Of a stretch of DNA of 64,000 nt, positions 1 through 64,000 are shown piece after piece. Numbering within the stretch: the stretch's first letter is position 1; the number at the start of each line of letters is the position of its first letter. The position numbers and the translations under genes were made by a program. Source of the DNA: Candidatus Sungiibacteriota bacterium (GTDB taxonomy: Bacteria; Patescibacteriota; Minisyncoccia; Sungbacterales; HO2-52-23). Where the stretch lies: assembly GCA_016180435.1 (NCBI GenBank), contig JACPBG010000003.1, forward strand, positions 13,791 through 77,790. The letters run 5' to 3'. A model generated the notes under the pieces. That model saw only the letters and a program-made list of their open reading frames with translations, did no database searches and was not told the origin of the DNA.

Positions 1-1
1 T

Positions 2-2140
2 GAGCTTCATGAAAAAAGCGGCGGCGCGAAAAATCAATATATTTTTATGCGGCATGGCCAGGCCGTGACTAATGTACGCGATATCGTGTCTACCGATCCG
101 GGCGGAAATTATTCCTTGACTCTTCGTGGCAGAACACAGGCAGAAAAAGCCGGAGAAAAACTAAAAAGCAAAAAAATTGACATCATTTTTTCATCCGATA
201 TTTTGCGCGCCAAGGAAACAGCTGAAATTGTAGCGGGCAAACTCGGTATTAAATCCATCCGGCTCGATGAGCGTCTGCGCGAGATTATTGTCGGGGAATT
301 TGAGGGGCGTTCCATCGGCGCGTACCGTGGTTTTTTTGCGGACGCGCGAGCCCGTTTTACAAAGGCTCCGCCAGGCGGCGAAACATTGCATGATGTACGG
401 CGGCGCGCAATTTCTTTTTTGTACGAATTGGAACGAAAATACGAGGGCAAAACCATTCTTATCGTAAGCCACGGCGATACGCTCTGGATGATGGGCAATA
501 CTGCGCGCGGTTTTTCGGAAGAAGAAGTTTGTGCGCTAAATTTAATGCCCGGGGATGAGGCCACACCCTTTGCGGAGCCGTATGAGGTGGCATATAAAAA
601 TCTGCCGCGGGACGAGACCGGAGATATAAATTTACATCGTCCGTATGTAGATTCGTTTCTGCTGATTTGCCCGAAATGCCGCGGCTCTATGCATCGCGTG
701 TCTGAGGTCGCGGACGTGTGGTTTGATTCTGGAGCAATGCCATACGCGAGCGTTCACTATCCGTTCACGCCCGCGCAAATTCCAAATTCCAAACTCCAAA
801 TCATAAACAAATTCCAAACCCCAAACTCCAAATTCAAAATTCCGTTTCCAGCTGATTATATAGCAGAAGCCGTGGATCAGACGCGCGGATGGTTTTATAC
901 GCTGCTTGCGGTAGCGGTGCTTTTGGGCAAAGGAACGCCATATAGGAATGTAATTTCTCTCGGCCATGTTTTGGATAAAAACGGGCAGAAAATGTCTAAG
1001 TCTAAAGGCAATGTGGTAAATCCGTGGGAAATGATTCAAAAATACGGAGCCGATGCCTTGCGCTGGTATTTTTATACTATAAATTCTCCAGGCGAGCCGA
1101 AGCGTTTTGACGAAAAGGACTTATTGCAGAAATTACGCGGATTTTTAATGACGTTTTGGAACAGTTTTGTTTTGTTTGACACATACATTGATAAAATTCC
1201 AAATTCCAAATTCCAAATTCCAAACAAATCCCAAAGAAAAAATCCAAAAATTCAAAACGTTTTGGATCAGTGGATTATTTTGAAACTGGATATGCTTACG
1301 GCATTCATCACGGAGAAGTTGGATCAGTACGATATCACAGCTGCGGCGCGCGCTATAGAGGATTTTACCGTCATTGATTTTTCGCAATGGTTCTTGCGCC
1401 GTTCGCGCCGCCGTTTTCAGCATCCGGAGTCAATGAAAGAAAAAAATGAAGCAGCAACAACCGCGGCCATAGTTTTGGAAACCCTTTGCCGGATTTCTGC
1501 GCCTTTTGTGCCGTTTCTTTCCGAGGCAATATACCAGGAACTCCGTAAAAAGGGAAAATACAAGGAAACGAGCGTGCATCTTACGGAGTGGCCCATAATA
1601 AAATCAAAAATCAAAATTCCCGCCCCCGCTAAGGCTTCGGCGGACAGGCAAAAATCAAAATTACTGAACGACATGGAGATTGTACGGGATGTTGTAGCAG
1701 AGGCATTGAAATTACGGGCGCAAGCGGGAATTAAGGTAAGACAACCATTACAAGAACTTAGAATCAAGAACTTAGAACTTAGAAATCAGTCGGGACTGCT
1801 TGAATTGATAAAAGACGAGGTGAATGTGAAAAAAATAACTTTCGGAAAAGAACTTAAACTTGATATAAAAATTACGCCGGAATTGAAAGAGGAGGGCTGG
1901 GTGCGTGAATTTATCCGCAATATTCAGGAAATGCGTCGCGATGCCGGGCGAAAACCAGGCCAAAAAATCAGTTGTCAGATTATGGGCTCGCAGAAACTTG
2001 AGCAAATCATGGAGCGCTGGACCAAATTCATTAAAAAAGAAACGAATACGACTGAATTTAAAGTCGGAGGAAAGCGCGTATTCAAAATAGAGCGGGAGGT
2101 TGAATTCGGCGAAGAAAATTTATGGATAGGAATTTCGTAA
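2..2140 (+). CDS. ileS: Isoleucyl-tRNA synthetase, C-terminal two-thirds (5'-truncated at window edge), with an N-proximal histidine-phosphatase (phosphoglycerate-mutase family) domain in the same ORF
   Basis: The frame is open from nt 2 through the annotated M47, so the gene continues upstream. Residues IFMRHGQ...SHGDTLW give the RHG and second-His signature of the histidine phosphatase fold. These are followed by the IleRS hallmarks LHRPYVD, CPKC, VWFDSG and KMSKS (KMSKSKGNVVNPWE) and an anticodon-binding region. Four in-frame repeat insertions are present. Confidence 0.85.
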   Translation, partial: ELHEKSGGAKNQYIFMRHGQAVTNVRDIVSTDPGGNYSLTLRGRTQAEKAGEKLKSKKIDIIFSSDILRAKETAEIVAGKLGIKSIRLDERLREIIVGEFEGRSIGAYRGFFADARARFTKAPPGGETLHDVRRRAISFLYELERKYEGKTILIVSHGDTLWMMGNTARGFSEEEVCALNLMPGDEATPFAEPYEVAYKNLPRDETGDINLHRPYVDSFLLICPKCRGSMHRVSEVADVWFDSGAMPYASVHYPFTPAQIPNSKLQIINKFQTPNSKFKIPFPADYIAEAVDQTRGWFYTLLAVAVLLGKGTPYRNVISLGHVLDKNGQKMSKSKGNVVNPWEMIQKYGADALRWYFYTINSPGEPKRFDEKDLLQKLRGFLMTFWNSFVLFDTYIDKIPNSKFQIPNKSQRKNPKIQNVLDQWIILKLDMLTAFITEKLDQYDITAAARAIEDFTVIDFSQWFLRRSRRRFQHPESMKEKNEAATTAAIVLETLCRISAPFVPFLSEAIYQELRKKGKYKETSVHLTEWPIIKSKIKIPAPAKASADRQKSKLLNDMEIVRDVVAEALKLRAQAGIKVRQPLQELRIKNLELRNQSGLLELIKDEVNVKKITFGKELKLDIKITPELKEEGWVREFIRNIQEMRRDAGRKPGQKISCQIMGSQKLEQIMERWTKFIKKETNTTEFKVGGKRVFKIEREVEFGEENLWIGIS
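781..846. repeat. In-frame CCAAAT/TTCCAAA-type heptad repeat run inside ileS (encodes IPNSKLQIINKFQTPNSKFKIP)
   Basis: ttccaaattccaaactccaaatcataaacaaattccaaaccccaaactccaaattcaaaattcc; the reading frame is preserved. Confidence 0.8.
1196..1262. repeat. Second in-frame TTCCAAA repeat run inside ileS (IPNSKFQIPNKSQRKNPKIQN)
   Basis: ttccaaattccaaattccaaattccaaacaaatcccaaag...; the frame is preserved. Confidence 0.8.
1752..1790. repeat. In-frame GAACTTAGAA-type repeat inside ileS (QELRIKNLELRNQ)
   Basis: agaacttagaatcaagaacttagaacttagaaatc. The same motif family recurs in tatD (15974-16003), leuS (20856-20890) and mfd (62815-62850). Confidence 0.75.
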
Positions 2141-2156
2141 TCATCGGTTAAAGCTC

Positions 2157-2411
2157 ATGATTTATTTCACGGCACACGCCAAGGACAAATTTGAAATATT
2201 GAAACGGCACGGCGTTTTCATTATCCGACGTCAGGTTCTGGATGCGGTGCTGTGCCCTGAAATTGTTGATAATTCTCGGGCTCCGTTAAAAATTGTCCAG
2301 CGTCAGTTTGACGAAACACGGGTATTGCGCGTAGTATATAGGGAGGAAAGGCGAACAAAAATAATCATCACTTTTTATCCGGGCAGAAAATCTCAATATG
2401 AAAAAAAATAA
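2157..2411 (+). CDS. DUF4258-family small protein (putative toxin of a DUF4258/DUF2283 pair)
   Basis: The 84-aa sequence MIYFTAHAKDKFEILKRHGV...LRVVYREERRTKIIITFY matches the DUF4258 pattern (H.A..R...RGI ... LRVVY ... VITVY). It overlaps its partner in the string ATGAAAAAAAATAA. Confidence 0.5.
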   Translation: MIYFTAHAKDKFEILKRHGVFIIRRQVLDAVLCPEIVDNSRAPLKIVQRQFDETRVLRVVYREERRTKIIITFYPGRKSQYEKK

Positions 2412-2418
2412 TATAAAA

Positions 2419-2628
2419 ATGAGTTATGAGCCGGAAGCTGATGTTTTGCGGATAGAGGCGCAAAAAGGGCCCATTTGGTATGCCAGCGAAGTCGGAAATG
2501 TCATTGTGCACTTTAATCGGAAAGGTAATCCGATGTATTTCGAAATTCTCGACGCAACAAAATTCCTCAAAAAAGCATCGACTCTTCTTCATTTTCCTGT
2601 GTCGCGAATTGGCGCGATGGCACAATGA
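2419..2628 (+). CDS. DUF2283-family small protein (putative antitoxin partner)
   Basis: MSYEPEADVLRIE... matches the DUF2283 N-terminus (MKISYDPEADALYI). It lies immediately downstream of the DUF4258 gene. The start could alternatively be 2398. Confidence 0.5.
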   Translation: MSYEPEADVLRIEAQKGPIWYASEVGNVIVHFNRKGNPMYFEILDATKFLKKASTLLHFPVSRIGAMAQ

Positions 2629-2639
2629 GTTATCTCTAT

Positions 2640-2735
2640 ATGGGACCGGTAGATCGCACATGCCAAAATTGTAAAAACGAGTTCACTATCGAACCCGATG
2701 ATTTTGAGTTTTATTTACCCTCCCAAGTTTTGTAA
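2640..2735 (+). CDS. Small ORF or remnant (31 aa, MGPVDRTCQNCKNEFTIEPDDFEFYLPSQVL) duplicating the zinc-ribbon N-terminus of the downstream Cys-rich gene
   Basis: CQNCK.EF.IEP.DFEFY matches the C-terminal ribbon motif of the 2843..4585 gene. It is followed by a perfect 9-bp-stem hairpin ccctcccaa...ttgggaggg (2718-2752). Confidence 0.3.
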   Translation: MGPVDRTCQNCKNEFTIEPDDFEFYLPSQVL

Positions 2736-2842
2736 TGCAAAATTTGGGAGGGCGAGCGAAAAAACATGACACGCCAATGCCAAAATTGTAAACAGAGTGC
2801 CGTATTCATGTCCCGCCGCCGACCTGGTGCCCGGAGTGCAGA

Positions 2843-4585
2843 TTGGTTCGTAGAATTCTCTGGCGAAATGAAAAAACGCTCTATAAGCGGAGTTGTGACG
2901 TTCCGGGACATACGGAGCAATTACTTTCTACGTATTCGGCTGAAAAGCCGTTTAACGTTTATGACCAAAAGTATTGGTGGTCAGATGTATGGGATCCTCT
3001 GCAATTCGGGAGGAAATATGATTTTACACAGCCATTTTTTGAACAATTCCGGCAACTCATTCGGGCGGTTCCGCATCCTATACTTTTGACCGAGTATACT
3101 ACCTGTATAAATAGCGATTATTCCAATTGGGCCGGGGAGCTTAAAAATTGTTATTTAATCTCCGATGCGGATGTGGTGCAGGATTCCGCATACGGATCAG
3201 GAGTGTTTAACTGTAAAGATTGTTTTGATAACGGGAATATCTCGGAATCCGAACTATCGGCGCATAATTTCAATGTGCGTAAGTGCTACCGTACTGTTTT
3301 TTCGGTAGATTGTTCGTCATGTACGGAGGTATGGCTATCTAAAAATTGTATCGGATGCACAAATTGCTTTGGTTGCGTTAATTTAAGAAATAAATCTTAC
3401 CACATTTTTAATGTCCCCTACGATAGAGATAACTATTTTAAAAAATTGGAAGAATTCCGGCTCGGATCATTTGAAAATTTTGAAAAACTGCGGTTTGAAG
3501 CGGAGAAATTTTGGAATGCGCAGCCACAGAAATATATGCGAGGATTTTCTAATACGCGAACCTCGGGTGATTATATCTATCACTCCAAAAATGTTCAGCA
3601 CGGTTTTTTAATTACCGGCGTGGAAGATAGTAAATTTGTAGTTCTTACTCATGTTCCTTCTACGAAAGATTGCTATGACTATACGGATTGGGGATATGGA
3701 GCGGAGCGGCTATATGAATGTATGACGGTGGGGCTAAAGGCGAGTGATATAAAATTTAGTCACATTGTTTTCAGAAATGTGATGGATGTACAATACAGTT
3801 TTTGGTGCGGATCCGGATCATCAAACCTTTTTGGCTGCATCGGCCTCCGCTCCAAATCCTACTGCATCCTAAACAAGCAATACACCAAAGAAGAATACGA
3901 AACACTCGTCCCCAAGATCATTAAACACATGAACTCCATGCCTTATATAGATAAGAAAGGAAGAGTATATAAATATGGTGAATTCTTCCCTCCAGAGCTC
4001 TCTCCCTTCGCATATAACGAAACCATAGCCCAGGAATACTTTCCTTTAACCAAGGAACAAGCCATAGAGCAGGGATATGCCTGGAAAGACCCCGAGGAAC
4101 GAAATTACAAAATCCAAATTCCAAATGATAAACTACCGGATCACATTAAAGACGTTCCCGACGATATCGTGGGGCAGGTGATAGAGTGCGGCCATGCCAT
4201 ACAAGAATCAAGAAGCATGAATCATGAATCAAGAGTAATCTGTAACGAACAATGTACCGAAGCCTTTAAGATCATCAAACCCGAACTGGAGTTCTACCGT
4301 AAAATGAACCTGCCCCTGCCCCGTTTATGCCCCAATTGCCGGCATTACCAGAGAATCAAGCAAAGAAACCCCCTCCGCCTCTGGCACCGCCAATGCATGT
4401 GCCAAGGCGCAAAATCCCAAATCTCAAATTCCAAATCCCAAACAAATTCCAATTTCCAATATAAAAACACTGCCGCTCATTCCCACGGACCAAGTCCCTG
4501 CCCCAATGAGTTTGAGACATCTTACGCTCCGGAGAGACCGGAGATAGTTTATTGCGAGGCCTGTTACAATACGGAGATTATTTAG
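2843..4585 (+). CDS. Cysteine-rich repeat protein with zinc-ribbon motifs (C..C..RNKSY-type repeats, C-terminal CxxC...LPLPRLCPNCR ribbon). The N-terminus appears disrupted (frameshift or deletion near 2796-2806).
   Basis: The long ORF has repeated units (CSSCTEVWLSKNCIGCTNCFGCVNLRNKSYHIFN and CGSGSSNLFGCIGLRSKSYCILN) and a C-terminal ribbon ELEFYRKMNLPLPRLCPNCR. An ATG at 2766 encodes MTRQCQNCKQ in another frame, and VPPPTWCPECR continues in the 2843 frame. The ORF in the 2843 frame has no ATG and uses a TTG start. Confidence 0.55.
   Translation: MVRRILWRNEKTLYKRSCDVPGHTEQLLSTYSAEKPFNVYDQKYWWSDVWDPLQFGRKYDFTQPFFEQFRQLIRAVPHPILLTEYTTCINSDYSNWAGELKNCYLISDADVVQDSAYGSGVFNCKDCFDNGNISESELSAHNFNVRKCYRTVFSVDCSSCTEVWLSKNCIGCTNCFGCVNLRNKSYHIFNVPYDRDNYFKKLEEFRLGSFENFEKLRFEAEKFWNAQPQKYMRGFSNTRTSGDYIYHSKNVQHGFLITGVEDSKFVVLTHVPSTKDCYDYTDWGYGAERLYECMTVGLKASDIKFSHIVFRNVMDVQYSFWCGSGSSNLFGCIGLRSKSYCILNKQYTKEEYETLVPKIIKHMNSMPYIDKKGRVYKYGEFFPPELSPFAYNETIAQEYFPLTKEQAIEQGYAWKDPEERNYKIQIPNDKLPDHIKDVPDDIVGQVIECGHAIQESRSMNHESRVICNEQCTEAFKIIKPELEFYRKMNLPLPRLCPNCRHYQRIKQRNPLRLWHRQCMCQGAKSQISNSKSQTNSNFQYKNTAAHSHGPSPCPNEFETSYAPERPEIVYCEACYNTEII
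4411..4460. repeat. In-frame TCCCAAA/TTCCAAA repeat run in the Cys-rich protein gene (KSQISNSKSQTNSNFQYKN)
   Basis: aaaatcccaaatctcaaattccaaatcccaaacaaattccaatttccaat. Confidence 0.75.
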
Positions 4586-4623
4586 ATAAAGACAGGCCGA
4601 TGTCTCGCCGAAGCTTTAGCGAA

Positions 4624-4662
4624 GGCGGACGAAAGTTGCTACAATTCTGAAGTTGTATAATG
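4624..4662 (+). promoter_or_regulatory. Promoter-like element, copy a (GGCGGACGAAAG-TTGCTACAAT-N-TGTATAAT)
   Basis: ttgcta ... tgtataat reads as a -35 plus an extended -10. It is duplicated about 150 bp downstream. Confidence 0.3.
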
Positions 4663-4777
4663 AAAGCATGCGGAGTCCCGCTTCAATTCAAGAATTGATT
4701 TTGTATATAGACGTAGTAAGCCGAAGGCGTTGCCGCGCGATGATCATAATTTTACTGCTGACTTCGCATGGAATTGA

Positions 4778-4818
4778 GGCGGGACGAAAGTTGCTACAAT
4801 GCAGAAGTGGTATAATAG
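4778..4818 (+). promoter_or_regulatory. Promoter-like element, copy b, upstream of recO
   Basis: ggcgggacgaaagttgctacaatgcagaagtggtataatag, about 50 nt upstream of the 4869 start. Confidence 0.35.
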
Positions 4819-4868
4819 TTTCTTATCTTCTCTAATTCGCGTGAATTAGAGAATAGCAGAATACGTAT

Positions 4869-5357
4869 ATGTTTATATATAGTACGCAAGGAATAATTCT
4901 TTCTCGTTCGACCGCCGGAGAGGCGGATGCGATTTTTTCAATCTATACTAAGGACTTTGGAAAAATTTTGGCACGCGCGCAAGGAATTAAAAAAGAAGAA
5001 GCAAAATTAAAAGGTCATCTGGAGACATTGCATTTAAGTTCAACCCAGTTTGTTTTGGGGAAAAATGGCGCACGGCTCATCGGCGCCTCATTATTGAATT
5101 CGTGGCCCATAATTCGATCCGATTTTGATAAGTCCATGGCCGCTCTGCGTATTACAGAAACGTTTGATCGCCACTGTTTTCCGAATGACCGTGACGAATC
5201 GTTATGGAACGTATTGCTTGAAAGTTTGACCCTGCTTGAGCGCAGCGAATTTTTTGCTGGTGATTTCCAAAAATTTCTACGTTCTTTCGAGGAAAAGTTT
5301 TCGGTCACGCTCGGTTATGGGGATACAAAAAGTGCGGTAAGTTATGGTATACTATAA
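4869..5357 (+). CDS. recO: DNA repair protein RecO (short form)
   Basis: N-terminus QGIILSRSTAGEADAIFSIYTKDFGKILARAQGIKK matches the RecO OB-fold N-terminus (GIVL...GEaD.il.lfT...Gki...AkGarr). Confidence 0.6.
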   Translation: MFIYSTQGIILSRSTAGEADAIFSIYTKDFGKILARAQGIKKEEAKLKGHLETLHLSSTQFVLGKNGARLIGASLLNSWPIIRSDFDKSMAALRITETFDRHCFPNDRDESLWNVLLESLTLLERSEFFAGDFQKFLRSFEEKFSVTLGYGDTKSAVSYGIL

Positions 5358-5359
5358 TT

Positions 5360-7276
5360 ATGTCAAAATTAGAGAATCTTGAAGAAGAACTTTATGGTAA
5401 AGAAGCCGAGGGAAAATTAGCCAAGCGCATGCGCCATAAAGAGGAACTTCCTTTGCCGCATCGCTCCGATCAGACCTCGTGGCAGGAATACGAATCGCCG
5501 CCTCCACCCCAAAATACAAAGCGGCCGCGATTTTTTATTTTTGACTATCGGGCTCTGATTTTGCTTCTGGGGGGATTGGTATTCCTGGCGGTTTTTGCCG
5601 GGGCTATTTTTGTGTATTTTTATTTTCAGACCCAGGGTAAGGAAGCGGAGATTGCAATTTTTTCGCGCGATACCGCAGAATCCGGGGAGAGGGTAACATT
5701 CTCGGTGGTGGTGAAGAATGTTTCGCGATATTCTCTTGAGGACGGGGAGGTGGTGCTAGTTCTTCCTTCCGGCTCGATTCTTATTGAAGAGGGCGAGGAG
5801 CGTTCTGCTCCGTCGCGGCTTGTCAAAAAAATATCTCCGGTCCAGCCGCGTGGCGAAGAAACAATTGAAGTTGCGGCGCGTATTTTTGGGTCGGAGTTTG
5901 AAGAGCGCAAGATTGACGCGTCTTTTCATTATCGGCCGGAGAATCTCCGCGCGCGATTTACCGCGCGCGCCTCCAAGGCGTTTACCATAAACCGTGTACC
6001 CATTGCAATTTCTTGGGAAGTTCCGGAATTGGTTACGCAGAATCAGGAAATGGAACTTCGGGTAGATTATATATCAAACGCGCGCGCGCCTTTTGATGAT
6101 TTATCGTTTCGTATCGAGTATCCGCCCGGGTTTAAATTTATTTCCGCCGATCCCAAGCCGGGTTCCGGAGAGACGATTTGGAGAATCGGCACCCTGGACC
6201 CCGGCGGCGGAGGGAGTATACGCATACGCGGGATTATAACCGGACAGGAAGGCGAGACCAAAGCATTCCGGGGGAGTATCGGATTATATAACTCGGCAAC
6301 CCGTGACTGGAAACCATATGTGGATGCCAGCCAGGATTTGAAGTTTTCAACCGATCCTTTATCGGTCAGGATTTCGCTCGGGCGCGATGTCGAAAATATA
6401 ATTGTACCCGGGGCTCATCCCACATTTTTCGTGTATTATCGGAACAATACGCCGGTTATTTTGCGGAATGTATCCATATTGGTATCTATTGAGGGGGGTA
6501 TAATTTTAAAAGATACGATTTTTGTCAGCCGCGGCGGAGTATTTGATGGAGCGAGGCAGGCAATCATTTGGGGGCCGGGGAATATTCCGGAGCTTCGCGA
6601 AGTTTCGCCGGGCAAAGAGGGAGAATTCTCTTTTTCCGTTCAGACGCGGGCACAGCCCGTGATGCGAAGCGCCACGGATAAGAATCTTTTGGTGAAAGTA
6701 AAGTCACTGGCGCGTCCCGGCGATATCCCGCCGGAACTTGCGGGAACCGATTTGGAGTCGGAACATTCGGTTGAATTTAAGGTATCGTCCAAAGTCATAT
6801 TTTCGGGGAAAAGCGTTTATCGCACCTCCCCTATTAAAAATTTAGGACCCCTGCCGCCTAAAGTCGGCGCAGAAACAACCTATGTAATCGTGTGGGAAGT
6901 TAAGAATTTCACTAATGATTTAAAAAATACCGAAATTAGAGCCACTCTTCCACCGAATATAAAATGGGGGGGAGCAGTTTTCCCGTCCGATGCCAAAATT
7001 ACGTTTAGTGAATCATCGTCCGAGGTGCGGTGGAATATAGAAAATGTTCCGGCCGGTACCGGTGTTATTTCAAAGTCAATGGTGGCCGCGTTTCAGGTCG
7101 TCGTAACGCCTTCGCAGATAGATGCGGGGCGGGCGATTCCTCTGGTTAATGAAGCGCGTTTGACGGCACTTGATAGTTTTACGGGAAGCGGGATGGATGA
7201 GAAAATTGATCCCTTGACTACGGAGACAAGGCAGGATACGTTGACGAATCCTAAAGAATGGCAGGTGGTTCGGTGA
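5360..7276 (+). CDS. Membrane-anchored surface protein with about four DUF11/CARDB-like beta-sandwich repeats
   Basis: Pro-rich N-terminus, a single TM segment (ALILLLGGLVFLAVFAGAIFVYFYF), and repeated GE..tf.v.v.N.s...l.d..v...LP.g motifs. Confidence 0.55.
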   Translation: MSKLENLEEELYGKEAEGKLAKRMRHKEELPLPHRSDQTSWQEYESPPPPQNTKRPRFFIFDYRALILLLGGLVFLAVFAGAIFVYFYFQTQGKEAEIAIFSRDTAESGERVTFSVVVKNVSRYSLEDGEVVLVLPSGSILIEEGEERSAPSRLVKKISPVQPRGEETIEVAARIFGSEFEERKIDASFHYRPENLRARFTARASKAFTINRVPIAISWEVPELVTQNQEMELRVDYISNARAPFDDLSFRIEYPPGFKFISADPKPGSGETIWRIGTLDPGGGGSIRIRGIITGQEGETKAFRGSIGLYNSATRDWKPYVDASQDLKFSTDPLSVRISLGRDVENIIVPGAHPTFFVYYRNNTPVILRNVSILVSIEGGIILKDTIFVSRGGVFDGARQAIIWGPGNIPELREVSPGKEGEFSFSVQTRAQPVMRSATDKNLLVKVKSLARPGDIPPELAGTDLESEHSVEFKVSSKVIFSGKSVYRTSPIKNLGPLPPKVGAETTYVIVWEVKNFTNDLKNTEIRATLPPNIKWGGAVFPSDAKITFSESSSEVRWNIENVPAGTGVISKSMVAAFQVVVTPSQIDAGRAIPLVNEARLTALDSFTGSGMDEKIDPLTTETRQDTLTNPKEWQVVR

Positions 7277-7285
7277 TGCGGTCTT

Positions 7286-7482
7286 GCAATGTTATTTTGA
7301 AACACGGGCGGGCATCCAGCGATGCCCGCCCTAAGCATCCGGCGCGGCGCCGAGCGCTAAATTCTGAAATAGTATTCTTCGAGCTTGTCGAGAAGTCACC
7401 TTATTAAATGTATTTGTGTATTCGATTATTTAGCGCTCGGACCATGCCGCCGCGCCTTCTGATTGTTTTAAAATAACATTGC
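7286..7482. repeat. Palindromic MITE-like structured element, copy 1 (about 197 bp; terminal inverted repeats GCAATGTTATTTTGAAAC / GTTTTAAAATAACATTGC)
   Basis: Outer TIRs; an internal hairpin gggcgggcatccagcgatgcccgccc; a long internal inverted repeat gcatccggcgcggcgccgagcgctaaat / atttagcgctcggaccatgccgccgcgcc. It starts 10 nt after the stop of the upstream gene. Confidence 0.8.
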
Positions 7483-7556
7483 GATACCGCATCGTTCACT
7501 TTTAGAATTTTCTTGATGTAGCGCTATGTGCCGTCGTCACAATAAATTTCTTTATA

Positions 7557-7586
7557 TAAGCCATTTTTACGGCTTGATTTTTTATC
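7557..7586 (+). terminator. Rho-independent terminator-like hairpin (aagccatttttacggctt + T-run)
   Basis: Stem aagcc/ggctt followed by gatttttta, downstream of MITE copy 1. Confidence 0.45.
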
Positions 7587-7664
7587 TTTCCGATGTATAA
7601 TTAGAATATTATAGAGATTCGTGATTCGTAAATATTCGCCATAAATCCGTGAAAATTTGTTTCC

Positions 7665-9338
7665 ATGAATGACAAAGAGCAAAATCTAATGGAAAAAATT
7701 GTATCGCTTGCCAAAAGACGGGGGTTTGTGTTTCCGGGTTCGGAAATTTACGGAGGACTTGCCGGAACTTGGGACTATGGGCCTTTGGGCGTGCGTTTGA
7801 AAGAAAATATCAAGCATGAGTGGTGGCGGCACATGCTTCGTGAAGACCGCATTTATCCCTTGGATGCCGCGATTTTGATGAATTCGAAAACTTGGGAGGC
7901 ATCCGGGCACATTGAGCATTTTTCCGACCCCCTAGTTGAGTGTAATAATTGTAATTATAGAGATAGACCAGATCAGTTGGTTGAGAATGAACTTGATTTA
8001 GCAACAGTTAGAAAGGAATTTCTTGTTATTATAGATGATATTGCGGACAAAATAGATTCGGATACGAATAAAGCAAAAGATCTAATGAAATCTGCAAGAA
8101 TTATAATTCAGGACCGCCTAAAAGACAACTCGCTGTCTCCCGAGGAAATATCTGCACTTCAGTCAACAGTTGAAATGATACTTAATCAATCTGAGTATCT
8201 ATTGAAAAAAAGTGGATCTAGTTTGCAAGTTAAAAGCTTTATTATTAAGGAAGTTTCAAATTCTTTAAAATACCATGGAATAGTTTTGCGTAGATATCTT
8301 AATGCTTTTGTGAGGTGTCCAAATTGTGGAGCAAGAAAATGGGGTATACCAAAGCTATTTCAAATGATGTTCAAAACTCATGCCGGACCAGTTGAAAATG
8401 CGTCCACAGTTGTTTATTTGCGTCCGGAAACCGCGCAGGGAATATTCACAAATTTTAAAAATGTGGTGGATTCGTTTCGTCCGGTTTTGCCGTTTGGCAT
8501 TGCGCAAATTGGGAAGGCGTTCAGAAATGAAATCACTCCGCGTAATTTCCTGTTCCGCGCGCGGGAATTTGAACAAATGGAACTTGAATATTTTTGCCAT
8601 CCGGAAAAAGCGGATGAATACTTCACCGATATACGCAATATGCGGATGGAGTGGTTTTTGTCGCTCGGAATCCGGAAAGACAACATACGATTTCGTGATC
8701 ACGCGAAAGACGAACTCGCGCATTATTCCCGTGCTGCCACAGATATTGAATATCGGTTCGGCTTGAATGAGGGCGGATTTTCCGAATTGGAAGGGATTGC
8801 CAATCGCGGAGATTTTGACCTTTCCAACCACGCCAAGCATTCCGGCATTGATTTGAAACTGGAAGGCATAATGCCCCACGTCATCGAGCCGTCGCTTGGG
8901 CTTGACCGTGCGTTTTTGGCGTTTTTGATGGATGCATATTATGAGGAATCCGTTGGAAGTCCGACTTCCAGCGGGAAGTCGGACTTCCCCGGAAAGCGCG
9001 TGGTATTGAAACTTCATCCTCGCCTTGCTCCGCTGAAAGTCGCCGTATTCCCGCTTCTGGCGAACAAACCGCAATTAGTTGAAAAAGCTAGGAGTATTTA
9101 TGTGATGTTGCGGGAGGCCGGAAGCTGGGGGTTGGGGGCCGCGATAGCTTGGGATGATCGTGGAAACATCGGCAAGCGTTATTTCGCGCAGGATGAAATC
9201 GGCACGCCTTGGTGTGTTACCGTAGATTTTCAGACATTGGAAGATGATACCGTGACGGTGCGGGATAGAGATACGGCCAAGCAGGAAAGAATTTCAATCA
9301 GTGAATTGCAAAAATATTTCAGAGAAAAGTTAATTTAA
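7665..9338 (+). CDS. glyQS: Glycyl-tRNA synthetase (alpha2 dimer type)
   Basis: N-terminus MEKIVSLAKRRGFVFPGSEIYGGLAGTWDYGPLG, class II motifs, and the CNNC...CPNCG zinc motif flanking an insertion. Contains an in-frame 34-bp perfect palindrome. Confidence 0.9.
   Translation: MNDKEQNLMEKIVSLAKRRGFVFPGSEIYGGLAGTWDYGPLGVRLKENIKHEWWRHMLREDRIYPLDAAILMNSKTWEASGHIEHFSDPLVECNNCNYRDRPDQLVENELDLATVRKEFLVIIDDIADKIDSDTNKAKDLMKSARIIIQDRLKDNSLSPEEISALQSTVEMILNQSEYLLKKSGSSLQVKSFIIKEVSNSLKYHGIVLRRYLNAFVRCPNCGARKWGIPKLFQMMFKTHAGPVENASTVVYLRPETAQGIFTNFKNVVDSFRPVLPFGIAQIGKAFRNEITPRNFLFRAREFEQMELEYFCHPEKADEYFTDIRNMRMEWFLSLGIRKDNIRFRDHAKDELAHYSRAATDIEYRFGLNEGGFSELEGIANRGDFDLSNHAKHSGIDLKLEGIMPHVIEPSLGLDRAFLAFLMDAYYEESVGSPTSSGKSDFPGKRVVLKLHPRLAPLKVAVFPLLANKPQLVEKARSIYVMLREAGSWGLGAAIAWDDRGNIGKRYFAQDEIGTPWCVTVDFQTLEDDTVTVRDRDTAKQERISISELQKYFREKLI
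8955..8988. repeat. Perfect 15-bp inverted repeat (ggaagtccgacttcc agcg ggaagtcggacttcc) lying in-frame inside glyQS (encodes GSPTSSGKSDFPG)
   Basis: Read directly; each arm is the reverse complement of the other. Confidence 0.85.
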
Positions 9339-9408
9339 TCAACGAATAACGAATCCTGTACGAATATACGAATTGAATTTATAAATTCGTTACGAAATTC
9401 AATATTCG

Positions 9409-10689
9409 TTGATATCAATGTTTAAAAAAATAACTCTTGACAATGGACTGCGCATAATTACCGCTCCCATGCAAGGTACTAACACCGTGACCACGTTGGT
9501 GCTTTGCGGCACGGGTTCGGATTATGAGTCGCAGGAAATAAGCGGGATTTCCCATTTTTTGGAGCACATGTTTTTCAAAGGCACTCAAAAACGTCCCCTT
9601 CCGACTGATATTACGCACGAGTTAGATAGCATGGGCTCGATTTCAAATGCTTTTACTTCGCACGAATTAACCGGATATTTCGTTAAAGCCGGGAAAGAAT
9701 ATTTAGATCGATCGTTTGATATTTTGTCGGATATTTATAAGAATTCGCTTTTGAACGAAGAGGAAATCGAAAGAGAAAAACAGGTGGTAGTTGAAGAAAT
9801 GCACAAAGACCGCGATAATCCCATGCTTTATATCTGGTGGGTGTGGGAGAAATTGCTTTACGGCGATCAACCGGCCGGTTGGGACGTGATTGGGACGGAA
9901 GAGGTTATAAGAAAATTAAAGCGCGAGGATTTTGTAAATTATTTTTTCCATCAGTATGTTGCATCCAATACGGCGATTGTGGTTGCGGGGAATTTTGAAG
10001 AAATATCCATGCAGAAGCGTATTGAAGAAATTTTTGGGGACATAAGGCATGATCCGCCGGTGCGCAAAAAAGCCGACTTTCGTGAGGGACAAAAAGATTC
10101 GGCGCTGGATATCCATTATAAAGAAACCGATCAGACTCATATTACTTTGGGGTTTCGGGGTTATGACGCCAATCATCCCCAGCGCTATGCCGCTGAATTG
10201 CTTGCCGCAATTCTGGGTGCGGGCATGTCCTCGCGCATGTTTACCGAAATTCGGGAACGATTAGGGTTGGCATATGCCGTATCTTCTGTTCATGAGTCAT
10301 ATTCAAACCGCGGTTATCTTGTGACTTACGCGGGTGTGGCGCACGAGAATGTGGAAAAAACAATTCGCGCAATTTTAGGAGAGTACGGGCGGCTTTGTGA
10401 AGAAAAAGTCAGCGATAAGGAGTTTAAAAAAGTTAAGGACTATATCCGTGGTACAACCCTGATCGCGCTTGAATCCTCTAACGCCGTGGCAAGTTTTGTG
10501 GGCGGAGAGGAGATGTTGACCGGCAAGCCCCTGACAATTGATGAAGTTTTTGCTAAGATAGACGCAGTAACACCCGATCAAATCTGCGCGATTGCCAAAG
10601 ACATCATGCGCCCGGAGAGGTTAAATCTTGCCATGATCGGGCCGTGGAGGGACAGCGCATCATTTATTAAGTTGCTTCGGGAATTTTAG
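9409..10689 (+). CDS. M16-family zinc peptidase (insulinase/pitrilysin-like)
   Basis: Inverted zincin motif HFLEHMFFKG (HxxEH), downstream E, and typical M16 length and organisation. Confidence 0.8.
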   Translation: MISMFKKITLDNGLRIITAPMQGTNTVTTLVLCGTGSDYESQEISGISHFLEHMFFKGTQKRPLPTDITHELDSMGSISNAFTSHELTGYFVKAGKEYLDRSFDILSDIYKNSLLNEEEIEREKQVVVEEMHKDRDNPMLYIWWVWEKLLYGDQPAGWDVIGTEEVIRKLKREDFVNYFFHQYVASNTAIVVAGNFEEISMQKRIEEIFGDIRHDPPVRKKADFREGQKDSALDIHYKETDQTHITLGFRGYDANHPQRYAAELLAAILGAGMSSRMFTEIRERLGLAYAVSSVHESYSNRGYLVTYAGVAHENVEKTIRAILGEYGRLCEEKVSDKEFKKVKDYIRGTTLIALESSNAVASFVGGEEMLTGKPLTIDEVFAKIDAVTPDQICAIAKDIMRPERLNLAMIGPWRDSASFIKLLREF

Positions 10690-10701
10690 TTTTTTAGGAA
10701 A

Positions 10702-11745
10702 ATGCCAAATAAAAATTTACAATCCATGCATATTTCTACCGGAACGATAATCCGCCTCTTTTTGATATTTTTTGGAATTATTTTAATTTATATCATCCGC
10801 GATATATTAACCTCGCTACTTTTTGCCGTGATTATCGCATCGGCCCTGGAGCCGTCAATTGAATGGTTGAAATCATACAAAGTTCCGCGCATTGCCGGAG
10901 TGGTGTTGATTTATGTTGCTATTGGCGCCATGCTTTTCTTTTCTCTTTATCTTGTTTTTCCGTTATTTTTTGATGAGTTCAAGGCGATTTCTTCGACATA
11001 TCCGTCTTTGCAAGACCGTTTGATTTCTGAACTTCAGCGCGTTGATATTTTGCCTTTTGGAGAATATTTACGCGGCAATGTAGAAGAGGTTATCCAAATA
11101 CCCGCGGGTTTTTTCGGGCAATTGAGCGGGGGCGTAATAAATTTCGCTTCAGCCGTATTTGGCGGGGTATTCTCTTTTTTTCTTATCATAATTTTTTCTT
11201 TTTATCTGGCGACGCAGGAAAAAGGAATTGAGAGTTTTTTGCGTCTGATCGCGCCGGTTGAATACGAGCCGTATTTAATAGATTTGTGGCATCGGTCGCA
11301 AAGAAAATTGGGGCGCTGGCTAAGGGCGCAGATGCTTCTGGGCGCGATTGTCGGTGTTTTAATATTTTTTGGGCTTACTATTCTGGGAGTCGAGCATGCC
11401 ATGTTTTTTGCGATGCTGGCAGCGCTATTTGAGGTTATTCCGGTGGTTGGGCCGATTTTGGCTGCGGTTCCTGCGGTTCTTGTATCGGTTTTTGTATCAC
11501 CCATGTTTGCGATATGGGTTGTTGTACTATACATCGCGGTTCAACAATTGGAGTCGCATGTGATTGTGCCTGTTGTTATGCGTACCACTATTGGTTTAAG
11601 TCCGTTGATCGTGGTGCTGGCTTTATTGATTGGCGCGAAATTGGGCGGGATTTTCGGGATTTTGCTTGCGGTGCCTTTGACCGCGATTGGGGCGGAGTTG
11701 ATTAATGATTGGGATAAAAAAAAGAGGGCGCTAATACCGGAGTAG
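10702..11745 (+). CDS. AI-2E family transporter (PerM/YhhT-like, UPF0118)
   Basis: Polytopic membrane protein with the AI-2E-typical topology and conserved C-terminal region (AVPLTAIG). Confidence 0.65.
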   Translation: MPNKNLQSMHISTGTIIRLFLIFFGIILIYIIRDILTSLLFAVIIASALEPSIEWLKSYKVPRIAGVVLIYVAIGAMLFFSLYLVFPLFFDEFKAISSTYPSLQDRLISELQRVDILPFGEYLRGNVEEVIQIPAGFFGQLSGGVINFASAVFGGVFSFFLIIIFSFYLATQEKGIESFLRLIAPVEYEPYLIDLWHRSQRKLGRWLRAQMLLGAIVGVLIFFGLTILGVEHAMFFAMLAALFEVIPVVGPILAAVPAVLVSVFVSPMFAIWVVVLYIAVQQLESHVIVPVVMRTTIGLSPLIVVLALLIGAKLGGIFGILLAVPLTAIGAELINDWDKKKRALIPE

Positions 11746-11766
11746 GGGCGGTATTCCTCGGTAATA

Positions 11767-11950
11767 TGATTTTGAAACACATGCGGCCGTCCAGCGACGG
11801 CCGCATTAAGCATCCGGCGCGCGCCGAGCACTTAATTTATCAAAAATAGTTCCCGAGCTTGTCGAGGGACTACCTTTAGTGAAGTCAATACCGCAATCGT
11901 GGGTTGAGTGCTCGGACCATGCCGCGCGCCTTCTGATTGTTTCAAAATCA
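11767..11950. repeat. Palindromic MITE-like structured element, copy 2 (about 184 bp), homologous to 7286..7482
   Basis: TIRs tgattttgaaaca / tgtttcaaaatca; hairpin tgcggccgtccagcgacggccgca; internal IR ...ccgagcactta / ...gagtgctcgg. The stems differ from copy 1 by compensatory changes. Confidence 0.8.
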
Positions 11951-12004
11951 CATCACCTCGACCGCCCCACTCTGATATTTTATTAAAAGAAGATTTGCTA
12001 AATG

Positions 12005-12040
12005 TAGCTCAACGGAAACGTTGAGCTATCGATTTTGTTT
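12005..12040 (+). terminator. Rho-independent terminator (tagctcaacg-GAAA-cgttgagcta + T-run)
   Basis: Perfect 10-bp stem with a GNRA loop, followed by tcgattttgttt. Confidence 0.55.
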
Positions 12041-12106
12041 GACAATAGAATATGGGTAGTGTATCCTTATTTCAGAACTTTAGACATGAATTTATAGAGG
12101 CGAACA

Positions 12107-12304
12107 ATGTCCAGAGTTAAAAGAACTAGCACGGATAAGTTCGGAGAACACATTGACGAAATAATTAATCTTTTTCGCGGTGCCGATAAGAAAAAGTTGA
12201 AAGCCGCCACTGCGTCCAAAGATCCGGAAAAAATGATCGAAGCACTCGATGTTACAAAAAAAGAGTTAAAGGCGCTCCATGAAAGAGGAAGAAAGTTGTG
12301 TTGA
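12107..12304 (+). CDS. Small charged hypothetical protein (65 aa)
   Basis: Upstream TTGACA-N17-TATCCT-like promoter (12040-12070). The product is charged and helical, and is preferred over the antisense 98-aa ORF. Confidence 0.35.
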   Translation: MSRVKRTSTDKFGEHIDEIINLFRGADKKKLKAATASKDPEKMIEALDVTKKELKALHERGRKLC

Positions 12305-12383
12305 GTATTTTGAGCGAAACTTTTAAAGAACTGGCCCCCCCTGGTATTAGGTGAATCCATCAAGAAATAACTTGATGGAATTT

Positions 12384-12878
12384 TTATATGAGAAAATAAA
12401 CCGCGATTAAAAGAATGGCAAGTTGAAATGGGACGCCAATCAGGGGGTAGGGTCCGAGGCGGATTCGGGTGTGCATGCGATTATGGAAGCGGTGGACGGG
12501 TTCAAGAAATTTTAATCCGAGAATCGTATAAACTCCTTGTAAAAAATCAGGAAGGCAGCTGCCTACAGCGGCAAGTCCCATCCAAATTATGGTTTCAAAC
12601 GACACGGGTCCGACGATGAACCACATTAAAGCAAGTCCCAAAGTCCCGTCCAGTGACATTTTTATGAAATCCCCGCCAAACTTCGGATGGCGAATACTGA
12701 TTTTTTTTACATTCGTCGATTCATCTCTTTCGGGCGAGTGAAGTTCATAATCCCAATGAGGGATGGCATCGGATAGATAGTGTGTTGCGAGTGCAATAAC
12801 AAAAGTAAGCGCAGGATGGACATGCGCGATAGGCCGGGTTATGGCGGCGGCAATGGCTATATGGGTGGTAAGGGTCAT
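12384..12878 (-). CDS. Membrane-bound metal-dependent hydrolase-like protein (YdjM/DUF457-like)
   Basis: Multi-TM protein with the motif HYLSDAIPHWDY (H...D...H). Confidence 0.45.
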   Translation of the reverse strand: MTLTTHIAIAAAITRPIAHVHPALTFVIALATHYLSDAIPHWDYELHSPERDESTNVKKISIRHPKFGGDFIKMSLDGTLGLALMWFIVGPVSFETIIWMGLAAVGSCLPDFLQGVYTILGLKFLEPVHRFHNRMHTRIRLGPYPLIGVPFQLAILLIAVYFLI

Positions 12879-12965
12879 GAAGACAAATTTTCAATTTTTA
12901 ATTATCAATTTCCAAACAAATAAAGTATAACATTATTAGATAAAAAAAGAAGCGCTGGTGGGCGC

Positions 12966-13427
12966 TTAGATTTTTTTATTGAGGCGGGCCCTGATTCTGA
13001 GAAGATCGATATCGTTGTCTATGCGGCGTAAGAAGAGTTTGTTGTCTCTAATTTCGGTCGGGTATCGTGCTTCGTCGGGGAAGAGAATGATGATTGCTAT
13101 GCTATTTTCTGAGATCTTTTTGAGTGTCGCATGCAGATAGGAATCGCTAACGAGAATATCCAGCTGTTCCCGACAATCTTCGGGCTGGATTTTATCGGAG
13201 CAACTGAATTGACCCGTTTCCAGCAGTGCTTTACGATTCCTGTCTATTTTTATGGATTGAACCCCCTTTTCTTTTACTTCCCGAATAATCCTATTTGCTG
13301 CGATTTCTGGCGACGAGGTTGATTGCGAATGCCGTGAAACGATATCTATTGGAAAGAGTGCTCCTAGAAAGAAAGATAGAATAAATATTCCGGCAAAGGC
13401 GAGATAGCACCTGGTATGATTGTTCAT
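12966..13427 (-). CDS. Membrane-anchored hypothetical protein
   Basis: Start chosen at MNNHTRCYLAF because GAGGAG sits 4 nt upstream (reverse complement of 13428-13445). An N-terminal TM segment is present. Confidence 0.45.
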   Translation of the reverse strand: MNNHTRCYLAFAGIFILSFFLGALFPIDIVSRHSQSTSSPEIAANRIIREVKEKGVQSIKIDRNRKALLETGQFSCSDKIQPEDCREQLDILVSDSYLHATLKKISENSIAIIILFPDEARYPTEIRDNKLFLRRIDNDIDLLRIRARLNKKI

Positions 13428-13460
13428 AAAACTCCTCAATTTGAAGGAACGATAAGATAT

Positions 13461-14972
13461 ATGTATCATAAAGCTATTATGCCGTCAAGCGAAAAGGAAA
13501 CTTTCTATATAACCACCACCCTGCCTTATGTAAATGCGGATCCGCATATCGGGTTTGCTTTGGAAATTATTCAGGCCGATGTGATCGCGCGGTATAAGCG
13601 TCAGCAGGGGTATGATGTAATATTTAATACAGGCACGGATGAGCACGGGTTAAAAATTTATCGCAGGGCGCTTGAAGAAAAAAAAGATCCGCAAAAATAC
13701 GTGGACGAACTTGCTCCGCGATTTGAACGCCTGAAATCCGCGCTTAATTTAAGTTACACCCATTTTATCCGCACCACCGATCCGCATCACAAGCTCGCGG
13801 CACAGGAATTTTGGAAACGGTGCCGGGCCGCGGGTGATATATATAAAGCGGCGTATCATACCAAATATTGCGTGGGATGCGAGCTTGAAAAGACCGACTC
13901 CGAACTTGAAGATGATCGCTGTCCCGTCCATCCCAATCTGCAAGTTGAGATAATTGAAGAAGAGAATTATTTTTTCAGATTTTCCAAATATGAAAAACCG
14001 CTTCTCGGATTCTTCGCAGAGAATTCAAAATTCGTACTTCCGGAACACCGTTTTAACGAGGTTAAAAATTTTGTGGCTTCGGGTCTGCGTGATTTCAGTA
14101 TTTCGCGCCGATCCGAGAAAATGCCATGGGGCGTTTCGGTCCCGGATGATCCGGAGCATGTTATGTATGTCTGGTTTGATGCTCTGGTAAATTACATTTC
14201 CACCCTGGGCTGGCCGGAAGATAGGGTAAATTTTAGCGCATACTGGCCGGGCATGCAGGTTGCGGGAAAAGACAATTTGAGGCAGCAGGCCGCTATGTGG
14301 CAGGCTATGCTTTTGTCTGCGGGGATTCCCAATTCAAAACAGATTTTTATCCACGGATTCATTACGGTAGACGGAGAGAAGATGTCAAAGTCCCGCGGAA
14401 ATGTAATTGATCCGGCGGAGCTTGTTCAAAAATATAGCACAGATTCAGTTCGATATTATCTGCTGCGTGAAATTCCGTCCGGCGAGGACGGGGACTTTTC
14501 ATATAAAAAATTTGAAGATAGATACAACGGGGATTTAGCCAATGGACTGGGGAACCTGGTCGCAAGAGTTGTAACGCTTGCGACCAAAGTCAAAAGTCCC
14601 GCCAGGGGCGAGGCTCGCTTGAGGCGGCAAAAACCAAAAGCCAAAACCGAAGTTCAAAATATAAAATTAATCCCTGAACTGAAAAATGTAAAAGAAAATT
14701 ATGAAAAGGCGATGGAGGAGGTACGGCTGATTGAGGCGCTGGAAGAAGTATGGAAATTAATTCATATAGCGGATAAATATGTGAATGAAGAAAAACCATG
14801 GGAAAATAAAAAGCCGGAAGTGATTTCCGATCTTTTGTTTCTGATTCTTGAAATCGCGTCTTTGCTTAACCCGTTTTTGCCCGAAACCGTGGAAAAAATA
14901 AGGGAACAGATAAAAATTGCCGACGGTCAATTTGAGATAAAAAAAAGCGAAAATTTGTTTCCACGGCTATGA
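13461..14972 (+). CDS. metG: Methionyl-tRNA synthetase
   Basis: PYVNADPHIGFALE (HIGH-type), KMSKSRGNVIDP, and an anticodon-binding helical domain. The alternative start at 13479 is equally plausible. Contains the in-frame 35-bp palindromic element at 14598-14633. Confidence 0.88.
   Translation: MYHKAIMPSSEKETFYITTTLPYVNADPHIGFALEIIQADVIARYKRQQGYDVIFNTGTDEHGLKIYRRALEEKKDPQKYVDELAPRFERLKSALNLSYTHFIRTTDPHHKLAAQEFWKRCRAAGDIYKAAYHTKYCVGCELEKTDSELEDDRCPVHPNLQVEIIEEENYFFRFSKYEKPLLGFFAENSKFVLPEHRFNEVKNFVASGLRDFSISRRSEKMPWGVSVPDDPEHVMYVWFDALVNYISTLGWPEDRVNFSAYWPGMQVAGKDNLRQQAAMWQAMLLSAGIPNSKQIFIHGFITVDGEKMSKSRGNVIDPAELVQKYSTDSVRYYLLREIPSGEDGDFSYKKFEDRYNGDLANGLGNLVARVVTLATKVKSPARGEARLRRQKPKAKTEVQNIKLIPELKNVKENYEKAMEEVRLIEALEEVWKLIHIADKYVNEEKPWENKKPEVISDLLFLILEIASLLNPFLPETVEKIREQIKIADGQFEIKKSENLFPRL
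14598..14633. repeat. GGCGAGGCTCGC-centred palindromic element (cccgccaggggcgaggctcgcttgaggcggcaaaa) in-frame in metG (SPARGEARLRRQK)
   Basis: Near-identical to 18065-18098 in leuS. Related copies lie at 49555-49600 (topA) and 63625-63659 (pth). Confidence 0.85.
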
Positions 14973-15221
14973 TTTTTTGGATCGTCCAGTGGCGTATCTG
15001 TGCCGATCGATGTGGGTACGTTTGGCTTTGAATTTTTGTTCCAGCTCGTAATTCCTGCAGTAATTGCACACTGTGTTTGGCCAGCGACACCTACATTTTT
15101 GGTCATTAAGCTTATCTTGCGCAGCAGATAAATTATGAGACATGATTATCACTTTTAAAAAACTTATTCTATTGATAGCACGGGGGCTATATTTACGTCA
15201 AGCATTAAGGGTTAATAAAAA

Positions 15222-15245
15222 AGCGGAAATTTGTTTCCGCTATTA
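15222..15245 (-). terminator. Terminator hairpin gcggaaacaaatttccgc + T-run, reading on the minus strand
   Basis: Perfect 7-bp stem followed by ttttttatt on the minus strand, downstream of the 15272..15526 gene. Confidence 0.5.
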
Positions 15246-15271
15246 TGGCGTTTATTTCCGCTGTTGTAAAA

Positions 15272-15526
15272 CTATCGGAGTATTTTGATCGTTTTTGGTA
15301 CTTCGTGCGAGAAAGTATACATTGCCTTGCATTCCAGGCATTGTACCACTATGTACCCTACGTACTCTACGTAATGTTTGGGGGAGATGAAGGAGAAGGT
15401 CGTTTCCACGGCATGCCGGTGACTTGGTGCGCCGTCGCAATAATAGCGACCACCATTTTTGGAAACCACCTCTGCTTTTACGACAAATTGTGATATGTCG
15501 TTCGGTACGAAAAGGGGACGTGCCAT
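15272..15526 (-). CDS. Small hypothetical protein (84 aa, Cys-containing)
   Basis: GGAG lies 7 nt upstream of the ATG (GGAGTAAAAAGATGG) and a terminator lies downstream. No recognisable family. Confidence 0.45.
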   Translation of the reverse strand: MARPLFVPNDISQFVVKAEVVSKNGGRYYCDGAPSHRHAVETTFSFISPKHYVEYVGYIVVQCLECKAMYTFSHEVPKTIKILR

Positions 15527-15577
15527 CTTTTTACTCCAGTATAAGATCTGGGATTAGTTTATCAGAAGACCATAATC

Positions 15578-16459
15578 ATGTCAACTCTAAAGTTATTTGA
15601 TGTCCATACTCATACTCAATTTGCCGCATTTAAGGATGAAATCGATGTGGTGATTAAACGCGCGCTGGACGCCGGGATCTGGTTGGTAAATGTGGGAACC
15701 CAGCGCGATACTTCGGCCAAGGCAGTTGAAATAGCGAATAAATATTCGGAGGGAGTATATGCAACAGTCGGGCTTCATCCTATTCATACGGAAAAGTCAT
15801 TCCACGACGAAAAAGAATTGGGTGCGTTAGTGTTCTCTAATTCGCGCGAATTAGAGAATAAGAACTTGCCTGGATTTTTAAGTCGAGCAGAAGAATTTGA
15901 TTATGAGTATTACAAAAAATTAGCCGAAGATCCGAAAGTTGTTGCGATCGGGGAGTGCGGGCTGGACTATTATAGAACTAAGAATTTAGAACTTAGAACT
16001 AAGCAGTTTGATACTTTTAAAAAACAGATTGAGTTGGCGGTTGAATTAAAAAAACCATTGATGATTCATTGCCGTAACGCCTTTGAAGATTTGATCGACA
16101 TTCTACAAACTACAAACTATAAACTAAAATCCGGTATAATACATTTTTTCTCCGGTACCGTAGAAGATGCGCGAAAACTTTTGGATCTCGGATTTTCATT
16201 TTCTTTCGGTGGTGTTATAACGTTTACCCGAGATTACGATGAAGTCGTGAAATATATGCCACTGGAGCGAATCTTGCTGGAGACCGATGCGCCATATGTG
16301 GCACCGGTTCCATATCGCGGGAAACGCAATGAACCATTGTATGTTGTGGAAGTAGCAAAAAAAATAGCGGAGCTTAAAGCCGTTGCGCCAGGCGATATAG
16401 AAAGAATTACAACCGAAAACGCCTTGAAAATATTCGGAATAAAAAATGACCGCGATTAG
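15578..16459 (+). CDS. tatD: TatD-family metal-dependent deoxyribonuclease/hydrolase
   Basis: LFDVHTHTQF (HxH), a conserved E, and an HF.S..GG motif. Contains in-frame GAACTTAGAA and CTACAAACTA repeat insertions (15974-16003, 16108-16135). Confidence 0.8.
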   Translation: MSTLKLFDVHTHTQFAAFKDEIDVVIKRALDAGIWLVNVGTQRDTSAKAVEIANKYSEGVYATVGLHPIHTEKSFHDEKELGALVFSNSRELENKNLPGFLSRAEEFDYEYYKKLAEDPKVVAIGECGLDYYRTKNLELRTKQFDTFKKQIELAVELKKPLMIHCRNAFEDLIDILQTTNYKLKSGIIHFFSGTVEDARKLLDLGFSFSFGGVITFTRDYDEVVKYMPLERILLETDAPYVAPVPYRGKRNEPLYVVEVAKKIAELKAVAPGDIERITTENALKIFGIKNDRD

Positions 16460-16466
16460 TGCGGTC

Positions 16467-17387
16467 TTATTCGTATACATATGTTAGCCAGCGCGAGTAT
16501 TCCGGATGTTTCCCGCGCACCACCTCGGCGTAAAGATTCGCAAACTGCGTAGTAACTTTATCCGATTTGCTGGTCCATGGGGTAATTTGCCCCATGGATT
16601 CGCGTTGGATTTCAACAACCAGAAGAACTTCCATGGCGGTGCCGCAAAGAAACACCTCATCGCTTTTGAAAAGCGCCTCCGGCGTGATCAATGTCTCCTC
16701 TACGCGGTAGCCGTAGTCACGCGCCAGTACCAGGATCGTTTGTCGCGTAACCCCGTCTAATATTGATCCTTTTGACGGCGTATATATATTTCCGTTTGTA
16801 ACCATAAAAATATTTTCTGCAGATCCTTCGGCAACCATTCCCATCCAATCCAGAAGTATGGCTTCGTCGAATCCGGAATCCAGAGCATCGCGAAGCGCCA
16901 AAATTGAGTTTACGTAGTGCCCGCTGATTTTTGCTTCAACGTGGGTGCTTCGCGGGTCAATTCGCAGATATTTTGAAATTTTGGCGCGGATTTGTTCGTG
17001 TTCCAAGCGTTTGTTCCAGGAAAATACGGCAATCGCGACATCAGTTTTTTCTCCGAGGCGTAGTCCCAGGCGTTCTTCTCCGTACCAAGCGATTGGGCGA
17101 ATATATCCTTCGCGGAGTCCGCTTTTTTTGATCAGTTCTTTTATGGCATCCGTGAGTACTTCCGGCGAATAGCGCAGGATCATATATGCTTTGCGCTGGG
17201 AATAGTCAAAACGCTCCAGGTGCTTATCGAGCCGGAAAATAGCCGGACCGCGTTCTTCGGTGTCGTAAAAGCGTATTCCTTCAAATACTCCCATGCCGTA
17301 ATGAAGCCCCTGGCAGAAAATATTGGTTTTGGCATTTCGTCCGTCTATGATCTTGCCATTTTTCCAGACGTATTTTGAAAGCACCAC
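16467..17387 (-). CDS. ilvE: Branched-chain amino acid aminotransferase (class IV PLP enzyme)
   Basis: Class IV fold motifs (EGIRFYDT, LDKHLERF, catalytic Lys region) and 306 aa. Confidence 0.8.
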   Translation of the reverse strand: MVLSKYVWKNGKIIDGRNAKTNIFCQGLHYGMGVFEGIRFYDTEERGPAIFRLDKHLERFDYSQRKAYMILRYSPEVLTDAIKELIKKSGLREGYIRPIAWYGEERLGLRLGEKTDVAIAVFSWNKRLEHEQIRAKISKYLRIDPRSTHVEAKISGHYVNSILALRDALDSGFDEAILLDWMGMVAEGSAENIFMVTNGNIYTPSKGSILDGVTRQTILVLARDYGYRVEETLITPEALFKSDEVFLCGTAMEVLLVVEIQRESMGQITPWTSKSDKVTTQFANLYAEVVRGKHPEYSRWLTYVYE

Positions 17388-17497
17388 AGCCGTTCCTTAT
17401 GAAAGATCTTCAATATCTTTATACTCTGGCGCCGAAATTTAGGCAAATCGTTTTCTTGCGAAATGGATTTTTTTCGGTTATAATCGAATTATAATTT

Positions 17498-20400
17498 ATG
17501 CGCTATTTTCCCCACAAAATAGAAAAAAAGTGGCAAAAAATTTGGCTGAAAATGGAAATCTATGAACCCGACATCAAGAAAACCAAAAAGCCGTTTTATA
17601 ATTTAATGATGTTTCCGTATCCTTCCGCCGAAGGACTGCATGTTGGGAATATGTACGCGTTTACCGGCGCGGATATTTATGGTCGTTTTATGCGGATGCG
17701 GGGGCGTGATGTTTTTGAGCCGATCGGCCTTGATGGTTTCGGGATCCATTCGGAAAATTTTGCCATGAAAATTGGGAGGCACCCGGCGGATCAGGCCAAA
17801 ATTTCGGAGAAAAATTTTTACCGTCAGCTTGAGGCGCTTGGAAACGGGTTTGCTTGGTGTGAACGGCTTGAAACATATAACCCCGAATATTATAAATGGA
17901 CCCAATGGATTTTTGTGCAAATGTTTAAACGCGGCCTTGCCTATCGCAAAAAGCAGGCAGTGAATTGGTGTCCCAACTGCAAAACAGTGCTTGCGGATGA
18001 GCAGGTCATACAGAAATCCGAAATCCGAAATCCGAAATCCGAAACAAATTCGAAATTCGAAATTCCCGCCGGAGGCGAGGCTCGCTCGGGGCGGCAAAAT
18101 TCAAAACAAAAAATCACGATTGGCGTATGCGAACGATGCGATACGCCGGTGATTAAAAAAGAACTGGAGCAATGGTTTTTCAAAATAACGGATTATGCCG
18201 AGCGGCTTCTCGGAAATCTTGCAAAACTTGATTGGTCGGAGCGCGTCAAAATCGCGCAAAAAAACTGGATCGGGAAATCCGAGGGCGCTTTAATCAAATT
18301 TCCAATTTCCAATTTCCAATTTCCAATTAAGGATCTTGATTTTGTATTTATCCATGGATATAAAGGCGATTCACGGGATATTTTTTGGCCATGGTTTAGA
18401 AAAGAAATCGAACGTAGAGGCGCTAAGGTCTTTGCCCCCGACTTGCCCAATTCAGATGCGCCTAATATAAATGAACAGGTTCAATATGTTTTAAAGCAAC
18501 ATTCATTTAGCGAAAAGACCGTTATTGTGACTCACTCTTTGGGGGGCGTGGTTGCTATGAAATTATTGCCTTTATTGCACGATAAAATAGAACGGCTTTT
18601 GCTGGTGGCACCGCCTCTTCGGACGGAATTTCTGGATGGAAAAAAACGCCCGGCTTTAGAGGACGCTTGTGATTGGAAATTCAATTTTAATGAAATTAAA
18701 AAACACGCGAGGAATATTAGTGTTTTAGCAGATACGGAAGATCATGTTGTGTCCTTGGATCAACTCGTAGAAATTGCCGGACAGCTTAATGCCAGATTAC
18801 GGAAAACTGTGGCGAGTGCCCCGCATTTTAGAGAAATTGTAGAGCCGGAAATCGTAAACGAATTGTTTCCGGAAATTGAGATTTTTACCACGCGGCCGGA
18901 CACGCTTTTTGGAGCAACGTACCTCGTACTCTCGCCAGAGTACGAGGAAATTTCCAATTTCCAATTTCCAATTTCCAATCGCGGGGAAGTTGACGAATAT
19001 ATTAAAAATACGAAAGCTAAAACCGAGGAGGAAAGAATTTCCGAAGGCAGAGAAAAAACCGGAGTTGAATTAAAAGGAATAAAAGTTATAAATCCGGTAA
19101 ACGGCGAGGAAATCCCGGTGTGGGTTGCGGATTATGTTTTGGGCGGAGTGGGGATGGGCGCTATTATGGCGGTTCCGGCGCATGATGAGCGCGATTTTGA
19201 GTTCGCGAAAAAACACGATTTGCCGATTAAGACAGTCGTCGAATCATTCTACATTCAAAAAGAGGAACCGGGCGTATATAGAGAAAATGAATCAATCGTA
19301 CCGCGGGACGGGATAATTACAATTATCAAGCATTGGTCTGAAGATAAATATATTGGTCTTAAATGGAAAAAGGTTGCCTGGGGAACATTTCTTACGGGTG
19401 GCATAGAGAAAGGGCAAACCGCGGAACAGGCCGGAGTTGCTGAAATTTTGGAAGAAACAGGATATCTTCACCCCAAGTTTATTCGAGAACTTGGCATAAC
19501 GCACGGGCTTTTTTATCACGTTCCCAAAAAAGAGAATCGTCTTGTGCATGCACATATTCTCTATTTTGAATTGCAGGATGGGGCCCGGACCGAGATATCC
19601 GAAAAAGAGCAAGAGATTCATGATATAAAATGGTTGACTCTAAAAGAGCTTAAATCTTTCCTTACCCCCGCTACTCATACTTATGCCCTTGATTTATTTA
19701 GGGAGGGAATAAAAGTATATACGGGCGGGGGAATTCTTTGTAATTCCGGAGAATTCAACGGTATGGATTCAGAAAAGGCCAAATTGGAAATTACGAAATT
19801 CGTCTGCGGAGAGCGTAAAATTCAGTATCGCTTGCGGGATTGGTTGATTTCGCGACAAAGGTATTGGGGACCTCCAATTCCAATGATTTTTTGCGAGAGC
19901 TGCAAAAAATCACTGGAAAATTCCAAATTCTCGAAAGGAGAATTAGAAAATCCCGGATGGACAGCGGTGCCGGAAAAGGATTTGCCGGTAAAATTGCCGT
20001 ATGTGAAAAATTTCCGGCCGACCGGTACGGACAAATCACCCCTTGCCACTGTTAAAAAATTTTACAAAGTTCGCTGTCCCAAATGTAAATCTTGGGCTCG
20101 TAGGGAAACCGATGTTTCGGACACTTTCCTGGATTCGGCATGGTATTATTTACGCTATCCGAGCGTAAAAATGCAAAATTCAAAAATCAAAATGCAAAAT
20201 GAAAATTCAAAATCTAAAAATATAGAAATTCCTTGGAATTCGGAAATTACTAAAAAATGGACACCGGTGAACATGTACATAGGCGGAGCAGAACATTCTG
20301 TGCTTCATCTTCTTTACTCTCGTTTTTTAGCAATGGCGTTTAAGGATTGGGGATTGACGCATTTTGAAGAACCATTCACAAAATTTCGCGCGCATGGGCT

Positions 20401-21121
20401 TTTGATAAAAGACGGAACGAAGATGTCAAAGTCCAGGGGGAATGTGGTCAATCCGGATGAGTATATTAGAGCGTATGGCGCGGATGCTCTGCGTATGTAT
20501 TTGATGTTTTTGGGGCCGTTTGAGCAGGGCGGGGATTTTCGGGATGACGGGATCAGGGGAATAACACGGTTTTTGGAGAGAGCATACAAACTAATTTCCA
20601 ATTTCCAAAATCCAATTTCCAAACAAATTCCAAATTCAAAATCACAAATTCAAAAAATATTACACCAGACAATTAAGAAAGTAACGGAAGATATTGAGAA
20701 CCTGCAATACAATACGGCGATTTCGGCTTTAATGATACTTTTGAATAAGTTTGAAGAAAATCCGTCCGCAGTTACTAAAGAACACGTTTCAATATTTTTG
20801 CGATTGTTGGCTCCGGTTGCGCCCTTCATAACGGAGGAATTGTGGAGTATGTTTCCTACAAACTACAAACTACAAGCTACAAGCGTACATAAAAATAAGT
20901 GGCCGGAATATGACCCGAAATTGATTCAAGAAGACACGTTTGAGCTGGTGGTCCAGATAAACGGCAAAGTGCGGGACAAATTTGAGGCTCCGATTGATGT
21001 CTCTGAAGATAATGCAACCCGTTTGACTTTGGGGCGGGAGAGGGTTAAGAGTATAGTTGGAACCTTAAAACCGCGTAGGATTATTTTTGTCCCGAAGCGG
21101 TTGATAAATATCGTGATTTAG
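17498..21121 (+). CDS. leuS: Leucyl-tRNA synthetase carrying two extra inserted domains in one continuous ORF: an alpha/beta serine hydrolase (about 18329-18830) and a Nudix-like domain (about 19290-19720)
   Basis: LeuRS motifs: PYPSAEGLHVGN (HIGH-type), TTRPDTLFGATYLV, AVPAHDERDFEFA (editing Asp), NSGEFNGMD, YRLRDWLISRQRYWGPPIP and KMSKSRGNVVNP. The insert FIHGYKGD...THSLGG (GxSxG) resembles a YdeN/RBBP9-type hydrolase. The insert GGIEKGQTAEQAGVAEILEETGY is a Nudix-box-like sequence in which E is replaced by Q and R by A. At least six in-frame repeat insertions are present. Confidence 0.9.
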   Translation: MRYFPHKIEKKWQKIWLKMEIYEPDIKKTKKPFYNLMMFPYPSAEGLHVGNMYAFTGADIYGRFMRMRGRDVFEPIGLDGFGIHSENFAMKIGRHPADQAKISEKNFYRQLEALGNGFAWCERLETYNPEYYKWTQWIFVQMFKRGLAYRKKQAVNWCPNCKTVLADEQVIQKSEIRNPKSETNSKFEIPAGGEARSGRQNSKQKITIGVCERCDTPVIKKELEQWFFKITDYAERLLGNLAKLDWSERVKIAQKNWIGKSEGALIKFPISNFQFPIKDLDFVFIHGYKGDSRDIFWPWFRKEIERRGAKVFAPDLPNSDAPNINEQVQYVLKQHSFSEKTVIVTHSLGGVVAMKLLPLLHDKIERLLLVAPPLRTEFLDGKKRPALEDACDWKFNFNEIKKHARNISVLADTEDHVVSLDQLVEIAGQLNARLRKTVASAPHFREIVEPEIVNELFPEIEIFTTRPDTLFGATYLVLSPEYEEISNFQFPISNRGEVDEYIKNTKAKTEEERISEGREKTGVELKGIKVINPVNGEEIPVWVADYVLGGVGMGAIMAVPAHDERDFEFAKKHDLPIKTVVESFYIQKEEPGVYRENESIVPRDGIITIIKHWSEDKYIGLKWKKVAWGTFLTGGIEKGQTAEQAGVAEILEETGYLHPKFIRELGITHGLFYHVPKKENRLVHAHILYFELQDGARTEISEKEQEIHDIKWLTLKELKSFLTPATHTYALDLFREGIKVYTGGGILCNSGEFNGMDSEKAKLEITKFVCGERKIQYRLRDWLISRQRYWGPPIPMIFCESCKKSLENSKFSKGELENPGWTAVPEKDLPVKLPYVKNFRPTGTDKSPLATVKKFYKVRCPKCKSWARRETDVSDTFLDSAWYYLRYPSVKMQNSKIKMQNENSKSKNIEIPWNSEITKKWTPVNMYIGGAEHSVLHLLYSRFLAMAFKDWGLTHFEEPFTKFRAHGLLIKDGTKMSKSRGNVVNPDEYIRAYGADALRMYLMFLGPFEQGGDFRDDGIRGITRFLERAYKLISNFQNPISKQIPNSKSQIQKILHQTIKKVTEDIENLQYNTAISALMILLNKFEENPSAVTKEHVSIFLRLLAPVAPFITEELWSMFPTNYKLQATSVHKNKWPEYDPKLIQEDTFELVVQINGKVRDKFEAPIDVSEDNATRLTLGRERVKSIVGTLKPRRIIFVPKRLINIVI
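18013..18064. repeat. In-frame GAAATCC/GAAATTC heptad repeat in leuS (IQKSEIRNPKSETNSKFEIP)
   Basis: gaaatccgaaatccgaaatccgaaatccgaaacaaattcgaaattcgaaattcc. Confidence 0.8.
18065..18098. repeat. GGCGAGGCTCGC palindromic element copy in leuS (cccgccggaggcgaggctcgctcggggcggcaaaa; AGGEARSGRQ)
   Basis: About 90% identical to the metG copy at 14598-14633. Confidence 0.85.
18297..18328. repeat. In-frame ATTTCCA repeat x4 in leuS (FPISNFQFPIKD)
   Basis: aatttccaatttccaatttccaatttccaatt. Confidence 0.8.
18949..18980. repeat. In-frame ATTTCCA repeat x4 in leuS (ISNFQFPISN), preceded by an 11-bp inverted repeat cctcgtactct/agagtacgagg (18922-18948)
   Basis: atttccaatttccaatttccaatttccaatcg. Confidence 0.8.
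20168..20222. repeat. In-frame AAAATGCAAAAT/TTCAAAA repeat in leuS (KMQNSKIKMQNENSKSKN)
   Basis: aaaatgcaaaattcaaaaatcaaaatgcaaaatgaaaattcaaaatctaaaaa. Confidence 0.75.
20594..20655. repeat. In-frame TTTCCAA/ATTCAAA repeat in leuS (ISNFQNPISKQIPNSKSQIQKI)
   Basis: atttccaatttccaaaatccaatttccaaacaaattccaaattcaaaatcacaaattcaaaaa. Confidence 0.8.
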
Positions 21122-21130
21122 GAGGAAGAG

Positions 21131-21232
21131 GTGCTAGATTTTTTTATGAATATCACGCTCATGATAGTTCTTCTGGCAACAATTGCGTTAGTCGTAACAG
21201 TGATAGTGGTAAAAAGGAGGCAACATGAATAA
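21131..21232 (+). CDS. Tiny hydrophobic peptide (about 28-33 aa, single TM segment: MNITLMIVLLATIALVVTVIVVKRRQHE)
   Basis: GGAGG 5 nt upstream of a GTG at 21131, with an in-frame ATG at 21146. Below the 60-aa ORF-track cutoff. Confidence 0.25.
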   Translation: MLDFFMNITLMIVLLATIALVVTVIVVKRRQHE

Positions 21233-21359
21233 GGCGCGAAAACGTTTGCGTCAGCGTTGTCCTCGTTGCGGTTCGGCCTGTGATGGCTGGATGTGTGGAA
21301 GAGAGCATAAGCAAAAGAAAGGAGGTATTTATGGCAGGGAAGAAAAAAGATCCGCTTAA
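21225..21359 (+). CDS. 44-aa mini zinc-ribbon peptide (MNKARKRLRQRCPRCGSACDGWMCGREHKQKKGG...)
   Basis: GGAGG with a 5-nt spacer before the ATG, and a CPRC...C..C motif. Overlaps its neighbours in the manner of translational coupling. Confidence 0.3.
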   Translation: MNKARKRLRQRCPRCGSACDGWMCGREHKQKKGGIYGREEKRSA

Positions 21360-21570
21360 ATATATGAGCGAATCCGAGGCGCTCAAACGAGCTCACGCGT
21401 GCGTCAAGGATATGGTGCAAAAACTTGAAAGACTGAATGAGAAGCCATTTTCCAAGAAGGAACGAAGATTGCTTCTTCAGAAATTACAAGACGTGACACT
21501 TCGGTATTTAGACAAACATTTCGTCGTTGTTGTCGATACGGACGATCGAGTTCGCAAAAATCCCAGATAA
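21331..21570 (+). CDS. 79-aa charged helical hypothetical protein (MAGKKKDPLKYMSESEALKRAHACVKDMVQKLERL...)
   Basis: GGAGG 5 nt upstream of the ATG at 21331; a terminator hairpin cccagataacttctggg + T-run follows at 21569-21597. Confidence 0.45.
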   Translation: MAGKKKDPLKYMSESEALKRAHACVKDMVQKLERLNEKPFSKKERRLLLQKLQDVTLRYLDKHFVVVVDTDDRVRKNPR

Positions 21571-21595
21571 CTTCTGGGGTATTTTTTATATCCGA

Positions 21596-21700
21596 ACCCC
21601 GTTAAAGAAAAACCAACCGGACATTTTTTAATTTAGAGTTAACAAAAAATACTAAACATTCTTGCAGTAAAAACGTTTTCTGTTTTTCTCTAACGGGGTG
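21596..21700. repeat. CCCCGTTA(A/G)AG-TIR MITE-like element (aaccccgttaaag ... ctctaacggggtg)
   Basis: Same TIR family as 37109-37313 and the in-frame copy in mfd at 61976-62078. Confidence 0.6.
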
Positions 21701-21785
21701 AACCCTTTTCTTTCAATAAGAAGTTATATAATGTATAGATACATAAGCGCTATAGCGCCACTTTTAGAAAATTCATAAGTGAGCA

Positions 21786-21990
21786 TATGGGCGGTTGAGG
21801 ATGTTTGATTTTAGACAATGGGAGGATTAGTTTGTTAGGTTCTCCGCCGCAGGCGGATTCAATAAGAAAATTCTCCAAGCGAGTCACAGGCGGAATTTAG
21901 CATTTTGCTTTTAAGGCAATGGGAGGATAAGTTTGCATGGTTTCTGCCGCAGGCGGATACAATACGAAAACCCATAAACGAGCTAATCAT
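21786..21990. repeat. Family-B structured repeat (two tandem units containing ttttagacaatgggagg ... ccgccgcaggcgg ... gagtcacag)
   Basis: Shares the motifs gggcggttgaggatgtttgattttagacaatgggagg with 41380-41420 and 47375-47395. Confidence 0.7.
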
Positions 21991-22135
21991 TCTTTATTCA
22001 ATTAACGCAGGGCTGGCGAATAAATGGTGAGAAAATGTGACAAGGGAAGCCGGCTCTGCCGGAGGGTTTCCGTCACATTTTCGGCTCCATTTATCCAGAC
22101 CGAAGTTTTGAATAAAAATGATTGGCGAGTGAAAA

Positions 22136-23980
22136 ATGTGCGGAATTGTCGGATACATAGGTACAAAACGCGCCATCCCTATTTTATTGGACGGCCTGAA
22201 AGCGCTTGAATATCGCGGATACGATTCAAGCGGTTTTGCCGTACTCACCAAAAACGGAAACATCAAAAGCGAAAGAGCGGTGGGGAAGATTATGAATTTA
22301 GAGGAAAAAATCAGCGGCCGAGAAGATCTTTTCGGAACTTGCGGCATCAGCCATACCCGGTGGGCAACTCACGGCGGAGTTACGGAGGCAAACGCCCATC
22401 CGCATGCCGATTGCCGGCAGGAGATCTGGGCCGTGCATAACGGCATTATTGAAAATTATAAGGAACTGCGGCGCGACTTGGAAAAATTAGGACATAAATT
22501 CCGTTCCGAAACCGATACTGAAACCATCGTGCATTTGATTGAGGAGTTCAAGAATAAAAATCCGGAATTGCCGCTGGAAGAAGCGGTCCGGCTGTCTTTG
22601 CTTACTATCCGCGGAACATACGGCATTGCGGTGATTGATGCGCGCGAGCCCAAAAAACTTGTGGCAGCCAGGAATTTCAGCCCCCTGCTTCTTGGTATCG
22701 GAGATGGAGAATATCTGGTGGCATCGGACGCCTCCGCAGTGCTTAAATACACAAAGCAGGTGATATACCTTGATGACGGTGAAATTGCCGTGCTTTCGCA
22801 TGATGGGCATAGCGTCCATGATTTGAAACGGAAAAATCATGAGAAAAAATTGCACGAGATTGAATGGTCTTTGGAAGACGCGCAAAAAGGCGGGCATCCG
22901 CATTTCATGCGAAAGGAAATTTTTGAGCAGCCGGAAGCAATTGAAAATTCCATTCGCGGAAGGATCGTCGCCAAAGGCGGCCGCGCAAAATTAGGGGGAA
23001 TTGCGGAAATTACGGATCGTTTAAAAAGTGTCCGCCGCATCCATGTCGCGGCTTGCGGCACCGCCTATCTTGCGGGGAGGGTGGGAGAATACATGCTGGA
23101 GGAATATGCCGGAATTCCAACCGAGGTTGATCTGGCTTCGGAATTTCGTTATCGCAAGCCCGTATTTTGCGATGGGGATTTGTTCATTGCCGTTTCGCAA
23201 TCCGGAGAAACAGCCGATACCCTGGCTGCGCTTCGCGAGGCCAAAGAAAAAAGTGTACTAACCCTTGGAATTGTAAATGTGGTGGGGTCAACCATTGCGC
23301 GTGAAACCGATGTCGGAGTATATCAGCATATCGGACCGGAGATCGGGGTGGCGTCCACCAAGGCCTTTACGTCCCAGGTTGCGATTCTTGCCTTGCTTAC
23401 GCTTCTTTTGGGGCGCCAGCGCGAGATGTCCGGGGTTATGGGCGAGCGCATTGCCGCGGAATTAAAAAAAATTCCTTTGCATATCCGCGCAATTTTAAAA
23501 AATAGCGGTCAAATCGCCGCCCTTGCCCAAAAATACCAAAAATACGAAAATTTTTTGTATCTTGGCAGGAAATATAATTTGCCGGCGGCGCATGAGGGCG
23601 CCTTGAAGCTTAAAGAAATTTCGTATGTGCACGCCGAAGGGTGCGGAGCAGGCGAGATGAAGCACGGGCCGATTGCCATGATTGATGAGAATTTCCCATC
23701 GGTTTTTATCGCGCCGCAGGATTCCGTATATGACAAAATGATTTCCAATATTGAGGAAGTCAGGGCGCGCAAAGGCCCGATAATTGCGATCGCCACCCAA
23801 GGTGATGAAAAAATTCGTGAACTTGCGGATGATGTGATATATATTCCCAAAACTCTGGAGATGTTAACCCCGATTTTATCCGTAATTCCGCTTCAGCTTT
23901 TCGCTTACCATTTTGCGGTTTTGCGCGGCTGTGATGTAGACAAGCCGAGGAATTTAGCTAAAAGTGTTACCGTGGAATAG
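22136..23980 (+). CDS. glmS: Glutamine--fructose-6-phosphate aminotransferase (isomerising)
   Basis: N-terminal nucleophile MCGIVGYIG, a glutaminase domain and two SIS domains; 614 aa. Confidence 0.95.
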   Translation: MCGIVGYIGTKRAIPILLDGLKALEYRGYDSSGFAVLTKNGNIKSERAVGKIMNLEEKISGREDLFGTCGISHTRWATHGGVTEANAHPHADCRQEIWAVHNGIIENYKELRRDLEKLGHKFRSETDTETIVHLIEEFKNKNPELPLEEAVRLSLLTIRGTYGIAVIDAREPKKLVAARNFSPLLLGIGDGEYLVASDASAVLKYTKQVIYLDDGEIAVLSHDGHSVHDLKRKNHEKKLHEIEWSLEDAQKGGHPHFMRKEIFEQPEAIENSIRGRIVAKGGRAKLGGIAEITDRLKSVRRIHVAACGTAYLAGRVGEYMLEEYAGIPTEVDLASEFRYRKPVFCDGDLFIAVSQSGETADTLAALREAKEKSVLTLGIVNVVGSTIARETDVGVYQHIGPEIGVASTKAFTSQVAILALLTLLLGRQREMSGVMGERIAAELKKIPLHIRAILKNSGQIAALAQKYQKYENFLYLGRKYNLPAAHEGALKLKEISYVHAEGCGAGEMKHGPIAMIDENFPSVFIAPQDSVYDKMISNIEEVRARKGPIIAIATQGDEKIRELADDVIYIPKTLEMLTPILSVIPLQLFAYHFAVLRGCDVDKPRNLAKSVTVE

Positions 23981-24019
23981 TTGATATGATGGCCACCTTG
24001 TCATTAAATTTTAACTTGT

Positions 24020-24571
24020 TTAATCAAGCCGGTTTTTTATGTATGATTTCAAGGCGCTTCTAAATGGAAGCGCAAATTTTTTAGGATGGCGCTTTACGTC
24101 TTTAAGCAGAGATTTAAGGCCAACAAATTTATACATACTTATTTCGTACGAATTGGGGCAAATTTTTTCAGAAGCGCGTCCTGTATATAGATGATGAATT
24201 AATTTTCCGTGGCGGCTTATAACATCAAATCTTCCTATATATTTGAGTCGGGTTTTAATATGCAGTTCCTCATACAATTCTCGTTTGGCAGCAGAAAGAT
24301 ATGATTCGCTTTTCTCTACGTGCCCGCCAGCCGAGGAGGTAAAAAGGCTGGGATATGCTTTGGCAAATTTAGGCCTCTGACAAATTAAAAGCTCGCCCGC
24401 CGGATTGAATAAAAATATATGTACAATGCGGCGCCATAGGCCCAGCCGTTTAGCGTCTTCTTTGGTACTAATGGTAATCCTCTTGTCATTCATATCAAAA
24501 AGATCAAAAATCCGTTTTTGGGGAAACCGTTTAGGATATTTTTTGGTTTTAGGATATATGGTGAAGGCCAT
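24020..24571 (-). CDS. Nudix hydrolase
   Basis: Nudix box GGHVEKSESYLSAAKRELYEELHI (GG.vE.gE......REl.EElg). Confidence 0.8.
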   Translation of the reverse strand: MAFTIYPKTKKYPKRFPQKRIFDLFDMNDKRITISTKEDAKRLGLWRRIVHIFLFNPAGELLICQRPKFAKAYPSLFTSSAGGHVEKSESYLSAAKRELYEELHIKTRLKYIGRFDVISRHGKLIHHLYTGRASEKICPNSYEISMYKFVGLKSLLKDVKRHPKKFALPFRSALKSYIKNRLD

Positions 24572-24653
24572 AAAAGCATCACGTAATAATTTACAAGAAT
24601 TGTATGAGAAAAAAATTTGCCGCCTACTTGAGGTAAAAACTGCGTCAAGTTTA

Positions 24654-25199
24654 ATGAGACCGCGCCGTTTGATTATATCAGGAATTTCGGGTTCGGGGAA
24701 AACAACCCTGGGAAAGGCGCTGGAAAAAAGGGGATTTCAAAAATTTCCCAATGTAGTCACCCGGCCACGTCGTCCGGGTGAGCGAGCAGAGGAAAACATT
24801 TTTATTGATGATAAAATATTCAATCGTTGGCGCAAAGAAAGGCGTTTGGTCATGTGCCGTCAAACTAATGGTGTCTGGCACGCCATTTTTAAAAAACATC
24901 TGAATCACGTTAAAAATTCACGCCACCCTATTTATTTTGACAAAAGTATTCCATCGGCTCGTCGTCTCACTGAATTTTTGCCTGGTGTAAAATTTTTATT
25001 GATTTACCTTTTGCCTCCATCATTTCGCATATTGTATAATCGCTTAAAGCTCCGTGAAGAAAAAGATGGAATGGGAAAGGAAGAAATTCATCAGCGATTT
25101 TTTGAAGAAATAAATGAATTGGGGCAAAGCGCGCAACTGCCTTACGCATACATCGTAAATGATAAGATTGAGCGTATTATTCGTCTTATTTCGCAATAA
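24654..25199 (+). CDS. Guanylate kinase-like P-loop kinase
   Basis: P-loop IISGISGSGKTT at residues 7-18 when started at 24654, plus VVTRPRRPGE (the TTRPPRxGE Gmk motif). The longer ORF from 24405 would overlap the divergent Nudix gene. Confidence 0.6.
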   Translation: MRPRRLIISGISGSGKTTLGKALEKRGFQKFPNVVTRPRRPGERAEENIFIDDKIFNRWRKERRLVMCRQTNGVWHAIFKKHLNHVKNSRHPIYFDKSIPSARRLTEFLPGVKFLLIYLLPPSFRILYNRLKLREEKDGMGKEEIHQRFFEEINELGQSAQLPYAYIVNDKIERIIRLISQ

Positions 25200-25206
25200 A
25201 TAAAAA

Positions 25207-25899
25207 ATGAAGGCCGTAATTTTAGCAGCCGGAGAGGGGATTCGCATGCTGCCCCTTACGGAAAATAAACCCAAACCCTTGCTTGAGGTCCTTGGCAAGC
25301 CGCTTTTGCAATACTCTTTTGAGGCGTTACCCGACGTGGTGGATGAAGTTATTTTATTGGTTGGATATTTGGGTGATCAAATTCGTGATTATTGCGGCAA
25401 TGAGTTTTTGGGACGAAAAATCCGCTATGTGGAGCAAAAAGAAAAGCGCGGGACTGCGCATGGACTTTGGATATGCCGCGAATTTTTAGGGAACGAAAGA
25501 TTTCTGACATATTATGCCGACGACATTCAGCAAAAAGACGATTTGAAGGCCTGCCTTAAATATCCATTGGCAATTTCCGTAAGCACTGTATCAGATCCGC
25601 GAAAATTCGGAGTGGTCAGCGTAGATAAAAATATGCGGGTGCTGGATTTAGTGGAAAAGCCGGAAATTCCGCCATCCAATTTTGTTTCCACCGGCATTAA
25701 AGTACTGGATGAACGGATTTTTAAATATTTTTCCCCGCATCGCGAAAACGGCGAACATTATATTACGGATCCCTTGCGCGGTCTGGCGCATGATTGCGAA
25801 ATGATCGCGGTTCCGGCGTCGCACTGGATCCCGATTGGATATCCGGAGGATTTGAAAAAAGCCGAAATATTATTGGGTAAACGGGCGGGCATAAGATAA
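25207..25899 (+). CDS. Sugar-phosphate nucleotidyltransferase (GlmU N-terminal-like / RmlA-like)
   Basis: MKAVILAAGEGIRMLPLTENKPKPLLEV (G.G.R..P.T...PK signature). Confidence 0.85.
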   Translation: MKAVILAAGEGIRMLPLTENKPKPLLEVLGKPLLQYSFEALPDVVDEVILLVGYLGDQIRDYCGNEFLGRKIRYVEQKEKRGTAHGLWICREFLGNERFLTYYADDIQQKDDLKACLKYPLAISVSTVSDPRKFGVVSVDKNMRVLDLVEKPEIPPSNFVSTGIKVLDERIFKYFSPHRENGEHYITDPLRGLAHDCEMIAVPASHWIPIGYPEDLKKAEILLGKRAGIR

Positions 25900-26096
25900 A
25901 TCCCGCCCTTTCACCGCGGGGTATTACACCCCGCGGTAAATGCAAAACAATCTCCATTCATTCCTGTGCCAAGAGCATGGGGTATTCAGGAAAGAGCGGG
26001 ATAAATACGTCAGATTTTTTTCAAAGCAGGATACTTGCAATTCGTCCTGCTTTTTGATACGCTTTTCATGGTTCTTAACAACAGATAGAGGAAATT

Positions 26097-27464
26097 ATGG
26101 AAAAGTATTTATTGAATACTCGGAGTGAATTCGAAACACATTTGAAAGAACTTGTGGAGATGCCAACAGTAAGTGCGGAGCCGGAGCGGGCGGGTGACAT
26201 CCGGCGTTGTGCCGAATATGCCGCGCGGATGCTGGGCGCCGGGGGTTTCAAATCGGGCGTGTTTGAAACCGCGGGTAATCCAATCGTGATCGGCCAATAT
26301 ATCCATGATGAACGCGCCCAAACCGTCATGATTTATAACCATCTGGATGTACAGCCGGCTGATAAAGAGAAAGAAGGATGGCGCACGGACCCGTTTACCT
26401 TTACGAAGATCGGTGATAAGTATTTTGGGCGAGGAACCACGGACGATAAAGGCCCGGCATTAGCCGCATTTTTGGCAGCGCACTATGCGGTATGGAAAAA
26501 ACTTCCAATTAACTTTTTTATCGTGTGGGAATTAGAGGAGGAAAGCGGCAGCACCAATTTCCATGAGCTTTTTGGCGATCGTTACCCGTTTTTATGCCGT
26601 CCCGATCCCGATGTGGTTATTGTGTCAGATGGCCTTTGGCGTGATCGCGAACATCCGGCCATTGAATACGGGCTTCGCGGCAATCTATGCTTTTCTTTGG
26701 CGCTTCAGACCGCAGATCATGATACCCATTCGGGTTGCACCGGCGGATTTGCGCGGAATCCGATAGTTGAACTTTGTGCCTTAATCTCAAGGATGGTTAA
26801 TGCCGTGACCGGGGATATAAAAATTCCCGGCATATATCGTAAAGTTTGCGGCGTGAATTTAGAGGAGTTGGAGAATTTAAGCCGAGGATTTGATCAGGAG
26901 GTCTTTAAGAAGGCGTGGGGGCTTCACACCACACGTAAGATGACTAACGAAGAAGCGGTTGTCTCTTTGAAGCTTTTGCCGACTTTTGAGGTGGTGAATA
27001 TCTCCGGCGGATATGAGGGTCCTGGGTTTAAGACCATCGTGCCGCACCGCACAGAGGCCAAAATCAGTATGCGGTTGGTTCCTGATCAGAATCCGGAGCA
27101 AGTGCTTGAGGCGGTGAAAAAATTCGTGGCACGAATGAATCCAGATGTGGAGGTACGAGCTTTGAGGGGAACGGCAAAACCATATGCCTCGGATTATAAA
27201 AATCCTTATTTTCAAATGCTGCAGCAGATTGTTGGCGAAGTGACGGGAAAAGAGTGTGCGCTGGATCGTTCGGGCGGATCAATCGGCGCCGTGGGCACTA
27301 TGGCCGAGTATTTAAAGGCGCCCATTGTTTTATTCGGATTAAGTTTGCCCGAACACGGATATCATGCTCCAAACGAATATTTTGAATGGTCCCAGGCCGA
27401 GGCGGGTATCCGCATATTCGCCGAGTACTTTGAAGAAATCTCGAAACTTAAAAGTCCCGTTTAA
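26097..27464 (+). CDS. M20-family metallopeptidase (dipeptidase/ArgE/DapE-like)
   Basis: IYNHLDVQPAD...GRGTTDDKGP, the M20 metal-binding motifs. Confidence 0.85.
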   Translation: MEKYLLNTRSEFETHLKELVEMPTVSAEPERAGDIRRCAEYAARMLGAGGFKSGVFETAGNPIVIGQYIHDERAQTVMIYNHLDVQPADKEKEGWRTDPFTFTKIGDKYFGRGTTDDKGPALAAFLAAHYAVWKKLPINFFIVWELEEESGSTNFHELFGDRYPFLCRPDPDVVIVSDGLWRDREHPAIEYGLRGNLCFSLALQTADHDTHSGCTGGFARNPIVELCALISRMVNAVTGDIKIPGIYRKVCGVNLEELENLSRGFDQEVFKKAWGLHTTRKMTNEEAVVSLKLLPTFEVVNISGGYEGPGFKTIVPHRTEAKISMRLVPDQNPEQVLEAVKKFVARMNPDVEVRALRGTAKPYASDYKNPYFQMLQQIVGEVTGKECALDRSGGSIGAVGTMAEYLKAPIVLFGLSLPEHGYHAPNEYFEWSQAEAGIRIFAEYFEEISKLKSPV

Positions 27465-27502
27465 TTTAATCGGGACTATTTATTATCCGGTTAGGACTTG
27501 TT

Positions 27503-28447
27503 TTAACGGGACCCATATTTTTTCTCAAGTTCGGCAAGATATGCCTCAAGCGCGGATGTTTCAGCCGGAGATTTTTTAAGATCGGCAATCAGCAATTTTA
27601 GGTCTCCGCATTTTTCATAGAGCGCCACCACGCGATCAAAATATTTATGGTACAGATAATCATAGCTTATTTTAGCCTCCAGTCGATTTTCTTCCAGTGA
27701 CTCTTGGTTAAGAGATTCTCCGATATTTCTGAACTCCGCCATATAGTTTGGATAATCTTCCGCAATCTCAAATATTTTTTCATACCATTCTTCTTCGGGT
27801 ATATGCAAAAAAATATCCAGCACAGTTTTAACAAAATCGTTTAGTTCCCGTGAAATAGCGCGGTAGCGCTGTATCAGGGCCTCGGTTTTAGTATAATTGG
27901 CACGGTCTTCGGCGTATTCAAAAAACTTAAGCGCGGCCAAGGTCGCCAAGGGGGTTATGATCGCTTCTTGGTTGATAGTTCCACGAAGATGCTCGGTGTT
28001 CATATGCAGGTCTTCATGCAGGATGACGTCCACTTTTCTCATAAGCTCTTCTTTGGCAAAATCCGGAGTTATGGTTGATCCTTTGTCGGCGAGTTGCTCG
28101 CCTAGGCGCGTATAGATGCTGTAGCTTTTATTATATAGATACCAATTCTGTATAATTTTTCGCGGGGACTCTGAAAAATACAGCCAAAATTCCATTTCTA
28201 TGGGTTCGTGCAATGCAAGAGTACCGCGCTTTTGCGCCATGACCACAAGCCAGTCCTGGCGCGGGGCCTCCAGAGCAGTTTTGGTTAGTACGGCGCTTGG
28301 TTCAATGCCGATGGTTTTTCCGAATTCTTTGACTTCTTTGGAAAGCGCTGCGGTTTCACGCAGGAGTTCTTCTTCGGATTTTTCTGCAGCTGCGGCCTTG
28401 GGTTCAAAAAGAAAAATGCACAGGATAATCAAAAGGATTTTTCTCAT
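27503..28447 (-). CDS. Secreted protein with a zincin HExxH motif (putative metallopeptidase, DUF2265-like)
   Basis: Signal peptide MRKILLIILCIFLFEPKAAAA, plus VILHEDLHMNTEHL (HExxH with a downstream E). Confidence 0.45.
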   Translation of the reverse strand: MRKILLIILCIFLFEPKAAAAEKSEEELLRETAALSKEVKEFGKTIGIEPSAVLTKTALEAPRQDWLVVMAQKRGTLALHEPIEMEFWLYFSESPRKIIQNWYLYNKSYSIYTRLGEQLADKGSTITPDFAKEELMRKVDVILHEDLHMNTEHLRGTINQEAIITPLATLAALKFFEYAEDRANYTKTEALIQRYRAISRELNDFVKTVLDIFLHIPEEEWYEKIFEIAEDYPNYMAEFRNIGESLNQESLEENRLEAKISYDYLYHKYFDRVVALYEKCGDLKLLIADLKKSPAETSALEAYLAELEKKYGSR

Positions 28448-28596
28448 AAACTACCGGGGTTTTATTGTAAAGTTCTGATTTAAGAATTAGCACGGATGGA
28501 GTATAAAAGTAAAGTCCCGCTGAAGCGGGACGGATCCATATATTATACTGAAAAATTACTATCCAGTATGTCGCGCAGAACTGTATCTACCGCGTG

Positions 28597-29415
28597 TCAG
28601 GTTCCTTCCAGGATCAGGTCAATCGGCATGCGGCCATCAAACACTTTGTGCGGGCGGGTTAGCCATTCATAGATAAGGGCGGGGTGTCGGGTCGCATCTG
28701 TTTCCGTTTGTGAAAATACTGACTTGAGAAGTTCAATCCGTTCTTTTCCGATTTTTATTTTCTCAAATCCCTCGGCTGTTTTACGGAGATATGTACTTTC
28801 GCTTTGGTGCTCCTGTGCGCGGGCGATTACCATTGTATATGGTCGGACATCTCGTGAAATAGTTGATCCGGCTGCCACCATGGCATCGTTTCCGATCGTG
28901 ATAGGCGCTATGAGATTCGCGTTTGTTCCGATGAATACGCCGTTGCCGATTGCGATGGGATGTTTTTTCGTGCCATCATAATTTGCGGTAATTACACCCG
29001 CGCCGATATTTACATTATTGCCTATATCTGCATCTTCTATGTCGCAATGGTGTTTCGCCGTAAAGTTTTTCCCAATCCTGCAGCGTTTAAATTGTGCCGT
29101 AAATCCGATTTTCGCTCCGGATTTGATTTGGCAATTCTCTATGCAGGCTGTGGGGCCAATAGAGGAGTCGGGCCCGATTTTGCTGTTTACAATCCAGGAG
29201 CCGGGAAGTATGGTTGATCGCGGACCAATTTGTATATTTCCGACAAAGAAAATATTCGGACCAAGCCGCACTCCGCCACCAAATTTTAAAGATGAACCCT
29301 CGCTCACAAATACCGTTTCTTCGTTATCAACCAACATGTTCGGTCTGCGGGAATTTTTAAAGAATCCCGATTCACGCAGGGTTATAAATCGTGGCGACGA
29401 TTCGCGCTTTTCCAT
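28597..29415 (-). CDS. Left-handed beta-helix (hexapeptide-repeat) acyltransferase, GlmU C-terminal-like, with a C-terminal DUF2384-like tail
   Basis: Multiple [LIV]G.N..IG hexapeptide repeats. The C-terminal segment YEWLTRPHKVFDGRMPIDLILEGT resembles the WL..P...LgG..Pldll motif of the Xre/MbcA/ParS antitoxin C-terminal domain. Confidence 0.65.
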   Translation of the reverse strand: MEKRESSPRFITLRESGFFKNSRRPNMLVDNEETVFVSEGSSLKFGGGVRLGPNIFFVGNIQIGPRSTILPGSWIVNSKIGPDSSIGPTACIENCQIKSGAKIGFTAQFKRCRIGKNFTAKHHCDIEDADIGNNVNIGAGVITANYDGTKKHPIAIGNGVFIGTNANLIAPITIGNDAMVAAGSTISRDVRPYTMVIARAQEHQSESTYLRKTAEGFEKIKIGKERIELLKSVFSQTETDATRHPALIYEWLTRPHKVFDGRMPIDLILEGT

Positions 29416-29474
29416 ATAATCCTTTCTTTGTGGAACTACTTTTGAAACGAACTTTACGCTATGCTGGTTATATC

Positions 29475-30146
29475 ATGCGTAAGATAAATTACAAGGTGAT
29501 GCGAAAGAAGCCCCAGAATCAAAAGTTAATATTTATAGATTTTGACGATGTTTTGTTGAATACCAAAACATTCCGAAAAGAACTTTTCTCCGGTCTCGGC
29601 GTGCCCTATAAATACGCGGTCAAGTGCTATGTAGAAATGCAGAATACGCGGGGACGGTATGATCCCCATCCTTACTTTATGTTTATACGGAGGTGCTATC
29701 CCAATATGCGATATCGGCTTTTGATGCGGATGCTTAATGCCAAGCAAATGCGCACGCGCCGTCACGTTTTTGCGGATTCGGAAAAGTTTTTGCGCTGGTT
29801 GAGAAAGGACGGTTGGCGAATTGAGCTTGTGTCAAGCGGGAATTACGCCATGCAAAAAAGGAAAATTCTGGGCAGCGGCCTTGCCAAATTTTTCCATAAG
29901 ATTCATATTGTGCCCATAACCCGTGCCAAGGGCCGCGAAATACGCCGGGTTTTAAACGGCAGGCGCGGCAATTTCGTTTTTATCGATGATGTTAAAATTA
30001 TTGTTGATGATGTGAAGAAACTTCATCCGGAAGCATTTGTATTTCAGATGCGCAGGCGCAGAGACCGGGAAAAATCAAATCGAGTTGATGCGGTTGTTAA
30101 AAATTTTTCCCAGGCCGTTAATATCCTTAAAAAATTACATGCTTAA
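29475..30146 (+). CDS. HAD-superfamily hydrolase
   Basis: Motif I FIDFDDVL, motif II LVSSG, motif III K, motif IV FIDDV. The start is uncertain (29475 or 29499). Confidence 0.55.
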   Translation: MRKINYKVMRKKPQNQKLIFIDFDDVLLNTKTFRKELFSGLGVPYKYAVKCYVEMQNTRGRYDPHPYFMFIRRCYPNMRYRLLMRMLNAKQMRTRRHVFADSEKFLRWLRKDGWRIELVSSGNYAMQKRKILGSGLAKFFHKIHIVPITRAKGREIRRVLNGRRGNFVFIDDVKIIVDDVKKLHPEAFVFQMRRRRDREKSNRVDAVVKNFSQAVNILKKLHA

Positions 30147-31098
30147 AAAAAATAAGGAAAAGAAGCCGCGAATTGTGGTAATCGGCGGCGGTACCGGGGC
30201 ATTTACCGTGCTTTCGGGCCTGCGCAAATATCCGCTGGAGCTGGCGGCCATAGTATCTATGGCGGATGATGGCGGATCAACCGGCGTTCTCCGAGAAGAG
30301 TTCGGAATCTTGCCGCCCGGCGACGTGCGCCGGGTTTTGGTCGCTATGGCGCATTCCGATAACCGCATGATGTCGGAGCTTTTTAATTACCGCTTTGCCG
30401 AAGGAGGATTACGAGGCCATACTTTCGGCAATATAATGCTTGCCGCACTTTCCCGCGTTACTGGCAGTTTTGAGGGCGCAATTTATGAGGCATCGCGGAT
30501 TTTGCGCGTGCGCGGAACTGTGATTCCGGTAACTCTTGATAATGTGCGGCTTTGCGCGAAATTGGAAAATGGCGCCGTGATACGCGGAGAATCCAATATT
30601 GATATGCCCAAACACGATGGCCGATTGCATATTAAAAAATTATGGCTTGATCCGGCGGCATATTTAAATAAAAAGGCGCGGGAAGCGATTCTCGCGGCGG
30701 ATATGATTGTAATCGGTCCGGGAGATCTTTATACAAGCATTATGCCCAATTTGGTAGTTCACGGTATGAGGGATGCCATCCGAAAATCCAGAGCCAAAAA
30801 AGCGTATGTTGTGAATTTGATGACCAAATGGGGGGAAACCAACGGATATGCAGCCGCGGATTTTGTGCGCATGGTGGAGAAAGAATTGGGCGGCGGGGTT
30901 TTGCATTATGCGCTTATAAATTCTAAGCATCCGTCTGCGGACCGCCTGCGGCAATACGAAAAAGAATCCTCGGAATTTGTTGCCCCAGGAGAACTTTCCA
31001 AGAAACCCGTTGCGGTTTTTGGAGATTTTTTGCGTAATCGCGGATTTGTGCGCCATGATCCGGATAAATTGGCGAAAGTTCTGGTATCACTTATTTAG
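30139..31098 (+). CDS. YvcK/CofD-family protein (gluconeogenesis factor / 2-phospho-L-lactate transferase-like, UPF0052)
   Basis: IVVIGGGTGAFTVLSGLRKY...ADDGGSTG signature. Started at the internal Met at 30139, overlapping the upstream stop by 8 nt. Confidence 0.75.
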   Translation: MLKKNKEKKPRIVVIGGGTGAFTVLSGLRKYPLELAAIVSMADDGGSTGVLREEFGILPPGDVRRVLVAMAHSDNRMMSELFNYRFAEGGLRGHTFGNIMLAALSRVTGSFEGAIYEASRILRVRGTVIPVTLDNVRLCAKLENGAVIRGESNIDMPKHDGRLHIKKLWLDPAAYLNKKAREAILAADMIVIGPGDLYTSIMPNLVVHGMRDAIRKSRAKKAYVVNLMTKWGETNGYAAADFVRMVEKELGGGVLHYALINSKHPSADRLRQYEKESSEFVAPGELSKKPVAVFGDFLRNRGFVRHDPDKLAKVLVSLI

Positions 31099-31120
31099 CG
31101 TATAAATCCGTATAAATTTT

Positions 31121-31780
31121 ATGCAAAAAGCGGTTATTTTTGATATGGACGGCGTTATTGCCGATACCCAGATAATTCATGCCTCGGTCGCAAGCAACAT
31201 GCTTCGCGATGTGGGGATTGTTGTAGATCCAGACATCATATCTTATAAATATGCAGGCGTTTCTTATCCAACGATGTTTCGGGAAATTTTTGACCAATCC
31301 GGAATTCAAAAAGGCGTTGAGGAAATAGTTGCTAAGACCAGAAGTACGGCGTTAAAAGCGCTGCAGGAAACCGAAATTGTACCACTTCCCGGGGCCTTAG
31401 AATTGATACAAATCTGTCTTGAAAACGGATTTGCTACGGCCATCGCGTCATCTTCGCGGTTTGCCATGATTGATACGGTTTTGAATAAACTTGGTTTAAC
31501 CGGAAAATTTCACGCAATTGCGTCGGGCGAAGAAGTTAAACGCGGCAAGCCCGATCCGGAAATTTTTCTTTTGGCGGCGCAAAGAATCAGTATAAATCCG
31601 CAAAATTGCGTAGTAATTGAAGATAGCTATCATGGCATGTTCGGAGCAAAGTCGGCCGGGATGAAATGTATAGGACTGATACGTGATGGAGATTTTGACC
31701 GGGGATATCCGGCCGATCTTCTTGTAAAAAACCTTCATGAGGTGTCAGTTGGAACCATCCTGGATATTTTGGGACAGTAG
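31121..31780 (+). CDS. HAD hydrolase, beta-phosphoglucomutase-like subfamily
   Basis: VIFDMDGVIADTQ (DxDG motif), a C1 cap, and the VIEDS motif IV. Confidence 0.8.
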   Translation: MQKAVIFDMDGVIADTQIIHASVASNMLRDVGIVVDPDIISYKYAGVSYPTMFREIFDQSGIQKGVEEIVAKTRSTALKALQETEIVPLPGALELIQICLENGFATAIASSSRFAMIDTVLNKLGLTGKFHAIASGEEVKRGKPDPEIFLLAAQRISINPQNCVVIEDSYHGMFGAKSAGMKCIGLIRDGDFDRGYPADLLVKNLHEVSVGTILDILGQ

Positions 31781-31811
31781 AATTTTCAAAAATAAAAGCC
31801 CGCGGGGGGCT

Positions 31812-32456
31812 TTATGCAAATTGGCAAATGATATGGATGGCGTCAACAAGAGCTTGCCGTGAAATGGATGGCGCATGCCGGTGATGTACATTGCGGCAAA
31901 CTTCATCCGATAGCAAAGGAAGCTGTATCAAGCCGAAATGTGCCGAAATGTCAGGAAGTTCAATAGAGCCGGGTCTTCTCGGAGAGTTTTTTTGCCTTTC
32001 TATCATAATTGGTACAATTGAGGAAACATAGCTGCAATCCGATGGCCGGAGATCTTGTGCGCATATTGCCGGAATTTCTTTTTCGGCAAGCGCCTGGATA
32101 ATCATATCCGCATCCAGGGTGCATGGCAGTATGCGGCTTTCGTCGTCCAATCCCACACTTGTCCCTCCTCGTTCTATCGGAAAACGGTTATACACGACTT
32201 TTTGGAAAGTAATGCAAGTACGCTGCGGAATTGTTTCAAACGTCAATACCGCATCGGGTTTGAGCACGTGAATACGATTACTTAGTCGTGGAAATGTTTG
32301 CCCGAGGTTGTCGTTATCTACGATCATTGATTCAATGTGCAGATCGTCTGGAAGAAACATATCCTGATGCCATTGTTGAATGATTCCGGCTATTAGTTCG
32401 CAGGGATCCGCTAAAAGGTCATTTCGTTTGCAGGCTACAATTATAATTTTTTTCAC
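31812..32456 (-). CDS. Hypothetical protein (Rossmann-like N-terminus)
   Basis: 214-aa ORF with no family recognised. Confidence 0.4.
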   Translation of the reverse strand: MKKIIIVACKRNDLLADPCELIAGIIQQWHQDMFLPDDLHIESMIVDNDNLGQTFPRLSNRIHVLKPDAVLTFETIPQRTCITFQKVVYNRFPIERGGTSVGLDDESRILPCTLDADMIIQALAEKEIPAICAQDLRPSDCSYVSSIVPIMIERQKNSPRRPGSIELPDISAHFGLIQLPLLSDEVCRNVHHRHAPSISRQALVDAIHIICQFA

Positions 32457-32535
32457 GGTTTTATCCCCAGTTTGCTAAGAGCTGTTTTTATTTGTACGCT
32501 ATTTATAATCCAAAGTCAATGTTATGTTAAGTTGT

Positions 32536-32582
32536 CGTAGCTTCGAGGCTAAACCTCGATAGTTAACTATCGAGGTTTAGCC
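32536..32582. repeat. Near-perfect 20-bp-arm palindrome tcgaggctaaacctcgatag TTAA ctatcgaggtttagcctc upstream of tsaC
   Basis: Read directly. Same motif family as the in-frame palindrome at 62960-63010 in mfd. Confidence 0.8.
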
Positions 32583-32605
32583 TCTGTTGCATTTGTCTAT
32601 AGTTT

Positions 32606-33295
32606 ATGCGAATTATCAAACTTAACGAATCAAATCAAGCGATAGTTATAAAAAATGCCATAAAAATTATTCAAGGTGGCGGAATTGTGATTGGTCCCAC
32701 CGATACGGTTTACGGGATTTTTTGCGATGCGCGGAATAAAGATGCAATAAAGAAAATTTTTGCCTTAAAAGGGCGCCCCCGACAAAAAGCCCTCCCGATT
32801 TTTGTGCGCGATATAAAAATGGCGCGATATTATACGTATATTTCGGATGCCAAAGCGAGGTTTTTGGAGAAAGTGTGGCTTACCCCGTTAGATAATGAGC
32901 GAAGCGAAAATATAATGGGGCCCGGATTCGTAACCGTAGTTTTTCAACATAAGGATAAGTTGCCGAGGGTTTTAACCGGGGGCCTTGACACCGTCGGGAT
33001 TCGTATTCCGAATCATCCTTTTTTGCGCGAATTATTATTTATTTTGGACTATCCGGTTGCGCAGACCTCGGCCAATGTTTCTGATGCGCCTCCGGCCCGT
33101 AATGTCGCGGAAATTAAGAAGTATTTTATAGGCGCCAAAACCAAACCCGATTTAGTCATTGATGCCGGAGAGATTGAGGGGGAACCATCCGCGGTGATTG
33201 ATTGTACTGGAGTAAGGCCCGTTATTTTGCGAACCGGCACGCTTTCATTCGATACTCTGAATGATTTTTGGGACTCTCCGACGGATGGAAATTGA
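32606..33295 (+). CDS. tsaC: L-threonylcarbamoyladenylate synthase (YrdC/Sua5 family)
   Basis: YrdC-domain motifs GGIVIGPTDTVYGIFCDA, ALKGRP, LP.FV, and GIRIP.H. Confidence 0.8.
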   Translation: MRIIKLNESNQAIVIKNAIKIIQGGGIVIGPTDTVYGIFCDARNKDAIKKIFALKGRPRQKALPIFVRDIKMARYYTYISDAKARFLEKVWLTPLDNERSENIMGPGFVTVVFQHKDKLPRVLTGGLDTVGIRIPNHPFLRELLFILDYPVAQTSANVSDAPPARNVAEIKKYFIGAKTKPDLVIDAGEIEGEPSAVIDCTGVRPVILRTGTLSFDTLNDFWDSPTDGN

Positions 33296-33353
33296 CAGAT
33301 ATTCCGTACTCTGATACGATTTTTACAGTTCATTCACGAAAGAAAAATAATCC

Positions 33354-34109
33354 ATGAAATCGGTAATGGAGATGACCCTGGAAGAACTATCTGCGTTTGT
33401 TGCGGAACGATGGCCGTTTGATGAAAATAATTATGATCAACTCAGACGCATTATGTCTGTACCGGTAGCCGTACGTACAAAATTTTCGATAATGCATATT
33501 CATAAGCATTTGAGTAAAACAGTAGGATTGATAGCTGACTTCTTGGAGCCGCTTGATCATCAAACTTTCGCTCTGCTGGCTAGATATTTGGATTCGGTTA
33601 AATGCAGAAATATTTTGGCGATGGTGGCAAAAAACCTTTTGGTCAGTACGGTTCGTCTTATAGAAGCCGCTAATCTCGCTCCTTACGACGCGAATCTAGA
33701 GCGGCAGATTAATGAAATGACACTGTCGGAACTGTGTTCACATGTTGAAGCGCATTACCCTTTCGGTTACGGTGAGCTTGGGCGGATCCCTCCTCTGACG
33801 CACAATAAGGATTATGATACATTGCGTTTGAAATTCGCCCTGGAGGACATTCACTACGAATTAAGTGAAGCGACTGGCGTTATTGGTAAATTTTTGCGCG
33901 ACCGCAATAAAAATCCAATCATTGGTAATATGATTGCTTATATGGAATCGCCAGTCTCCAGAAAAGAACTTGAACCCATAGCGATGATGCTGACATTAAA
34001 TATGGCCCGTTTAATCGGAGTCATGTCATTGGCGCCATACTTGGAAGAAGAATTTTCCTTACGGGCATACGAACACCACCGGATACACCCGAAGAATAAG
34101 AAATTATGA
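33354..34109 (+). CDS. Hypothetical all-alpha protein with an internal tandem duplication (possible MazG/HisE-like NTP-pyrophosphatase fold)
   Basis: Two approximately 115-aa repeats, MTLEELSAFVAERWPFDENNYDQL... and MTLSELCSHVEAHYPFGYGELGRI... Confidence 0.35.
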   Translation: MKSVMEMTLEELSAFVAERWPFDENNYDQLRRIMSVPVAVRTKFSIMHIHKHLSKTVGLIADFLEPLDHQTFALLARYLDSVKCRNILAMVAKNLLVSTVRLIEAANLAPYDANLERQINEMTLSELCSHVEAHYPFGYGELGRIPPLTHNKDYDTLRLKFALEDIHYELSEATGVIGKFLRDRNKNPIIGNMIAYMESPVSRKELEPIAMMLTLNMARLIGVMSLAPYLEEEFSLRAYEHHRIHPKNKKL

Positions 34110-34206
34110 CCCCTCACGGGTCTTTTTTATATCCCGGGTTGGCATGTGGATTGCGGTATATTGTTGGACTTATAAGTTTGGAGTATCCTTTAAGTTACAT
34201 TCTTTT

Positions 34207-34884
34207 ATGCTTTTATCTCGCCATGCCATTTTGCGTCATTTCAAAGAGGGGAATATTGTAATTGACCCCTTTGACGATCGAAAATTAAAAACCACCAGCT
34301 ACGATGTTGCGTTGGGTGAGTGGTTTTGGCGCGAAGGACATCCGGAGAGTCGCGCAACACTTCATAATGTATATGACGAGGAATCAACTAAGCGGGTGTG
34401 GCAGGGGCCTTATGGTGCGGAAAGTGCGAGGGCGGTAAGCGAGCGGCTTGGGCTTAATCTTAAAAATATTAAACCCGAAGATAAAATTATTCTTTTACGT
34501 CCGGGCGAGACGGTCTTGGCGCACACTGATGAATTTATAGGCGGACGCAATAAAGTGGTTTCCAAAATGTATGCGCGCTCGTCTCTTGGCAGAAACTTTG
34601 TGGAAGTTTGCAAAGACGCGGGCTGGGGGGACATCGGATATTTCAACCGTTGGACCATGGAGGTGACAAATAATTCGCAGTATTTTACGATCCCGTTGGT
34701 GGTGGGGCGCCGCATCGGGCAGATGGTGTTTTATGAGGTAGAGCCGGTGGCAAGCGGAGCGGATTATGTGGCGGAAGCGGGAAAGTATCAACTATCGCAG
34801 GATATTGAGGAGGTCAAAAAAACCTGGAAGCCGGAGATGATGATACCGAGCATGCATTTAGATTGGGAGGTACGCTCCGTATAG
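34207..34884 (+). CDS. dCTP deaminase / dUTPase-fold protein (Dcd-like) with a C-terminal extension
   Basis: N-terminus ILRHFKEGNIVIDPF...TSYDVALG and core LRPGETVLAHTDEFIGG...SSLGR...GWGD.G matching Dcd family blocks. Confidence 0.65.
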   Translation: MLLSRHAILRHFKEGNIVIDPFDDRKLKTTSYDVALGEWFWREGHPESRATLHNVYDEESTKRVWQGPYGAESARAVSERLGLNLKNIKPEDKIILLRPGETVLAHTDEFIGGRNKVVSKMYARSSLGRNFVEVCKDAGWGDIGYFNRWTMEVTNNSQYFTIPLVVGRRIGQMVFYEVEPVASGADYVAEAGKYQLSQDIEEVKKTWKPEMMIPSMHLDWEVRSV

Positions 34885-35147
34885 CGGTTATCGGCAATTC
34901 TTTTTACAGACACGCAAAAATTTCCCTGCGAGAAATTTTTCTCAGGATCCGGCATTGCTCTCCCGCCTTTAGCGGGATCCATGCCCGCAATGTCTCATCA
35001 TGGTCTGTAAAAAGAATTGCCGATAACCGCATTTATTTTGCTATAAGGTTTTCGTAATGTAACCGGCATTTGCCGGTTTTTTTGATTGACATAAAAAAGC
35101 AAGCGTGTTACTAATGGATATAGATCTTTAATGTTGAGGATGAATCT

Positions 35148-35597
35148 ATGTTAACGAAGCCGACAGAAGCGCAGATCAAAAAAGCATGTGAGTTCTGGGC
35201 GGGAAAACTTGGTAAATTTAACGCATTTTTCCAGACTAAAGAGGAACGGAAAGATCCGGCGAACCGCGAAACATCTTATGAAGAAACTCGAGCGACAGTA
35301 GACGGCCAGCAACATGCGGCGCAATTTTCTACGGCGGAGGCCAAAGAGCGGTTGAAAGTGGAAATTCGTAAATATTTACGTGAGCATGAGTTTGAATTCG
35401 TTCCGGATTTGGGAAGGCGCGTCCATATTTGTTTAGATGTAGATTACCACCCAAGGTATGATTTTTTCGATATCGTAGATAAAGCCGGACTTGATCCGCA
35501 TGATTTTTTGTTTCCGATCAAGACACAACTTGTTATAAAGCCGGACGGCGGGGTAGTTGTTTTTGAGGGCATTAACGCGGAACCGTATGAAATTTAA
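35148..35597 (+). CDS. Hypothetical protein
   Basis: 149-aa ORF with no family recognised. Confidence 0.4.
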   Translation: MLTKPTEAQIKKACEFWAGKLGKFNAFFQTKEERKDPANRETSYEETRATVDGQQHAAQFSTAEAKERLKVEIRKYLREHEFEFVPDLGRRVHICLDVDYHPRYDFFDIVDKAGLDPHDFLFPIKTQLVIKPDGGVVVFEGINAEPYEI

Positions 35598-35695
35598 ATA
35601 GGTTCGAGTCAGCATCTGCCGGCTTATTTTAATTGCCGGTTTTTGTTTGTTTACGCGGGGGTTGACTTTTATTTTAGGATTAGTATCATAGAATT

Positions 35696-35953
35696 ATGAA
35701 ACGCATCCCAAAATTACCAACTATTGATGTTAAAAAATACGGAGGGCGGCAGGTTGCGATTGTGGATGGAAAGATCATCGCATCTGGACGTACTTTACGT
35801 CAGGTTATTTTGCGGGCGCGAAAAATAATTCCTTCGCGGCCACTGCATGAGATTAGAGTTTTTTCCGTACCAAGATCTCTGTCGGTGATTTATTATGCCC
35901 AATATTCAGATTTTTCCATATGGTATCACGCTTCGGGAGGGGGGTGCAGTTGA
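35696..35953 (+). CDS. DUF5678-like small protein (copy 1)
   Basis: MKRIPKLPTIDVKKYGGRQVAIVDGKIIASGRTLRQVILRARK; a paralogue lies at 46530. It overlaps the downstream aspartic protease by 59 nt. Confidence 0.5.
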   Translation: MKRIPKLPTIDVKKYGGRQVAIVDGKIIASGRTLRQVILRARKIIPSRPLHEIRVFSVPRSLSVIYYAQYSDFSIWYHASGGGCS

Positions 35954-36359
35954 TGTTTTCCCGGCGGCAGAAGTTACTTTTGAGGTGAGCAAAAATGAGC
36001 GGTTAACCCTATTTTTTATCATTGATTCCGGAGCGGCAATTTCCGCACTTCCTAAAAGCGATGCTCCAATGCTTGGTATAGATGCCAAGAGCGGTATTTT
36101 GACGAATATTTCTGGTGTCGGCGGAAATTCCGTTATTGGCTGGACGCATGAAGTTGCTGTGGGTTTGGGGAAATATAATTTAAAGCTCCCGATCGTCTTT
36201 TTGGATCATAGCGAAGCGCCTCGGGTATTAGGACGTGCCGGACTCTTTAACCGCTATACGATTATTTTTGAAGAAACCAAACATAGAAGCAGTTTCATGG
36301 ATAATTCTACCAAGGAGTCCCGTAAAATTGCTAAAATCGTTGATGGGGGCGCATCTTAG
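35895..36359 (+). CDS. Retropepsin-like (clan AA) aspartic protease
   Basis: FIIDSGAAISALP (D-S/T-G-A catalytic motif) and about 150 aa, typical of bacterial Asp_protease_2 proteins. Confidence 0.65.
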   Translation: MPNIQIFPYGITLREGGAVDVFPAAEVTFEVSKNERLTLFFIIDSGAAISALPKSDAPMLGIDAKSGILTNISGVGGNSVIGWTHEVAVGLGKYNLKLPIVFLDHSEAPRVLGRAGLFNRYTIIFEETKHRSSFMDNSTKESRKIAKIVDGGAS

Positions 36360-36458
36360 AGGTTAAGAAAAATCAGTTCCGGCTTAGCCGGTTTTTTAAT
36401 TGCGTGCTTAATCGGTTCGTGGTATTCTCAAAGAAGCACTTTTCTACGGAGAAATGAG

Positions 36459-37064
36459 ATGAAGAAGGCCCATTTATTGGCGTTGACTGTTTTGATTGTT
36501 GCGCTTTACGCCAACAGCATATTCGCTCAAGAGATTAAAGTAGGCGGGAAGAGTTTCCAATTTTCCGAGATTCTTTCTAAAACAAAATTAGAGGGCGATA
36601 TAGTGACAAATCCCATCGACTATAAAATCGTTACCATACGTTTTGCGCCGGGTTCGAGCTGGAAACAACAGCTTCCGGAGCTTCAGAATCGCATATGGGG
36701 GTTGAACAAACTCAATTTTAGTTTTAATATTTTTTCTGATTACAGTCCGTTTTATCAACTGGAAGGCGAACTTTTATTTTATCCTAATACAAAATTCGGT
36801 ACTGTTAGAGTGGAAATTTATACGGTGAGCTACGCCGAGCGCCACCGTTTTAGCAGATTGACCGATATTTGGAATAAAATATTGGTCATTACGGAGAAAT
36901 CAAGAGAGACAGATGGAATGGGATTATCGTGTGTTGAGATGACCGGGCTTTTATATTTAAGCGACGCGGTTCAAGAAAATACCGTGATGACCCTGGACGA
37001 ATCCGAATGGAAATTCAATTTTGATCCGCAATCCGCCGAACTTGTGAATTGCAATAAAAAATAA
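36459..37064 (+). CDS. Secreted hypothetical protein
   Basis: Signal peptide MKKAHLLALTVLIVALYANSIFA; a terminator hairpin aaccccgtcaaggggtt follows. Confidence 0.45.
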   Translation: MKKAHLLALTVLIVALYANSIFAQEIKVGGKSFQFSEILSKTKLEGDIVTNPIDYKIVTIRFAPGSSWKQQLPELQNRIWGLNKLNFSFNIFSDYSPFYQLEGELLFYPNTKFGTVRVEIYTVSYAERHRFSRLTDIWNKILVITEKSRETDGMGLSCVEMTGLLYLSDAVQENTVMTLDESEWKFNFDPQSAELVNCNKK

Positions 37065-37108
37065 AACCCCGTCAAGGGGTTATTTTATTTAAACGCGCGG
37101 ATGTTTTA

Positions 37109-37313
37109 CCCCGTTAGAACGCCGTCGACTCCTGTCGGCGGTAATGGCAGAGATAAATGATGGAAGTGTAATGCTCCCATCTACGGGTCGCTCGCCCCGT
37201 TAGAGATGCGGCGCGACAAGACCCCGGCGGTACTAGTGAAAAATGTAATTTTTTTCTTAAATGGATTCAACTCTATAAATCTCTAACGGGGCGAAGCGCC
37301 CGTTCTAACGGGG
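37109..37313. mobile_element. Nested CCCCGTTAGAG-TIR MITE-like element (outer TIR ccccgttagaacg / cgttctaacgggg; inner TIR ccccgttagagat / atctctaacgggg)
   Basis: Two concentric pairs of perfect 13-bp inverted repeats in the hyp-glyA intergenic region. Confidence 0.7.
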
Positions 37314-37351
37314 TTTTACAATAAACAATAGATGTTTTAGAATTTAAGAAT

Positions 37352-38722
37352 ATGGCAATGCAATATAAAAACGTAAAAAAATATGATAGGGAGATTTATA
37401 ATCTTATCCGTGAAGAAGAACGAAGGCAGAAAGATGGGTTGGAACTTATCCCTTCGGAAAGTTACGCATCCGCCGCTGTGCTTGAGGCCCTGGGCAGTAT
37501 TTTGAATGACAAATATGCGGAGAATTATCCGGGAAAACGCTATTACGGCGGGTGCGAGACCGTGGATAAGGTGGAACGGTTGTGCCAGGAACGCGCCTTA
37601 AAAGTTTTTCGCGCGCAAGGATACAAAGTAAATGTCCAGCCCTATTCCGGAAGTCCGGCCAATATTGAGGTGTATGCGGGATTGCTTGATTTTGGAGATA
37701 CGATCATGGCTTTGCGCTTGGATCATGGCGGCCACTTGACCCACGGTTCTCCGGTAAGTTTTTCAGGTAAGGCATACAAATTTATTCATTATGGAGTTGA
37801 TCCAAAAACTGAATGTCTTGATTATGACGAAATTGCGCGGCTCGCCCAAAAACATAAGCCCAAAATTATTCTTTCCGGATTTACCGCCTATCCGCGGCTG
37901 ATAGATTTTAAAAAAATGCACGCGATTGCAAAATCTGTCGGCGCAATTTCCATGGCGGACATTTCGCATATTTCGGGACTTATCATCGGCGGCGCTCATC
38001 CCTCGCCTTTTCCGTTCACGGATGTGGTGACAACTACTACGCATAAAACCCTGCGCGGTCCGCGCGCGGCTATGATATTTTCTCGAAAAGATAAAAGTAT
38101 AAAGATAAAAGATAAAAACGTCTTGATTTCTGAAGCTATTGATAAGGCAGTTTTCCCCGGCATGCAGGGCGGGCCGCATGAGCACACGATCGCGGCAATT
38201 GCCGTGGCTTTGCACGAGGCAAAAAAACCGGAATTCAGAAAATTTGCGGAGCAGGTGGTTAAAAATGCCAAAGTACTTGCCATAGCCATCCAAAAAGAAG
38301 GACTCCGTTTAATTTCGGGGGGAACCGATAATCATCTGATGTTAATTGATTTACGGCCGTTTGGCCCGGGTAGGGGAAAATTTATTGAAAAAGCATTGGA
38401 GGCAGTACGTATTAGTGTAAACAAAAGTCCTATTCCCAATGACCCTTCGCCGCCGTTTTATCCGTCCGGAGTCCGTCTGGGCACCCCGGCGATAACCAGC
38501 CGCGGCATGAAAGAAAAAGAAATGCGTGTTATTGCGGGATTTATCGCGCGTGTGGTGCGGGAATTTTCGCACGTCATACTGCCGGAGGAAAAATCCGAGC
38601 GCGCCACGGCGGTACGTGAATTTACCCAGAAACTTTCTCGCAGCCAATTTGTCAAAAAAATAGGTAGTGAGGTTAAACAGTTCGCATCAAGATTTCCGGT
38701 CCCGGGGATTGACACGAAATAA
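37352..38722 (+). CDS. glyA: Serine hydroxymethyltransferase
   Basis: SHMT motifs (LIPSENY-type N-terminus, PLP-Lys region TTTTHKTLRGPR). Has an in-frame AAAGATAAAAG repeat at 38086-38116 (KDKSIKIKDKN). Confidence 0.95.
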   Translation: MAMQYKNVKKYDREIYNLIREEERRQKDGLELIPSESYASAAVLEALGSILNDKYAENYPGKRYYGGCETVDKVERLCQERALKVFRAQGYKVNVQPYSGSPANIEVYAGLLDFGDTIMALRLDHGGHLTHGSPVSFSGKAYKFIHYGVDPKTECLDYDEIARLAQKHKPKIILSGFTAYPRLIDFKKMHAIAKSVGAISMADISHISGLIIGGAHPSPFPFTDVVTTTTHKTLRGPRAAMIFSRKDKSIKIKDKNVLISEAIDKAVFPGMQGGPHEHTIAAIAVALHEAKKPEFRKFAEQVVKNAKVLAIAIQKEGLRLISGGTDNHLMLIDLRPFGPGRGKFIEKALEAVRISVNKSPIPNDPSPPFYPSGVRLGTPAITSRGMKEKEMRVIAGFIARVVREFSHVILPEEKSERATAVREFTQKLSRSQFVKKIGSEVKQFASRFPVPGIDTK

Positions 38723-38783
38723 TCAGTATGTTACGTATAAACACATAAGTTCTTTATAGATTTTTTGCGTAGATGGTAGCAAT

Positions 38784-39071
38784 ATGAAGAAGCGGACATT
38801 CATGATGTTGGTTGCGATCTTTCTTCTTGTGCCGATTGGCAGTTTTGGGCAAAATAAGCCGGTTGATATCTGTATTTCAGTAATTGATATGCAGATCGTC
38901 CCGGTTGCACGAATTCCTTTCTTCGGTGGGCAAGTGCTTGTAGGAGGGCGTCGCTATCAATTGCCCGACGGCAGGATCATCGAAATTCCCATTCCAGTCT
39001 TTCCGGAACACATGAAAATCGGATCAGATGGATTGCCCCTTTATTGCGGGCCACACAAAGTAGTGAAATAA
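38784..39071 (+). CDS. Small secreted hypothetical protein (95 aa)
   Basis: Signal peptide; preceded by the repeated promoter-bearing 60-mer gattgacacgaaataatcagtatgttacgtataaacacataagttcttt (38700-38755). Confidence 0.4.
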   Translation: MKKRTFMMLVAIFLLVPIGSFGQNKPVDICISVIDMQIVPVARIPFFGGQVLVGGRRYQLPDGRIIEIPIPVFPEHMKIGSDGLPLYCGPHKVVK

Positions 39072-39128
39072 AGGAAGCCATTTGCGCTTCCTATTTTATT
39101 TGACCCATTTTGCGGCTAATGATATTAT
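39072..39128 (+). promoter_or_regulatory. Terminator-promoter cassette (hairpin aggaagccatttgcgcttcct + T-run, then TTGACC-N17-TATTAT)
   Basis: An identical 70-nt block recurs at 39947-40003; a variant terminator half lies at 41172-41201. Confidence 0.6.
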
Positions 39129-39135
39129 AAAAAAT

Positions 39136-39369
39136 ATGAATGTTATTACTATTCCAAAAGGAGAATTTGTGGTTATTCCGCGTAAGGACTACGAGGAACT
39201 TACTGAACTAAAAAAATGGATTCCAGTAGTTAAACCCACCCGGGGTGAGTTACGGGTTATACGGCGCGGTGAGCGGGAGATTGCACGTGGCGAGTACGTT
39301 TCGTGGTCAAAGGTAAAATATGAACTGGAACGCCGTCTTAACCGAAGTCGCAATAAAGCATCTGGATAA
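39136..39369 (+). CDS. Type II antitoxin (Phd/YefM-like N-terminus), cassette 1
   Basis: The ATG lies 8 nt downstream of the -10; MNVITIPKGEFVVIPRKDYEEL; the gene overlaps the downstream toxin. Confidence 0.5.
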   Translation: MNVITIPKGEFVVIPRKDYEELTELKKWIPVVKPTRGELRVIRRGEREIARGEYVSWSKVKYELERRLNRSRNKASG

Positions 39370-39577
39370 AATTCCGGCGCATGATGTCAAGGCAATTAAA
39401 ATAGTTATACAGCAGATGGAGGAGAATCCATATCTTGGTGATATTGTAAAGCTGGGGGGAGAAAATAATCGTTGGCGAAGACGCGCCGGAAATTATCGCC
39501 TTATGTATAACATTCTTTCCAAAGAAAGGATTATTTTTATTTATGATATTCGACGGCGTACCAGCAATACGTATTAA
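39320..39577 (+). CDS. RelE/ParE-family toxin, cassette 1
   Basis: C-terminus GNYRLMYNI...IIFIYDIRRRTSNTY matches the RelE/ParE motif (GnYRiiY.i.d....v.i..i.hR). 85 aa. Confidence 0.6.
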   Translation: MNWNAVLTEVAIKHLDKIPAHDVKAIKIVIQQMEENPYLGDIVKLGGENNRWRRRAGNYRLMYNILSKERIIFIYDIRRRTSNTY

Positions 39578-39690
39578 AACGTTTCTTTTGACTGAAAAGA
39601 TTTGCCTCCAAATTTCCAGTTCCGGGGATTGACACGAAATAATCAGTATGTTACGTATAAACACATAAGTTCTTTGCATCGGAGGTAATT

Positions 39691-39948
39691 GTGGCTTCCC
39701 AAATACGCATTTTTTTGAAAAGTGCTTACTTTATTTTATGCGTTGATGCTATCGCACAAGGCGGGATTGTATCACTTCTGGTTTTTCGGGATCCCGCCCA
39801 ACTTTCGTATAGCCACGGCTGGGACGTATTTGCGCGGGCATTGTTTCTTTTAATGAGCATATGTTCGGCCGCGGGAGTGTCCATTTTGTGTTTTGCGTTC
39901 TTTTTCTCTTTTACATCGCTCTATAAAAGAGCATTTTTAATCAGTTAG
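39691..39948 (+). CDS. Small membrane protein (85 aa, GTG start)
   Basis: GGAGG 8 nt upstream of a GTG; two or three TM segments. Preceded by the second copy of the gattgacacgaaataatcag... 60-mer (39620-39676). Confidence 0.35.
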   Translation: MASQIRIFLKSAYFILCVDAIAQGGIVSLLVFRDPAQLSYSHGWDVFARALFLLMSICSAAGVSILCFAFFFSFTSLYKRAFLIS

Positions 39949-40010
39949 GAAGCCATTTGCGCTTCCTATTTTATTTGACCCATTTTGCGGCTAATGATAT
40001 TATAAAAAAT

Positions 40011-40247
40011 ATGAATGTGGTTACTATTCCTCAAAAATTAGCGCAGAAAGGTGATTTGGTAGTAGTCCCTCGGCGGGAATATGAGGCGCTTTTACGCAGG
40101 CAGCCCAAACTTATTCCAGTCATAAAGTTGACCCCTCTTGAAATGCGGGCTATTGAAAAAAGCGAGAAAGAACTTGCACGCGGGGATTATGTAACTTTAG
40201 ATGAATTAGAACATGAGTTGGGAAGTGCGAATACCAAAAAACGTTAG
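40011..40247 (+). CDS. Type II antitoxin, cassette 2 (paralogue of 39136..39369)
   Basis: Identical promoter/5' leader; MNVVTIPQKLAQKGDLVVVPRREYEALL. Confidence 0.5.
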   Translation: MNVVTIPQKLAQKGDLVVVPRREYEALLRRQPKLIPVIKLTPLEMRAIEKSEKELARGDYVTLDELEHELGSANTKKR

Positions 40248-40470
40248 GAAATGTATCAAGCGATTCCCCAAGGAAGATCGCGAACGCGTGATTGAAACGC
40301 TTCGCGATTTTGTTATTGATCCGTGGCGCGGGGATATCGCCAAAATTGGCGAAAAGGACAATTTATGGCGCCGACGGATCGGTAATTATCGCATTTCTTA
40401 CTCCATATTTATAAATTTGAACGTTGTTGAAATTAAAGACATTAAAAGGCGTACCAGCAATACGTATTAA
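40213..40470 (+). CDS. RelE/ParE-family toxin, cassette 2
   Basis: GNYRISYSI...VVEIKDIKRRTSNTY; identical C-terminus and 3' flank (taaaacgtttcttttgactgaaaagatttgcctccaaatttccagttccggg) to cassette 1. Confidence 0.6.
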   Translation: MSWEVRIPKNVRKCIKRFPKEDRERVIETLRDFVIDPWRGDIAKIGEKDNLWRRRIGNYRISYSIFINLNVVEIKDIKRRTSNTY

Positions 40471-40609
40471 AACGTTTCTTTTGACTGAAAAGATTTGCCT
40501 CCAAATTTCCAGTTCCGGGAATCTGACCCGATTTTATTGACACCGGAACGGTTTAAATGCTATAAGTAGTTAAAGTTCTTTGCAATTTGTTTAGAGAAAG
40601 GAAAGAGTT

Positions 40610-41164
40610 ATGAATCATAAAAAAGGTCTTACTCTGATGGAGATGTTGATAGTTATGACTGTGATTGGGATTTTGGCAGCGATAATCGTGCCGAGATTGC
40701 AAGAACGTAATCCGTGGTCACCTCCGGAAGTATACGCTTTATTTAGCGGCGAGCACGAATTGCGGCGCATGGTTGAACGTGAGGGCGCTGCTGAAAGTCG
40801 TTTAAGCGGTAGCGGGTTTTTTGTTCTAGGAACCGGAGCGATAACGATTGAAGGTACAACCAAATCGGCAACCCATATCACGTTTGCGTGGAAACATCCA
40901 CATGGAAAGAAAACTTTTGTGATCAGCACCATGCCCATTGAAAAAATACAGCCGACGTTTGACGTTTCGGCAACCGTTCCGCGTATCCGGTTTCAACTGC
41001 ATCCGAATTGTGCAGGAGGTGTGGGAAATGTTCGTTGTCCGGAGTGGAAACTGAAAGAGTGGGGGCCGCAAGCGATGATTGATAGCGGGTACATCGTGTA
41101 TGCGACATTGTTTATAAGAGAAGAGGATTGGCCAACGAAAATTCAGTTGCCGCTTTCAAAATAG
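40610..41164 (+). CDS. Prepilin-type N-terminal cleavage/methylation domain protein (type IV pilin/pseudopilin-like)
   Basis: MNHKKGLTLMEMLIVMTVIGILAAIIVPRL (class III signal peptide, G-[FL]TL-E motif). Confidence 0.75.
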   Translation: MNHKKGLTLMEMLIVMTVIGILAAIIVPRLQERNPWSPPEVYALFSGEHELRRMVEREGAAESRLSGSGFFVLGTGAITIEGTTKSATHITFAWKHPHGKKTFVISTMPIEKIQPTFDVSATVPRIRFQLHPNCAGGVGNVRCPEWKLKEWGPQAMIDSGYIVYATLFIREEDWPTKIQLPLSK

Positions 41165-41401
41165 AATATAAAGGAAGCCCTCGCGCTTCCTATTTTATTT
41201 GATTTTATGCAAATTTTATGCTATTTAAAGGTAGTGTAATGTATCAGGCGTGAAGCGCTACACTAAGAAAATTTTAAGTGAGTCAAAACGGTTGAGGCGT
41301 TTTGTTTTCGAAGCGATGGGGGGCGTTAAATCATGTTTTCCGCCTTAGGCGGACACAATAAGAAAATATCTAAGCGGAGTCATGGGCGGTTGAGGATGTT
41401 T

Positions 41402-41509
41402 GATTTTAGACAATGGGAGGTCCGATTTGCTTGGTTCCGCCGAAGGCGGAAAATCGGACTGACCTTTAGTGAGGCGGCCGCTGGGAGCCGCCGAATCGTG
41501 TCTAAAATC
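41402..41509. repeat. Family-B structured element, compact copy (closing stem gattttagaca/tgtctaaaatc with nested stems), 33 nt upstream of folD
   Basis: An 11-bp closing helix; nested helices gtccgattt/aaatcggac, ccgcc/ggcgg and gcggcc...gccgcc. The homologue at 47375-47614 has compensatory changes (ggcggc/gccgcc versus ggccgc/gcggcc). Confidence 0.7.
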
Positions 41510-41541
41510 AAATATCCGAAAACCGCCATACGAAGCGATCT

Positions 41542-42399
41542 ATGATTTTACTTGACGGGAAAAAACTGGCGGAAAAAATTCTGGATGAGGTGAAAAAGGA
41601 TGTTGCGGGATTGGATGAAAAACCGCGTCTGGCTATTGTGCTGGTGGGCAAAAATACGGCCATTGAGAAATTTATTGAACAAAAAAAGAAGGCCGCGAAG
41701 TCGGTCGGTATTGACGTGTGCATATATCCGTTTGATCAGGCCATAAGTACGAACGAACTCCGTAAGCGTCTTTCCGAAATAGTGCATGAGAAAAAAAATA
41801 CCGGTGTGATTGTGCAGTTACCTTTGCCGGAACAAATTCATGTTCAGTATATTTTAAATGCCATTACGCCCGAAAAAGATGTGGATGTATTATCTTCCCG
41901 CGCGATTGGGAATTTTTCCACCGGACGAAGCAAAATCATGCCGCCGGTTGCAGGCGCCATAAAAGCACTGTTTGAGGAATACGGAATTGATTATAAAAAT
42001 AAGCATGTAGTAATTTTGGGCGCCGGAAATCTGGTTGGAAAGCCGACGGCATTATGGTTGCTCAATGAAAAGGCGACATTTAGCGTTATACGCAGTTCCA
42101 CTCGGCATCCGGAAGAATTTTTGCAGCAAGCCGATATAATAATATCCGGAATCGGTAAACCGGGATTTATCACGGGAAACATGATAAAGGACGGCGCGGT
42201 TTTAATAGATGCCGGAACTTCGGAATCCGAAGGCCCCTCGACCGGGCTCGGGGTAAAAAAATTAGTTGGTGACGTTGATTTTGAGTCAGTTGCCGCCAAA
42301 TGTTCATTTCTTACTCCGGTTCCGGGTGGCGTAGGTCCACTGACAGTTGCGCTACTTTTTAAAAATTTAGTTGCGATATCCCCCCATGAATATCCTTGA
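41542..42399 (+). CDS. folD: Bifunctional methylenetetrahydrofolate dehydrogenase/cyclohydrolase
   Basis: MILLDGKKLAEKI, VQLPLP, ILGAGNLVGKP, and GGVGPLTVA FolD motifs. Confidence 0.95.
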   Translation: MILLDGKKLAEKILDEVKKDVAGLDEKPRLAIVLVGKNTAIEKFIEQKKKAAKSVGIDVCIYPFDQAISTNELRKRLSEIVHEKKNTGVIVQLPLPEQIHVQYILNAITPEKDVDVLSSRAIGNFSTGRSKIMPPVAGAIKALFEEYGIDYKNKHVVILGAGNLVGKPTALWLLNEKATFSVIRSSTRHPEEFLQQADIIISGIGKPGFITGNMIKDGAVLIDAGTSESEGPSTGLGVKKLVGDVDFESVAAKCSFLTPVPGGVGPLTVALLFKNLVAISPHEYP

Positions 42400-42961
42400 T
42401 TTAGAACTATTTAGTATTTTAAACTCTTTAGCCGGAATTAATGAATTTTGGGATGGGATAATTATCTTTCTGGCAAGTTGGACTCTTTATTTTATGATAG
42501 CGGGCGTGGTTATTTTTCCAATTATTCCGTATATATCTTCAGGGTTTTACGGATTTTGGCGAAAGAATAAAGAATTTTTTTTGACAGCCCTGCTGTCGTC
42601 TTTTATCGCGCGGTTTTTATTGACGGAATTAATCCGGATTTTATATTATCGCCCCCGGCCATTTTCTATCGCGCCGGAAATTTTAGCCAAAAGCCAGGTC
42701 TATGTAATCCAGCTTCTGCCCCATGCCAGTAGTTCGTCTTTTCCTTCGGGGCATGCGGCATTTGCTTTTGCATTGGCTTTTGCGGTCTATTACTATTATC
42801 CGCGGCTGGGCGGAGTATTTTTTGCCGTAGCGATTTTAATGGGTGCGGCGCGGGTGGCAGCCGGAGTGCACTGGCCCCTGGATATTTTAGGCGGCGCGGT
42901 TGCGGGGATTGGATCGGCATGGCTACTGTGTGTTCTACGTGATTGGTATTTTAAAAAATAA
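42371..42961 (+). CDS. PAP2-family phosphatase (undecaprenyl-diphosphatase-like)
   Basis: PSGHAAFAF and AAGVHWPLDILGG (PAP2 motifs 2 and 3); multi-TM. Confidence 0.75.
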   Translation: MRYPPMNILDLELFSILNSLAGINEFWDGIIIFLASWTLYFMIAGVVIFPIIPYISSGFYGFWRKNKEFFLTALLSSFIARFLLTELIRILYYRPRPFSIAPEILAKSQVYVIQLLPHASSSSFPSGHAAFAFALAFAVYYYYPRLGGVFFAVAILMGAARVAAGVHWPLDILGGAVAGIGSAWLLCVLRDWYFKK

Positions 42962-43297
42962 AGCCCCGTCGGGGCCTAACATATAAGTTTTCTAATTGTT
43001 CGGTGGTCAGCCTTCGGTTTTTCCGGGGGTTGTTTTATATGGAGTAAATCGCACATTTTGTAAAACATACATTGTTTCGGCGCGTTTGAAATGCATTTTT
43101 TTGCATGATCACAGGGCTTCTCCGCATAACGAAAATCAAAATCATGCGAGCTTCGGCTCATTATTTACTCATTTTTCGGGTACTTCTGCTGTTTTAGCAA
43201 ATTCTTGCGGGGAAAGCAATACTACACGCCGTTTGACAATGCAGGAAAGCGGTTTTACTATATATTCAGTACCTTTAATTCACGGAGATGTTTTTCC

Positions 43298-43855
43298 ATG
43301 AAATTATTTACCGAGTCAAAAATTCTTTGGGGGAGTTTTCTCAAATCCACCGTTCTTAAGGCGCTTGGCATAGTTCTCATGTCGCTGGGCATGCTTGCCT
43401 TATTTGGGGCGCTATTTTTATTCGCATCACGTTTATTTGCGGCTGAAATTTCACTTGTGCCCAAGTGTGTCCCATTTTCTATGTCAGAAGTTCCGGATGA
43501 GACCAGGCCGGAGTGGAAGTTTATGTATGAATGGAAAGTTGATGATGACCGCACAGGATTTATGTATGAAATTGATTCCGGATTTCATCTCGGCGTGTGG
43601 TATCATTTTGGGAAACTTGCACACAAGGCATGGGCTTGTGACGCGTCGGAGAATAACGGAAAACATCCGTTGGACAAAGCCGATCATATGATTTCAATCT
43701 TTCTGGAAGACGGAACATGGTCAATTCCGGTTTATGCCCAGCGGCCCGAGCGTATGAATTTATACGCAGGATCGGTTCTCTCCGGATATTTTTTATATCT
43801 CCGGGATAAAGATGGCAATATAGTCGCGTGGCGAACTATTGAACGCCCAAAGTAA
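43298..43855 (+). CDS. Membrane-anchored hypothetical protein
   Basis: Started at MKLFTESK with GGAG 12 nt upstream; N-terminal TM segment. Confidence 0.45.
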   Translation: MKLFTESKILWGSFLKSTVLKALGIVLMSLGMLALFGALFLFASRLFAAEISLVPKCVPFSMSEVPDETRPEWKFMYEWKVDDDRTGFMYEIDSGFHLGVWYHFGKLAHKAWACDASENNGKHPLDKADHMISIFLEDGTWSIPVYAQRPERMNLYAGSVLSGYFLYLRDKDGNIVAWRTIERPK

Positions 43856-43927
43856 AACCGTTCCTTTTGGAGCGGATTTTTATTGATTTTTTTGAATTTT
43901 ACATTACAATGGGAAAGTATAGAAGAC

Positions 43928-44010
43928 GGGCGAGTGGCGGAATGGTTTACGCGCACGACTCAAAATCGTGTGGTCGAAAGGCCGTGTGGGTTCGAATCCC
44001 ACCTCGCCCA
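43928..44010 (+). tRNA. tRNA-Leu (anticodon CAA), class II with a long variable arm; CCA not encoded
   Basis: Acceptor stem GGGCGAG/CTCGCCC with discriminator A; anticodon stem-loop CACGA-CTCAAAA-TCGTG (anticodon CAA); variable arm TGGTCGAAAGGCCGTGT; T-arm GTGGG-TTCGAAT-CCCAC. Confidence 0.85.
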
Positions 44011-44024
44011 ATTAGTATTTTTTT

Positions 44025-44801
44025 ATGGCCAGAATCATCACATTATGTAATCAAAAAGGCGGGGTGGGGAAATCAACATCGGCTCAAAACCTTTCGGTTT
44101 TTTTGGCGGCACTTGGAAAAAAAGTGCTATTGGTTGATTTTGATCCGCAAGCCAATACCACGTCTGGCCTTGGTTTTAACCCGCGCAAAATAGAAAAAAG
44201 CATTTATCATGCGCTTATCGGGAAAATTACCGCTAGCGACGCCGTAAAAAAAAGCGGGATTCTGGCTGTTGATATTTTGCCGGCATCTCCTGCGCTTGCC
44301 GGCGCGTCGGTGGAACTTGTTGACATGCGCAGCCGAGAGTATAAACTAAAAGAAATCCTTGAGCCGTTGCGCCGGAAATACGACTTTATTATAATTGATT
44401 CTCCGCCGAGTTTAGGGCTTCTTACCATAAACGCGCTTACCGCATCGCAAAAGGTGGTTATCCCGGTGCAGTGCGAATATTACGCCCTGGAGGGCCTTGC
44501 TGATCTGCTCCGTACTATACAGCTTGTTAATTCCAATTTGAAAACCCGTACCGCTATTTTAGGAGCGCTTCTCACCATGTATGACCGGAAATCGCGTTTG
44601 CATCGCGCAGTAGCCAAAGAAATCCGGCGTAAATTCCCGGGATACGTGTTTGAGGCCGTGATTCCGCGAAACATAAGTTTGGCCGAAGCCCCGTCATTTG
44701 GTAAAACAATTTTGCAATATGATCCGTATTCGCACGGAGCCAAAGCGTATAGGCAATTGGCGGAAGAGATATTGAGGTTGGAGGGAATAAGAAAAATATG
44801 A
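44025..44801 (+). CDS. parA: ParA/Soj chromosome-partitioning ATPase
   Basis: Deviant Walker A KGGVGKST; 258 aa; adjacent to parB. Confidence 0.9.
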   Translation: MARIITLCNQKGGVGKSTSAQNLSVFLAALGKKVLLVDFDPQANTTSGLGFNPRKIEKSIYHALIGKITASDAVKKSGILAVDILPASPALAGASVELVDMRSREYKLKEILEPLRRKYDFIIIDSPPSLGLLTINALTASQKVVIPVQCEYYALEGLADLLRTIQLVNSNLKTRTAILGALLTMYDRKSRLHRAVAKEIRRKFPGYVFEAVIPRNISLAEAPSFGKTILQYDPYSHGAKAYRQLAEEILRLEGIRKI

Positions 44802-44993
44802 TGCCAATCTACAAATCTTATGCCAATTTGGCGAATTGCGAATCGTTACTATTTGAGCTTGCTTGCCTCGCTGTAGCGAGAGCGAAGCGGGTCGATAATA
44901 TACATTTAAGGCATCTTCTCGATTTCACTTAAAGAATAAGTATTTGCAATTTGTAGATTAGCATTAAATTCGCATCGGATTGGCATCACATTT

Positions 44994-46028
44994 ATGGAGT
45001 CATTAGGAAGAGGTCTTGAATCCTTAATTCCCGATAGGGGGCCGGAAGAAATTCCGGCGGATTTGGGCGCGGAAAATAGTGAGGATAAAATTACTCCGGA
45101 ATCCGAACACAATTTAACTGCCAGGGCGGGAACGCCCGCATCTCCTCTGGCATCGCTCGGCGCGTCACAGCGCGCTACTTTTCATGATAATTTCCAGCCC
45201 AAAAAAACCGATTCGGTTTTTTGGATTGAAATAGATAAGATTGAATCCAACCCTTATCAGCCGCGCCGCGAATTTAACGAGGGCGCGTTGAAGGATCTCG
45301 CCATGTCCATACGCGAGCATGGATTATTGCAGCCGATTTTGGTTTCCAAGCAAGAGATCGAGACCCAAACCGGACTGGATGTCAGGTATCAATTGATTGC
45401 TGGAGAAAGAAGGTGGCGCGCGGCGACGCTTGCCGGACTTTCGCAAATTCCGGCTGTGATCAGGCGCGGCGTGCCGGATAATCGCCTGAAATTGGAATTG
45501 GCTTTGATTGAAAATGTTCAGCGTGAGGACTTAAATCCCATGGAGCGCGCGCGGGCCTTCAAGCAATTAGTTGATGAGTTCCATCTGATGCAAAAAGAAA
45601 TTGCCGAGCGTATTGGCAAATCGCGCGAAACCGTGGCCAACACTTTAAGGCTTTTAACCCTTCCTGCAGACATCCAGCAAGGGTTGCATGAGGGGCGTAT
45701 TACCGAGGGACATGCGCGCGCGGTTTTAATTGCCGGGGATGATCAAACCAAACAATTTGAAGTATATAATGCGATCTTAATGGATCGTTTGAATGTGCGC
45801 GAGGCGGAAAATCGCGCACGGCATGTGTCCGGCAAAGCGTTTACCCCGCGCAAGCGCCCTTCGGCAGTGCAGGACCCGGAACTTCGCCGTTGGCAGAATG
45901 AATTGCAGGAGCGTTTGGGAACCAAAGTGCGTTTGGAAAAATTGGGCGACCGCGGAAAAATTATTGTTGAGTTCTATTCCGACGAAGAGCTTCAAGGGCT
46001 GTTGGGCAAATTAATACACGAAACATAA
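44994..46028 (+). CDS. parB: ParB/Spo0J partition protein
   Basis: ParB box IEIDKIESNPYQPRREF, GLLQPILV, HTH region, and C-terminal dimerisation segment. Has an N-terminal low-complexity extension. Confidence 0.9.
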   Translation: MESLGRGLESLIPDRGPEEIPADLGAENSEDKITPESEHNLTARAGTPASPLASLGASQRATFHDNFQPKKTDSVFWIEIDKIESNPYQPRREFNEGALKDLAMSIREHGLLQPILVSKQEIETQTGLDVRYQLIAGERRWRAATLAGLSQIPAVIRRGVPDNRLKLELALIENVQREDLNPMERARAFKQLVDEFHLMQKEIAERIGKSRETVANTLRLLTLPADIQQGLHEGRITEGHARAVLIAGDDQTKQFEVYNAILMDRLNVREAENRARHVSGKAFTPRKRPSAVQDPELRRWQNELQERLGTKVRLEKLGDRGKIIVEFYSDEELQGLLGKLIHET

Positions 46029-46161
46029 ATTTGATGGCGGAATTTTATCCCCACACCAAATTTGGTGTGGGGGTTTGTTTGGATGAGGAACTTAGGGGAA
46101 TACTTGACAAATTGATCAGAGAGGTGTAGATTTATTGTGGTTCATTGCTGGGAGTTTATTT

Positions 46162-46458
46162 ATGCGAAACTTGTGGAAGTTATTGTTAGATCTTTTTGGT
46201 TTAACTAAAAATTATTATCCTTCTTTCAGTCCTGGTGAAACCTTGTTGGTAGAAGAAGGCGGACGGCTACTCTTTGGGGTAGTAGAACAGGTTACCGGTC
46301 GTCATGAGTTCGATAGGGTGTTGTTTAAGTATTCAACAACTTCAAGTTTTAGCGCCAATCTGCCTTTTTTTGTTACCATGGTTCGGCAAAAGGTTTCATT
46401 GGCGGATGTCTTGACTAAGGCCAATCAGCTCCCCAATCCGTATCTTAAAACAATTTAG
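46162..46458 (+). CDS. Hypothetical small protein
   Basis: GGGAG 8 nt upstream of the ATG; preceded by a parB-3'-end-like duplicated module containing TTGACA-N17-TAGATT; a terminator atcggctctcgggccgat + T-run follows. Confidence 0.4.
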   Translation: MRNLWKLLLDLFGLTKNYYPSFSPGETLLVEEGGRLLFGVVEQVTGRHEFDRVLFKYSTTSSFSANLPFFVTMVRQKVSLADVLTKANQLPNPYLKTI

Positions 46459-46529
46459 TCGTTGATCTAATCGGCTCTCGGGCCGATTTTTTTGTTTGAC
46501 ATTTTTGGCTGGTAAGTTATACTAAAATT

Positions 46530-46751
46530 ATGAAGCGGTTTACAACCCCTATCATTGATGTAAAAAAATATGGCGGAAAACAGGTGGCGATTGTGAAAGG
46601 AAAAATTGTGGCTTCCGGTATCACCACCCGGGAGGTGTTGGAGAATGCCAGAAAAAAACTTCCGCATGCGACTTGGCGCGATATTCTCTTGGTGAGCGTT
46701 CCTATAATTTTATCCCCACACCTTTCCAGAGTATTTCATAGGAAGGTGTGA
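46530..46751 (+). CDS. DUF5678-like small protein (copy 2, orphan)
   Basis: MKRFTTPIIDVKKYGGKQVAIVKGKIVASGITTREVLENARKKLP, a paralogue of 35696..35953. Confidence 0.5.
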   Translation: MKRFTTPIIDVKKYGGKQVAIVKGKIVASGITTREVLENARKKLPHATWRDILLVSVPIILSPHLSRVFHRKV

Positions 46752-46885
46752 GGATTTATTAATTTGGGTGTAAGCGCGGAAAAATCATGACTGAGTTTTA
46801 TTCGGATGAGGAACTAAGAGGCATACTTGACAAATTAATAAGGGAGGTGTAATCTGTGTGTAGCTATTTGGAAAGGTGAATCGCA

Positions 46886-47248
46886 ATGGAAGAACAAATG
46901 TTGGTTGCTCCGACTTCGGAAGATTTAAGGTTATCCGACTTTATTAAGGGTGAGTTCGTGCGGTGGCATGAAAAAGGAGTAGAACATTTTGGGATAGTGG
47001 CCGAAATAAATTTAGGTGAATCTCAGGTTTTGGCGGTTCAAGGTGGGAATCCTTTCCCCACTTGTTTCTTTTATTTTGCGACGTCAGAACAGCGGGTTCG
47101 CAATAAGGAGGTAGACCTGCGAAAGACGACTTTGGGTGAGTTTCTGATAGATTCGAACACGATATCTAGGAATTACTCGGACTGTTCTAAAAAATATAAC
47201 GAAGTCGTCGATTCATTGGCAGTTCTTTTGCGTGCTGTAAATCATTAA
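46886..47248 (+). CDS. Hypothetical protein (distant paralogue of 46162..46458)
   Basis: Preceded by the second parB-tail-like module (MTEFYSDEELRGILDKLIREV coding remnant, TTGACA-N17-TAATCT); a similar terminator hairpin follows. Confidence 0.4.
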   Translation: MEEQMLVAPTSEDLRLSDFIKGEFVRWHEKGVEHFGIVAEINLGESQVLAVQGGNPFPTCFFYFATSEQRVRNKEVDLRKTTLGEFLIDSNTISRNYSDCSKKYNEVVDSLAVLLRAVNH

Positions 47249-47374
47249 CAGTTCGGTCCTCGGGCCGATTTTTTATAGTTTAAATAATAGCCAGGCTCAA
47301 AGCCCTACCTGTCGGTAGGTAGGGCTACCATAAGCAAACCTTTTAAGCGAGCGTTGCGGCCGAAGGTATTTTCT

Positions 47375-47614
47375 ATTTTAGACAATGGGAGGATAAAATT
47401 GCTTGCCCCGCACCAAATTTTGACTGCCGCTTTCGTTTCCATCCAAGCAAATATGAACATCTGTTAAGAAATACAGAATATGTCCCGCCAGCTTATTCGA
47501 GGTGGCACGGAAACGGTCAAAATTTTGATGACGGGGCTTGGCTTGTGCGAAGCGCAAAAATTTGTCCGACCCTTAGCGAGGCCGCCGCAGGAGCGGCCGA
47601 GACGTGTCTAAAAT
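47375..47614. repeat. Family-B structured element, long copy, downstream of relA
   Basis: attttagaca...tgtctaaaat closing stem; shares the gaggcCgccgc...gcggCcga stem (compensated relative to the 41-kb copy) and the gagtcacag motif. Confidence 0.65.
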
Positions 47615-47644
47615 AGGAAATACCCGAGAAGCCGCATCAGCGAG

Positions 47645-49375
47645 TCACAGTAATTTATAACTTACATCCTCAATCCCTTTTATCCCCTTTAATCTCACCA
47701 TCATTTTTTCCACCTCGGTTTTATTTTTAAATCCCTCGGCATGTATTAGAAGCGCCGCCCATTTTTGATTTTTGGTGTCGGTATCCACTTTTTTTATATT
47801 TATTTTGTGTTTGGCCAGCATGTGGGTTACGTCGCGTAACAGTCCCACCCGGTCGCGGATCGTCAGGTTGAATTCCACTGTTTCTCCGCCGCGTTTTTCG
47901 AATTTTTTATCCCCCTCGGAATGTTTAAGAAAAGAACTTATTTTTTTACGCGCCTGCGCGCTTTTTACTATTTTCAGCCAATCGCGGCTCGGTTTTTTGT
48001 TTTTCTGTTTTAAGATTTCCACAATGTCCCCGTTTTTCAGGATATGATCCAAGGCAACCATTTTTCCGTTGATTTTGGCGCCGACTGCGGTGTTTCCAAT
48101 ATCGGAATGCACATGATACGCAAAATCAATGGGCGTAGATCCTTCCGGCAGATCAAAGGCATCGCCTTTGGGAGTCAGGACAAAAATCCTATCTTTGAAA
48201 AAATCGATTTTTAGCGCCTCCAAAAATTCCTCCGGTTTTTCAAATTCCTTTTGCCATTCGCGTAGCTGCTCAATCCAGGCAAAGTGCCGCGCATTTATTT
48301 TGGAGGAGCGCCCTTCGGCATACGCCTGGGTGTCGCGGCGTTTCATTTCCGAATATGCCCAATGCGCGGCAATTCCGAATTCCGCTTCTCCATGCATTTC
48401 TGGCGTTCGTATCTGAATTTCTATCGGACGCTCTTCATGGCCGATTACGGTGGTATGAAGCGAGCGATAGCCGTTGGGCTTGGGAAGCGCAATATAATCT
48501 TTGATGCGCCCGGGTAGGGGTTTCCAGAGTTTATGTATTACGCCAAGCGTCGCGTAGCAATCTTCAATTGTAGGCACAATGATGCGCAGCGCCACTATAT
48601 CCGTGATTTTTCTTACATCCATGCCATAACGCAGAAGTTTTTTGTAGAGCGAATAATAATGCTTGGCGCGCGCATTTATTCCGGTGAAAGGAATTCTTTC
48701 TTTCACAAGCTCCTCGGTAAGCACCGGTTTTATCCGCTCGACATATTTTCGCCAATCCTCATAGGTTTCTTTGGCCTCTTTCATAAGCCATTCGTATTCC
48801 GAAGAATACACATGGGGGAAAGACAGATCCTCCAATTTTCCCGAAAGATCCGCCATGCCGAGGCGATAAGCCAGGGGCGCGTAAATTTCCAGGGTTTCCA
48901 ACGCAATCCGTTTTTGTTTTTCCGGCGGCAGATGAGAAAGAGTTTGCATATTATGGAAACGGTCCACGAGTTTCAGTAAAACCACGCGAATATCTTCGCC
49001 GATTGCCAGAAACATTTTACGCAAGCTCTCGGCCGAGCGTTCGGTGCCGCGGTATCTTATTTTATCCAGTTTGGTGACTCCTTGAACCAGAAACGCAATT
49101 TCGTCTCCGAATTCTTTGCGTATGTCTTTAATCGAGTGGTACGTATCTTCGCATACGTCGTGCAGGAGCGCGGCGGCAATGGTGGAGGAGTCAAGATGCA
49201 TGTCAACGAGTTCAGATGCGGTTGCCAGGGGATGGGATATATATGGGTCGCCGGATTTCCGTTTTTGTTCTCCATGGGCTTTGGCGGCAAAATCGTAGGC
49301 GCGTTTAATCAACATCAGGTCCTCTGCGGAGCGCGCCTGCGCTTTTATTTTTTCGAAAAGATTTTGCGCGGTCAT
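47645..49375 (-). CDS. relA: Bifunctional (p)ppGpp synthetase/hydrolase RelA/SpoT
   Basis: HD domain (HD...DVCED), synthetase domain (RIKDYIALPKPNGYRSLHTTV), TGS and ACT domains. Start placed at MTAQNLFEKIKA; the longer ORF from 49669 would run into topA. Confidence 0.9.
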   Translation of the reverse strand: MTAQNLFEKIKAQARSAEDLMLIKRAYDFAAKAHGEQKRKSGDPYISHPLATASELVDMHLDSSTIAAALLHDVCEDTYHSIKDIRKEFGDEIAFLVQGVTKLDKIRYRGTERSAESLRKMFLAIGEDIRVVLLKLVDRFHNMQTLSHLPPEKQKRIALETLEIYAPLAYRLGMADLSGKLEDLSFPHVYSSEYEWLMKEAKETYEDWRKYVERIKPVLTEELVKERIPFTGINARAKHYYSLYKKLLRYGMDVRKITDIVALRIIVPTIEDCYATLGVIHKLWKPLPGRIKDYIALPKPNGYRSLHTTVIGHEERPIEIQIRTPEMHGEAEFGIAAHWAYSEMKRRDTQAYAEGRSSKINARHFAWIEQLREWQKEFEKPEEFLEALKIDFFKDRIFVLTPKGDAFDLPEGSTPIDFAYHVHSDIGNTAVGAKINGKMVALDHILKNGDIVEILKQKNKKPSRDWLKIVKSAQARKKISSFLKHSEGDKKFEKRGGETVEFNLTIRDRVGLLRDVTHMLAKHKINIKKVDTDTKNQKWAALLIHAEGFKNKTEVEKMMVRLKGIKGIEDVSYKLL

Positions 49376-49425
49376 GTGTATTTTTAATAAATCCTGGCGT
49401 TTTTTCAATACAAATCCGCGTATTT

Positions 49426-51537
49426 TTACGCGGATTTTTCTTTTGTTTCTAGCTCTGATAGAGGATTTGTCCACGATGCAAAATCGCAGTTGGGGTAGCG
49501 CGAGCATCCGAAAAACACTTTGCCTCGGCGCGTGCGCCGCATGATCACGTCTCCCCCGCCCGCCGGGGCGGGCGAGGCTCGCCCGTCTTTGATGGGCGGC
49601 TCTGCGCATTTCGGACACTTCATGCCAATGGTTTGGGGCTCTTGTTTCAGGGTCTTGGTTGTTTTGCAATCGGGGAAGCCGGAGCAGGCCAAAAATTTTC
49701 CAAATCTTCCAAGTTTAACAATCATGGGTTTTCCGCATTTTTCGCAAATTTCGTCCGTGGTTTCGGCAATTTCATGTTTTTTCACCTCTTCGTATTTTGA
49801 TTCAAGATGCTTGGCGAATGGCTCGTAAAATTCGCGGATAACCGGCTGCCACTCCATTTTTCCTTCGGCTATCTCGTCCAGTTCCTCCTCCATTTTAGCA
49901 GTAAATTGTATGTCCACGATTTCCGGAAAGTGTTCGACCAGCATATCGTTTACCAGAAATCCGACCTCGGTGGGTTTTAGATACCTCCGTTCATGGCGTT
50001 CAACGTATTTTCGGGCAAGAATTGTGGAAATAATAGGAGCATAAGTGGATGGCCGGCCAATGCCATTTTTTTCAAGAGTTTTTACCAAGGTTGCTTCTGA
50101 AAAACGCGGCGGCGGCTGGGTAAAATGCTGAAGGGGTTTTAACTCCCGGCATTCAAGTCGATCGTTTTTGGCAAGTTCCGGAAGTTCGGCTTCGGAAAAT
50201 TTCATGGGGTAAATTTTGAGGAACCCGTCGAATTTCATAACTTGTCCCGTTGCCCGAAAAGTATAGCTGGTAGCTGGTAGCTGGTAGCTGGTAGCTACGG
50301 CAATATCTATGCTGGTGGCATCAAATATTGCCGCTGGCATTTGTGATGCGATAAATCTTCGCCAGATCATGTCATAGAGCCGGAATTGGCGCTGGTCCAG
50401 GAACTTTTTAATGGACTCCGGAGTGCGTCGAGGATCGGTTGGCCGAATGGCTTCATGGGCCTCTTGCGCTCCCCTGGAAGTTGTTTTGAACCGGCGGGGT
50501 GAGGCCGGGGCATAGCGATCTCCCAACTCTTTTTTCAAGAATGCCGCGGCATCGCGCAGTGAGTCCTCGGAAAGATTAAGCGAGTCGGTCCGCATGTATG
50601 TGATAAGTCCGGTGGATCCCTCGTCTCCGAGTTCAATTCCCTCATAAAGCTGCTGGGCGAACATCATGGTTTGTTTGGAAGAAAATCCGAGGCGGCGGAA
50701 CGCATCTTGTTGAATAGTTGAGGTCATGTATGGAGGAAGAGGATTTTTGGATACTGCTTTTTTTTCCACTTCATTTATCGTCCACTCCGCATTTTCCAGA
50801 TTTTTAACAATTTTTTCTGACTCTTCCGCGCTTGCGATATCAAATTTATCCAGCGTCTTATCCCCGATTTTTACTAAATTCGCTTCAAACTGCTGTTCGT
50901 GCTGTTGGTTTTCTGTTCGCGTTGTTTGTGTTTTGAGGAGCGAAGCGACGATAGACCAATATTCTTTGGTCTTAAAATTTTGAATTTCTCGTTCCCGCTC
51001 CACAATCAGGCGCACCGCAACGGACTGCACTCGTCCGGCGGATAGGCCGCGATACATTTTTTTCCACAAAAATGGCGATAGTTTATATCCTACCAGCCGG
51101 TCAAGGATCCGGCGCGCCTGCTGGGCATCAACCTGTTTTAGGTCAATATCGCGCGGATTTTTTAAAGCGTCATTTATGGCGCGTTCAGTTATTTCGTGAA
51201 ATACGATCCTTTCGATGTTATCGCCCGGCCGATCTTCGAGTCCGAGTGCGCTGATAAGATGCCAGGCAATGGCCTCTCCCTCGCGGTCTTCGTCGGTCGC
51301 GAGTATTATTTTATCCGCGGACTTGGCTTCTTTTTTTAATTGGTTTACGTTTTTCCGGCTTTTTAAGGGGATTATATAGCGCGGTTCGAAGTTTTTTTCT
51401 ACATCAATTCCAAGATCGGATTTGGGCAAATCGCGCACGTGGCCATAGCTTGATTCCACAATAAAATCGCTCCCTAAGAATCGGGAGATGGTTCGGGCTT
51501 TGGTGGGACTCTCAACTATTACTAAACTTTTTGCCAT
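49426..51537 (-). CDS. topA: DNA topoisomerase I
   Basis: Toprim N-terminus MAKSLVIVESPTKARTISRFLG, catalytic Tyr region, and C-terminal CxxC zinc ribbons. Has in-frame inserts (the GGCGAGGCTCGCC element at 49555-49600 and the CTACCAG x4 repeat at 50264-50296). Confidence 0.95.
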   Translation of the reverse strand: MAKSLVIVESPTKARTISRFLGSDFIVESSYGHVRDLPKSDLGIDVEKNFEPRYIIPLKSRKNVNQLKKEAKSADKIILATDEDREGEAIAWHLISALGLEDRPGDNIERIVFHEITERAINDALKNPRDIDLKQVDAQQARRILDRLVGYKLSPFLWKKMYRGLSAGRVQSVAVRLIVEREREIQNFKTKEYWSIVASLLKTQTTRTENQQHEQQFEANLVKIGDKTLDKFDIASAEESEKIVKNLENAEWTINEVEKKAVSKNPLPPYMTSTIQQDAFRRLGFSSKQTMMFAQQLYEGIELGDEGSTGLITYMRTDSLNLSEDSLRDAAAFLKKELGDRYAPASPRRFKTTSRGAQEAHEAIRPTDPRRTPESIKKFLDQRQFRLYDMIWRRFIASQMPAAIFDATSIDIAVATSYQLPATSYTFRATGQVMKFDGFLKIYPMKFSEAELPELAKNDRLECRELKPLQHFTQPPPRFSEATLVKTLEKNGIGRPSTYAPIISTILARKYVERHERRYLKPTEVGFLVNDMLVEHFPEIVDIQFTAKMEEELDEIAEGKMEWQPVIREFYEPFAKHLESKYEEVKKHEIAETTDEICEKCGKPMIVKLGRFGKFLACSGFPDCKTTKTLKQEPQTIGMKCPKCAEPPIKDGRASPAPAGGGDVIMRRTRRGKVFFGCSRYPNCDFASWTNPLSELETKEKSA
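49555..49600. repeat. GGCGAGGCTCGCC palindromic element copy in-frame in topA (encodes GRASPAPAGGG on the minus strand)
   Basis: cccgcccgccggggcgggcgaggctcgcccgtctttgatgggcggc. Confidence 0.8.
50264..50296. repeat. In-frame (AGCTGGT)x4 heptad repeat in topA (ATSYQLPATSYQ on the minus strand)
   Basis: agctggtagctggtagctggtagctggtagcta. Confidence 0.8.
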
Positions 51538-51720
51538 AATTTATAAAAATACAAAATATAGGAACCAAAATTCAAGCAGGGATTAAAATTCAAAATTCAC
51601 CTAATTCCTAATTCACCTAATAAAATTTTTAAGGCCCGAATTCTTAATTGCTTTATTAGATATTTTATTAGAAATTAGACAATTAGGTAATTAGGAATTT
51701 ATCTTAATGGGCTTTGTGTT

Positions 51721-52821
51721 TTAAGTGATTCGTTGATATGTATCTCCCCCCGTATTTTTTATGAGCCCCTTTAATTCAAGCATTGAAAGCGTGGCTATGA
51801 TTGCGGAGGTTTCTAAATTCGTGCCGACTTTAATGGCGTCTACGCCAAGCGGTTCGGTCAGTATTTCAAAAATTAATTTTTCCTTTTCACCCAGCCCGGC
51901 GGCAAATTTTTCCGCCCCCTCTTTATTATACTCTATTCCGAGCTCTTCTAAAATATCTTCGGCAGTTGTTACGCATTTGGCGCCTTCTTTTATAAGTGCG
52001 AGCGGTCCGCGGGAATATAGAGAAAATATTGATCCGGGTAGCGCAAATACGTCGCGATTTTGTTCAAGAGCAAGCCGCGCGGTGATAAGCGCTCCGGATC
52101 GCTCCGGCGCTTCAATAACCAGCACTCCTTGTGACAATCCGGAAACAATCCGATTTCTTTGCGGAAAATGCTCTTTGAGCGCCGGAGTCCCGGGCGCGTA
52201 TTCGGATATTACTGCTCCATTATTTTCTATTATTCTTCGGGCAAGGCCTTTGTGCTGCGGCGGAAAAATAGAATTTTGATCAATACCCGAACCCAAGACC
52301 GCAAGAGTGTGCCCGCCGGAATCAAGCGCGGTTTCATGCGCCCGTCCGTCAATGCCCGTGGCAAGTCCGCTTACGATAGTTAAAAAGTCAGCCAGGCGCT
52401 GGGTAATTTTTTCCGCCGCCTCAAGCCCATAGTGGGTTGGTTTTCTGGTGCCGACCACCGCAATGGATCGGGTATTAAGGAGCGAAATATCTCCTTTGCC
52501 GTAAATAACGGCAGGCGGGCTCGGAATTTCCTTTAACGATTCGGGATAATTCGGATCATCTTCGTGGATTGCCCAAATGCCCTCGCGGATCAATGTTCCC
52601 AGTCCTTTATCCGGATGGATAGACGGGCGTTTCCAGAGAATTGATTGCAGGGCGGCGGCCGTAATTCCAACGGAAGCCAGCGCCGATTCATTGGCGTACC
52701 AAGCTGTTTCATAATTCCCGAAATGGTTTTTGAGCGCGCGCAAAGTTACCGGTCCGATGCCGGGGATGGAATTAAAAGCATGTAGAAATTTCAGATCAGT
52801 CATGTCGGTTACTCTACACAA
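51721..52821 (-). CDS. dprA: DNA processing protein DprA (Smf)
   Basis: SAM-like N-terminal domain plus Rossmann DprA domain (AVVGTRKPT.YG...IVSGLA.GID...H). The start may be the internal Met at 52803. Confidence 0.88.
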   Translation of the reverse strand: MCRVTDMTDLKFLHAFNSIPGIGPVTLRALKNHFGNYETAWYANESALASVGITAAALQSILWKRPSIHPDKGLGTLIREGIWAIHEDDPNYPESLKEIPSPPAVIYGKGDISLLNTRSIAVVGTRKPTHYGLEAAEKITQRLADFLTIVSGLATGIDGRAHETALDSGGHTLAVLGSGIDQNSIFPPQHKGLARRIIENNGAVISEYAPGTPALKEHFPQRNRIVSGLSQGVLVIEAPERSGALITARLALEQNRDVFALPGSIFSLYSRGPLALIKEGAKCVTTAEDILEELGIEYNKEGAEKFAAGLGEKEKLIFEILTEPLGVDAIKVGTNLETSAIIATLSMLELKGLIKNTGGDTYQRIT

Positions 52822-52866
52822 TTTTTATTTATTGGGCAAATGAGGTAATATAAAATCGATAGTTCT

Positions 52867-53373
52867 TTGGGAATATATATGCGCGTATTCATGCGATATG
52901 TGCTCGTTTTGCTGCCACTTTTTTTCTTTGTGCAAAGTTGCGCATTCTTTCGATTCAATCCTCGTTCGGATACGGAATTTCGTAAACATCCTCTCGGCAT
53001 GAGTATCTATAATATGAGCGGGATGGAAATAAGCGATGCAGAATGGCAGAGGATTTTTAGTGAGGTTGCGGCCGCGCATCAGGCGCTTAAGGCCTGTTTG
53101 AAAATGAAGGGGGCTACATATAAAGAGCTTATGACACGCTCCATTGTTATTATTCCTCCGGAGGATATATTTTATATCGATGATAAAACGGGCGGGTTTG
53201 TAAATCTAATCTCCATTTTTATCCGTAAGGATAACGTATTTTTATTTTCCATACGCCATGAATGGATTCATATGTACATTTTTTTCGAGAATCCTTTAAC
53301 GCTTGGTGACCCGCCTCATTGGAGCAGGAAGTTCGCGCGCTGCGAAGAAAAATATCATCGTGAGAACAATTGA
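52867..53373 (+). CDS. Putative lipoprotein (hypothetical)
   Basis: Lipobox LFFFVQSC after a hydrophobic h-region. Confidence 0.4.
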   Translation: MGIYMRVFMRYVLVLLPLFFFVQSCAFFRFNPRSDTEFRKHPLGMSIYNMSGMEISDAEWQRIFSEVAAAHQALKACLKMKGATYKELMTRSIVIIPPEDIFYIDDKTGGFVNLISIFIRKDNVFLFSIRHEWIHMYIFFENPLTLGDPPHWSRKFARCEEKYHRENN

Positions 53374-53512
53374 GCACGGCACGGAAATTTTCCGCGCTTT
53401 TTTATTGACACAGCTACGCTACAAGCTCAGCCTTTGGGTTGGGGAATTTGACACTTAAATAACGTGCCGGTAGGGTGATAATATTGTACTTTGCTAAAAA
53501 AAGGGTGCAGTC

Positions 53513-55621
53513 ATGCAAAAAAAGATATTTTATGCAGTCGCGATTTATCTGTTACTGGTCGGAACTGTTGTCCGGGCGGGTGACATGCCCGAGACCAGAA
53601 TTGAGAACGTGTGCGAGATTATGCATGCGGTTGAAGTGTGCGATCCGTATCAGTGGCTTGAAAGTGACGCTTCTGAAGTTAAACAGTGGGTGGATGAACA
53701 GAATCGTTATGCGGCATCACAGTTAAGCGGCATTTCCCAACGCACGGCTATCCGTAAACGGCTTGCGGATCTTTATAAATCGTACAGTCGATCATTGCCT
53801 TATGTTTATGGCAATCGGTATTTTTTTAGCGCAGGCGGCAGCGAACAGAGGATTCTCTATGTTCAGGAAGGAGAAGATGGAACACCCCGCGTGCTTATTG
53901 ATCCTAACGCGTTGAGTGAAAAAGCCGGAAAAACAATTTCTTTGGGCGGTTGGAACGTGTCGCGTGACGGTAAACTCTTAGCATACGGATTATCCGACAC
54001 CGCGGGTGATGCCAAGTCGCGCTATGTGTTGAAAGTTGATTCCGGCGAGAACCTTTCGGATGTCATTCCATCTTACCTGTTTCCTTATGTCAATGACTGG
54101 GCGTATGACGGAAGCGGGTTTTACTATACCCGAAGGCCGTCTTCCGTTCCGGCCGGAGAAGAAAAATATCACCAAAAGCTTTATTTTCACCGACTCGGAA
54201 CACTATGGCAGGATGATACACTGCTTTGTTGTGAGGGCCTTAGAAAAGAGGCGTGGCCGTGGGCGCGTGTTTCCGATGACGGCCAATGGCTTTTGGTGAG
54301 TGTCATGGTTGAGGCGCGAAAGCACGAGATTTTTCTGAAAGACCTTTCAGATGATGCAGTTGATCTTATTCCGGTGATACGCGGCGTTAGTGCGGAATTT
54401 TATTCCGTAATCCACGGCCAGTATTTGTATATTCTCACTAATCATGAAGCGCCGCTTTGGAAAATAATGCGGGTAAAAATTGAGGATGTTTCCAAAGGCA
54501 TGGATGCCTGGCAGACGGTTATTCCCGAAGGAACGCATGGAATAGAAGGTATGCATATTTTCGGTGATCAATTGTTCGTGAAAACCCTGGAAAATGTTTC
54601 CTCCCGCTTTACAAGCCATACTCTTGAAGGTCAGTATCTTAGGACAATTCCTCTTCCGGTTTTGGGTTCGCTGGACGGATTCAGTTATGAACCAAGATCG
54701 CAAGAATTCTTTTTTGGGTTCAGTTCTTTCTTTTTTCCATATACTGTTTATCGGTACGACCTTGAAAGTGAAAATTATGAGAAACTTTGGGGCGATAATG
54801 TGTCGGGCGTAGATCCCACGCAGTTTGATATTTGGCAGATTTGGTACTCGTCTAAAGACGGCACCGGGGTTCCCATGTTTTTAATGCACAAGAAAGGACT
54901 GGCGCGCGATGGGAACAATCCGACGCTGCTTTACGGATATGGCGGATTTGGCATAAGCATTACGCCGTATTTTGACAAGGACATGCTTATGTTTCTTGAA
55001 CGCGGCGGCGTATATGCGATTGCCAATTTGCGCGGCGGAGGCGAATTCGGAGAAAAATGGCATGAAGCCGGGCAACGCGAGAAAAAGCAAAATGTTTTTG
55101 ATGACTTCATTGCCGCAGCCGAATGGTTGATTCGGGAAAACTATACCAACCCGGAACGCCTTGCCATATTCGGGTGGTCAAACGGCGGGCTTCTTACAGC
55201 GGCCGCCTTGACACAGAGATCGGATCTTTTTAAGGCGGTAATCATTGGCGCTCCGGTGCTGGATATGGTTCGCTTTGTGAAGTTTGTGGGCGGAAGATAT
55301 TGGATAAATGATTACGGCGATCCGGATGATCCGGCGCATTTCAGTAATCTTCTGGCGTATAGCCCCTACCACAATGTTCGGGACGGCGTGTTTTATCCAG
55401 CCACCTTGATTCTTATTGCCGATACGGATGATCGGGTGCATCCTCTGCATGCCTATAAAATGGCTGCCCGGCTTCAGGCGGCCAACGCTTCGGACAATCC
55501 TATTTTGCTTCGCGTAGAAAAAGGAACAGGCGGACATGGGGGGGCTACGACCATGTCTCGAAAGATTGAGATGAATGCGGATAAGTGGAGTTTTATATTT
55601 TTGCACCTCAATATTGAGTAA
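53513..55621 (+). CDS. Prolyl oligopeptidase family serine peptidase (S9A)
   Basis: Signal peptide, beta-propeller N-terminal domain, catalytic GWSNGGLL (GxSxGG), and Asp/His in the C-terminal alpha/beta hydrolase domain. Confidence 0.85.
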   Translation: MQKKIFYAVAIYLLLVGTVVRAGDMPETRIENVCEIMHAVEVCDPYQWLESDASEVKQWVDEQNRYAASQLSGISQRTAIRKRLADLYKSYSRSLPYVYGNRYFFSAGGSEQRILYVQEGEDGTPRVLIDPNALSEKAGKTISLGGWNVSRDGKLLAYGLSDTAGDAKSRYVLKVDSGENLSDVIPSYLFPYVNDWAYDGSGFYYTRRPSSVPAGEEKYHQKLYFHRLGTLWQDDTLLCCEGLRKEAWPWARVSDDGQWLLVSVMVEARKHEIFLKDLSDDAVDLIPVIRGVSAEFYSVIHGQYLYILTNHEAPLWKIMRVKIEDVSKGMDAWQTVIPEGTHGIEGMHIFGDQLFVKTLENVSSRFTSHTLEGQYLRTIPLPVLGSLDGFSYEPRSQEFFFGFSSFFFPYTVYRYDLESENYEKLWGDNVSGVDPTQFDIWQIWYSSKDGTGVPMFLMHKKGLARDGNNPTLLYGYGGFGISITPYFDKDMLMFLERGGVYAIANLRGGGEFGEKWHEAGQREKKQNVFDDFIAAAEWLIRENYTNPERLAIFGWSNGGLLTAAALTQRSDLFKAVIIGAPVLDMVRFVKFVGGRYWINDYGDPDDPAHFSNLLAYSPYHNVRDGVFYPATLILIADTDDRVHPLHAYKMAARLQAANASDNPILLRVEKGTGGHGGATTMSRKIEMNADKWSFIFLHLNIE

Positions 55622-55734
55622 ATATGAATCGGCGTGGTTTTTATAAATCGCGCTTTTTTATCGGTTGCGTTATTTTTTAATAGTGCTACAGGTGGGTATA
55701 AGTACATTGAAATTTAACGAATGGAAAGAGTTGC

Positions 55735-56913
55735 ATGAAGCGCCTGATTTTTCTAATGTCGCTTTTTTATCTTATTCAGGTTTATGGAGGAAATCCCGGC
55801 ATATATGATCTTTCATTTGGTTTGTATCTTAAAGAAACGCTTGGATTTTCGGCGGAAAAAATTGCGCATATCGGGACTATTATACTTCTGCCCTGGAACA
55901 TAAAGCCTCTCTGGGGAATCATGGCGGATAGTTTTCCGCTTTTCGGGTCTCAACTACGGAATTATTTTTTCCTATGCTATGCGCTGGCCGCCGTTACTCT
56001 TTTTGTTCTATCGATCGTGGATTCTTCTTCCGTCTCAATCATTATCGGGGGAGTTTTTATGGTTTCTTTGTGTATCGCGTTTTCCGATGTTCTTACCGAT
56101 AAGATGATGGTGGTTGAGGGTTCGGCTCGCAAGAAAACAGGAGTTTTGCAAGCTACCCAGTGGACAGCCGCGGGACTTGGCGGTGGGGGAATGTATTACC
56201 TTGGAGGAATTTTTGCCGGGCGATTGGGCCTTAAAGTCGCGTTTCGCATGAGCACCATTGTTCCGCTGGTCGGACTCTTTGCCACATATTTTTTTATTCG
56301 TGAGGAAAGAACGGATCGAGAGGCGATATCTTTGGGAAAAAGCAGCAGGGCACTATGGATTGCCGCGAAATCCAAACAATTTCTGGCGGTCGCCGCCTTT
56401 ATTGCTTGTCTTCGTTTCAGTCCGAATCCGCCGCTTCTTTTCTATTTGCGCGATGTATTGAAGTTTGACCCGGAATTTATGGGCACGCTGGATGCGATTG
56501 GATCTATAGCGCAGGGTATCGGGGCGGCGGTATTCGGGATTTTATGTTCAAGAATCTCGCGAAAAACGCTTCTAAATATGACAATCGGACTTAGCGCGCT
56601 CTCGTCTTTAGGCCTTATATTCATGCATGATGTCCAAAGTGCCATATGGGTATATGGTTTTACCGGATTTTTCAGCATGATTGCAACGCTTGGAATTTTG
56701 GAACTTGCGGTACGCCTTTGTCCTGTGGGAGCAGAGGGGACCGCCTATGCGTTTCTCGTATCGATCTACAATTTTGCTGGACGGCCCGCGACGATTATCG
56801 GTGCGCGGATGTATGATAACGGCGTTTCGTTTACCGCTTTAGTTCTCGTCGGTTCGGCGTTCACGCTTCTTTGCTGGTTTCTAATCCCCATTCTTAAACT
56901 TGAAAAAGAATGA
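55735..56913 (+). CDS. MFS-type transporter, possibly folate-biopterin transporter (BT1) family
   Basis: 12 predicted TM segments; the N-terminal motif LPWNIKPLWGIMADSFPLFG resembles the BT1 signature (LPWs.KPlwG..SD). Confidence 0.5.
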   Translation: MKRLIFLMSLFYLIQVYGGNPGIYDLSFGLYLKETLGFSAEKIAHIGTIILLPWNIKPLWGIMADSFPLFGSQLRNYFFLCYALAAVTLFVLSIVDSSSVSIIIGGVFMVSLCIAFSDVLTDKMMVVEGSARKKTGVLQATQWTAAGLGGGGMYYLGGIFAGRLGLKVAFRMSTIVPLVGLFATYFFIREERTDREAISLGKSSRALWIAAKSKQFLAVAAFIACLRFSPNPPLLFYLRDVLKFDPEFMGTLDAIGSIAQGIGAAVFGILCSRISRKTLLNMTIGLSALSSLGLIFMHDVQSAIWVYGFTGFFSMIATLGILELAVRLCPVGAEGTAYAFLVSIYNFAGRPATIIGARMYDNGVSFTALVLVGSAFTLLCWFLIPILKLEKE

Positions 56914-57022
56914 AAGATTTTTATGGTAGTTGGGGCGTCTCTATCGGGCGCTCTTTTATTTTGTTGCGGTTTTGGTATGTTTATAGTAGGTCATTAAATA
57001 GAAGTTTTTTGAGGAGGTTTTC

Positions 57023-57799
57023 ATGAATAAAATAGCGCGATTGCGAGTGGGTTTTGGGGTATTGCCTTTGATATTCGGTTTTTTCTTTTTTGCTTGCGGA
57101 AACGATGATGTCGAAAATGGAAAGCCGGTTGACACTCATCCCATCGGAATTGCGCCGCCGAAAAAAAGCTCCGGGATAATTACGGGCCGAGTTATGCTCG
57201 CGCGCAATGTATATGCGTCGCAGCCGAAAAGTATCTCAATCAGCAAGGATACGGATATTTGCGGGTTCAGCAAGTCGGATAAATCTTTGTTGATGCGGGA
57301 CGGCGGCATTGAAAATACGGTCGTATGGATCGAGGGTATGCCCGCGGGCCGTTCCTGGCCGTTTCATTTTCCGGCGCTTGATCAAAAAAAGTGCGAATTT
57401 AAACCGAGATTAATGTTTGTGGGGGTCGGAGAGGAAATGACCGTTTTGAATAACGATGGCATTCTTCATAATTTACATACATACAGCCGCATAAATCCGG
57501 CGCTGAATATCGCCCAGCCGAAGTTTAAGAAAGAAATTAAAGTTAAATTTGAAAAACCCGAGATTATAAAAATCGGTTGCGATGTCCACAGTTGGATGTC
57601 CGGCGTTGTCGTTGTTGCGGACCATATTTATTATGCGGCCACCAATAGCGAGGGCGAATTTAATTTTTTGCAGGACGTTCCTGCCGGAAAATATATGTTG
57701 CGCGCCTGGCACGAAAAACTCGGGGAATTATCACAGGAAGTTTTGGTTGAGTCGGGGAAAACCACTGAAATCATTTTTGAATATACAAAAATCCCCTAA
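57023..57799 (+). CDS. Putative lipoprotein (hypothetical)
   Basis: Lipobox FFFFACG. Confidence 0.45.
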   Translation: MNKIARLRVGFGVLPLIFGFFFFACGNDDVENGKPVDTHPIGIAPPKKSSGIITGRVMLARNVYASQPKSISISKDTDICGFSKSDKSLLMRDGGIENTVVWIEGMPAGRSWPFHFPALDQKKCEFKPRLMFVGVGEEMTVLNNDGILHNLHTYSRINPALNIAQPKFKKEIKVKFEKPEIIKIGCDVHSWMSGVVVVADHIYYAATNSEGEFNFLQDVPAGKYMLRAWHEKLGELSQEVLVESGKTTEIIFEYTKIP

Positions 57800-58080
57800 G
57801 GTTTCTTCGGGGACTTTTTATTGCGATAACCCGAATGGCTGGATAAGTCAATGTTGACGTGATTTAATCCGGAGATATTCTTAGATTAGTAATCTAAATA
57901 CGCTTATTTTATCAAGGATCCCAGAAAGGAAAGGGCAACCCGCCTAAATTTTGCCGAGCAAAATTTAGGCGAGGCCATTCTATCCCTAAGGATAGAATTT
58001 GTAATAGCCCTTTACTTTTCTCGGGATTTTTTGGTAGGGTTGGCGTAGCGGTCTTTTACAAGACAAGGAAGGAATATGTT

Positions 58081-59568
58081 ATGAAAGCGCGAATGCTTAT
58101 CGGGGGATTGATGGTAATATTCCTTGTGTTCTTTGCAGGGAATGTCAGCGCCGAATGGCCGAAAGTTTGTGAAGGCCAGCCGCCTCATTATTTAAGAGGA
58201 TTCACTCAAACCAACGATCAGATTGATGCATTTAAGCAGATGCAGTTGAATTTTGCGGCCAGCCGTTCCGACTCTTCGTTGTTGCGTGCCCGTTGGGCGT
58301 CAAACATCGGAGAGAGCGCCACCTTCATCTTTTATGGACATACCGTAAGTATTTATTTCCCCATGTATCAAAGGTTGGGGAACGTGGTGTATTATTATAC
58401 CGCAGCTGGAGCGACTCCTTTGACGGTTGAGGAATTTGAGTGCGTAAAAGAAGACTTTGGGCAGTGGATTCAGCAGGCAATTGATGCGAATTACGATGAT
58501 CACAGGAGAATTACCGATCTCGCGGTGGAAAGCTTTGCTGCCGGAAATAATATGACTCCCGATGCGGTGCGTAAGTTGATTGCAAGGCCCATTCCTGAAT
58601 ACGGCACGAATTACGGAGATGTCTTAAAAATACCCCTGTTGGAACCCGCCGATTTTATCAAGGGCGTAAAACATATTTATTTTACTTCGATGTCTTCCTG
58701 CAATGCCTGGGTGTATTTGCAGACGATCGTAGCATTTTCTCCGTGCACTCGCCGTTGGGACTACATCATGGGATATCCCACGGTTGCCAAGCATGAGCTT
58801 ATACATGCCAACGCCAAATTACAAGGGTTTCCTATCGGATGGTACTCCAATATGGAGCTTTTTGCGGCACTGCTTCCTTTTTTGGAACAGCCGACTGATC
58901 TTGAAACATTTTTTTATCACGGATACCTTTCCAAACCATGGGAGGCACTGGAAGTGTTTGGCAGTTTTGATGTGGCCAAAATCCGAAAAGAATTTTTCAG
59001 ATATGACGTTTGGGGGGGTGGATCCGCGATGAATCGCGAAGTAATTGCCGAATATCTGTCCGAAATAAACAAGGCCGCCGAATGGCTGCGTGAAAGCGGG
59101 CTGAAGGTGCTTGCTAAATTCTATACTGATCCGCATTTTTGGGTGGCCGTGAATGATATGTCGCATGACGATGACATGGCCTATATGGTGATTATGGCCG
59201 GACTCTATGAGCCTACGGCTCTCGGAGGGCATGATAACACCGTGCGTTTCATTCTTAAACACTCGGATCAATCTAAAAGCATTGCCGATGGCGCCTGGAG
59301 CCGGGTAGGCAAGTCGCGTTCCTTAATGTTTGATGAGCGGCGCCAGAAAGCACTGGAGGAACTTGTGCGTTTTGCCGATGCGCTTGGAATTTCTAAGGAG
59401 GAACTGATTCGCAAGGGACGCGCCTACGGGTTCCGCAGCGAGCATTTGGAAAACATGGACTTGGATTTGGCGCGCGAAATTTTAAGAAGTTTTTTGAGCG
59501 GCGATGGCGTATTTGGTAAGCCCATCGGATCTAAATTACTGCAAGAAAAGGAGGTACGATTGCCATGA
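58081..59568 (+). CDS. Secreted hypothetical protein
   Basis: Signal peptide MKARMLIGGLMVIFLVFFAGNVSA; 4-nt overlap (ATGA) with the next gene, indicating an operon. Confidence 0.5.
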   Translation: MKARMLIGGLMVIFLVFFAGNVSAEWPKVCEGQPPHYLRGFTQTNDQIDAFKQMQLNFAASRSDSSLLRARWASNIGESATFIFYGHTVSIYFPMYQRLGNVVYYYTAAGATPLTVEEFECVKEDFGQWIQQAIDANYDDHRRITDLAVESFAAGNNMTPDAVRKLIARPIPEYGTNYGDVLKIPLLEPADFIKGVKHIYFTSMSSCNAWVYLQTIVAFSPCTRRWDYIMGYPTVAKHELIHANAKLQGFPIGWYSNMELFAALLPFLEQPTDLETFFYHGYLSKPWEALEVFGSFDVAKIRKEFFRYDVWGGGSAMNREVIAEYLSEINKAAEWLRESGLKVLAKFYTDPHFWVAVNDMSHDDDMAYMVIMAGLYEPTALGGHDNTVRFILKHSDQSKSIADGAWSRVGKSRSLMFDERRQKALEELVRFADALGISKEELIRKGRAYGFRSEHLENMDLDLAREILRSFLSGDGVFGKPIGSKLLQEKEVRLP

Positions 59569-61196
59569 AGCGCGTACGTAACCTATTTTTATTTTCACTC
59601 CTCGCAACATTTGCGGCAGGATGTGTTACTGCTGCCAAGCAAGGATGTTTGGATGAATTGAGTGCGCGATATCCAACGTATACCGTAAAAGAGCGCCTGG
59701 TTCTTTTTTATGGAGCAAAGGGCGTGGGATGCATTCAAGAGTGGTTCTATGAGGTGGAGCGGGATAAAAGTGGTAAGCCCGGCATTCCGCGTATAGCGTA
59801 TCACAAAGTAAAGATGGATCAGATTTTGCGCGTGGAAGAAAAACAGTTGAAGGACGTGGAAGAGGTACTTGATACCAATCCTAAAAATGAGGAATGGTAT
59901 AAGCTTTTGGAAGAAACCGGCCGGCGCCCCGACTTCGAGGCCAATGAGCGGGCTTTGCGATTTCGCGTAGCGCGTCTGCGTCTTAATGTCAATCACAATG
60001 AATTCCGGAAGTTTTTAGGAGAGGTTGACACCTCGGCAGAGGCCGAGAAACGCCGTCAAGGTTATTCGGTACGGATTTTCCTGCCGGAATTTGATCCGCA
60101 ACGCGAAGCTCCTTTTACCGCCAAATTCGTGGCAGAAGCCAAACGTGACGGAAAACTTGCGTTTATTGGCATGACCACGGTATTTGACTACGAACTGCTC
60201 GGGAAAAAAGAGCCGGATCCGGAATTTCCGTCCGATCCTAACCGTTTCCTTTGGAAGGAAAAATACGAGGGATTGGAAATGCGGATCTATAAAGTAATGA
60301 ATTCACGGCAAGTGCGCGACAAACAGCCGCATTATATAGAAGCAACCCGTATTACGCATCGTTTCGATAAGAATGGTGCGCTGATCGCCACGGAACGTGA
60401 ATCAAAACCGGCTTTGCGCATTTTTGCTTCTCCATCCGACACCCTGGACATTGTGGTGTTGGATACTGATCGCGAAGGCGATTTGGGATTTGGATTCCCG
60501 GATATTGTTGAGAAGTTGTACGGAGGTATTACTACCGGTAAGGAACTTTATTTACAGCATCAAACCCTGCTCTCTAAACTTTTTCCGGATCGAATTGATG
60601 ATAAGCGAAAACCCATGCCCAAGCCCAAACCTCAAAAATTTGGGGTGGTCGTAGCCGGTACGCCGGTCGATCCTTGGGAGAAGGCGCCGACGAATGATGG
60701 TTGGAAAGTCCCACATGATTACATAAGTGAAAAAAAGGATAATTACAATGTGGACGTGGTGCTTGAGTCGCGCAAAAGCGGTGATTACACTTCGCCGCGC
60801 AAAATTCTGGCTTTATCCAGGGCGTATTATTCAACGGCCAATTCGTGGCAGCCGGTCAAGGGAGAGGTGGTGGAATATTACCGGCCGCTTCCGGAATTTT
60901 ACGAACAAAATATTTTGGAGGCCAGGGTGGATTGGTCCAATCGGCGGAAGATTGTTATTGAACGCGAGGGCAAGGCCGGTGTTTCGGGTATCGTGAATCC
61001 AGGCAAAAATGCCTTTACCGAAGAACGTCCTTATATGGTTGAATTTAGTGACGGCGAGACGCGATGGAGGATTGTTGATCGCGACAAAAGCGGCATTTTC
61101 ATGTATCGCATGGAGGTAGTGCGATCGGGCGGAAGCATGTTTGGGGGTTATTCGGACAATTCTCCGGTGGATTCTTCCTCCGGTAATGATTGGTGA
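59565..61196 (+). CDS. Putative lipoprotein (hypothetical)
   Basis: Lipobox LLATFAAGC; translationally coupled to the upstream gene. Confidence 0.5.
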   Translation: MKRVRNLFLFSLLATFAAGCVTAAKQGCLDELSARYPTYTVKERLVLFYGAKGVGCIQEWFYEVERDKSGKPGIPRIAYHKVKMDQILRVEEKQLKDVEEVLDTNPKNEEWYKLLEETGRRPDFEANERALRFRVARLRLNVNHNEFRKFLGEVDTSAEAEKRRQGYSVRIFLPEFDPQREAPFTAKFVAEAKRDGKLAFIGMTTVFDYELLGKKEPDPEFPSDPNRFLWKEKYEGLEMRIYKVMNSRQVRDKQPHYIEATRITHRFDKNGALIATERESKPALRIFASPSDTLDIVVLDTDREGDLGFGFPDIVEKLYGGITTGKELYLQHQTLLSKLFPDRIDDKRKPMPKPKPQKFGVVVAGTPVDPWEKAPTNDGWKVPHDYISEKKDNYNVDVVLESRKSGDYTSPRKILALSRAYYSTANSWQPVKGEVVEYYRPLPEFYEQNILEARVDWSNRRKIVIEREGKAGVSGIVNPGKNAFTEERPYMVEFSDGETRWRIVDRDKSGIFMYRMEVVRSGGSMFGGYSDNSPVDSSSGNDW

Positions 61197-61227
61197 TTTA
61201 TTTGAAACAAGTCCTGCATTAGCGGGA

Positions 61228-63453
61228 CTATTTTTTATAAGTTTCCACGGCCTCCGATAAAATTTGACAATACAGATTAAGCCCCACTTTGTTGATGGCG
61301 CCGGATTGTTCGCGGCCAAGCACATTTCCCGCCCCGCGGATTTCAAGATCGCGCAAGGCAATTTCATATCCTTGGCCGAGTTCCGAATATTCTTTCAGCG
61401 CCTCAAGGCGTTCGGCGGCTTTATCTGTTAAGTGTCGCGGTTTGTATAGAAAGTAGGCATGAGCCTTTTTGGATCCGCGGCCAATACGGCCTCTTAGCTG
61501 GTGGGCTTCGGCAAGTCCCAGGCGCGTGGCGTCATCTACAATAAGTGTGTTGGCGGACGAAATATCAAGTCCGTTTTCGATGATGGTGGTTGCCAGAAGA
61601 ATATTTATTTTTTTATCGCGGAATTGGTCCATGATATGAATTATTTCTTTTTCTTTCATGCGGCCGTGCATAATCCCTATTTTTTGGAAACTAAGTTTCC
61701 AAGCGCTTGGAAACTTAGTTTCCAAATAACGAAGAAGTTTTTCTTTCACCGCATCCATGGTTTCAATGCGGTTATGTAAAAAATATATTTGTCCGTGGCG
61801 GGAAAGTTCATGATCAATCGCGCGGACAATCGTTTGTGAAGAATAGGGCAGTACATAAGTCGCGATAGGGAGGCGTTCCGGAGGCGGGGAGTCAATGCGC
61901 GAAATATCACGGAGCTTGGCTAGCGCCAGCGACATGGTGCGCGGGATCGGTGTAGCGGATAAGGACAGGATGTCAACCCCGTTAGAGATATGGAACGAAT
62001 CGGCATTAGGGGGAGCGTGCTTGGGGACATAGCGATTTTCACTTAGTGTTTCGGTGTCGGATAAATCTCTAACGGGGTCAACTTCGGAACGCAAATCTTT
62101 AAAATATTCTTTTTGTTTGACCCCGAAGCGCTGTTCCTCGTCAATAATAACCAGCCCCAGGTTTTTAAACCGGATATCGCGCGAGAGTATACGGTGCGTT
62201 CCGATTACGCAATCAATGGATCCGTCCGCAAGGCCTCCGAGTATTTTTTTAGTTTCGCTTATGGATGTAAGGCGCGACAGCATGGATATGGTCACCGGCA
62301 GACGGCCGCCTATCCGCTCTTTAAACGTATTTAGGTGCTGTGCCGCAAGAATCGTGGTGGGAGCCAGAATGGCAACTTGTCGGCCTGAGCAAATTGCGCG
62401 TAAAGCCGCGCGTATGGCGATTTCGGTTTTTCCGAACCCCACGTCTCCGCAAAGAATCCGGTCCATGGGCCGCGGTCCGGAAAGATCGTGCATAATTTCA
62501 TTCTCGGCTTTTATCTGATCAGGCGTTTCCGTAAATGCAAAAGTATGGCGCAGTTCTTTCTCCAGTGTTTCGTCTCCGGGATGCGGCGGGCGCATGGCCG
62601 TGGCGCGCTTTTGATAAAGTTTTATGAGTTCCTGCGCCATTTTTTGCGTATCCTCGCGGATTTTGCGCGTGGTTTTTTGCCAGATCGATCCGCCCAAACG
62701 ATGAATTTTAGGAGTTTCAAATCCTATGTACGGGGACAGGCGGTTTTTTTGGTCAATGGGAACATATAGTCGATCCGGCGCTTTTCCTGACCCAGGTGCT
62801 GCGTATTCAATGAGAAAGAACTTAGAACTTGGAGTTGACAACTTGGAATTATCGCTAAGTTCTTGTTTGCTAAGATCTAAGTTCTCGGAATAGGAATTTT
62901 CAGAAACGATTCCTCTGAAAATTCCTATTCCGTGGTCCACATGCACCACATAATTTCCCGGAGCAAGTTTATCTATCGAGGCTAAGCCTCTATAGTGGTA
63001 TCGAGGCTTAGCCTCGATAGGAGGCGTTGGCCTTGGATAAATTGAGACAATCTGGTTTCCGGAAAACTCAATTAAATACGGTTTCTCGGTATTTATCGGC
63101 CAGATTTCTATAATTCCCCCGCGTACGGCAAAAATTCCTTTGCCGGACGTATGTGTGCTTCGTTCATATCCGAAATCGGCAAATTGTCGTAAAACCTCAT
63201 GTGGACGGATAACCAGATCCTTTTCAAGAAACAATGAATTGTCGCGCCACCATGGATTGGAAATACGTGCTTTTTTAATTGCGGCGGCGTTTTCCGAGAA
63301 CCAACCTCCTTCGCTCGCCGCGGCGAGCTTCGGTGGGCGCGACAAAACAGCCCGCTCCAGATTCTGGGGGGATATAGATACGATCAACAGTTCGCTTATT
63401 ACATCTGACATCTGACATCTGATATTTAACGCGGGATTAAAGTCAATCGTCAA
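61228..63453 (-). CDS. mfd: Transcription-repair coupling factor Mfd (short form lacking the UvrB-homology N-terminal domains), with multiple in-frame palindromic insertions
   Basis: RNAP-interaction domain (IEIWPIN...), helicase motifs GDVGFGKTE (Walker A), DEEQRFG (DExx), TRG motif region and C-terminal domain. In-frame inserts at 61976-62078, 62815-62850 and 62960-63010. The start may be the internal Met at 63411. Confidence 0.85.
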   Translation of the reverse strand: MTIDFNPALNIRCQMSDVISELLIVSISPQNLERAVLSRPPKLAAASEGGWFSENAAAIKKARISNPWWRDNSLFLEKDLVIRPHEVLRQFADFGYERSTHTSGKGIFAVRGGIIEIWPINTEKPYLIEFSGNQIVSIYPRPTPPIEAKPRYHYRGLASIDKLAPGNYVVHVDHGIGIFRGIVSENSYSENLDLSKQELSDNSKLSTPSSKFFLIEYAAPGSGKAPDRLYVPIDQKNRLSPYIGFETPKIHRLGGSIWQKTTRKIREDTQKMAQELIKLYQKRATAMRPPHPGDETLEKELRHTFAFTETPDQIKAENEIMHDLSGPRPMDRILCGDVGFGKTEIAIRAALRAICSGRQVAILAPTTILAAQHLNTFKERIGGRLPVTISMLSRLTSISETKKILGGLADGSIDCVIGTHRILSRDIRFKNLGLVIIDEEQRFGVKQKEYFKDLRSEVDPVRDLSDTETLSENRYVPKHAPPNADSFHISNGVDILSLSATPIPRTMSLALAKLRDISRIDSPPPERLPIATYVLPYSSQTIVRAIDHELSRHGQIYFLHNRIETMDAVKEKLLRYLETKFPSAWKLSFQKIGIMHGRMKEKEIIHIMDQFRDKKINILLATTIIENGLDISSANTLIVDDATRLGLAEAHQLRGRIGRGSKKAHAYFLYKPRHLTDKAAERLEALKEYSELGQGYEIALRDLEIRGAGNVLGREQSGAINKVGLNLYCQILSEAVETYKK
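61976..62078. mobile_element. CCCCGTTAGAGAT-TIR MITE-like element inserted in mfd without breaking the ORF
   Basis: accccgttagagat ... atctctaacggggt, perfect 14-bp TIRs about 75 bp apart; the mfd ORF reads through (…SDTETLSENRYVPKHAPPNADSFHISNGVDI…). Confidence 0.75.
62960..63010. repeat. CGAGGCTAAGCCTCGATAG palindrome pair in-frame in mfd (PIEAKPRYHYRGLASID)
   Basis: atctatcgaggctaagcctctatagtggtatcgaggcttagcctcgatagg, the same motif as the intergenic palindrome at 32536-32582. Confidence 0.8.
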
Positions 63454-63463
63454 ATGTCAATTG

Positions 63464-64000
63464 TCAGGTGTTTTTGTTGATTATTCCCACTGCTTTTTCC
63501 TGTTCTCCGGTTGCGAATGCCCCGACGCCCTCAAAGATTTTCTTTTCGAGTTTGCGGATTTGTTTTTGTTCATCCGGTTTAAGTTTCTGCAACACAAGCT
63601 TTTCCGCCTCTACGCGTTTTTTGCGCCCGCCTTTGGCGAGGCTCGCCCCAAAGGGCGGCTGGATTCCGACACGAAGCCGCCAAAAATCCCAACTTCCTAA
63701 AGCGCGTTTTATCGATTCCACCCCTTTATGGCCTGCTGAATGCTTATGGAATGAAAGTTTGGCGCGGCCAAGCAAAATATCGGCGTCATCATGAAGCACT
63801 ATCGTATCACGCGGTTTTACTTTATAAAATCGGGCTACGGGACCCGCGGCATTTCCGGATTTATTCATAAAGGTATCGGGCAGGAGTAGTGTGGCTTTTA
63901 TTTTTTCGATTCTGCCTTCGGAAATAAGCGCGTTCCATTTTTTTTCAAATTTAAATTCTGGAAAGCCGAATTTATTTCCGATGGATTGTGCGGTTTCGCG
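63464..64000 (-). CDS. pth: Peptidyl-tRNA hydrolase (5' end beyond window)
   Basis: Reverse-strand translation continues past the annotated Met to the window edge (…IGNKFGFPEFKFEKKWNALISEGRIEKIKATLLLPDTFMNKSG…HKHSAGHKGVESI). Contains an in-frame GGCGAGGCTCGCC element at 63625-63659. Confidence 0.85.
   Translation of the reverse strand, partial: RETAQSIGNKFGFPEFKFEKKWNALISEGRIEKIKATLLLPDTFMNKSGNAAGPVARFYKVKPRDTIVLHDDADILLGRAKLSFHKHSAGHKGVESIKRALGSWDFWRLRVGIQPPFGASLAKGGRKKRVEAEKLVLQKLKPDEQKQIRKLEKKIFEGVGAFATGEQEKAVGIINKNT
63625..63659. repeat. GGCGAGGCTCGCC palindromic element copy in-frame in pth (PFGASLAKGG on the minus strand)
   Basis: cccgcctttggcgaggctcgccccaaagggcggct. Confidence 0.8.

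Follow-up and report, generated by a model that had tools for sequence, protein, structure and literature searches.

What kind of element is the compact, strongly paired repeat that lies just ahead of folD in this stretch of 64 kb (all of it referred to here as the window): a leader of the gene, a small RNA or a mobile structured element? The original prediction had located it at 41402-41509 and drawn four helices in it. All of them are present in the sequence and correspond to the inner part of P1 (gattttagaca/tgtctaaaatc), P2 (gtccgattt/aaatcggac), P3 (ccgcc-gaa-ggcgg) and P4 (ggcggc...gccgcc) of the fold described below. What had been taken for an 11-bp closing stem does exist, but is part of a P1 of 19 bp that is extended by an outer helix, P0, with a tandem G.A loop between the two. 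The complete element (copy A) is 143 nt long, and the piece noted originally is its core. Folded as RNA, positions 41400-41511 (112 nt) reached -53.4 kcal/mol (z = -6.0, 200 dinucleotide shuffles). The 17-mer TTTTAGACAATGGGAGG, its 5' motif, occurs four times in the window with up to three mismatches, versus 0.18 occurrences expected, and repeat finding connected 41390-41436 with 47362-47408, 21795-21841 and 21896-21942.

Groundwater metagenomes and three candidate-phyla MAGs yielded ca. 90 distinct copies in searches by pattern and by covariance model (two models, R1 and R2, were built). The joint fold of 72 distinct aligned copies, obtained with RNAalifold and by direct pair counting, is a three-way junction made up of P1, a P2/P3 arm and P4. 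P1 has 16 modelled pairs (usually 19 bp in full), with the inner consensus UUUUNAGACA/UGUCUNAAAA. P2 contains GGG/CCC, an A/GA internal loop and an 8-nt bulge, GCUUGGUU, and P3 is a variable cap, while P4 has the loop CGCNGGA and, at its base, one of the CGAG/CGAG tandem-G.A blocks that recur across the family. The joining segments read AU (J1/2), UUA (J2/4) and G (J4/1). Nearly invariant bases of junction, bulge and loop are found in CAAUGGGAGG, UUGCUUGGUU, GACCCUUAGCGAG, CGCNGGA and CGUGU. The search pattern fixed CAATGGGAGG, TTG and GACCYTTAG, which accounts for part of the conservation seen at these bases; what was observed for the bulge, the P4 loop, CGUGU and every helix does not depend on the pattern. 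Beyond P1, the ends are closed by an NGAG/CGAN tandem-G.A block whose outer pairs covary (UGAG/CGAA, CGAA/UGAG), sometimes followed by P0.

In the 72-copy alignment, standard pairs make up 93.4% of the 3,220 pair cells, and 33 of the 45 pairs have changed on both sides. The covariation score was 0.637, compared with 0.187 in shuffles (0 of 500 reached the observed value), and with slid partners it was at most 0.16. Among close relatives (12 pairs with 85-98.5% identity) there were 21 double stem changes versus 2.7 expected, and 19 of the 21 keep the pairing; this excess indicates that the structure is under ongoing selection. The claim of a structured repeat family with compensatory changes was correct: these are elements of 120-215 nt, each with one particular strand that folds into a three-way junction, and the copies are individually maintained by compensatory evolution. 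Two other interpretations of the conserved bases were discarded. One was a small ORF, suggested by GGGAGG-N6-UUG, which resembles a Shine-Dalgarno sequence plus start codon, but the lengths of P3 and P4 vary out of frame and the stems covary. The other was a k-turn at the CGAG blocks, where inspection revealed no 3-nt bulge beside the G.A pairs.

The strand that folds can be recognized from the non-standard pairs. Paired columns of the alignment contain 92 G.U versus 31 A.C, and 120 G.A or A.G, nearly all of them in NGAG/CGAN blocks, versus only 7 C.U or U.C. The aligned strand is also more stable than its complement in 62 of the 72 copies, with a mean difference of -4.7 kcal/mol (p=1.5e-10), although the complement still folds, with a mean of -51.5 kcal/mol. 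From both biases it follows that the fold has been selected on one strand, which is the plus strand for copy A. However, single-stranded DNA also accommodates stable G.T and tandem G.A pairs, and it could therefore be DNA that folds.

Scanning the window with R2 and all filters off returned exactly five confident copies (Table 1), i.e., about one per 13 kb. The two copies noted originally are real, and the three that had escaped notice are full copies on the minus strand. The long one, then placed at 47375-47614, does keep the closing stem, but it is a normal copy with a wider span that owes its extra length to a nested insertion of 131 nt, flanked by CTTG on either side (47402-05 and 47537-40). 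A homologue of the inserted element lies outside any copy at another locus (L103, 181-290), and the syntenic copy on the relA side in Parcubacteria GW2011_GWA2_45_30 (L007) is compact and uninterrupted. The compensated swap described in the last helix of this copy is also real (P4 changes from GGCGGC/GCCGCC in copy A to GGCCGC/GCGGCC). Two subfamilies coexist in the source genome, with cores CAAUGGGAGG...CCGACCCUUAG and CAAUCAGAAGG...CCGGAUGCUUAG, and their differences include a compensated change from GGG/CCC to GAU/AUC. In copy E, the G.U pairs of P1 exist on the minus strand only. A scan with R1 had suggested "mini" variants at 7289-7375 and 11764-11849, which R2 revealed to be full copies with a long P3.

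Table 1. Coordinates in the window of the copies of the element, their parts and the partial units
Feature	Position	Strand	Remarks
Copy A, full compact element	41385-41527	+	R1 112.8 bits, E=6.5e-25; R2 114.9 bits
Copy A, core	41397-41514	+	R2 114.9 bits
Copy A, P0	41385-41391/41521-41527	+	outer helix
Copy A, P1	41394-41412/41499-41517	+	closing helix, 19 bp
Copy A, J1/2	41413-14	+	AU
Copy A, P2	41415-41428/41451-41465	+	bulge GCUUGGUU at 41429-36
Copy A, P3	41437-41449	+	hairpin
Copy A, J2/4	41466-68	+	UUA
Copy A, P4	41469-41497	+	loop CGCUGGGA
Copy B, split by nested insertion	47345-47644	+	the "long copy"
Copy B, 5' closure	47345-51	+	AAGCGAG
Copy B, P0	47356-61/47631-35	+	
Copy B, P1	47365-84/47605-24	+	
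Copy B, 5' piece	47369-47478	+	R2 15.1 bits
Copy B, core, 3' part only	47515-47620	+	R2 55.3 bits
Copy B, 3' closure	47640-44	+	GCGAG; abuts complement of relA stop codon (TCA, 47645-47)
Element nested in copy B	47406-47536	+	separate, 131 nt, hairpin-bounded, inside GCUUGG bulge; ends CCCCGCACCAAATTTTGAC and GTCAAAATTTTGATGACGGGG
Copy C	34885-35029	-	divergent, GGG/CCC replaced by GAU/AUC; 27-bp outer helix
Copy C, core	34897-35017	-	R2 74.8 bits, E=3.7e-15
Copy C, gene-sense tail of module	35030-35088	+	linker UUUUGCUAUAAGGUUUUCGUAAUGUA, then intrinsic terminator (hairpin 35061-35078 and U run)
Copy D	7277-7491	-	subfamily 2, P3 expanded by 77 nt
Copy D, core	7289-7479	-	R2 80.3 bits, E=1.9e-16
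Tail equivalent to that of copy C	7492-7586		
Copy E	11746-11968	-	subfamily 2, expanded P3
Copy E, core	11764-11953	-	R2 71.6 bits, E=2e-14
Tail equivalent to that of copy C	11969-12040		
Two tandem 3'-truncated units	21786-21990	+	146 nt upstream of glmS-like gene; R2 14.6 bits only
Degenerate 3'-truncated unit	41246-41384	+	upstream of copy A; TTTTCGAAGCGATGGGGGG ... CCGCCTTAGGCGG, then linker ACAATAAGAAAAT-N-TAAGCGGAG

The partial units reported ahead of the glmS-like gene and of copy A are genuine 5'-half copies (21786-21990 and about 41246-41400), with 74-85% identity across 47-84 nt. Those near glmS carry the 5' strand of P0/P1, CAATGGGAGG, P2, the P3 hairpin, the linker and AAGCGAG, and lack P4 and the 3' strand of P1. 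The unit that precedes copy A comes after the terminator of the upstream gene (41172-41191). At many loci, at least one 3'-truncated unit precedes a full copy on the same strand, and these units end in linker plus AAGCGAG.

The main rule of the family concerns its location: the 3' end of the fold adjoins the stop codon of a gene on the opposite strand. The downstream neighbour was convergent, i.e., opposite to the folded strand, in 49 of 61 non-redundant loci, and its stop codon is usually found 0-4 nt past the closing block; for the upstream neighbour, the counts were 35 opposite and 28 on the same strand. Each of the four antisense-oriented copies of the window (B, C, D and E) touches a stop codon. 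The outer helix of copy C begins at the base next to the TAG (34882-84) of a plus-strand gene that is dCTP-deaminase-like by Pfam, and the P0 helices of copies D and E begin at the very base that follows the TGA (7274-76) of the plus-strand gene 5360-7276 and the TAG (11743-45) of an AI-2E-transporter gene, respectively. Read along the gene, the stop codon is followed by the complement of the element, by a conserved linker (similar to UUUUCUUAAGGUA) and then by either the next start codon or GUAGC with a hairpin and a U run. This abutment of the convergent gene's stop codon had been missed by the reader who made the original prediction.

Terminator signals were found on the side of the gene. 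GUAGC plus hairpin is present on the gene-sense strand of 22 of 81 copies versus 9.7 in shuffles, and in the other orientation in only 3. Of 78 copies, 28 have a terminator in the gene sense at a distance of no more than 180 nt; those called in the window are at 35061-35078 and 7557-7576. On the folded strand, the A-rich 3' strand of P1 is followed by CGAG and the neighbour's stop codon, and no U-run terminator was detected after P1; canonical terminators appeared only in the gene sense, beyond the element. Upstream of the folded strand, sigma-70-like promoters showed no enrichment or positional clustering (47 of 78 copies versus 49.9 in shuffles). Operon-internal copies have only about 20-30 nt from the element to the start of the next gene, which leaves no room for a promoter.

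The neighbours are diverse housekeeping genes, including those of PBPs, RecA, MreB, trigger factor, DnaK, ClpP, FtsW, UvrD and SufB, and no transposase, integrase, RT or other associated protein family recurred among them on either side. A tblastn search with E. coli RayT against 0.97 Mb (window and flanks) gave no hit below E=1, and one with the Ec86 RT against all the loci plus the window (0.97 Mb) gave no relevant hit. We also discarded the replication strand as the factor that sets the orientation. Since GC skew is positive across the whole window, where copies face both ways and match the adjacent gene, orientation at 47.4 kb follows the gene and not the replication strand. Among discordant loci the gene rule wins over the skew rule by 8 to 4, but local skew itself depends on the direction of the genes, which makes this evidence weak.

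Copy A, for which a possible effect on folD translation had been suggested originally, is an atypical, sense-oriented member of the family (ca. 20% of the copies share the strand of the downstream gene). Its strand is that of both neighbours, and 14 nt separate its 3' end from the ATG of folD (41542). Other sense-oriented copies end 3-14 nt ahead of start codons, so strong termination by the fold in its own direction can be ruled out. It follows that the fold is tolerated in the 5' leaders of essential genes.

As regards novelty, a search of the whole window against Rfam 15 at gathering thresholds returned tRNA only, and with E values up to 10 the regions 41200-41560 and 47300-47680 gave only chance-level hits to miRNA, snoRNA and CRISPR-DR models (13-18 bits). 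Screening the GTDB species genomes with a degenerate pattern detected nine stretches, about the number expected by chance. By model score, five of them are real: three in GW2011_GWA2_45_30 and one each in an unclassified "bacterium" MAG and a Saccharibacteria-labelled MAG. The other four, in other phyla, had no model score. A second pattern that left P1 unconstrained matched 116 metagenome stretches, of which one (L064) was discarded as a chance match. R1 gave 101 hits at E<0.01 over 85 loci, several of which have 2-3 copies inside 10-15 kb. No copies were found in IMG/VR with two patterns (two hits were chance matches in coding DNA without covariance-model score) or in INPHARED and PLSDB, and a phage or plasmid origin was rejected on this basis. 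Full-text literature searches found no description of the element. It represents a previously uncatalogued family in Parcubacteria-type (candidate phyla radiation, CPR) genomes, which we classify as new and whose closest counterparts are the bacterial interspersed structured repeats or the orphan structured ncRNAs.

What, then, could the family be doing at the ends of genes? Our preference, held tentatively and at less than even chances, is that the folded strand is RNA, a closed-end module that is recognized by a conserved partner and acts at the 3' boundary of the neighbouring gene. It would be transcribed antisense to the 3' end of that gene, and in the sense-oriented minority, such as the folD copy, the fold would be part of the 5' leader. 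The paired termini and the invariant junction would provide a stable, closed module to be recognized by a conserved trans-acting candidate protein, or might possibly form a catalytic RNA. Its action would be in cis, by control of the mRNA 3' end or by limiting antisense transcription, and would involve no metabolite sensing. Covariation, strand bias, spread, stop-codon placement, unrelated neighbours, paired ends and the lack of an Rfam match count in favour of such an antisense RNA; against it count that no promoter is enriched, that there is no U-run terminator, that DNA could fold as well and that no protein partner was identified. The main difficulty is the expression of the folded strand. 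In at least a third of the loci the intrinsic terminator of the gene lies beyond the element, and thus the transcript that is certainly made there carries the complement of the fold. That transcript might be the functional one, as a 3'-UTR or intercistronic module in the sense of the gene that would serve as an exonuclease barrier, as an RNase III site or as a "ribosome termination structure" insulating or coupling translation. The element belongs to the transcription unit of the gene, where it follows the stop codon with zero spacing and precedes the intrinsic terminator or next start, its helices of 19-27 bp juxtapose the stop of one gene with the start region of the next, and the complement does fold, as noted above. 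The name ribosome termination structures has been given to stable structures that directly follow stop codons (PMC7518266). Nevertheless, the non-Watson-Crick pairs are on the wrong strand and would appear in the mRNA as 92 C.A and 120 C.U mismatches, in 62 of the 72 copies the mRNA strand has the less stable fold, a generic stabilizer needs no invariant three-way-junction core, and about 20% of the copies are oppositely oriented, in 5' leaders; we consider this reading improbable. Even less can be said for a cis-regulatory leader, either riboswitch or protein-binding, controlling folD and glmS. Copy A does end 14 nt before the folD start on the same strand, and the distance to the start codon is 3-7 nt for other sense-oriented copies, but sense orientation is found in only about 20% of the copies, adjacent genes have no pathway in common, the units near glmS lack half of the fold and there is no expression platform (neither a terminator nor a sequestered Shine-Dalgarno sequence). 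The argument against a classical riboswitch drawn originally from the different genomic contexts is reinforced by the functionally unrelated neighbours and by the convergent downstream gene at 49 of the 61 loci. Such a leader is very unlikely, and for the whole family this reading is largely refuted.

The choice offered by the original prediction was between a mobile structured element and an sRNA family. An ordinary sRNA gene is opposed by the lack of any dedicated promoter or terminator. Mobility is another matter, and the main rival of the antisense RNA module is a REP/REPIN-like repeat, selfish or domesticated, whose folded form, as single-stranded DNA or as an RNA intermediate, would be recognized by a transposase or recombinase that has a single gene elsewhere in the genome. 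The prevalence of antisense copies and their abutment of stop codons would then result from insertion preference, from the loss of copies in harmful orientations through selection and from the removal of spacers as genomes became streamlined. Recent paralogues from the same genome (L007 and L010, both in LCKU01) whose P0/P1/P2 are identical, the 3'-truncated tandem units upstream of full copies at many loci and nested insertions, such as the small element within copy B, speak for mobility or duplication. To these can be added the high copy density, the lack of a promoter, the tolerance of DNA hairpins to G.T and G.A pairs and the assembly itself: the FolD protein of the source organism, which is of a groundwater-metagenome type, was found only on short Logan contigs built from short reads, and these break inside the repeat. 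Besides, the excess of GUAGC plus hairpin (22 of 81 copies, 9.7 by chance) recalls the REP GTAG plus palindrome. However, copies within a genome differ in every helix and yet pair, and together with the excess of compensated double changes in close relatives this points to selection at individual loci. Orthologous positions are conserved, with synteny beside relA kept across genomes. No target-site duplication is present, the flanks pairing with each other instead (NGAG/CGAN, with covariation in the outer pairs), no transposase was seen, and neither a RAYT or RT homologue in the 0.97 Mb of flanks nor a mobile-element family among the neighbours was found. With some 40 unpaired bases that are invariant, the three-way junction greatly exceeds the known transposase hairpin substrates in complexity and, by local GC skew, the folded strand is mostly the leading-strand template, opposite to the IS200/IS605 preference. 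On balance a REP-like repeat seems rather unlikely. A retron-like, self-priming RNA, circularly permuted and copied by an RT in trans, seems extremely unlikely. Here P2/P3 would presumably be the a1/a2 duplex, the G after UUA the branching G, P4 the msr hairpin and P1/P0 the msd stem. An uninterrupted run of 12 bases (ACCCUUAGCGAG) is common to the invariant GACCCUUAGCGAG and the retron-Eco1 msr, exactly at the junction of the a1 end and the branching G (the Ec86 sequence is 100% identical in E. coli B genomes), the three-helix topology is the same, and further on there are weaker matches whose order is also the same (CUGGA; GAGU..UGUCU). Yet R2 gave no match to the Ec86 ncRNA (best 9.5 bits, msd hairpin only), there is no RT homologue in the 0.97 Mb around the copies, and retron ncRNAs are single-copy and adjoin their own RT.

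The resemblance to REP, BIME and REPIN-RAYT systems lies in the many extragenic copies, typically just after stop codons or between cistrons, in hairpin formation with strand-asymmetric G.T pairs, in the absence of coding capacity and in the GUAGC plus hairpin that accompanies about a quarter of the copies. However, REPs are simple palindromes of 20-40 nt, and REPINs are simple hairpins that are near-identical within a genome (Enterobacteria, Pseudomonas), whereas the element described here is a three-way junction of 120-215 nt with an invariant core and diverged but compensated helices, strictly antisense to the adjacent gene and with no RAYT in its flanks. P1/P0 resemble the TIRs of MITEs and IS elements, although those elements are flanked by target-site duplications and here the flanks pair (NGAG/CGAN), with no transposase among the neighbours. 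Integron attC sites are similar in that the folded strand is complementary to the coding strand of the ORF, the site is at or next to the stop codon, the structure is conserved while the stem sequence varies, and the length range is comparable. They are defined by R''/R' core sites with the consensus RYYYAAC ... GTTRRRY, boxes that the element lacks; its neighbours are core housekeeping genes and not cassettes, no integrase was noted among their families, and attC sites have no conserved three-way-junction core. Orphan ncRNA motifs of the raiA, ROOL, GOLLD and HEARO type, whose function is likewise not obvious, resemble the element in their strong covariation, in their paired termini and in the conservation of nucleotides in junctions and loops, which implies a tertiary structure or a partner. 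In contrast, they usually have single or few copies per genome and their own transcription signals, while the element is dense, follows a positional rule at stop codons, matches no Rfam model and has a folded strand on which neither a promoter nor a terminator could be detected. With retron-Eco1/Ec86 it has in common the three-helix junction and the 12-nt identity ACCCUUAGCGAG at the a1 end and priming G, and differs by its multiple copies, the circularly permuted order of helices, and the absence of a nearby RT and of a model match. Self-cleaving ribozymes (hammerhead, twister, twister-sister, pistol, hatchet) are also compact junctions with invariant unpaired bases and occur in several copies per genome in unrelated contexts, but none of their Rfam models matched, even at E up to 10. 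A TIGR array was rejected as well. These Tas-associated arrays consist of tandem 36-nt units with edge and loop repeats beside a Nop-domain Tas gene (PMC12045711), and the element differs from that description in unit size and architecture and has no associated gene family.

That 120-215 nt with an invariant junction should be kept intact by compensatory evolution in streamlined genomes makes it unlikely that the element is junk. CPR bacteria are largely uncultured organisms with tiny genomes that account for a large share of bacterial diversity, and to our knowledge almost nothing is known about their non-coding repertoire. A fold encoded opposite the gene that it touches follows a rare strand logic, otherwise best known from integron attC sites. 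It is conceivable, if doubtful, that we are dealing with a new CPR-specific class of functional fold. It might be an RNA with a catalytic or protein-scaffolding role, made antisense to the 3' ends of genes, or else an attC-like site in single-stranded DNA, and ultra-small genomes would use it as a genome-wide gene-boundary device that marks the ends of many housekeeping genes. Its partner or function could reveal a new type of gene-boundary control, an RNA-protein complex or ribozyme, or a class of elements mobilized through single strands. The covariance model is ready to be used in the annotation of CPR genomes, and the element also explains assembly breaks in CPR metagenomes.

On the gene-sense strand, i.e., the strand of the gene whose stop codon touches the element (opposite to the folded strand), 22 of the 81 copies carry a conserved ...UUCUUAAG-GUAGC-hairpin beyond the element, often with a U run; the spacing between element and hairpin is fixed, at 24 to 40 nt. 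This resembles the REP arrangement of GTAG plus a palindrome, and the hairpin doubles as the terminator of the gene. The invariant GACCCUUAGCGAG (alignment columns 78-90; window 41462-41473) has 12 consecutive bases in common with the msr of retron-Eco1 (Ec86; L131, 1501-1670), presumably falling where the a1 end meets the priming G. Beyond this identity the matches between the element and Ec86 are weaker, with their order preserved. No reverse transcriptase was found near the element copies, in the window or in the flanks of the other loci, and the covariance model of the element did not match retron-Eco1.

Copy B, which adjoins the relA stop, contains a second small hairpin-bounded repeat (47406-47536) with the ends CCCCGCACCAAATTTTGAC and GTCAAAATTTTGATGACGGGG and CTTG flanking it on both sides. 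A homologous stretch stands free in another contig (L103, 181-290), which suggests a separate MITE-like family in these genomes. In copy A, upstream of folD, five Logan contigs from short-read assemblies of the same organism (L001-L005) begin within the element, at about 41429 and 41467 (113 or 75 nt ahead of the gene), which fits assembly breaks due to the repeat. The terminator directly upstream of this region involves one of the three occurrences in the window of the 20-nt segment GCGCTTCCTATTTTATTTGA (39084-39103, 39959-39978 and 41183-41202), the last supplying the hairpin called at 41172-41191 with its 3' arm and its tail.

Other repeats were also seen in the window. Heptamer-like runs of the AAATTCCAAATTCCAAA type (families D1-D3) occur at seven places, most of them inside the spans of large ORFs, e.g., the LeuRS-like gene, with the run at 12876-12921 almost wholly outside the listed ORFs. 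A tandem duplication of about 875-920 bp (38681-40522; D6, D7 and D9; 92-98% identical) holds paired ORFs, each of roughly 95 aa; a small module of two genes may have been duplicated here. The ParB-like gene has two partial repeats of its 3' end downstream (D12 and D17; 73-85% identical). Finally, a tRNA whose variable arm is long (43928-44010; 63.3 bits) is flanked by parA and a 216-aa ORF; since its anticodon loop reads CUCAAAA, it is suggested to be tRNA-Leu(CAA).

Positions of the gene-sense hairpins and of two groups of repeats (window positions unless a contig is named)
Feature	Positions	Remark
GUAGC-hairpin, examples	L103 296-330; window 7512-7530, 12004-12040, 35055-35088	gene-sense strand
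AAATTCCAAATTCCAAA-type runs (D1-D3)	767-840, 1184-1257, 4092-4475, 12876-12921, 18287-18332, 18939-18984, 20159-20688	
ParB-like gene 3'-end repeats (D12, D17)	45951-46016, 46074-46128, 46775-46851	adjoin short ORFs

Follow-up and report, generated by a model that had tools for sequence, protein, structure and literature searches.

A probable MITE inserted in frame in a patescibacterial mfd gene, and its conserved-end family in distant phyla

The inverted-repeat segment in mfd

How did a segment bounded by perfect inverted repeats come to lie within the coding sequence of mfd, and how does the gene accommodate it? We examined this question in a 64,000-nt stretch of contig JACPBG010000003.1 from a Candidatus Sungiibacteriota bacterium (hereafter the window), in which the gene and the parts of the segment are arranged as follows.

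61228..63414, minus strand: mfd, short CPR-type transcription-repair coupling factor, 728 aa, host of the insertion
61973..61976: left copy of the target-site duplication, TCAA (coding strand TTGA), from direct reading and the family-wide 4-bp duplication
61977..61989: left TIR, CCCCGTTAGAGAT, of which the first 10 bp are the family-wide conserved core
61990..62064: interior, 75 bp
62065..62077: right TIR, ATCTCTAACGGGG
62078..62081: right copy of the target-site duplication, TCAA, from direct reading

The element measures 101 bp, with CCCC beginning at 61977 and GGGG finishing at 62077, and its 13-bp inverted ends are perfect. The initial annotation had recognized a TIR-bounded element in mfd, which stands, and had assigned it 103 bp at 61976–62078; these limits are one base too wide on each side because the additional A...T belong to the TCAA repeat, a target-site duplication of the kind that the annotation had proposed looking for, which directly abuts both ends. 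The target, G|TTGA|C, matches the target consensus of a wider family of elements described below. Together with the 4-bp repeat, the element amounts to 105 bp, or 35 codons, free of stops, and the mfd ORF (61228–63453, minus strand) reads through it as RSEVDPVRDLSDTETLSENRYVPKHAPPNADSFHISNGVDIL.

The 13-bp ends are the sole complementary part of the element, and its interior has no relative in the window or among the 137 other collected copies of the family. The presence in mfd of three other long palindromes in variable loops could point to a local origin, in which the segment arose within the gene by template switching or inverted duplication rather than by transposition. Such an origin is extremely unlikely: the ends correspond to the family's exact 10-mer plus three matching bases and are not copied from nearby mfd sequence, the interior is not palindromic, and the 4-bp flanking repeat agrees with the family target consensus.

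Effect of the insertion on Mfd

Alignment of orthologues agreed with the initial annotation's reading of the segment as an insertion rather than an ancestral sequence. It is missing in 20 of 21 Mfd orthologues, where ...LR.E runs directly into VDILSLSATPIPRT, and in all solved Mfd structures (PDB); the predicted empty-site sequence is GAAGTTGACATCCTG. In a HMMER comparison with M. smegmatis Mfd, the match is split at the insertion, with query residues 197–446 corresponding to 564–812 and residues 480–727 to 811–1049, and VD occurs twice across the split. The protein comprises UvrB_inter, CarD/TRCF RID, DEAD and Helicase_C domains, and all of its helicase motifs are intact. The insertion adds 35 residues (approximately 445–479), reading PVRD...SNGVD, between motif II (DEEQ) and motif III (SAT); the element ends give PVR...SNGV, and the predicted insert-derived stretches are DLSDTETLSENR and YVPK...SFHISNGVDILSLSATPIPR. 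Its position, previously framed in relation to domains D4/D5, is located by alignment within RecA-like translocase domain 1 and not at the D4/D5 boundary. The insert is predicted to form a disordered loop: in an AlphaFold model of moderate quality (mean pLDDT 65), residues 443–477 have pLDDT <50 and are without secondary structure, flanked by a helix (432–443) and a strand (481–486). An intein was rejected as the source of these residues, the insert being only 35 residues long; inteins span at least about 130 residues and carry splicing blocks and nucleophile residues at both junctions. The description of mfd as essential has been corrected on textbook grounds, since the gene is not essential in model bacteria.

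Only one metagenome-assembled contig has yielded this mfd, whose protein cluster has one member. A search of JGI metagenomes with a degenerate 27-mer gave no match to empty-site or sister alleles of this gene, and no close relative was found. The single contig and one-member cluster might be taken to indicate an assembly artefact or an already inactive mfd, in which case tolerance of the insert would be uninformative about function. This explanation has very little probability, as the insertion is in frame with a perfect duplication, the 728-codon frame is open, all helicase motifs are conserved, and other genomes have two further copies in frame in unrelated genes.

An unrelated insert occupies the same Mfd site in the P0020 lineage, and is treated as independent because it holds no remnants of the element ends. 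In the three further palindromes of mfd, one arm corresponds to conserved residues and the other to extra residues.

61680–61729: mfd palindrome, LETKFPS|AWKLSFQ
62884–62934: mfd palindrome, GIGIFRG..SENSYSE
62973–63020: mfd palindrome, PIEAKPRY..YRGLASID

A family of elements with conserved ends

The mfd copy belongs to a family recognized by its 10-bp ends, CCCCGTTAGA...TCTAACGGGG, which are found about 100 bp apart in genomes of at least 10 phyla. Scanning one genome per species gave at least 120 loci, and the matches listed include loci from Patescibacteria, Omnitrophota, Desulfobacterota, Planctomycetota, Nitrospirota and others. The 10-bp core is common to all copies and is usually extended by 2–4 more complementary bases, with end bases 11–13 varying between copies yet remaining complementary within each. 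Elements are 60–136 bp long (median 101) and contain no transposase gene. An exact 4-bp direct repeat, and none longer, flanks 71 of 136 copies (52%), whereas 5000 trials with shuffled flanks averaged 11.1 such copies and never exceeded 23; the target consensus is R|TNNA|Y, and the flank analysis gave W at both inner positions (R|T-W-W-A|Y). Identical copies lie on three contigs of MAG DX4.bin27 (L005, L009 twice and L044), nested copies occur in the window and elsewhere, and several subfamilies have common interiors across genomes. Many members contain two internal hairpins, one of which has a conserved CATTAAA loop on stems whose changes preserve complementarity, and one subclass is located in hairpin loops. 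Literature searches turned up only irrelevant matches to the 10-mer and no publication dealing with MITEs of the Candidate Phyla Radiation; the family is very widespread and apparently undescribed.

Within the window, CCCCGTTAGAG occurs nine times at no more than one mismatch, versus 0.56 occurrences expected, and nine was reached in none of 100 shuffles. The 64 kb hold four family copies in total; those other than the mfd copy, and one isolated motif, are given here.

37109..37313: outer copy, about 108 bp without the inner one, upstream of glyA
37195..37291: inner copy, 97 bp, enclosed by the outer one; flanks CTCG/CGAA, no direct repeat
21597..21698: intergenic family member, 102 bp, leuS–glmS interval; left end CCCCGTTAAAG, one mismatch; flanks CGAA/TGAA
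32883..32893, plus strand: lone motif CCCCGTTAGAT within a Sua5/TsaC-like ORF; no partner nearby, not counted as an element

Motif positions confirm the concentric TIR pairs that had been described upstream of glyA, and the degenerate copy previously placed at 21596–21700 is upheld with revised coordinates. The interior of the outer glyA-proximal copy is homologous to that of an element in a Saccharibacteria genome (L017), the two exemplifying one subfamily. Interiors of the window copies resemble neither one another nor other window sequence, and copying of the interior from host DNA is unsupported for them. The lone motif is probably a chance occurrence or a relic, and was dismissed because one such match lies within chance.

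Three of 137 copies (about 2%) lie in long ORFs, and in all three the element length plus 4 is divisible by 3. These in-gene copies share one reading frame, PVR...SNGV, and the two besides that in mfd reside in unrelated genes of other genomes. Because lengths across the family are unbiased toward multiples of 3 (53:42:43), the in-frame copies are regarded as survivors of selection.

The internal hairpins with their complementary stem variation, the covarying end bases and the hairpin-loop subclass recall REP/REPIN- or IS200/IS605-type elements, which a tyrosine (HUH) transposase such as RAYT mobilizes in single-stranded form. As with REPINs, members are inverted-repeat units of about 100 bp, capable of forming long hairpins, numerous and largely intergenic; REPINs, however, are lineage-specific and lack a target duplication, whereas a 4-bp duplication and near-identical ends across phyla characterize the present family. 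Movement of this type is very unlikely here, given that such systems operate without target-site duplication, that the GTAG-type REP head is absent, and that no recurrent RAYT or TnpA was found near the copies. An integron attC site was also rejected, the order of GTTAGAG/CTCTAAC being opposite to that of R''/R'.

Search for a parent transposase

The cognate transposase with matching TIRs envisaged in the initial annotation was not found: neither an autonomous element nor a transposase with these ends is present in 121 loci or the window. In the same 121 loci no recurrent protein family adjoins the copies, and end pairs 0.6–3.5 kb apart were all combinations of neighbouring short elements. Searches of the loci and window with 40 IS1380 proteins (tblastn) yielded no homologues, and for viral carriers the end-pair pattern was unmatched in IMG/VR.

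Comparison with piggyBac and IS1380 elements

The transposon piggyBac duplicates TTAA, with variants including TAAA and TCAA (PMC10813416), and the present elements resemble piggyBac/IS1380 in their 4-bp T..A duplication, as in piggyBac, and in ends starting CC/CCC. IS1380 was sampled as ISEcp1 plus four other lineages (profile search and five contig look-ups), the ISEcp1 homologue search having returned close relatives only and the representative search diverse IS1380 proteins. In this sample, ISEcp1 ends begin CCTAGATTC and those of other members CCTAAA, unlike the present family no element has CCCCGTTAGA ends, and duplications are 5 bp where the flanks are readable (TTAAA, TTATA). On the few lineages sampled, a parent derived from IS1380/piggyBac was rejected; the resemblance is only stylistic and does not establish descent. 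The 10-bp ends and TNNA target common to very distant phyla point to a widely exchanged transposase. The phyla concerned share groundwater and sediment habitats, and the family offers a means of tracing horizontal transfer between Patescibacteria, Omnitrophota, Desulfobacterota and Planctomycetota.

In-frame insertion and comparison with known elements

On the basis of the inverted ends, the 4-bp duplications and the presence across phyla, the mfd segment is in all likelihood a genuine MITE, inserted in frame and translated through. The initial annotation's proposal of a TIR family with one copy in mfd that leaves the ORF unbroken is substantiated by the absence of the segment from orthologues, its 4-bp duplication and the family-wide duplication. 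We propose that a putative transposase supplied in trans would have made a 4-bp staggered cut at G|TTGA|C, consistent with cut-and-paste chemistry; the element would have been joined at the cut, and repair of the stagger would have duplicated TTGA. With 101 + 4 = 105 bp and a stop-free interior, the gene stays open, and translation of the element would give Mfd 35 additional residues as a surface loop separating helicase motifs II and III. Judging from the sequence, the insert is probably translated in this Mfd and the protein bearing it probably still works, and the loop may well have no function of its own. The mfd copy thus provides a clean natural example of a conserved motor protein gaining a loop from a selfish element, at a site between motifs II and III that would tolerate 35 extra residues.

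In-frame insertion of a MITE in a gene is an already known kind of event, and fusions created by intragenic palindromic inserts have been called 'not unusual' in a review (PMC10969869). Like Rickettsia palindromic elements (RPEs) and intragenic MITEs (ERIC, Correia/NEMIS, Coxiella QMITE), the mfd copy is short palindromic mobile DNA in frame in a conserved gene; as with RPEs, it would be read as an extra peptide where the fold tolerates one, and it is absent from orthologues. An RPE-type mode of action, as distinct from homology, accords with the absence of the insert from orthologues, the preserved frame and the predicted surface loop. The two groups have no sequence relation, and differ in that about 2% of copies are intragenic here, versus almost half for RPEs of three families. 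Furthermore, unlike in RPEs, the interior is unconserved, with no family peptide beyond the PVR...SNGV derived from the ends, and the present family spans many phyla versus one genus.

Possible RNA processing and tRNA-carrying copies

The RNA-level function suggested in the initial annotation is unsupported for the mfd copy. Neither the window nor 18 element-bearing loci matched an Rfam family at gathering score, and the favourable fold energy (MFE −29.8 kcal/mol, z = −4.1) is due to the terminal stem alone, a 13-bp helix that reaches 17 bp with its flanks. This helix could nevertheless be read as an RNA processing signal, directing removal of 105 nt from the mfd transcript to give a protein without the loop. 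Excision of the element plus one duplication copy would give back the ancestral mfd codons exactly, with the junction reading ...GAAGTTGAC|ATCCTG..., and the 10-bp ends are unchanged between the diverged homologous loci L065 and L089; some family members lie in tRNA anticodon loops, the site of bacterial group I and archaeal introns. We nonetheless consider such intron-like removal quite improbable. The element's 101 nt fall short of a group I or group II intron, DNA-level target duplications accompany most copies, and splicing would not need an open frame, yet the mfd copy is open. Moreover, single excision fails to restore the expected anticodon loop in Val, Met and Pro host tRNAs, the host tRNA junction forms no canonical bulge-helix-bulge, and some host tRNAs look degenerate (L089, L174). 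The location of members in hairpin loops, and of tRNA-carrying ones in anticodon loops of same-identity tRNAs, suggests a broader version in which the terminal helix also marks RNA-level processing and the family is a new small bacterial intron or processing cassette, with the mfd copy removed from the mRNA; this too is unlikely. Insertion of a translated MITE is the reading we retain for mfd.

The tRNA-carrying copies form a side finding. Of 27 such copies in metagenomes, each bearing a whole tRNA gene, 23 interrupt the anticodon loop of another tRNA gene of the same type. They resemble tRNA introns and split tRNA genes in being helix-closed inserts in an anticodon loop, and Patescibacteria carry tRNA introns, although the study reporting these (PMC13011429) does not mention such tRNA-carrying inserts. 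Unlike tRNA introns, they consist of an insert of about 105 nt without a group I core, hold a complete tRNA of host identity, and mostly leave a host anticodon that is not restorable by single excision. Bulge-helix-bulge and single-excision models were rejected for them, as the Val, Met and Pro anticodon loops are not restored. If confirmed, nesting of tRNA-carrying copies in same-type tRNA genes would represent a new route of tRNA gene replacement, and such copies may cause tRNA annotation errors.

Element copies in the window

The window contains nine matches to the 11-mer CCCCGTTAGAG with up to one mismatch, where chance predicts 0.56, and none of 100 shuffles attains nine. Eight of the nine matches form four inward-facing pairs, the remaining one being a lone motif at 32883. 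The pairs, the ends of the copy in mfd and the gene that holds it are as follows:

21597/21698, inward-facing pair
37109/37313, inward-facing pair, outer
37195/37291, inward-facing pair nested within 37109/37313
61977/62077, inward-facing pair, the mfd copy
61977-61989, left end of the mfd copy, CCCCGTTAGAGAT, perfect 13-bp complement to the right end
62065-62077, right end of the mfd copy, ATCTCTAACGGGG, perfect 13-bp complement to the left end
61973-61976 and 62078-62081, TCAA direct repeat abutting both ends of the mfd copy
61228-63453, minus strand, mfd ORF encoding a short Mfd (transcription-repair coupling factor)

In their interiors, the window copies resemble neither each other nor any other part of the window. 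The initial annotation had proposed a copy at 21596-21700 and a concentric pair at 37109-37313, both of which were recovered; its element in mfd (61976-62078) likewise stands as a TIR element, but the length is 101 bp rather than 103 bp, the longer span having included one base of the direct repeat on each side. The nested pair has the preceding gene's terminator hairpin (37065-37081) on one side and, on the other, a promoter-like sequence before glyA (TTTACA-17-TAGAAT, 37315-37343), and lies precisely between the two. Elements adjoin TTGACA or TTTACA in several other genomes too, in agreement with a TNNA target.

Insertion in mfd

The mfd product carries UvrB-interaction, CarD/TRCF-RID, DEAD and Helicase_C domains; a peptidyl-tRNA hydrolase gene lies upstream, and a protein of identical sequence has been deposited from a Candidatus Sungbacteria MAG. 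As first claimed, the element does not break the ORF: the frame is open across it (RSEVD-PVRDLSDTETLSENRYVPKHAPPNADSFHISNG-VDIL), and the 101-bp element plus the 4-bp duplication make 105 bp, or 35 codons. In an alignment of 21 orthologues (54-70% BLASTP identity to the query), the segment was absent from 20, in which ...LR.E joins (V/I)DILSLSATPIPRT directly. HMMER comparison with solved structures split the match to M. smegmatis Mfd exactly at the element, query 197-446 corresponding to residues 564-812 and query 480-727 to residues 811-1049; because these blocks overlap on the M. smegmatis protein, the dipeptide VD is used twice. On the coding strand the site reads GTTGAC/CCCGTT...AACGGG/GTTGAC, and the duplicated target forms part of the coding for the second VD.

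The insertion lies in RecA-like domain 1, between motif II (DEEQ) and motif III (SAT), and all helicase motifs are intact. AlphaFold, given the orthologue alignment, produced a model of moderate quality (mean pLDDT 65) in which residues 443-477 have pLDDT below 50 and no secondary structure, and are flanked by a helix (432-443) and a strand (481-486). Another Sungbacteria Mfd, P0020, has an insert of its own, about 27 residues long (GAGLAENKPAQSPSDQPQTIETPHG), exactly where the mfd copy lies; the site is evidently tolerant of insertion. The DNA of that insert (L001:2400-2500) has no remnant of the inverted ends and is unrelated to the mfd copy.

A locally generated palindrome is an unlikely source of the mfd segment, since complementarity is confined to the ends and these have the family's exact sequence. 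An RNA-level function had also been suggested. Removal of the 105-nt segment from the mfd RNA is unlikely, and nothing supports it for this copy: the window has no Rfam match, the favourable fold energy (z = -4.1) is due to the terminal stem, and splicing would make an open frame needless. An intein is excluded by the size of the insert. The mfd copy is thus a genuine MITE insertion that leaves the frame intact, in a repair gene that is conserved but non-essential, not essential as initially described. Rickettsia palindromic elements and other intragenic MITEs have been reviewed (PMC10969869); in-frame MITE insertion in a gene is already known, and the mfd case therefore belongs to a known kind.

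The family across genomes

One genome per bacterial or archaeal species was scanned for CCCCGTTAGA, a gap of 66-96 bases and then TCTAACGGGG, which matched at least 120 loci. By our own arithmetic, chance would yield about 17 matches in 596 Gb; most matches are nevertheless clearly real, because they show duplications, a target consensus, identical and nested copies and shared interiors, and these traits, taken together, are what defines a MITE family. An exact 4-bp direct repeat was present at the ends of 71 of 136 copies and a longer one at none, whereas shuffling right flanks among copies (5000 trials) gave a mean of 11.1 4-bp repeats and a maximum of 23; the four bases beyond the repeat are identical on both sides in only 3 copies. 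Duplicated sites give the target consensus R/T-W-W-A/Y, with which GTTGAC of mfd agrees. Past the 10-mer, the ends of one copy are usually complementary for 2-4 bases more, and these bases vary between copies. REP/RAYT and IS200-type elements make no target duplications, which separates them from this family.

Four identical 94-bp copies, each with its own 4-bp duplication, occur on three contigs of the MAG DX4.bin27 (L005:1-94; L009:2166-2259 and 4941-5034; L044:1389-1482), a sign of recent activity. Copies are frequently nested inside each other, and several interior subfamilies are common to distant taxa, the outer copy upstream of glyA resembling a Saccharibacteria element. By record title, the matches listed include many Patescibacteria lineages, Omnitrophota, Desulfobacterota and other 'delta' groups, Planctomycetota including Brocadia, Nitrospirota/Thermodesulfovibrionia, Stahlbacteria/WOR-3, Cloacimonadota, a spirochaete and a few others; no match was found in 2.9 million viral contigs. 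This MITE family has moved, or been exchanged, widely, and its combination of ends, TNNA target and cross-phylum spread seems undescribed within the literature searched.

Many copies from different phyla (L014, L017, L020, L032, L036, L060, L062, L071, L098, L101, L115, L121; window 37109-37194) have two hairpins, an internal one whose CATTAAA-like loop is conserved and a second one. The stems of the former differ yet stay complementary (GGTGG/CCACC, GGGAG/CTCCC, CGGGG/CCCCG); no Rfam family matched these elements.

Reading frame and survival in genes

A stop codon falls in one of three frames at each end (CCC CGT TAG and TC TAA CGG), and by direct reading the other two are open. Across the family, element length plus 4, modulo 3, is distributed 53:42:43, with no bias to multiples of three. 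Only 3 of 137 copies among the matches collected lie inside long ORFs:

61977-62077, mfd
L040:6059-6147, 2-oxoacid:ferredoxin oxidoreductase-like gene, with the TPP domain on one side and the ferredoxin domain on the other
L083:1732-1838, start of a Memo-like domain

Each lengthens its ORF by a multiple of three bases and is read in the same frame, PVR...SNGV. The simplest reading is selection: genic insertions would be lost unless they by chance kept the frame, were free of stops and fell in a tolerant loop.

Proposed mode of transposition and search for the parent transposase

A DDE-type transposase acting in trans would recognise the 10-13 bp ends, cut the target at TNNA with a 4-bp stagger and join the element, and repair of the stagger would produce the 4-bp duplication. 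In style the family resembles piggyBac (TTAA, CCC...) and the bacterial relative of piggyBac, IS1380, both of which target a T..A tetranucleotide and have ends beginning CC or CCC. A test of descent from IS1380 failed, however, on ends and duplication length: ISEcp1 and four other lineages have CCTAGATTC or CCTAAA ends, with 5-bp duplications where readable. The collected loci held no IS1380 homologue, no gene family recurring beside elements and no long-range end pair enclosing an ORF, and hence no match for the cognate transposase that the initial annotation had proposed to look for.

A hairpin-loop subclass and tRNA genes nested in tRNA genes

Some copies form a subclass with no direct repeat; their flanks are TTCA or TTTA at one end and CNNG at the other. 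A metagenome scan for this non-duplicated-flank form gave 128 copies, located in hairpin loops. Examples of the hairpins are one with a CTYG tetraloop, belonging to other family members, and a second, conserved one, GCNGCAAC-GATTCA-element-CRGG-GTTGNNGC:

L133, L144, L178, L182, L185, L215, nested in the CTYG-loop hairpin
L137, L138, L145, L164, L166, L168, in the GCNGCAAC..GTTGNNGC hairpin
window 37195-37291, exactly in a hairpin loop

The flanks here are TTCA/CTYG at one end and CNNG at the other. Because subclass copies sit exactly in loops, hairpin loops are suggested as their targets.

A complete tRNA gene is carried by 27 of the 128 copies. Twenty-three of these are embedded in another tRNA gene, oriented the same way, at its anticodon loop; no copy without a tRNA was found inside a tRNA gene in this set. 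The arrangement recurs in 5 of 138 copies from the genome scan; in a single case among all the nested copies the loop occupied is the D-loop:

L065:1105-1290, L089:5020-5210, L067:1320-1530, L031:4940-5120, L041:420-590, genome scan
L140, L148, L154, L158, L159, L172, L173, L187, L188, L198, L214, L233 and others, metagenomes

The flanks are TTYA...CNNG, with no direct repeat, and the tRNA carried agrees with its host in kind. Val(GAC), Val(TAC) and Val(CAC) cargo occupies host loops starting TTGA, TTTA and TTCA, respectively (nine of nine cases); cargo of Pro, Met or Leu type is each time found in a host of that type; and hosts called Glu, Lys or Gly by ARAGORN have, in our reading, the G3:U70 pair of their Ala(CGC) cargo. 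The host anticodon is destroyed, and in most cases a single excision cannot restore it. Host stems are mostly paired, with compensatory differences between homologous loci, but some hosts are degenerate; standard tRNA finders do not report the host genes. Our best guess from these sequences is that an element disrupting a tRNA gene may itself supply a functional copy of that tRNA; the alternative is an intron-like element. Group I introns of tRNA genes in Patescibacteria are the subject of a 2026 paper (PMC13011429), which does not mention such nesting, and no description was found in the literature searched, within which these tRNA-carrying relatives seem undescribed. They merit separate study.

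Other palindromes and window features

The coding sequence of mfd has three further long palindromes (arms 21-25 nt), each in a loop of variable length:

61680-61729, LETKFPS/AWKLSFQ
62884-62934, GIGIFRG..SENSYSE
62973-63020, PIEAKPRY..YRGLASID

One arm encodes conserved residues and its reverse complement extra residues; they look like inverted duplications that yield new coding sequence. Hairpin palindromes with arms of 12 nt or more number 24 in the window, where shuffled sequence has about 1; examples are 4826-4855, 15831-15860, 32545-32584, 8955-8988, 18920-18949 and 19878-19918. Several of the 24 are inside ORFs. The palindrome TTCTCTAATTCGCG(C/T)GAATTAGAGAA occurs twice, and that at 32545 (..CTATCGAGGTTTAGCCTC) is similar to the mfd palindrome at 62973. 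Elsewhere, leuS (17498-21121, plus strand) encodes a leucyl-tRNA synthetase of 1207 aa with extra domains beside the editing domain, an alpha/beta (serine) hydrolase (aa 283-437) and a NUDIX domain (aa 627-721).
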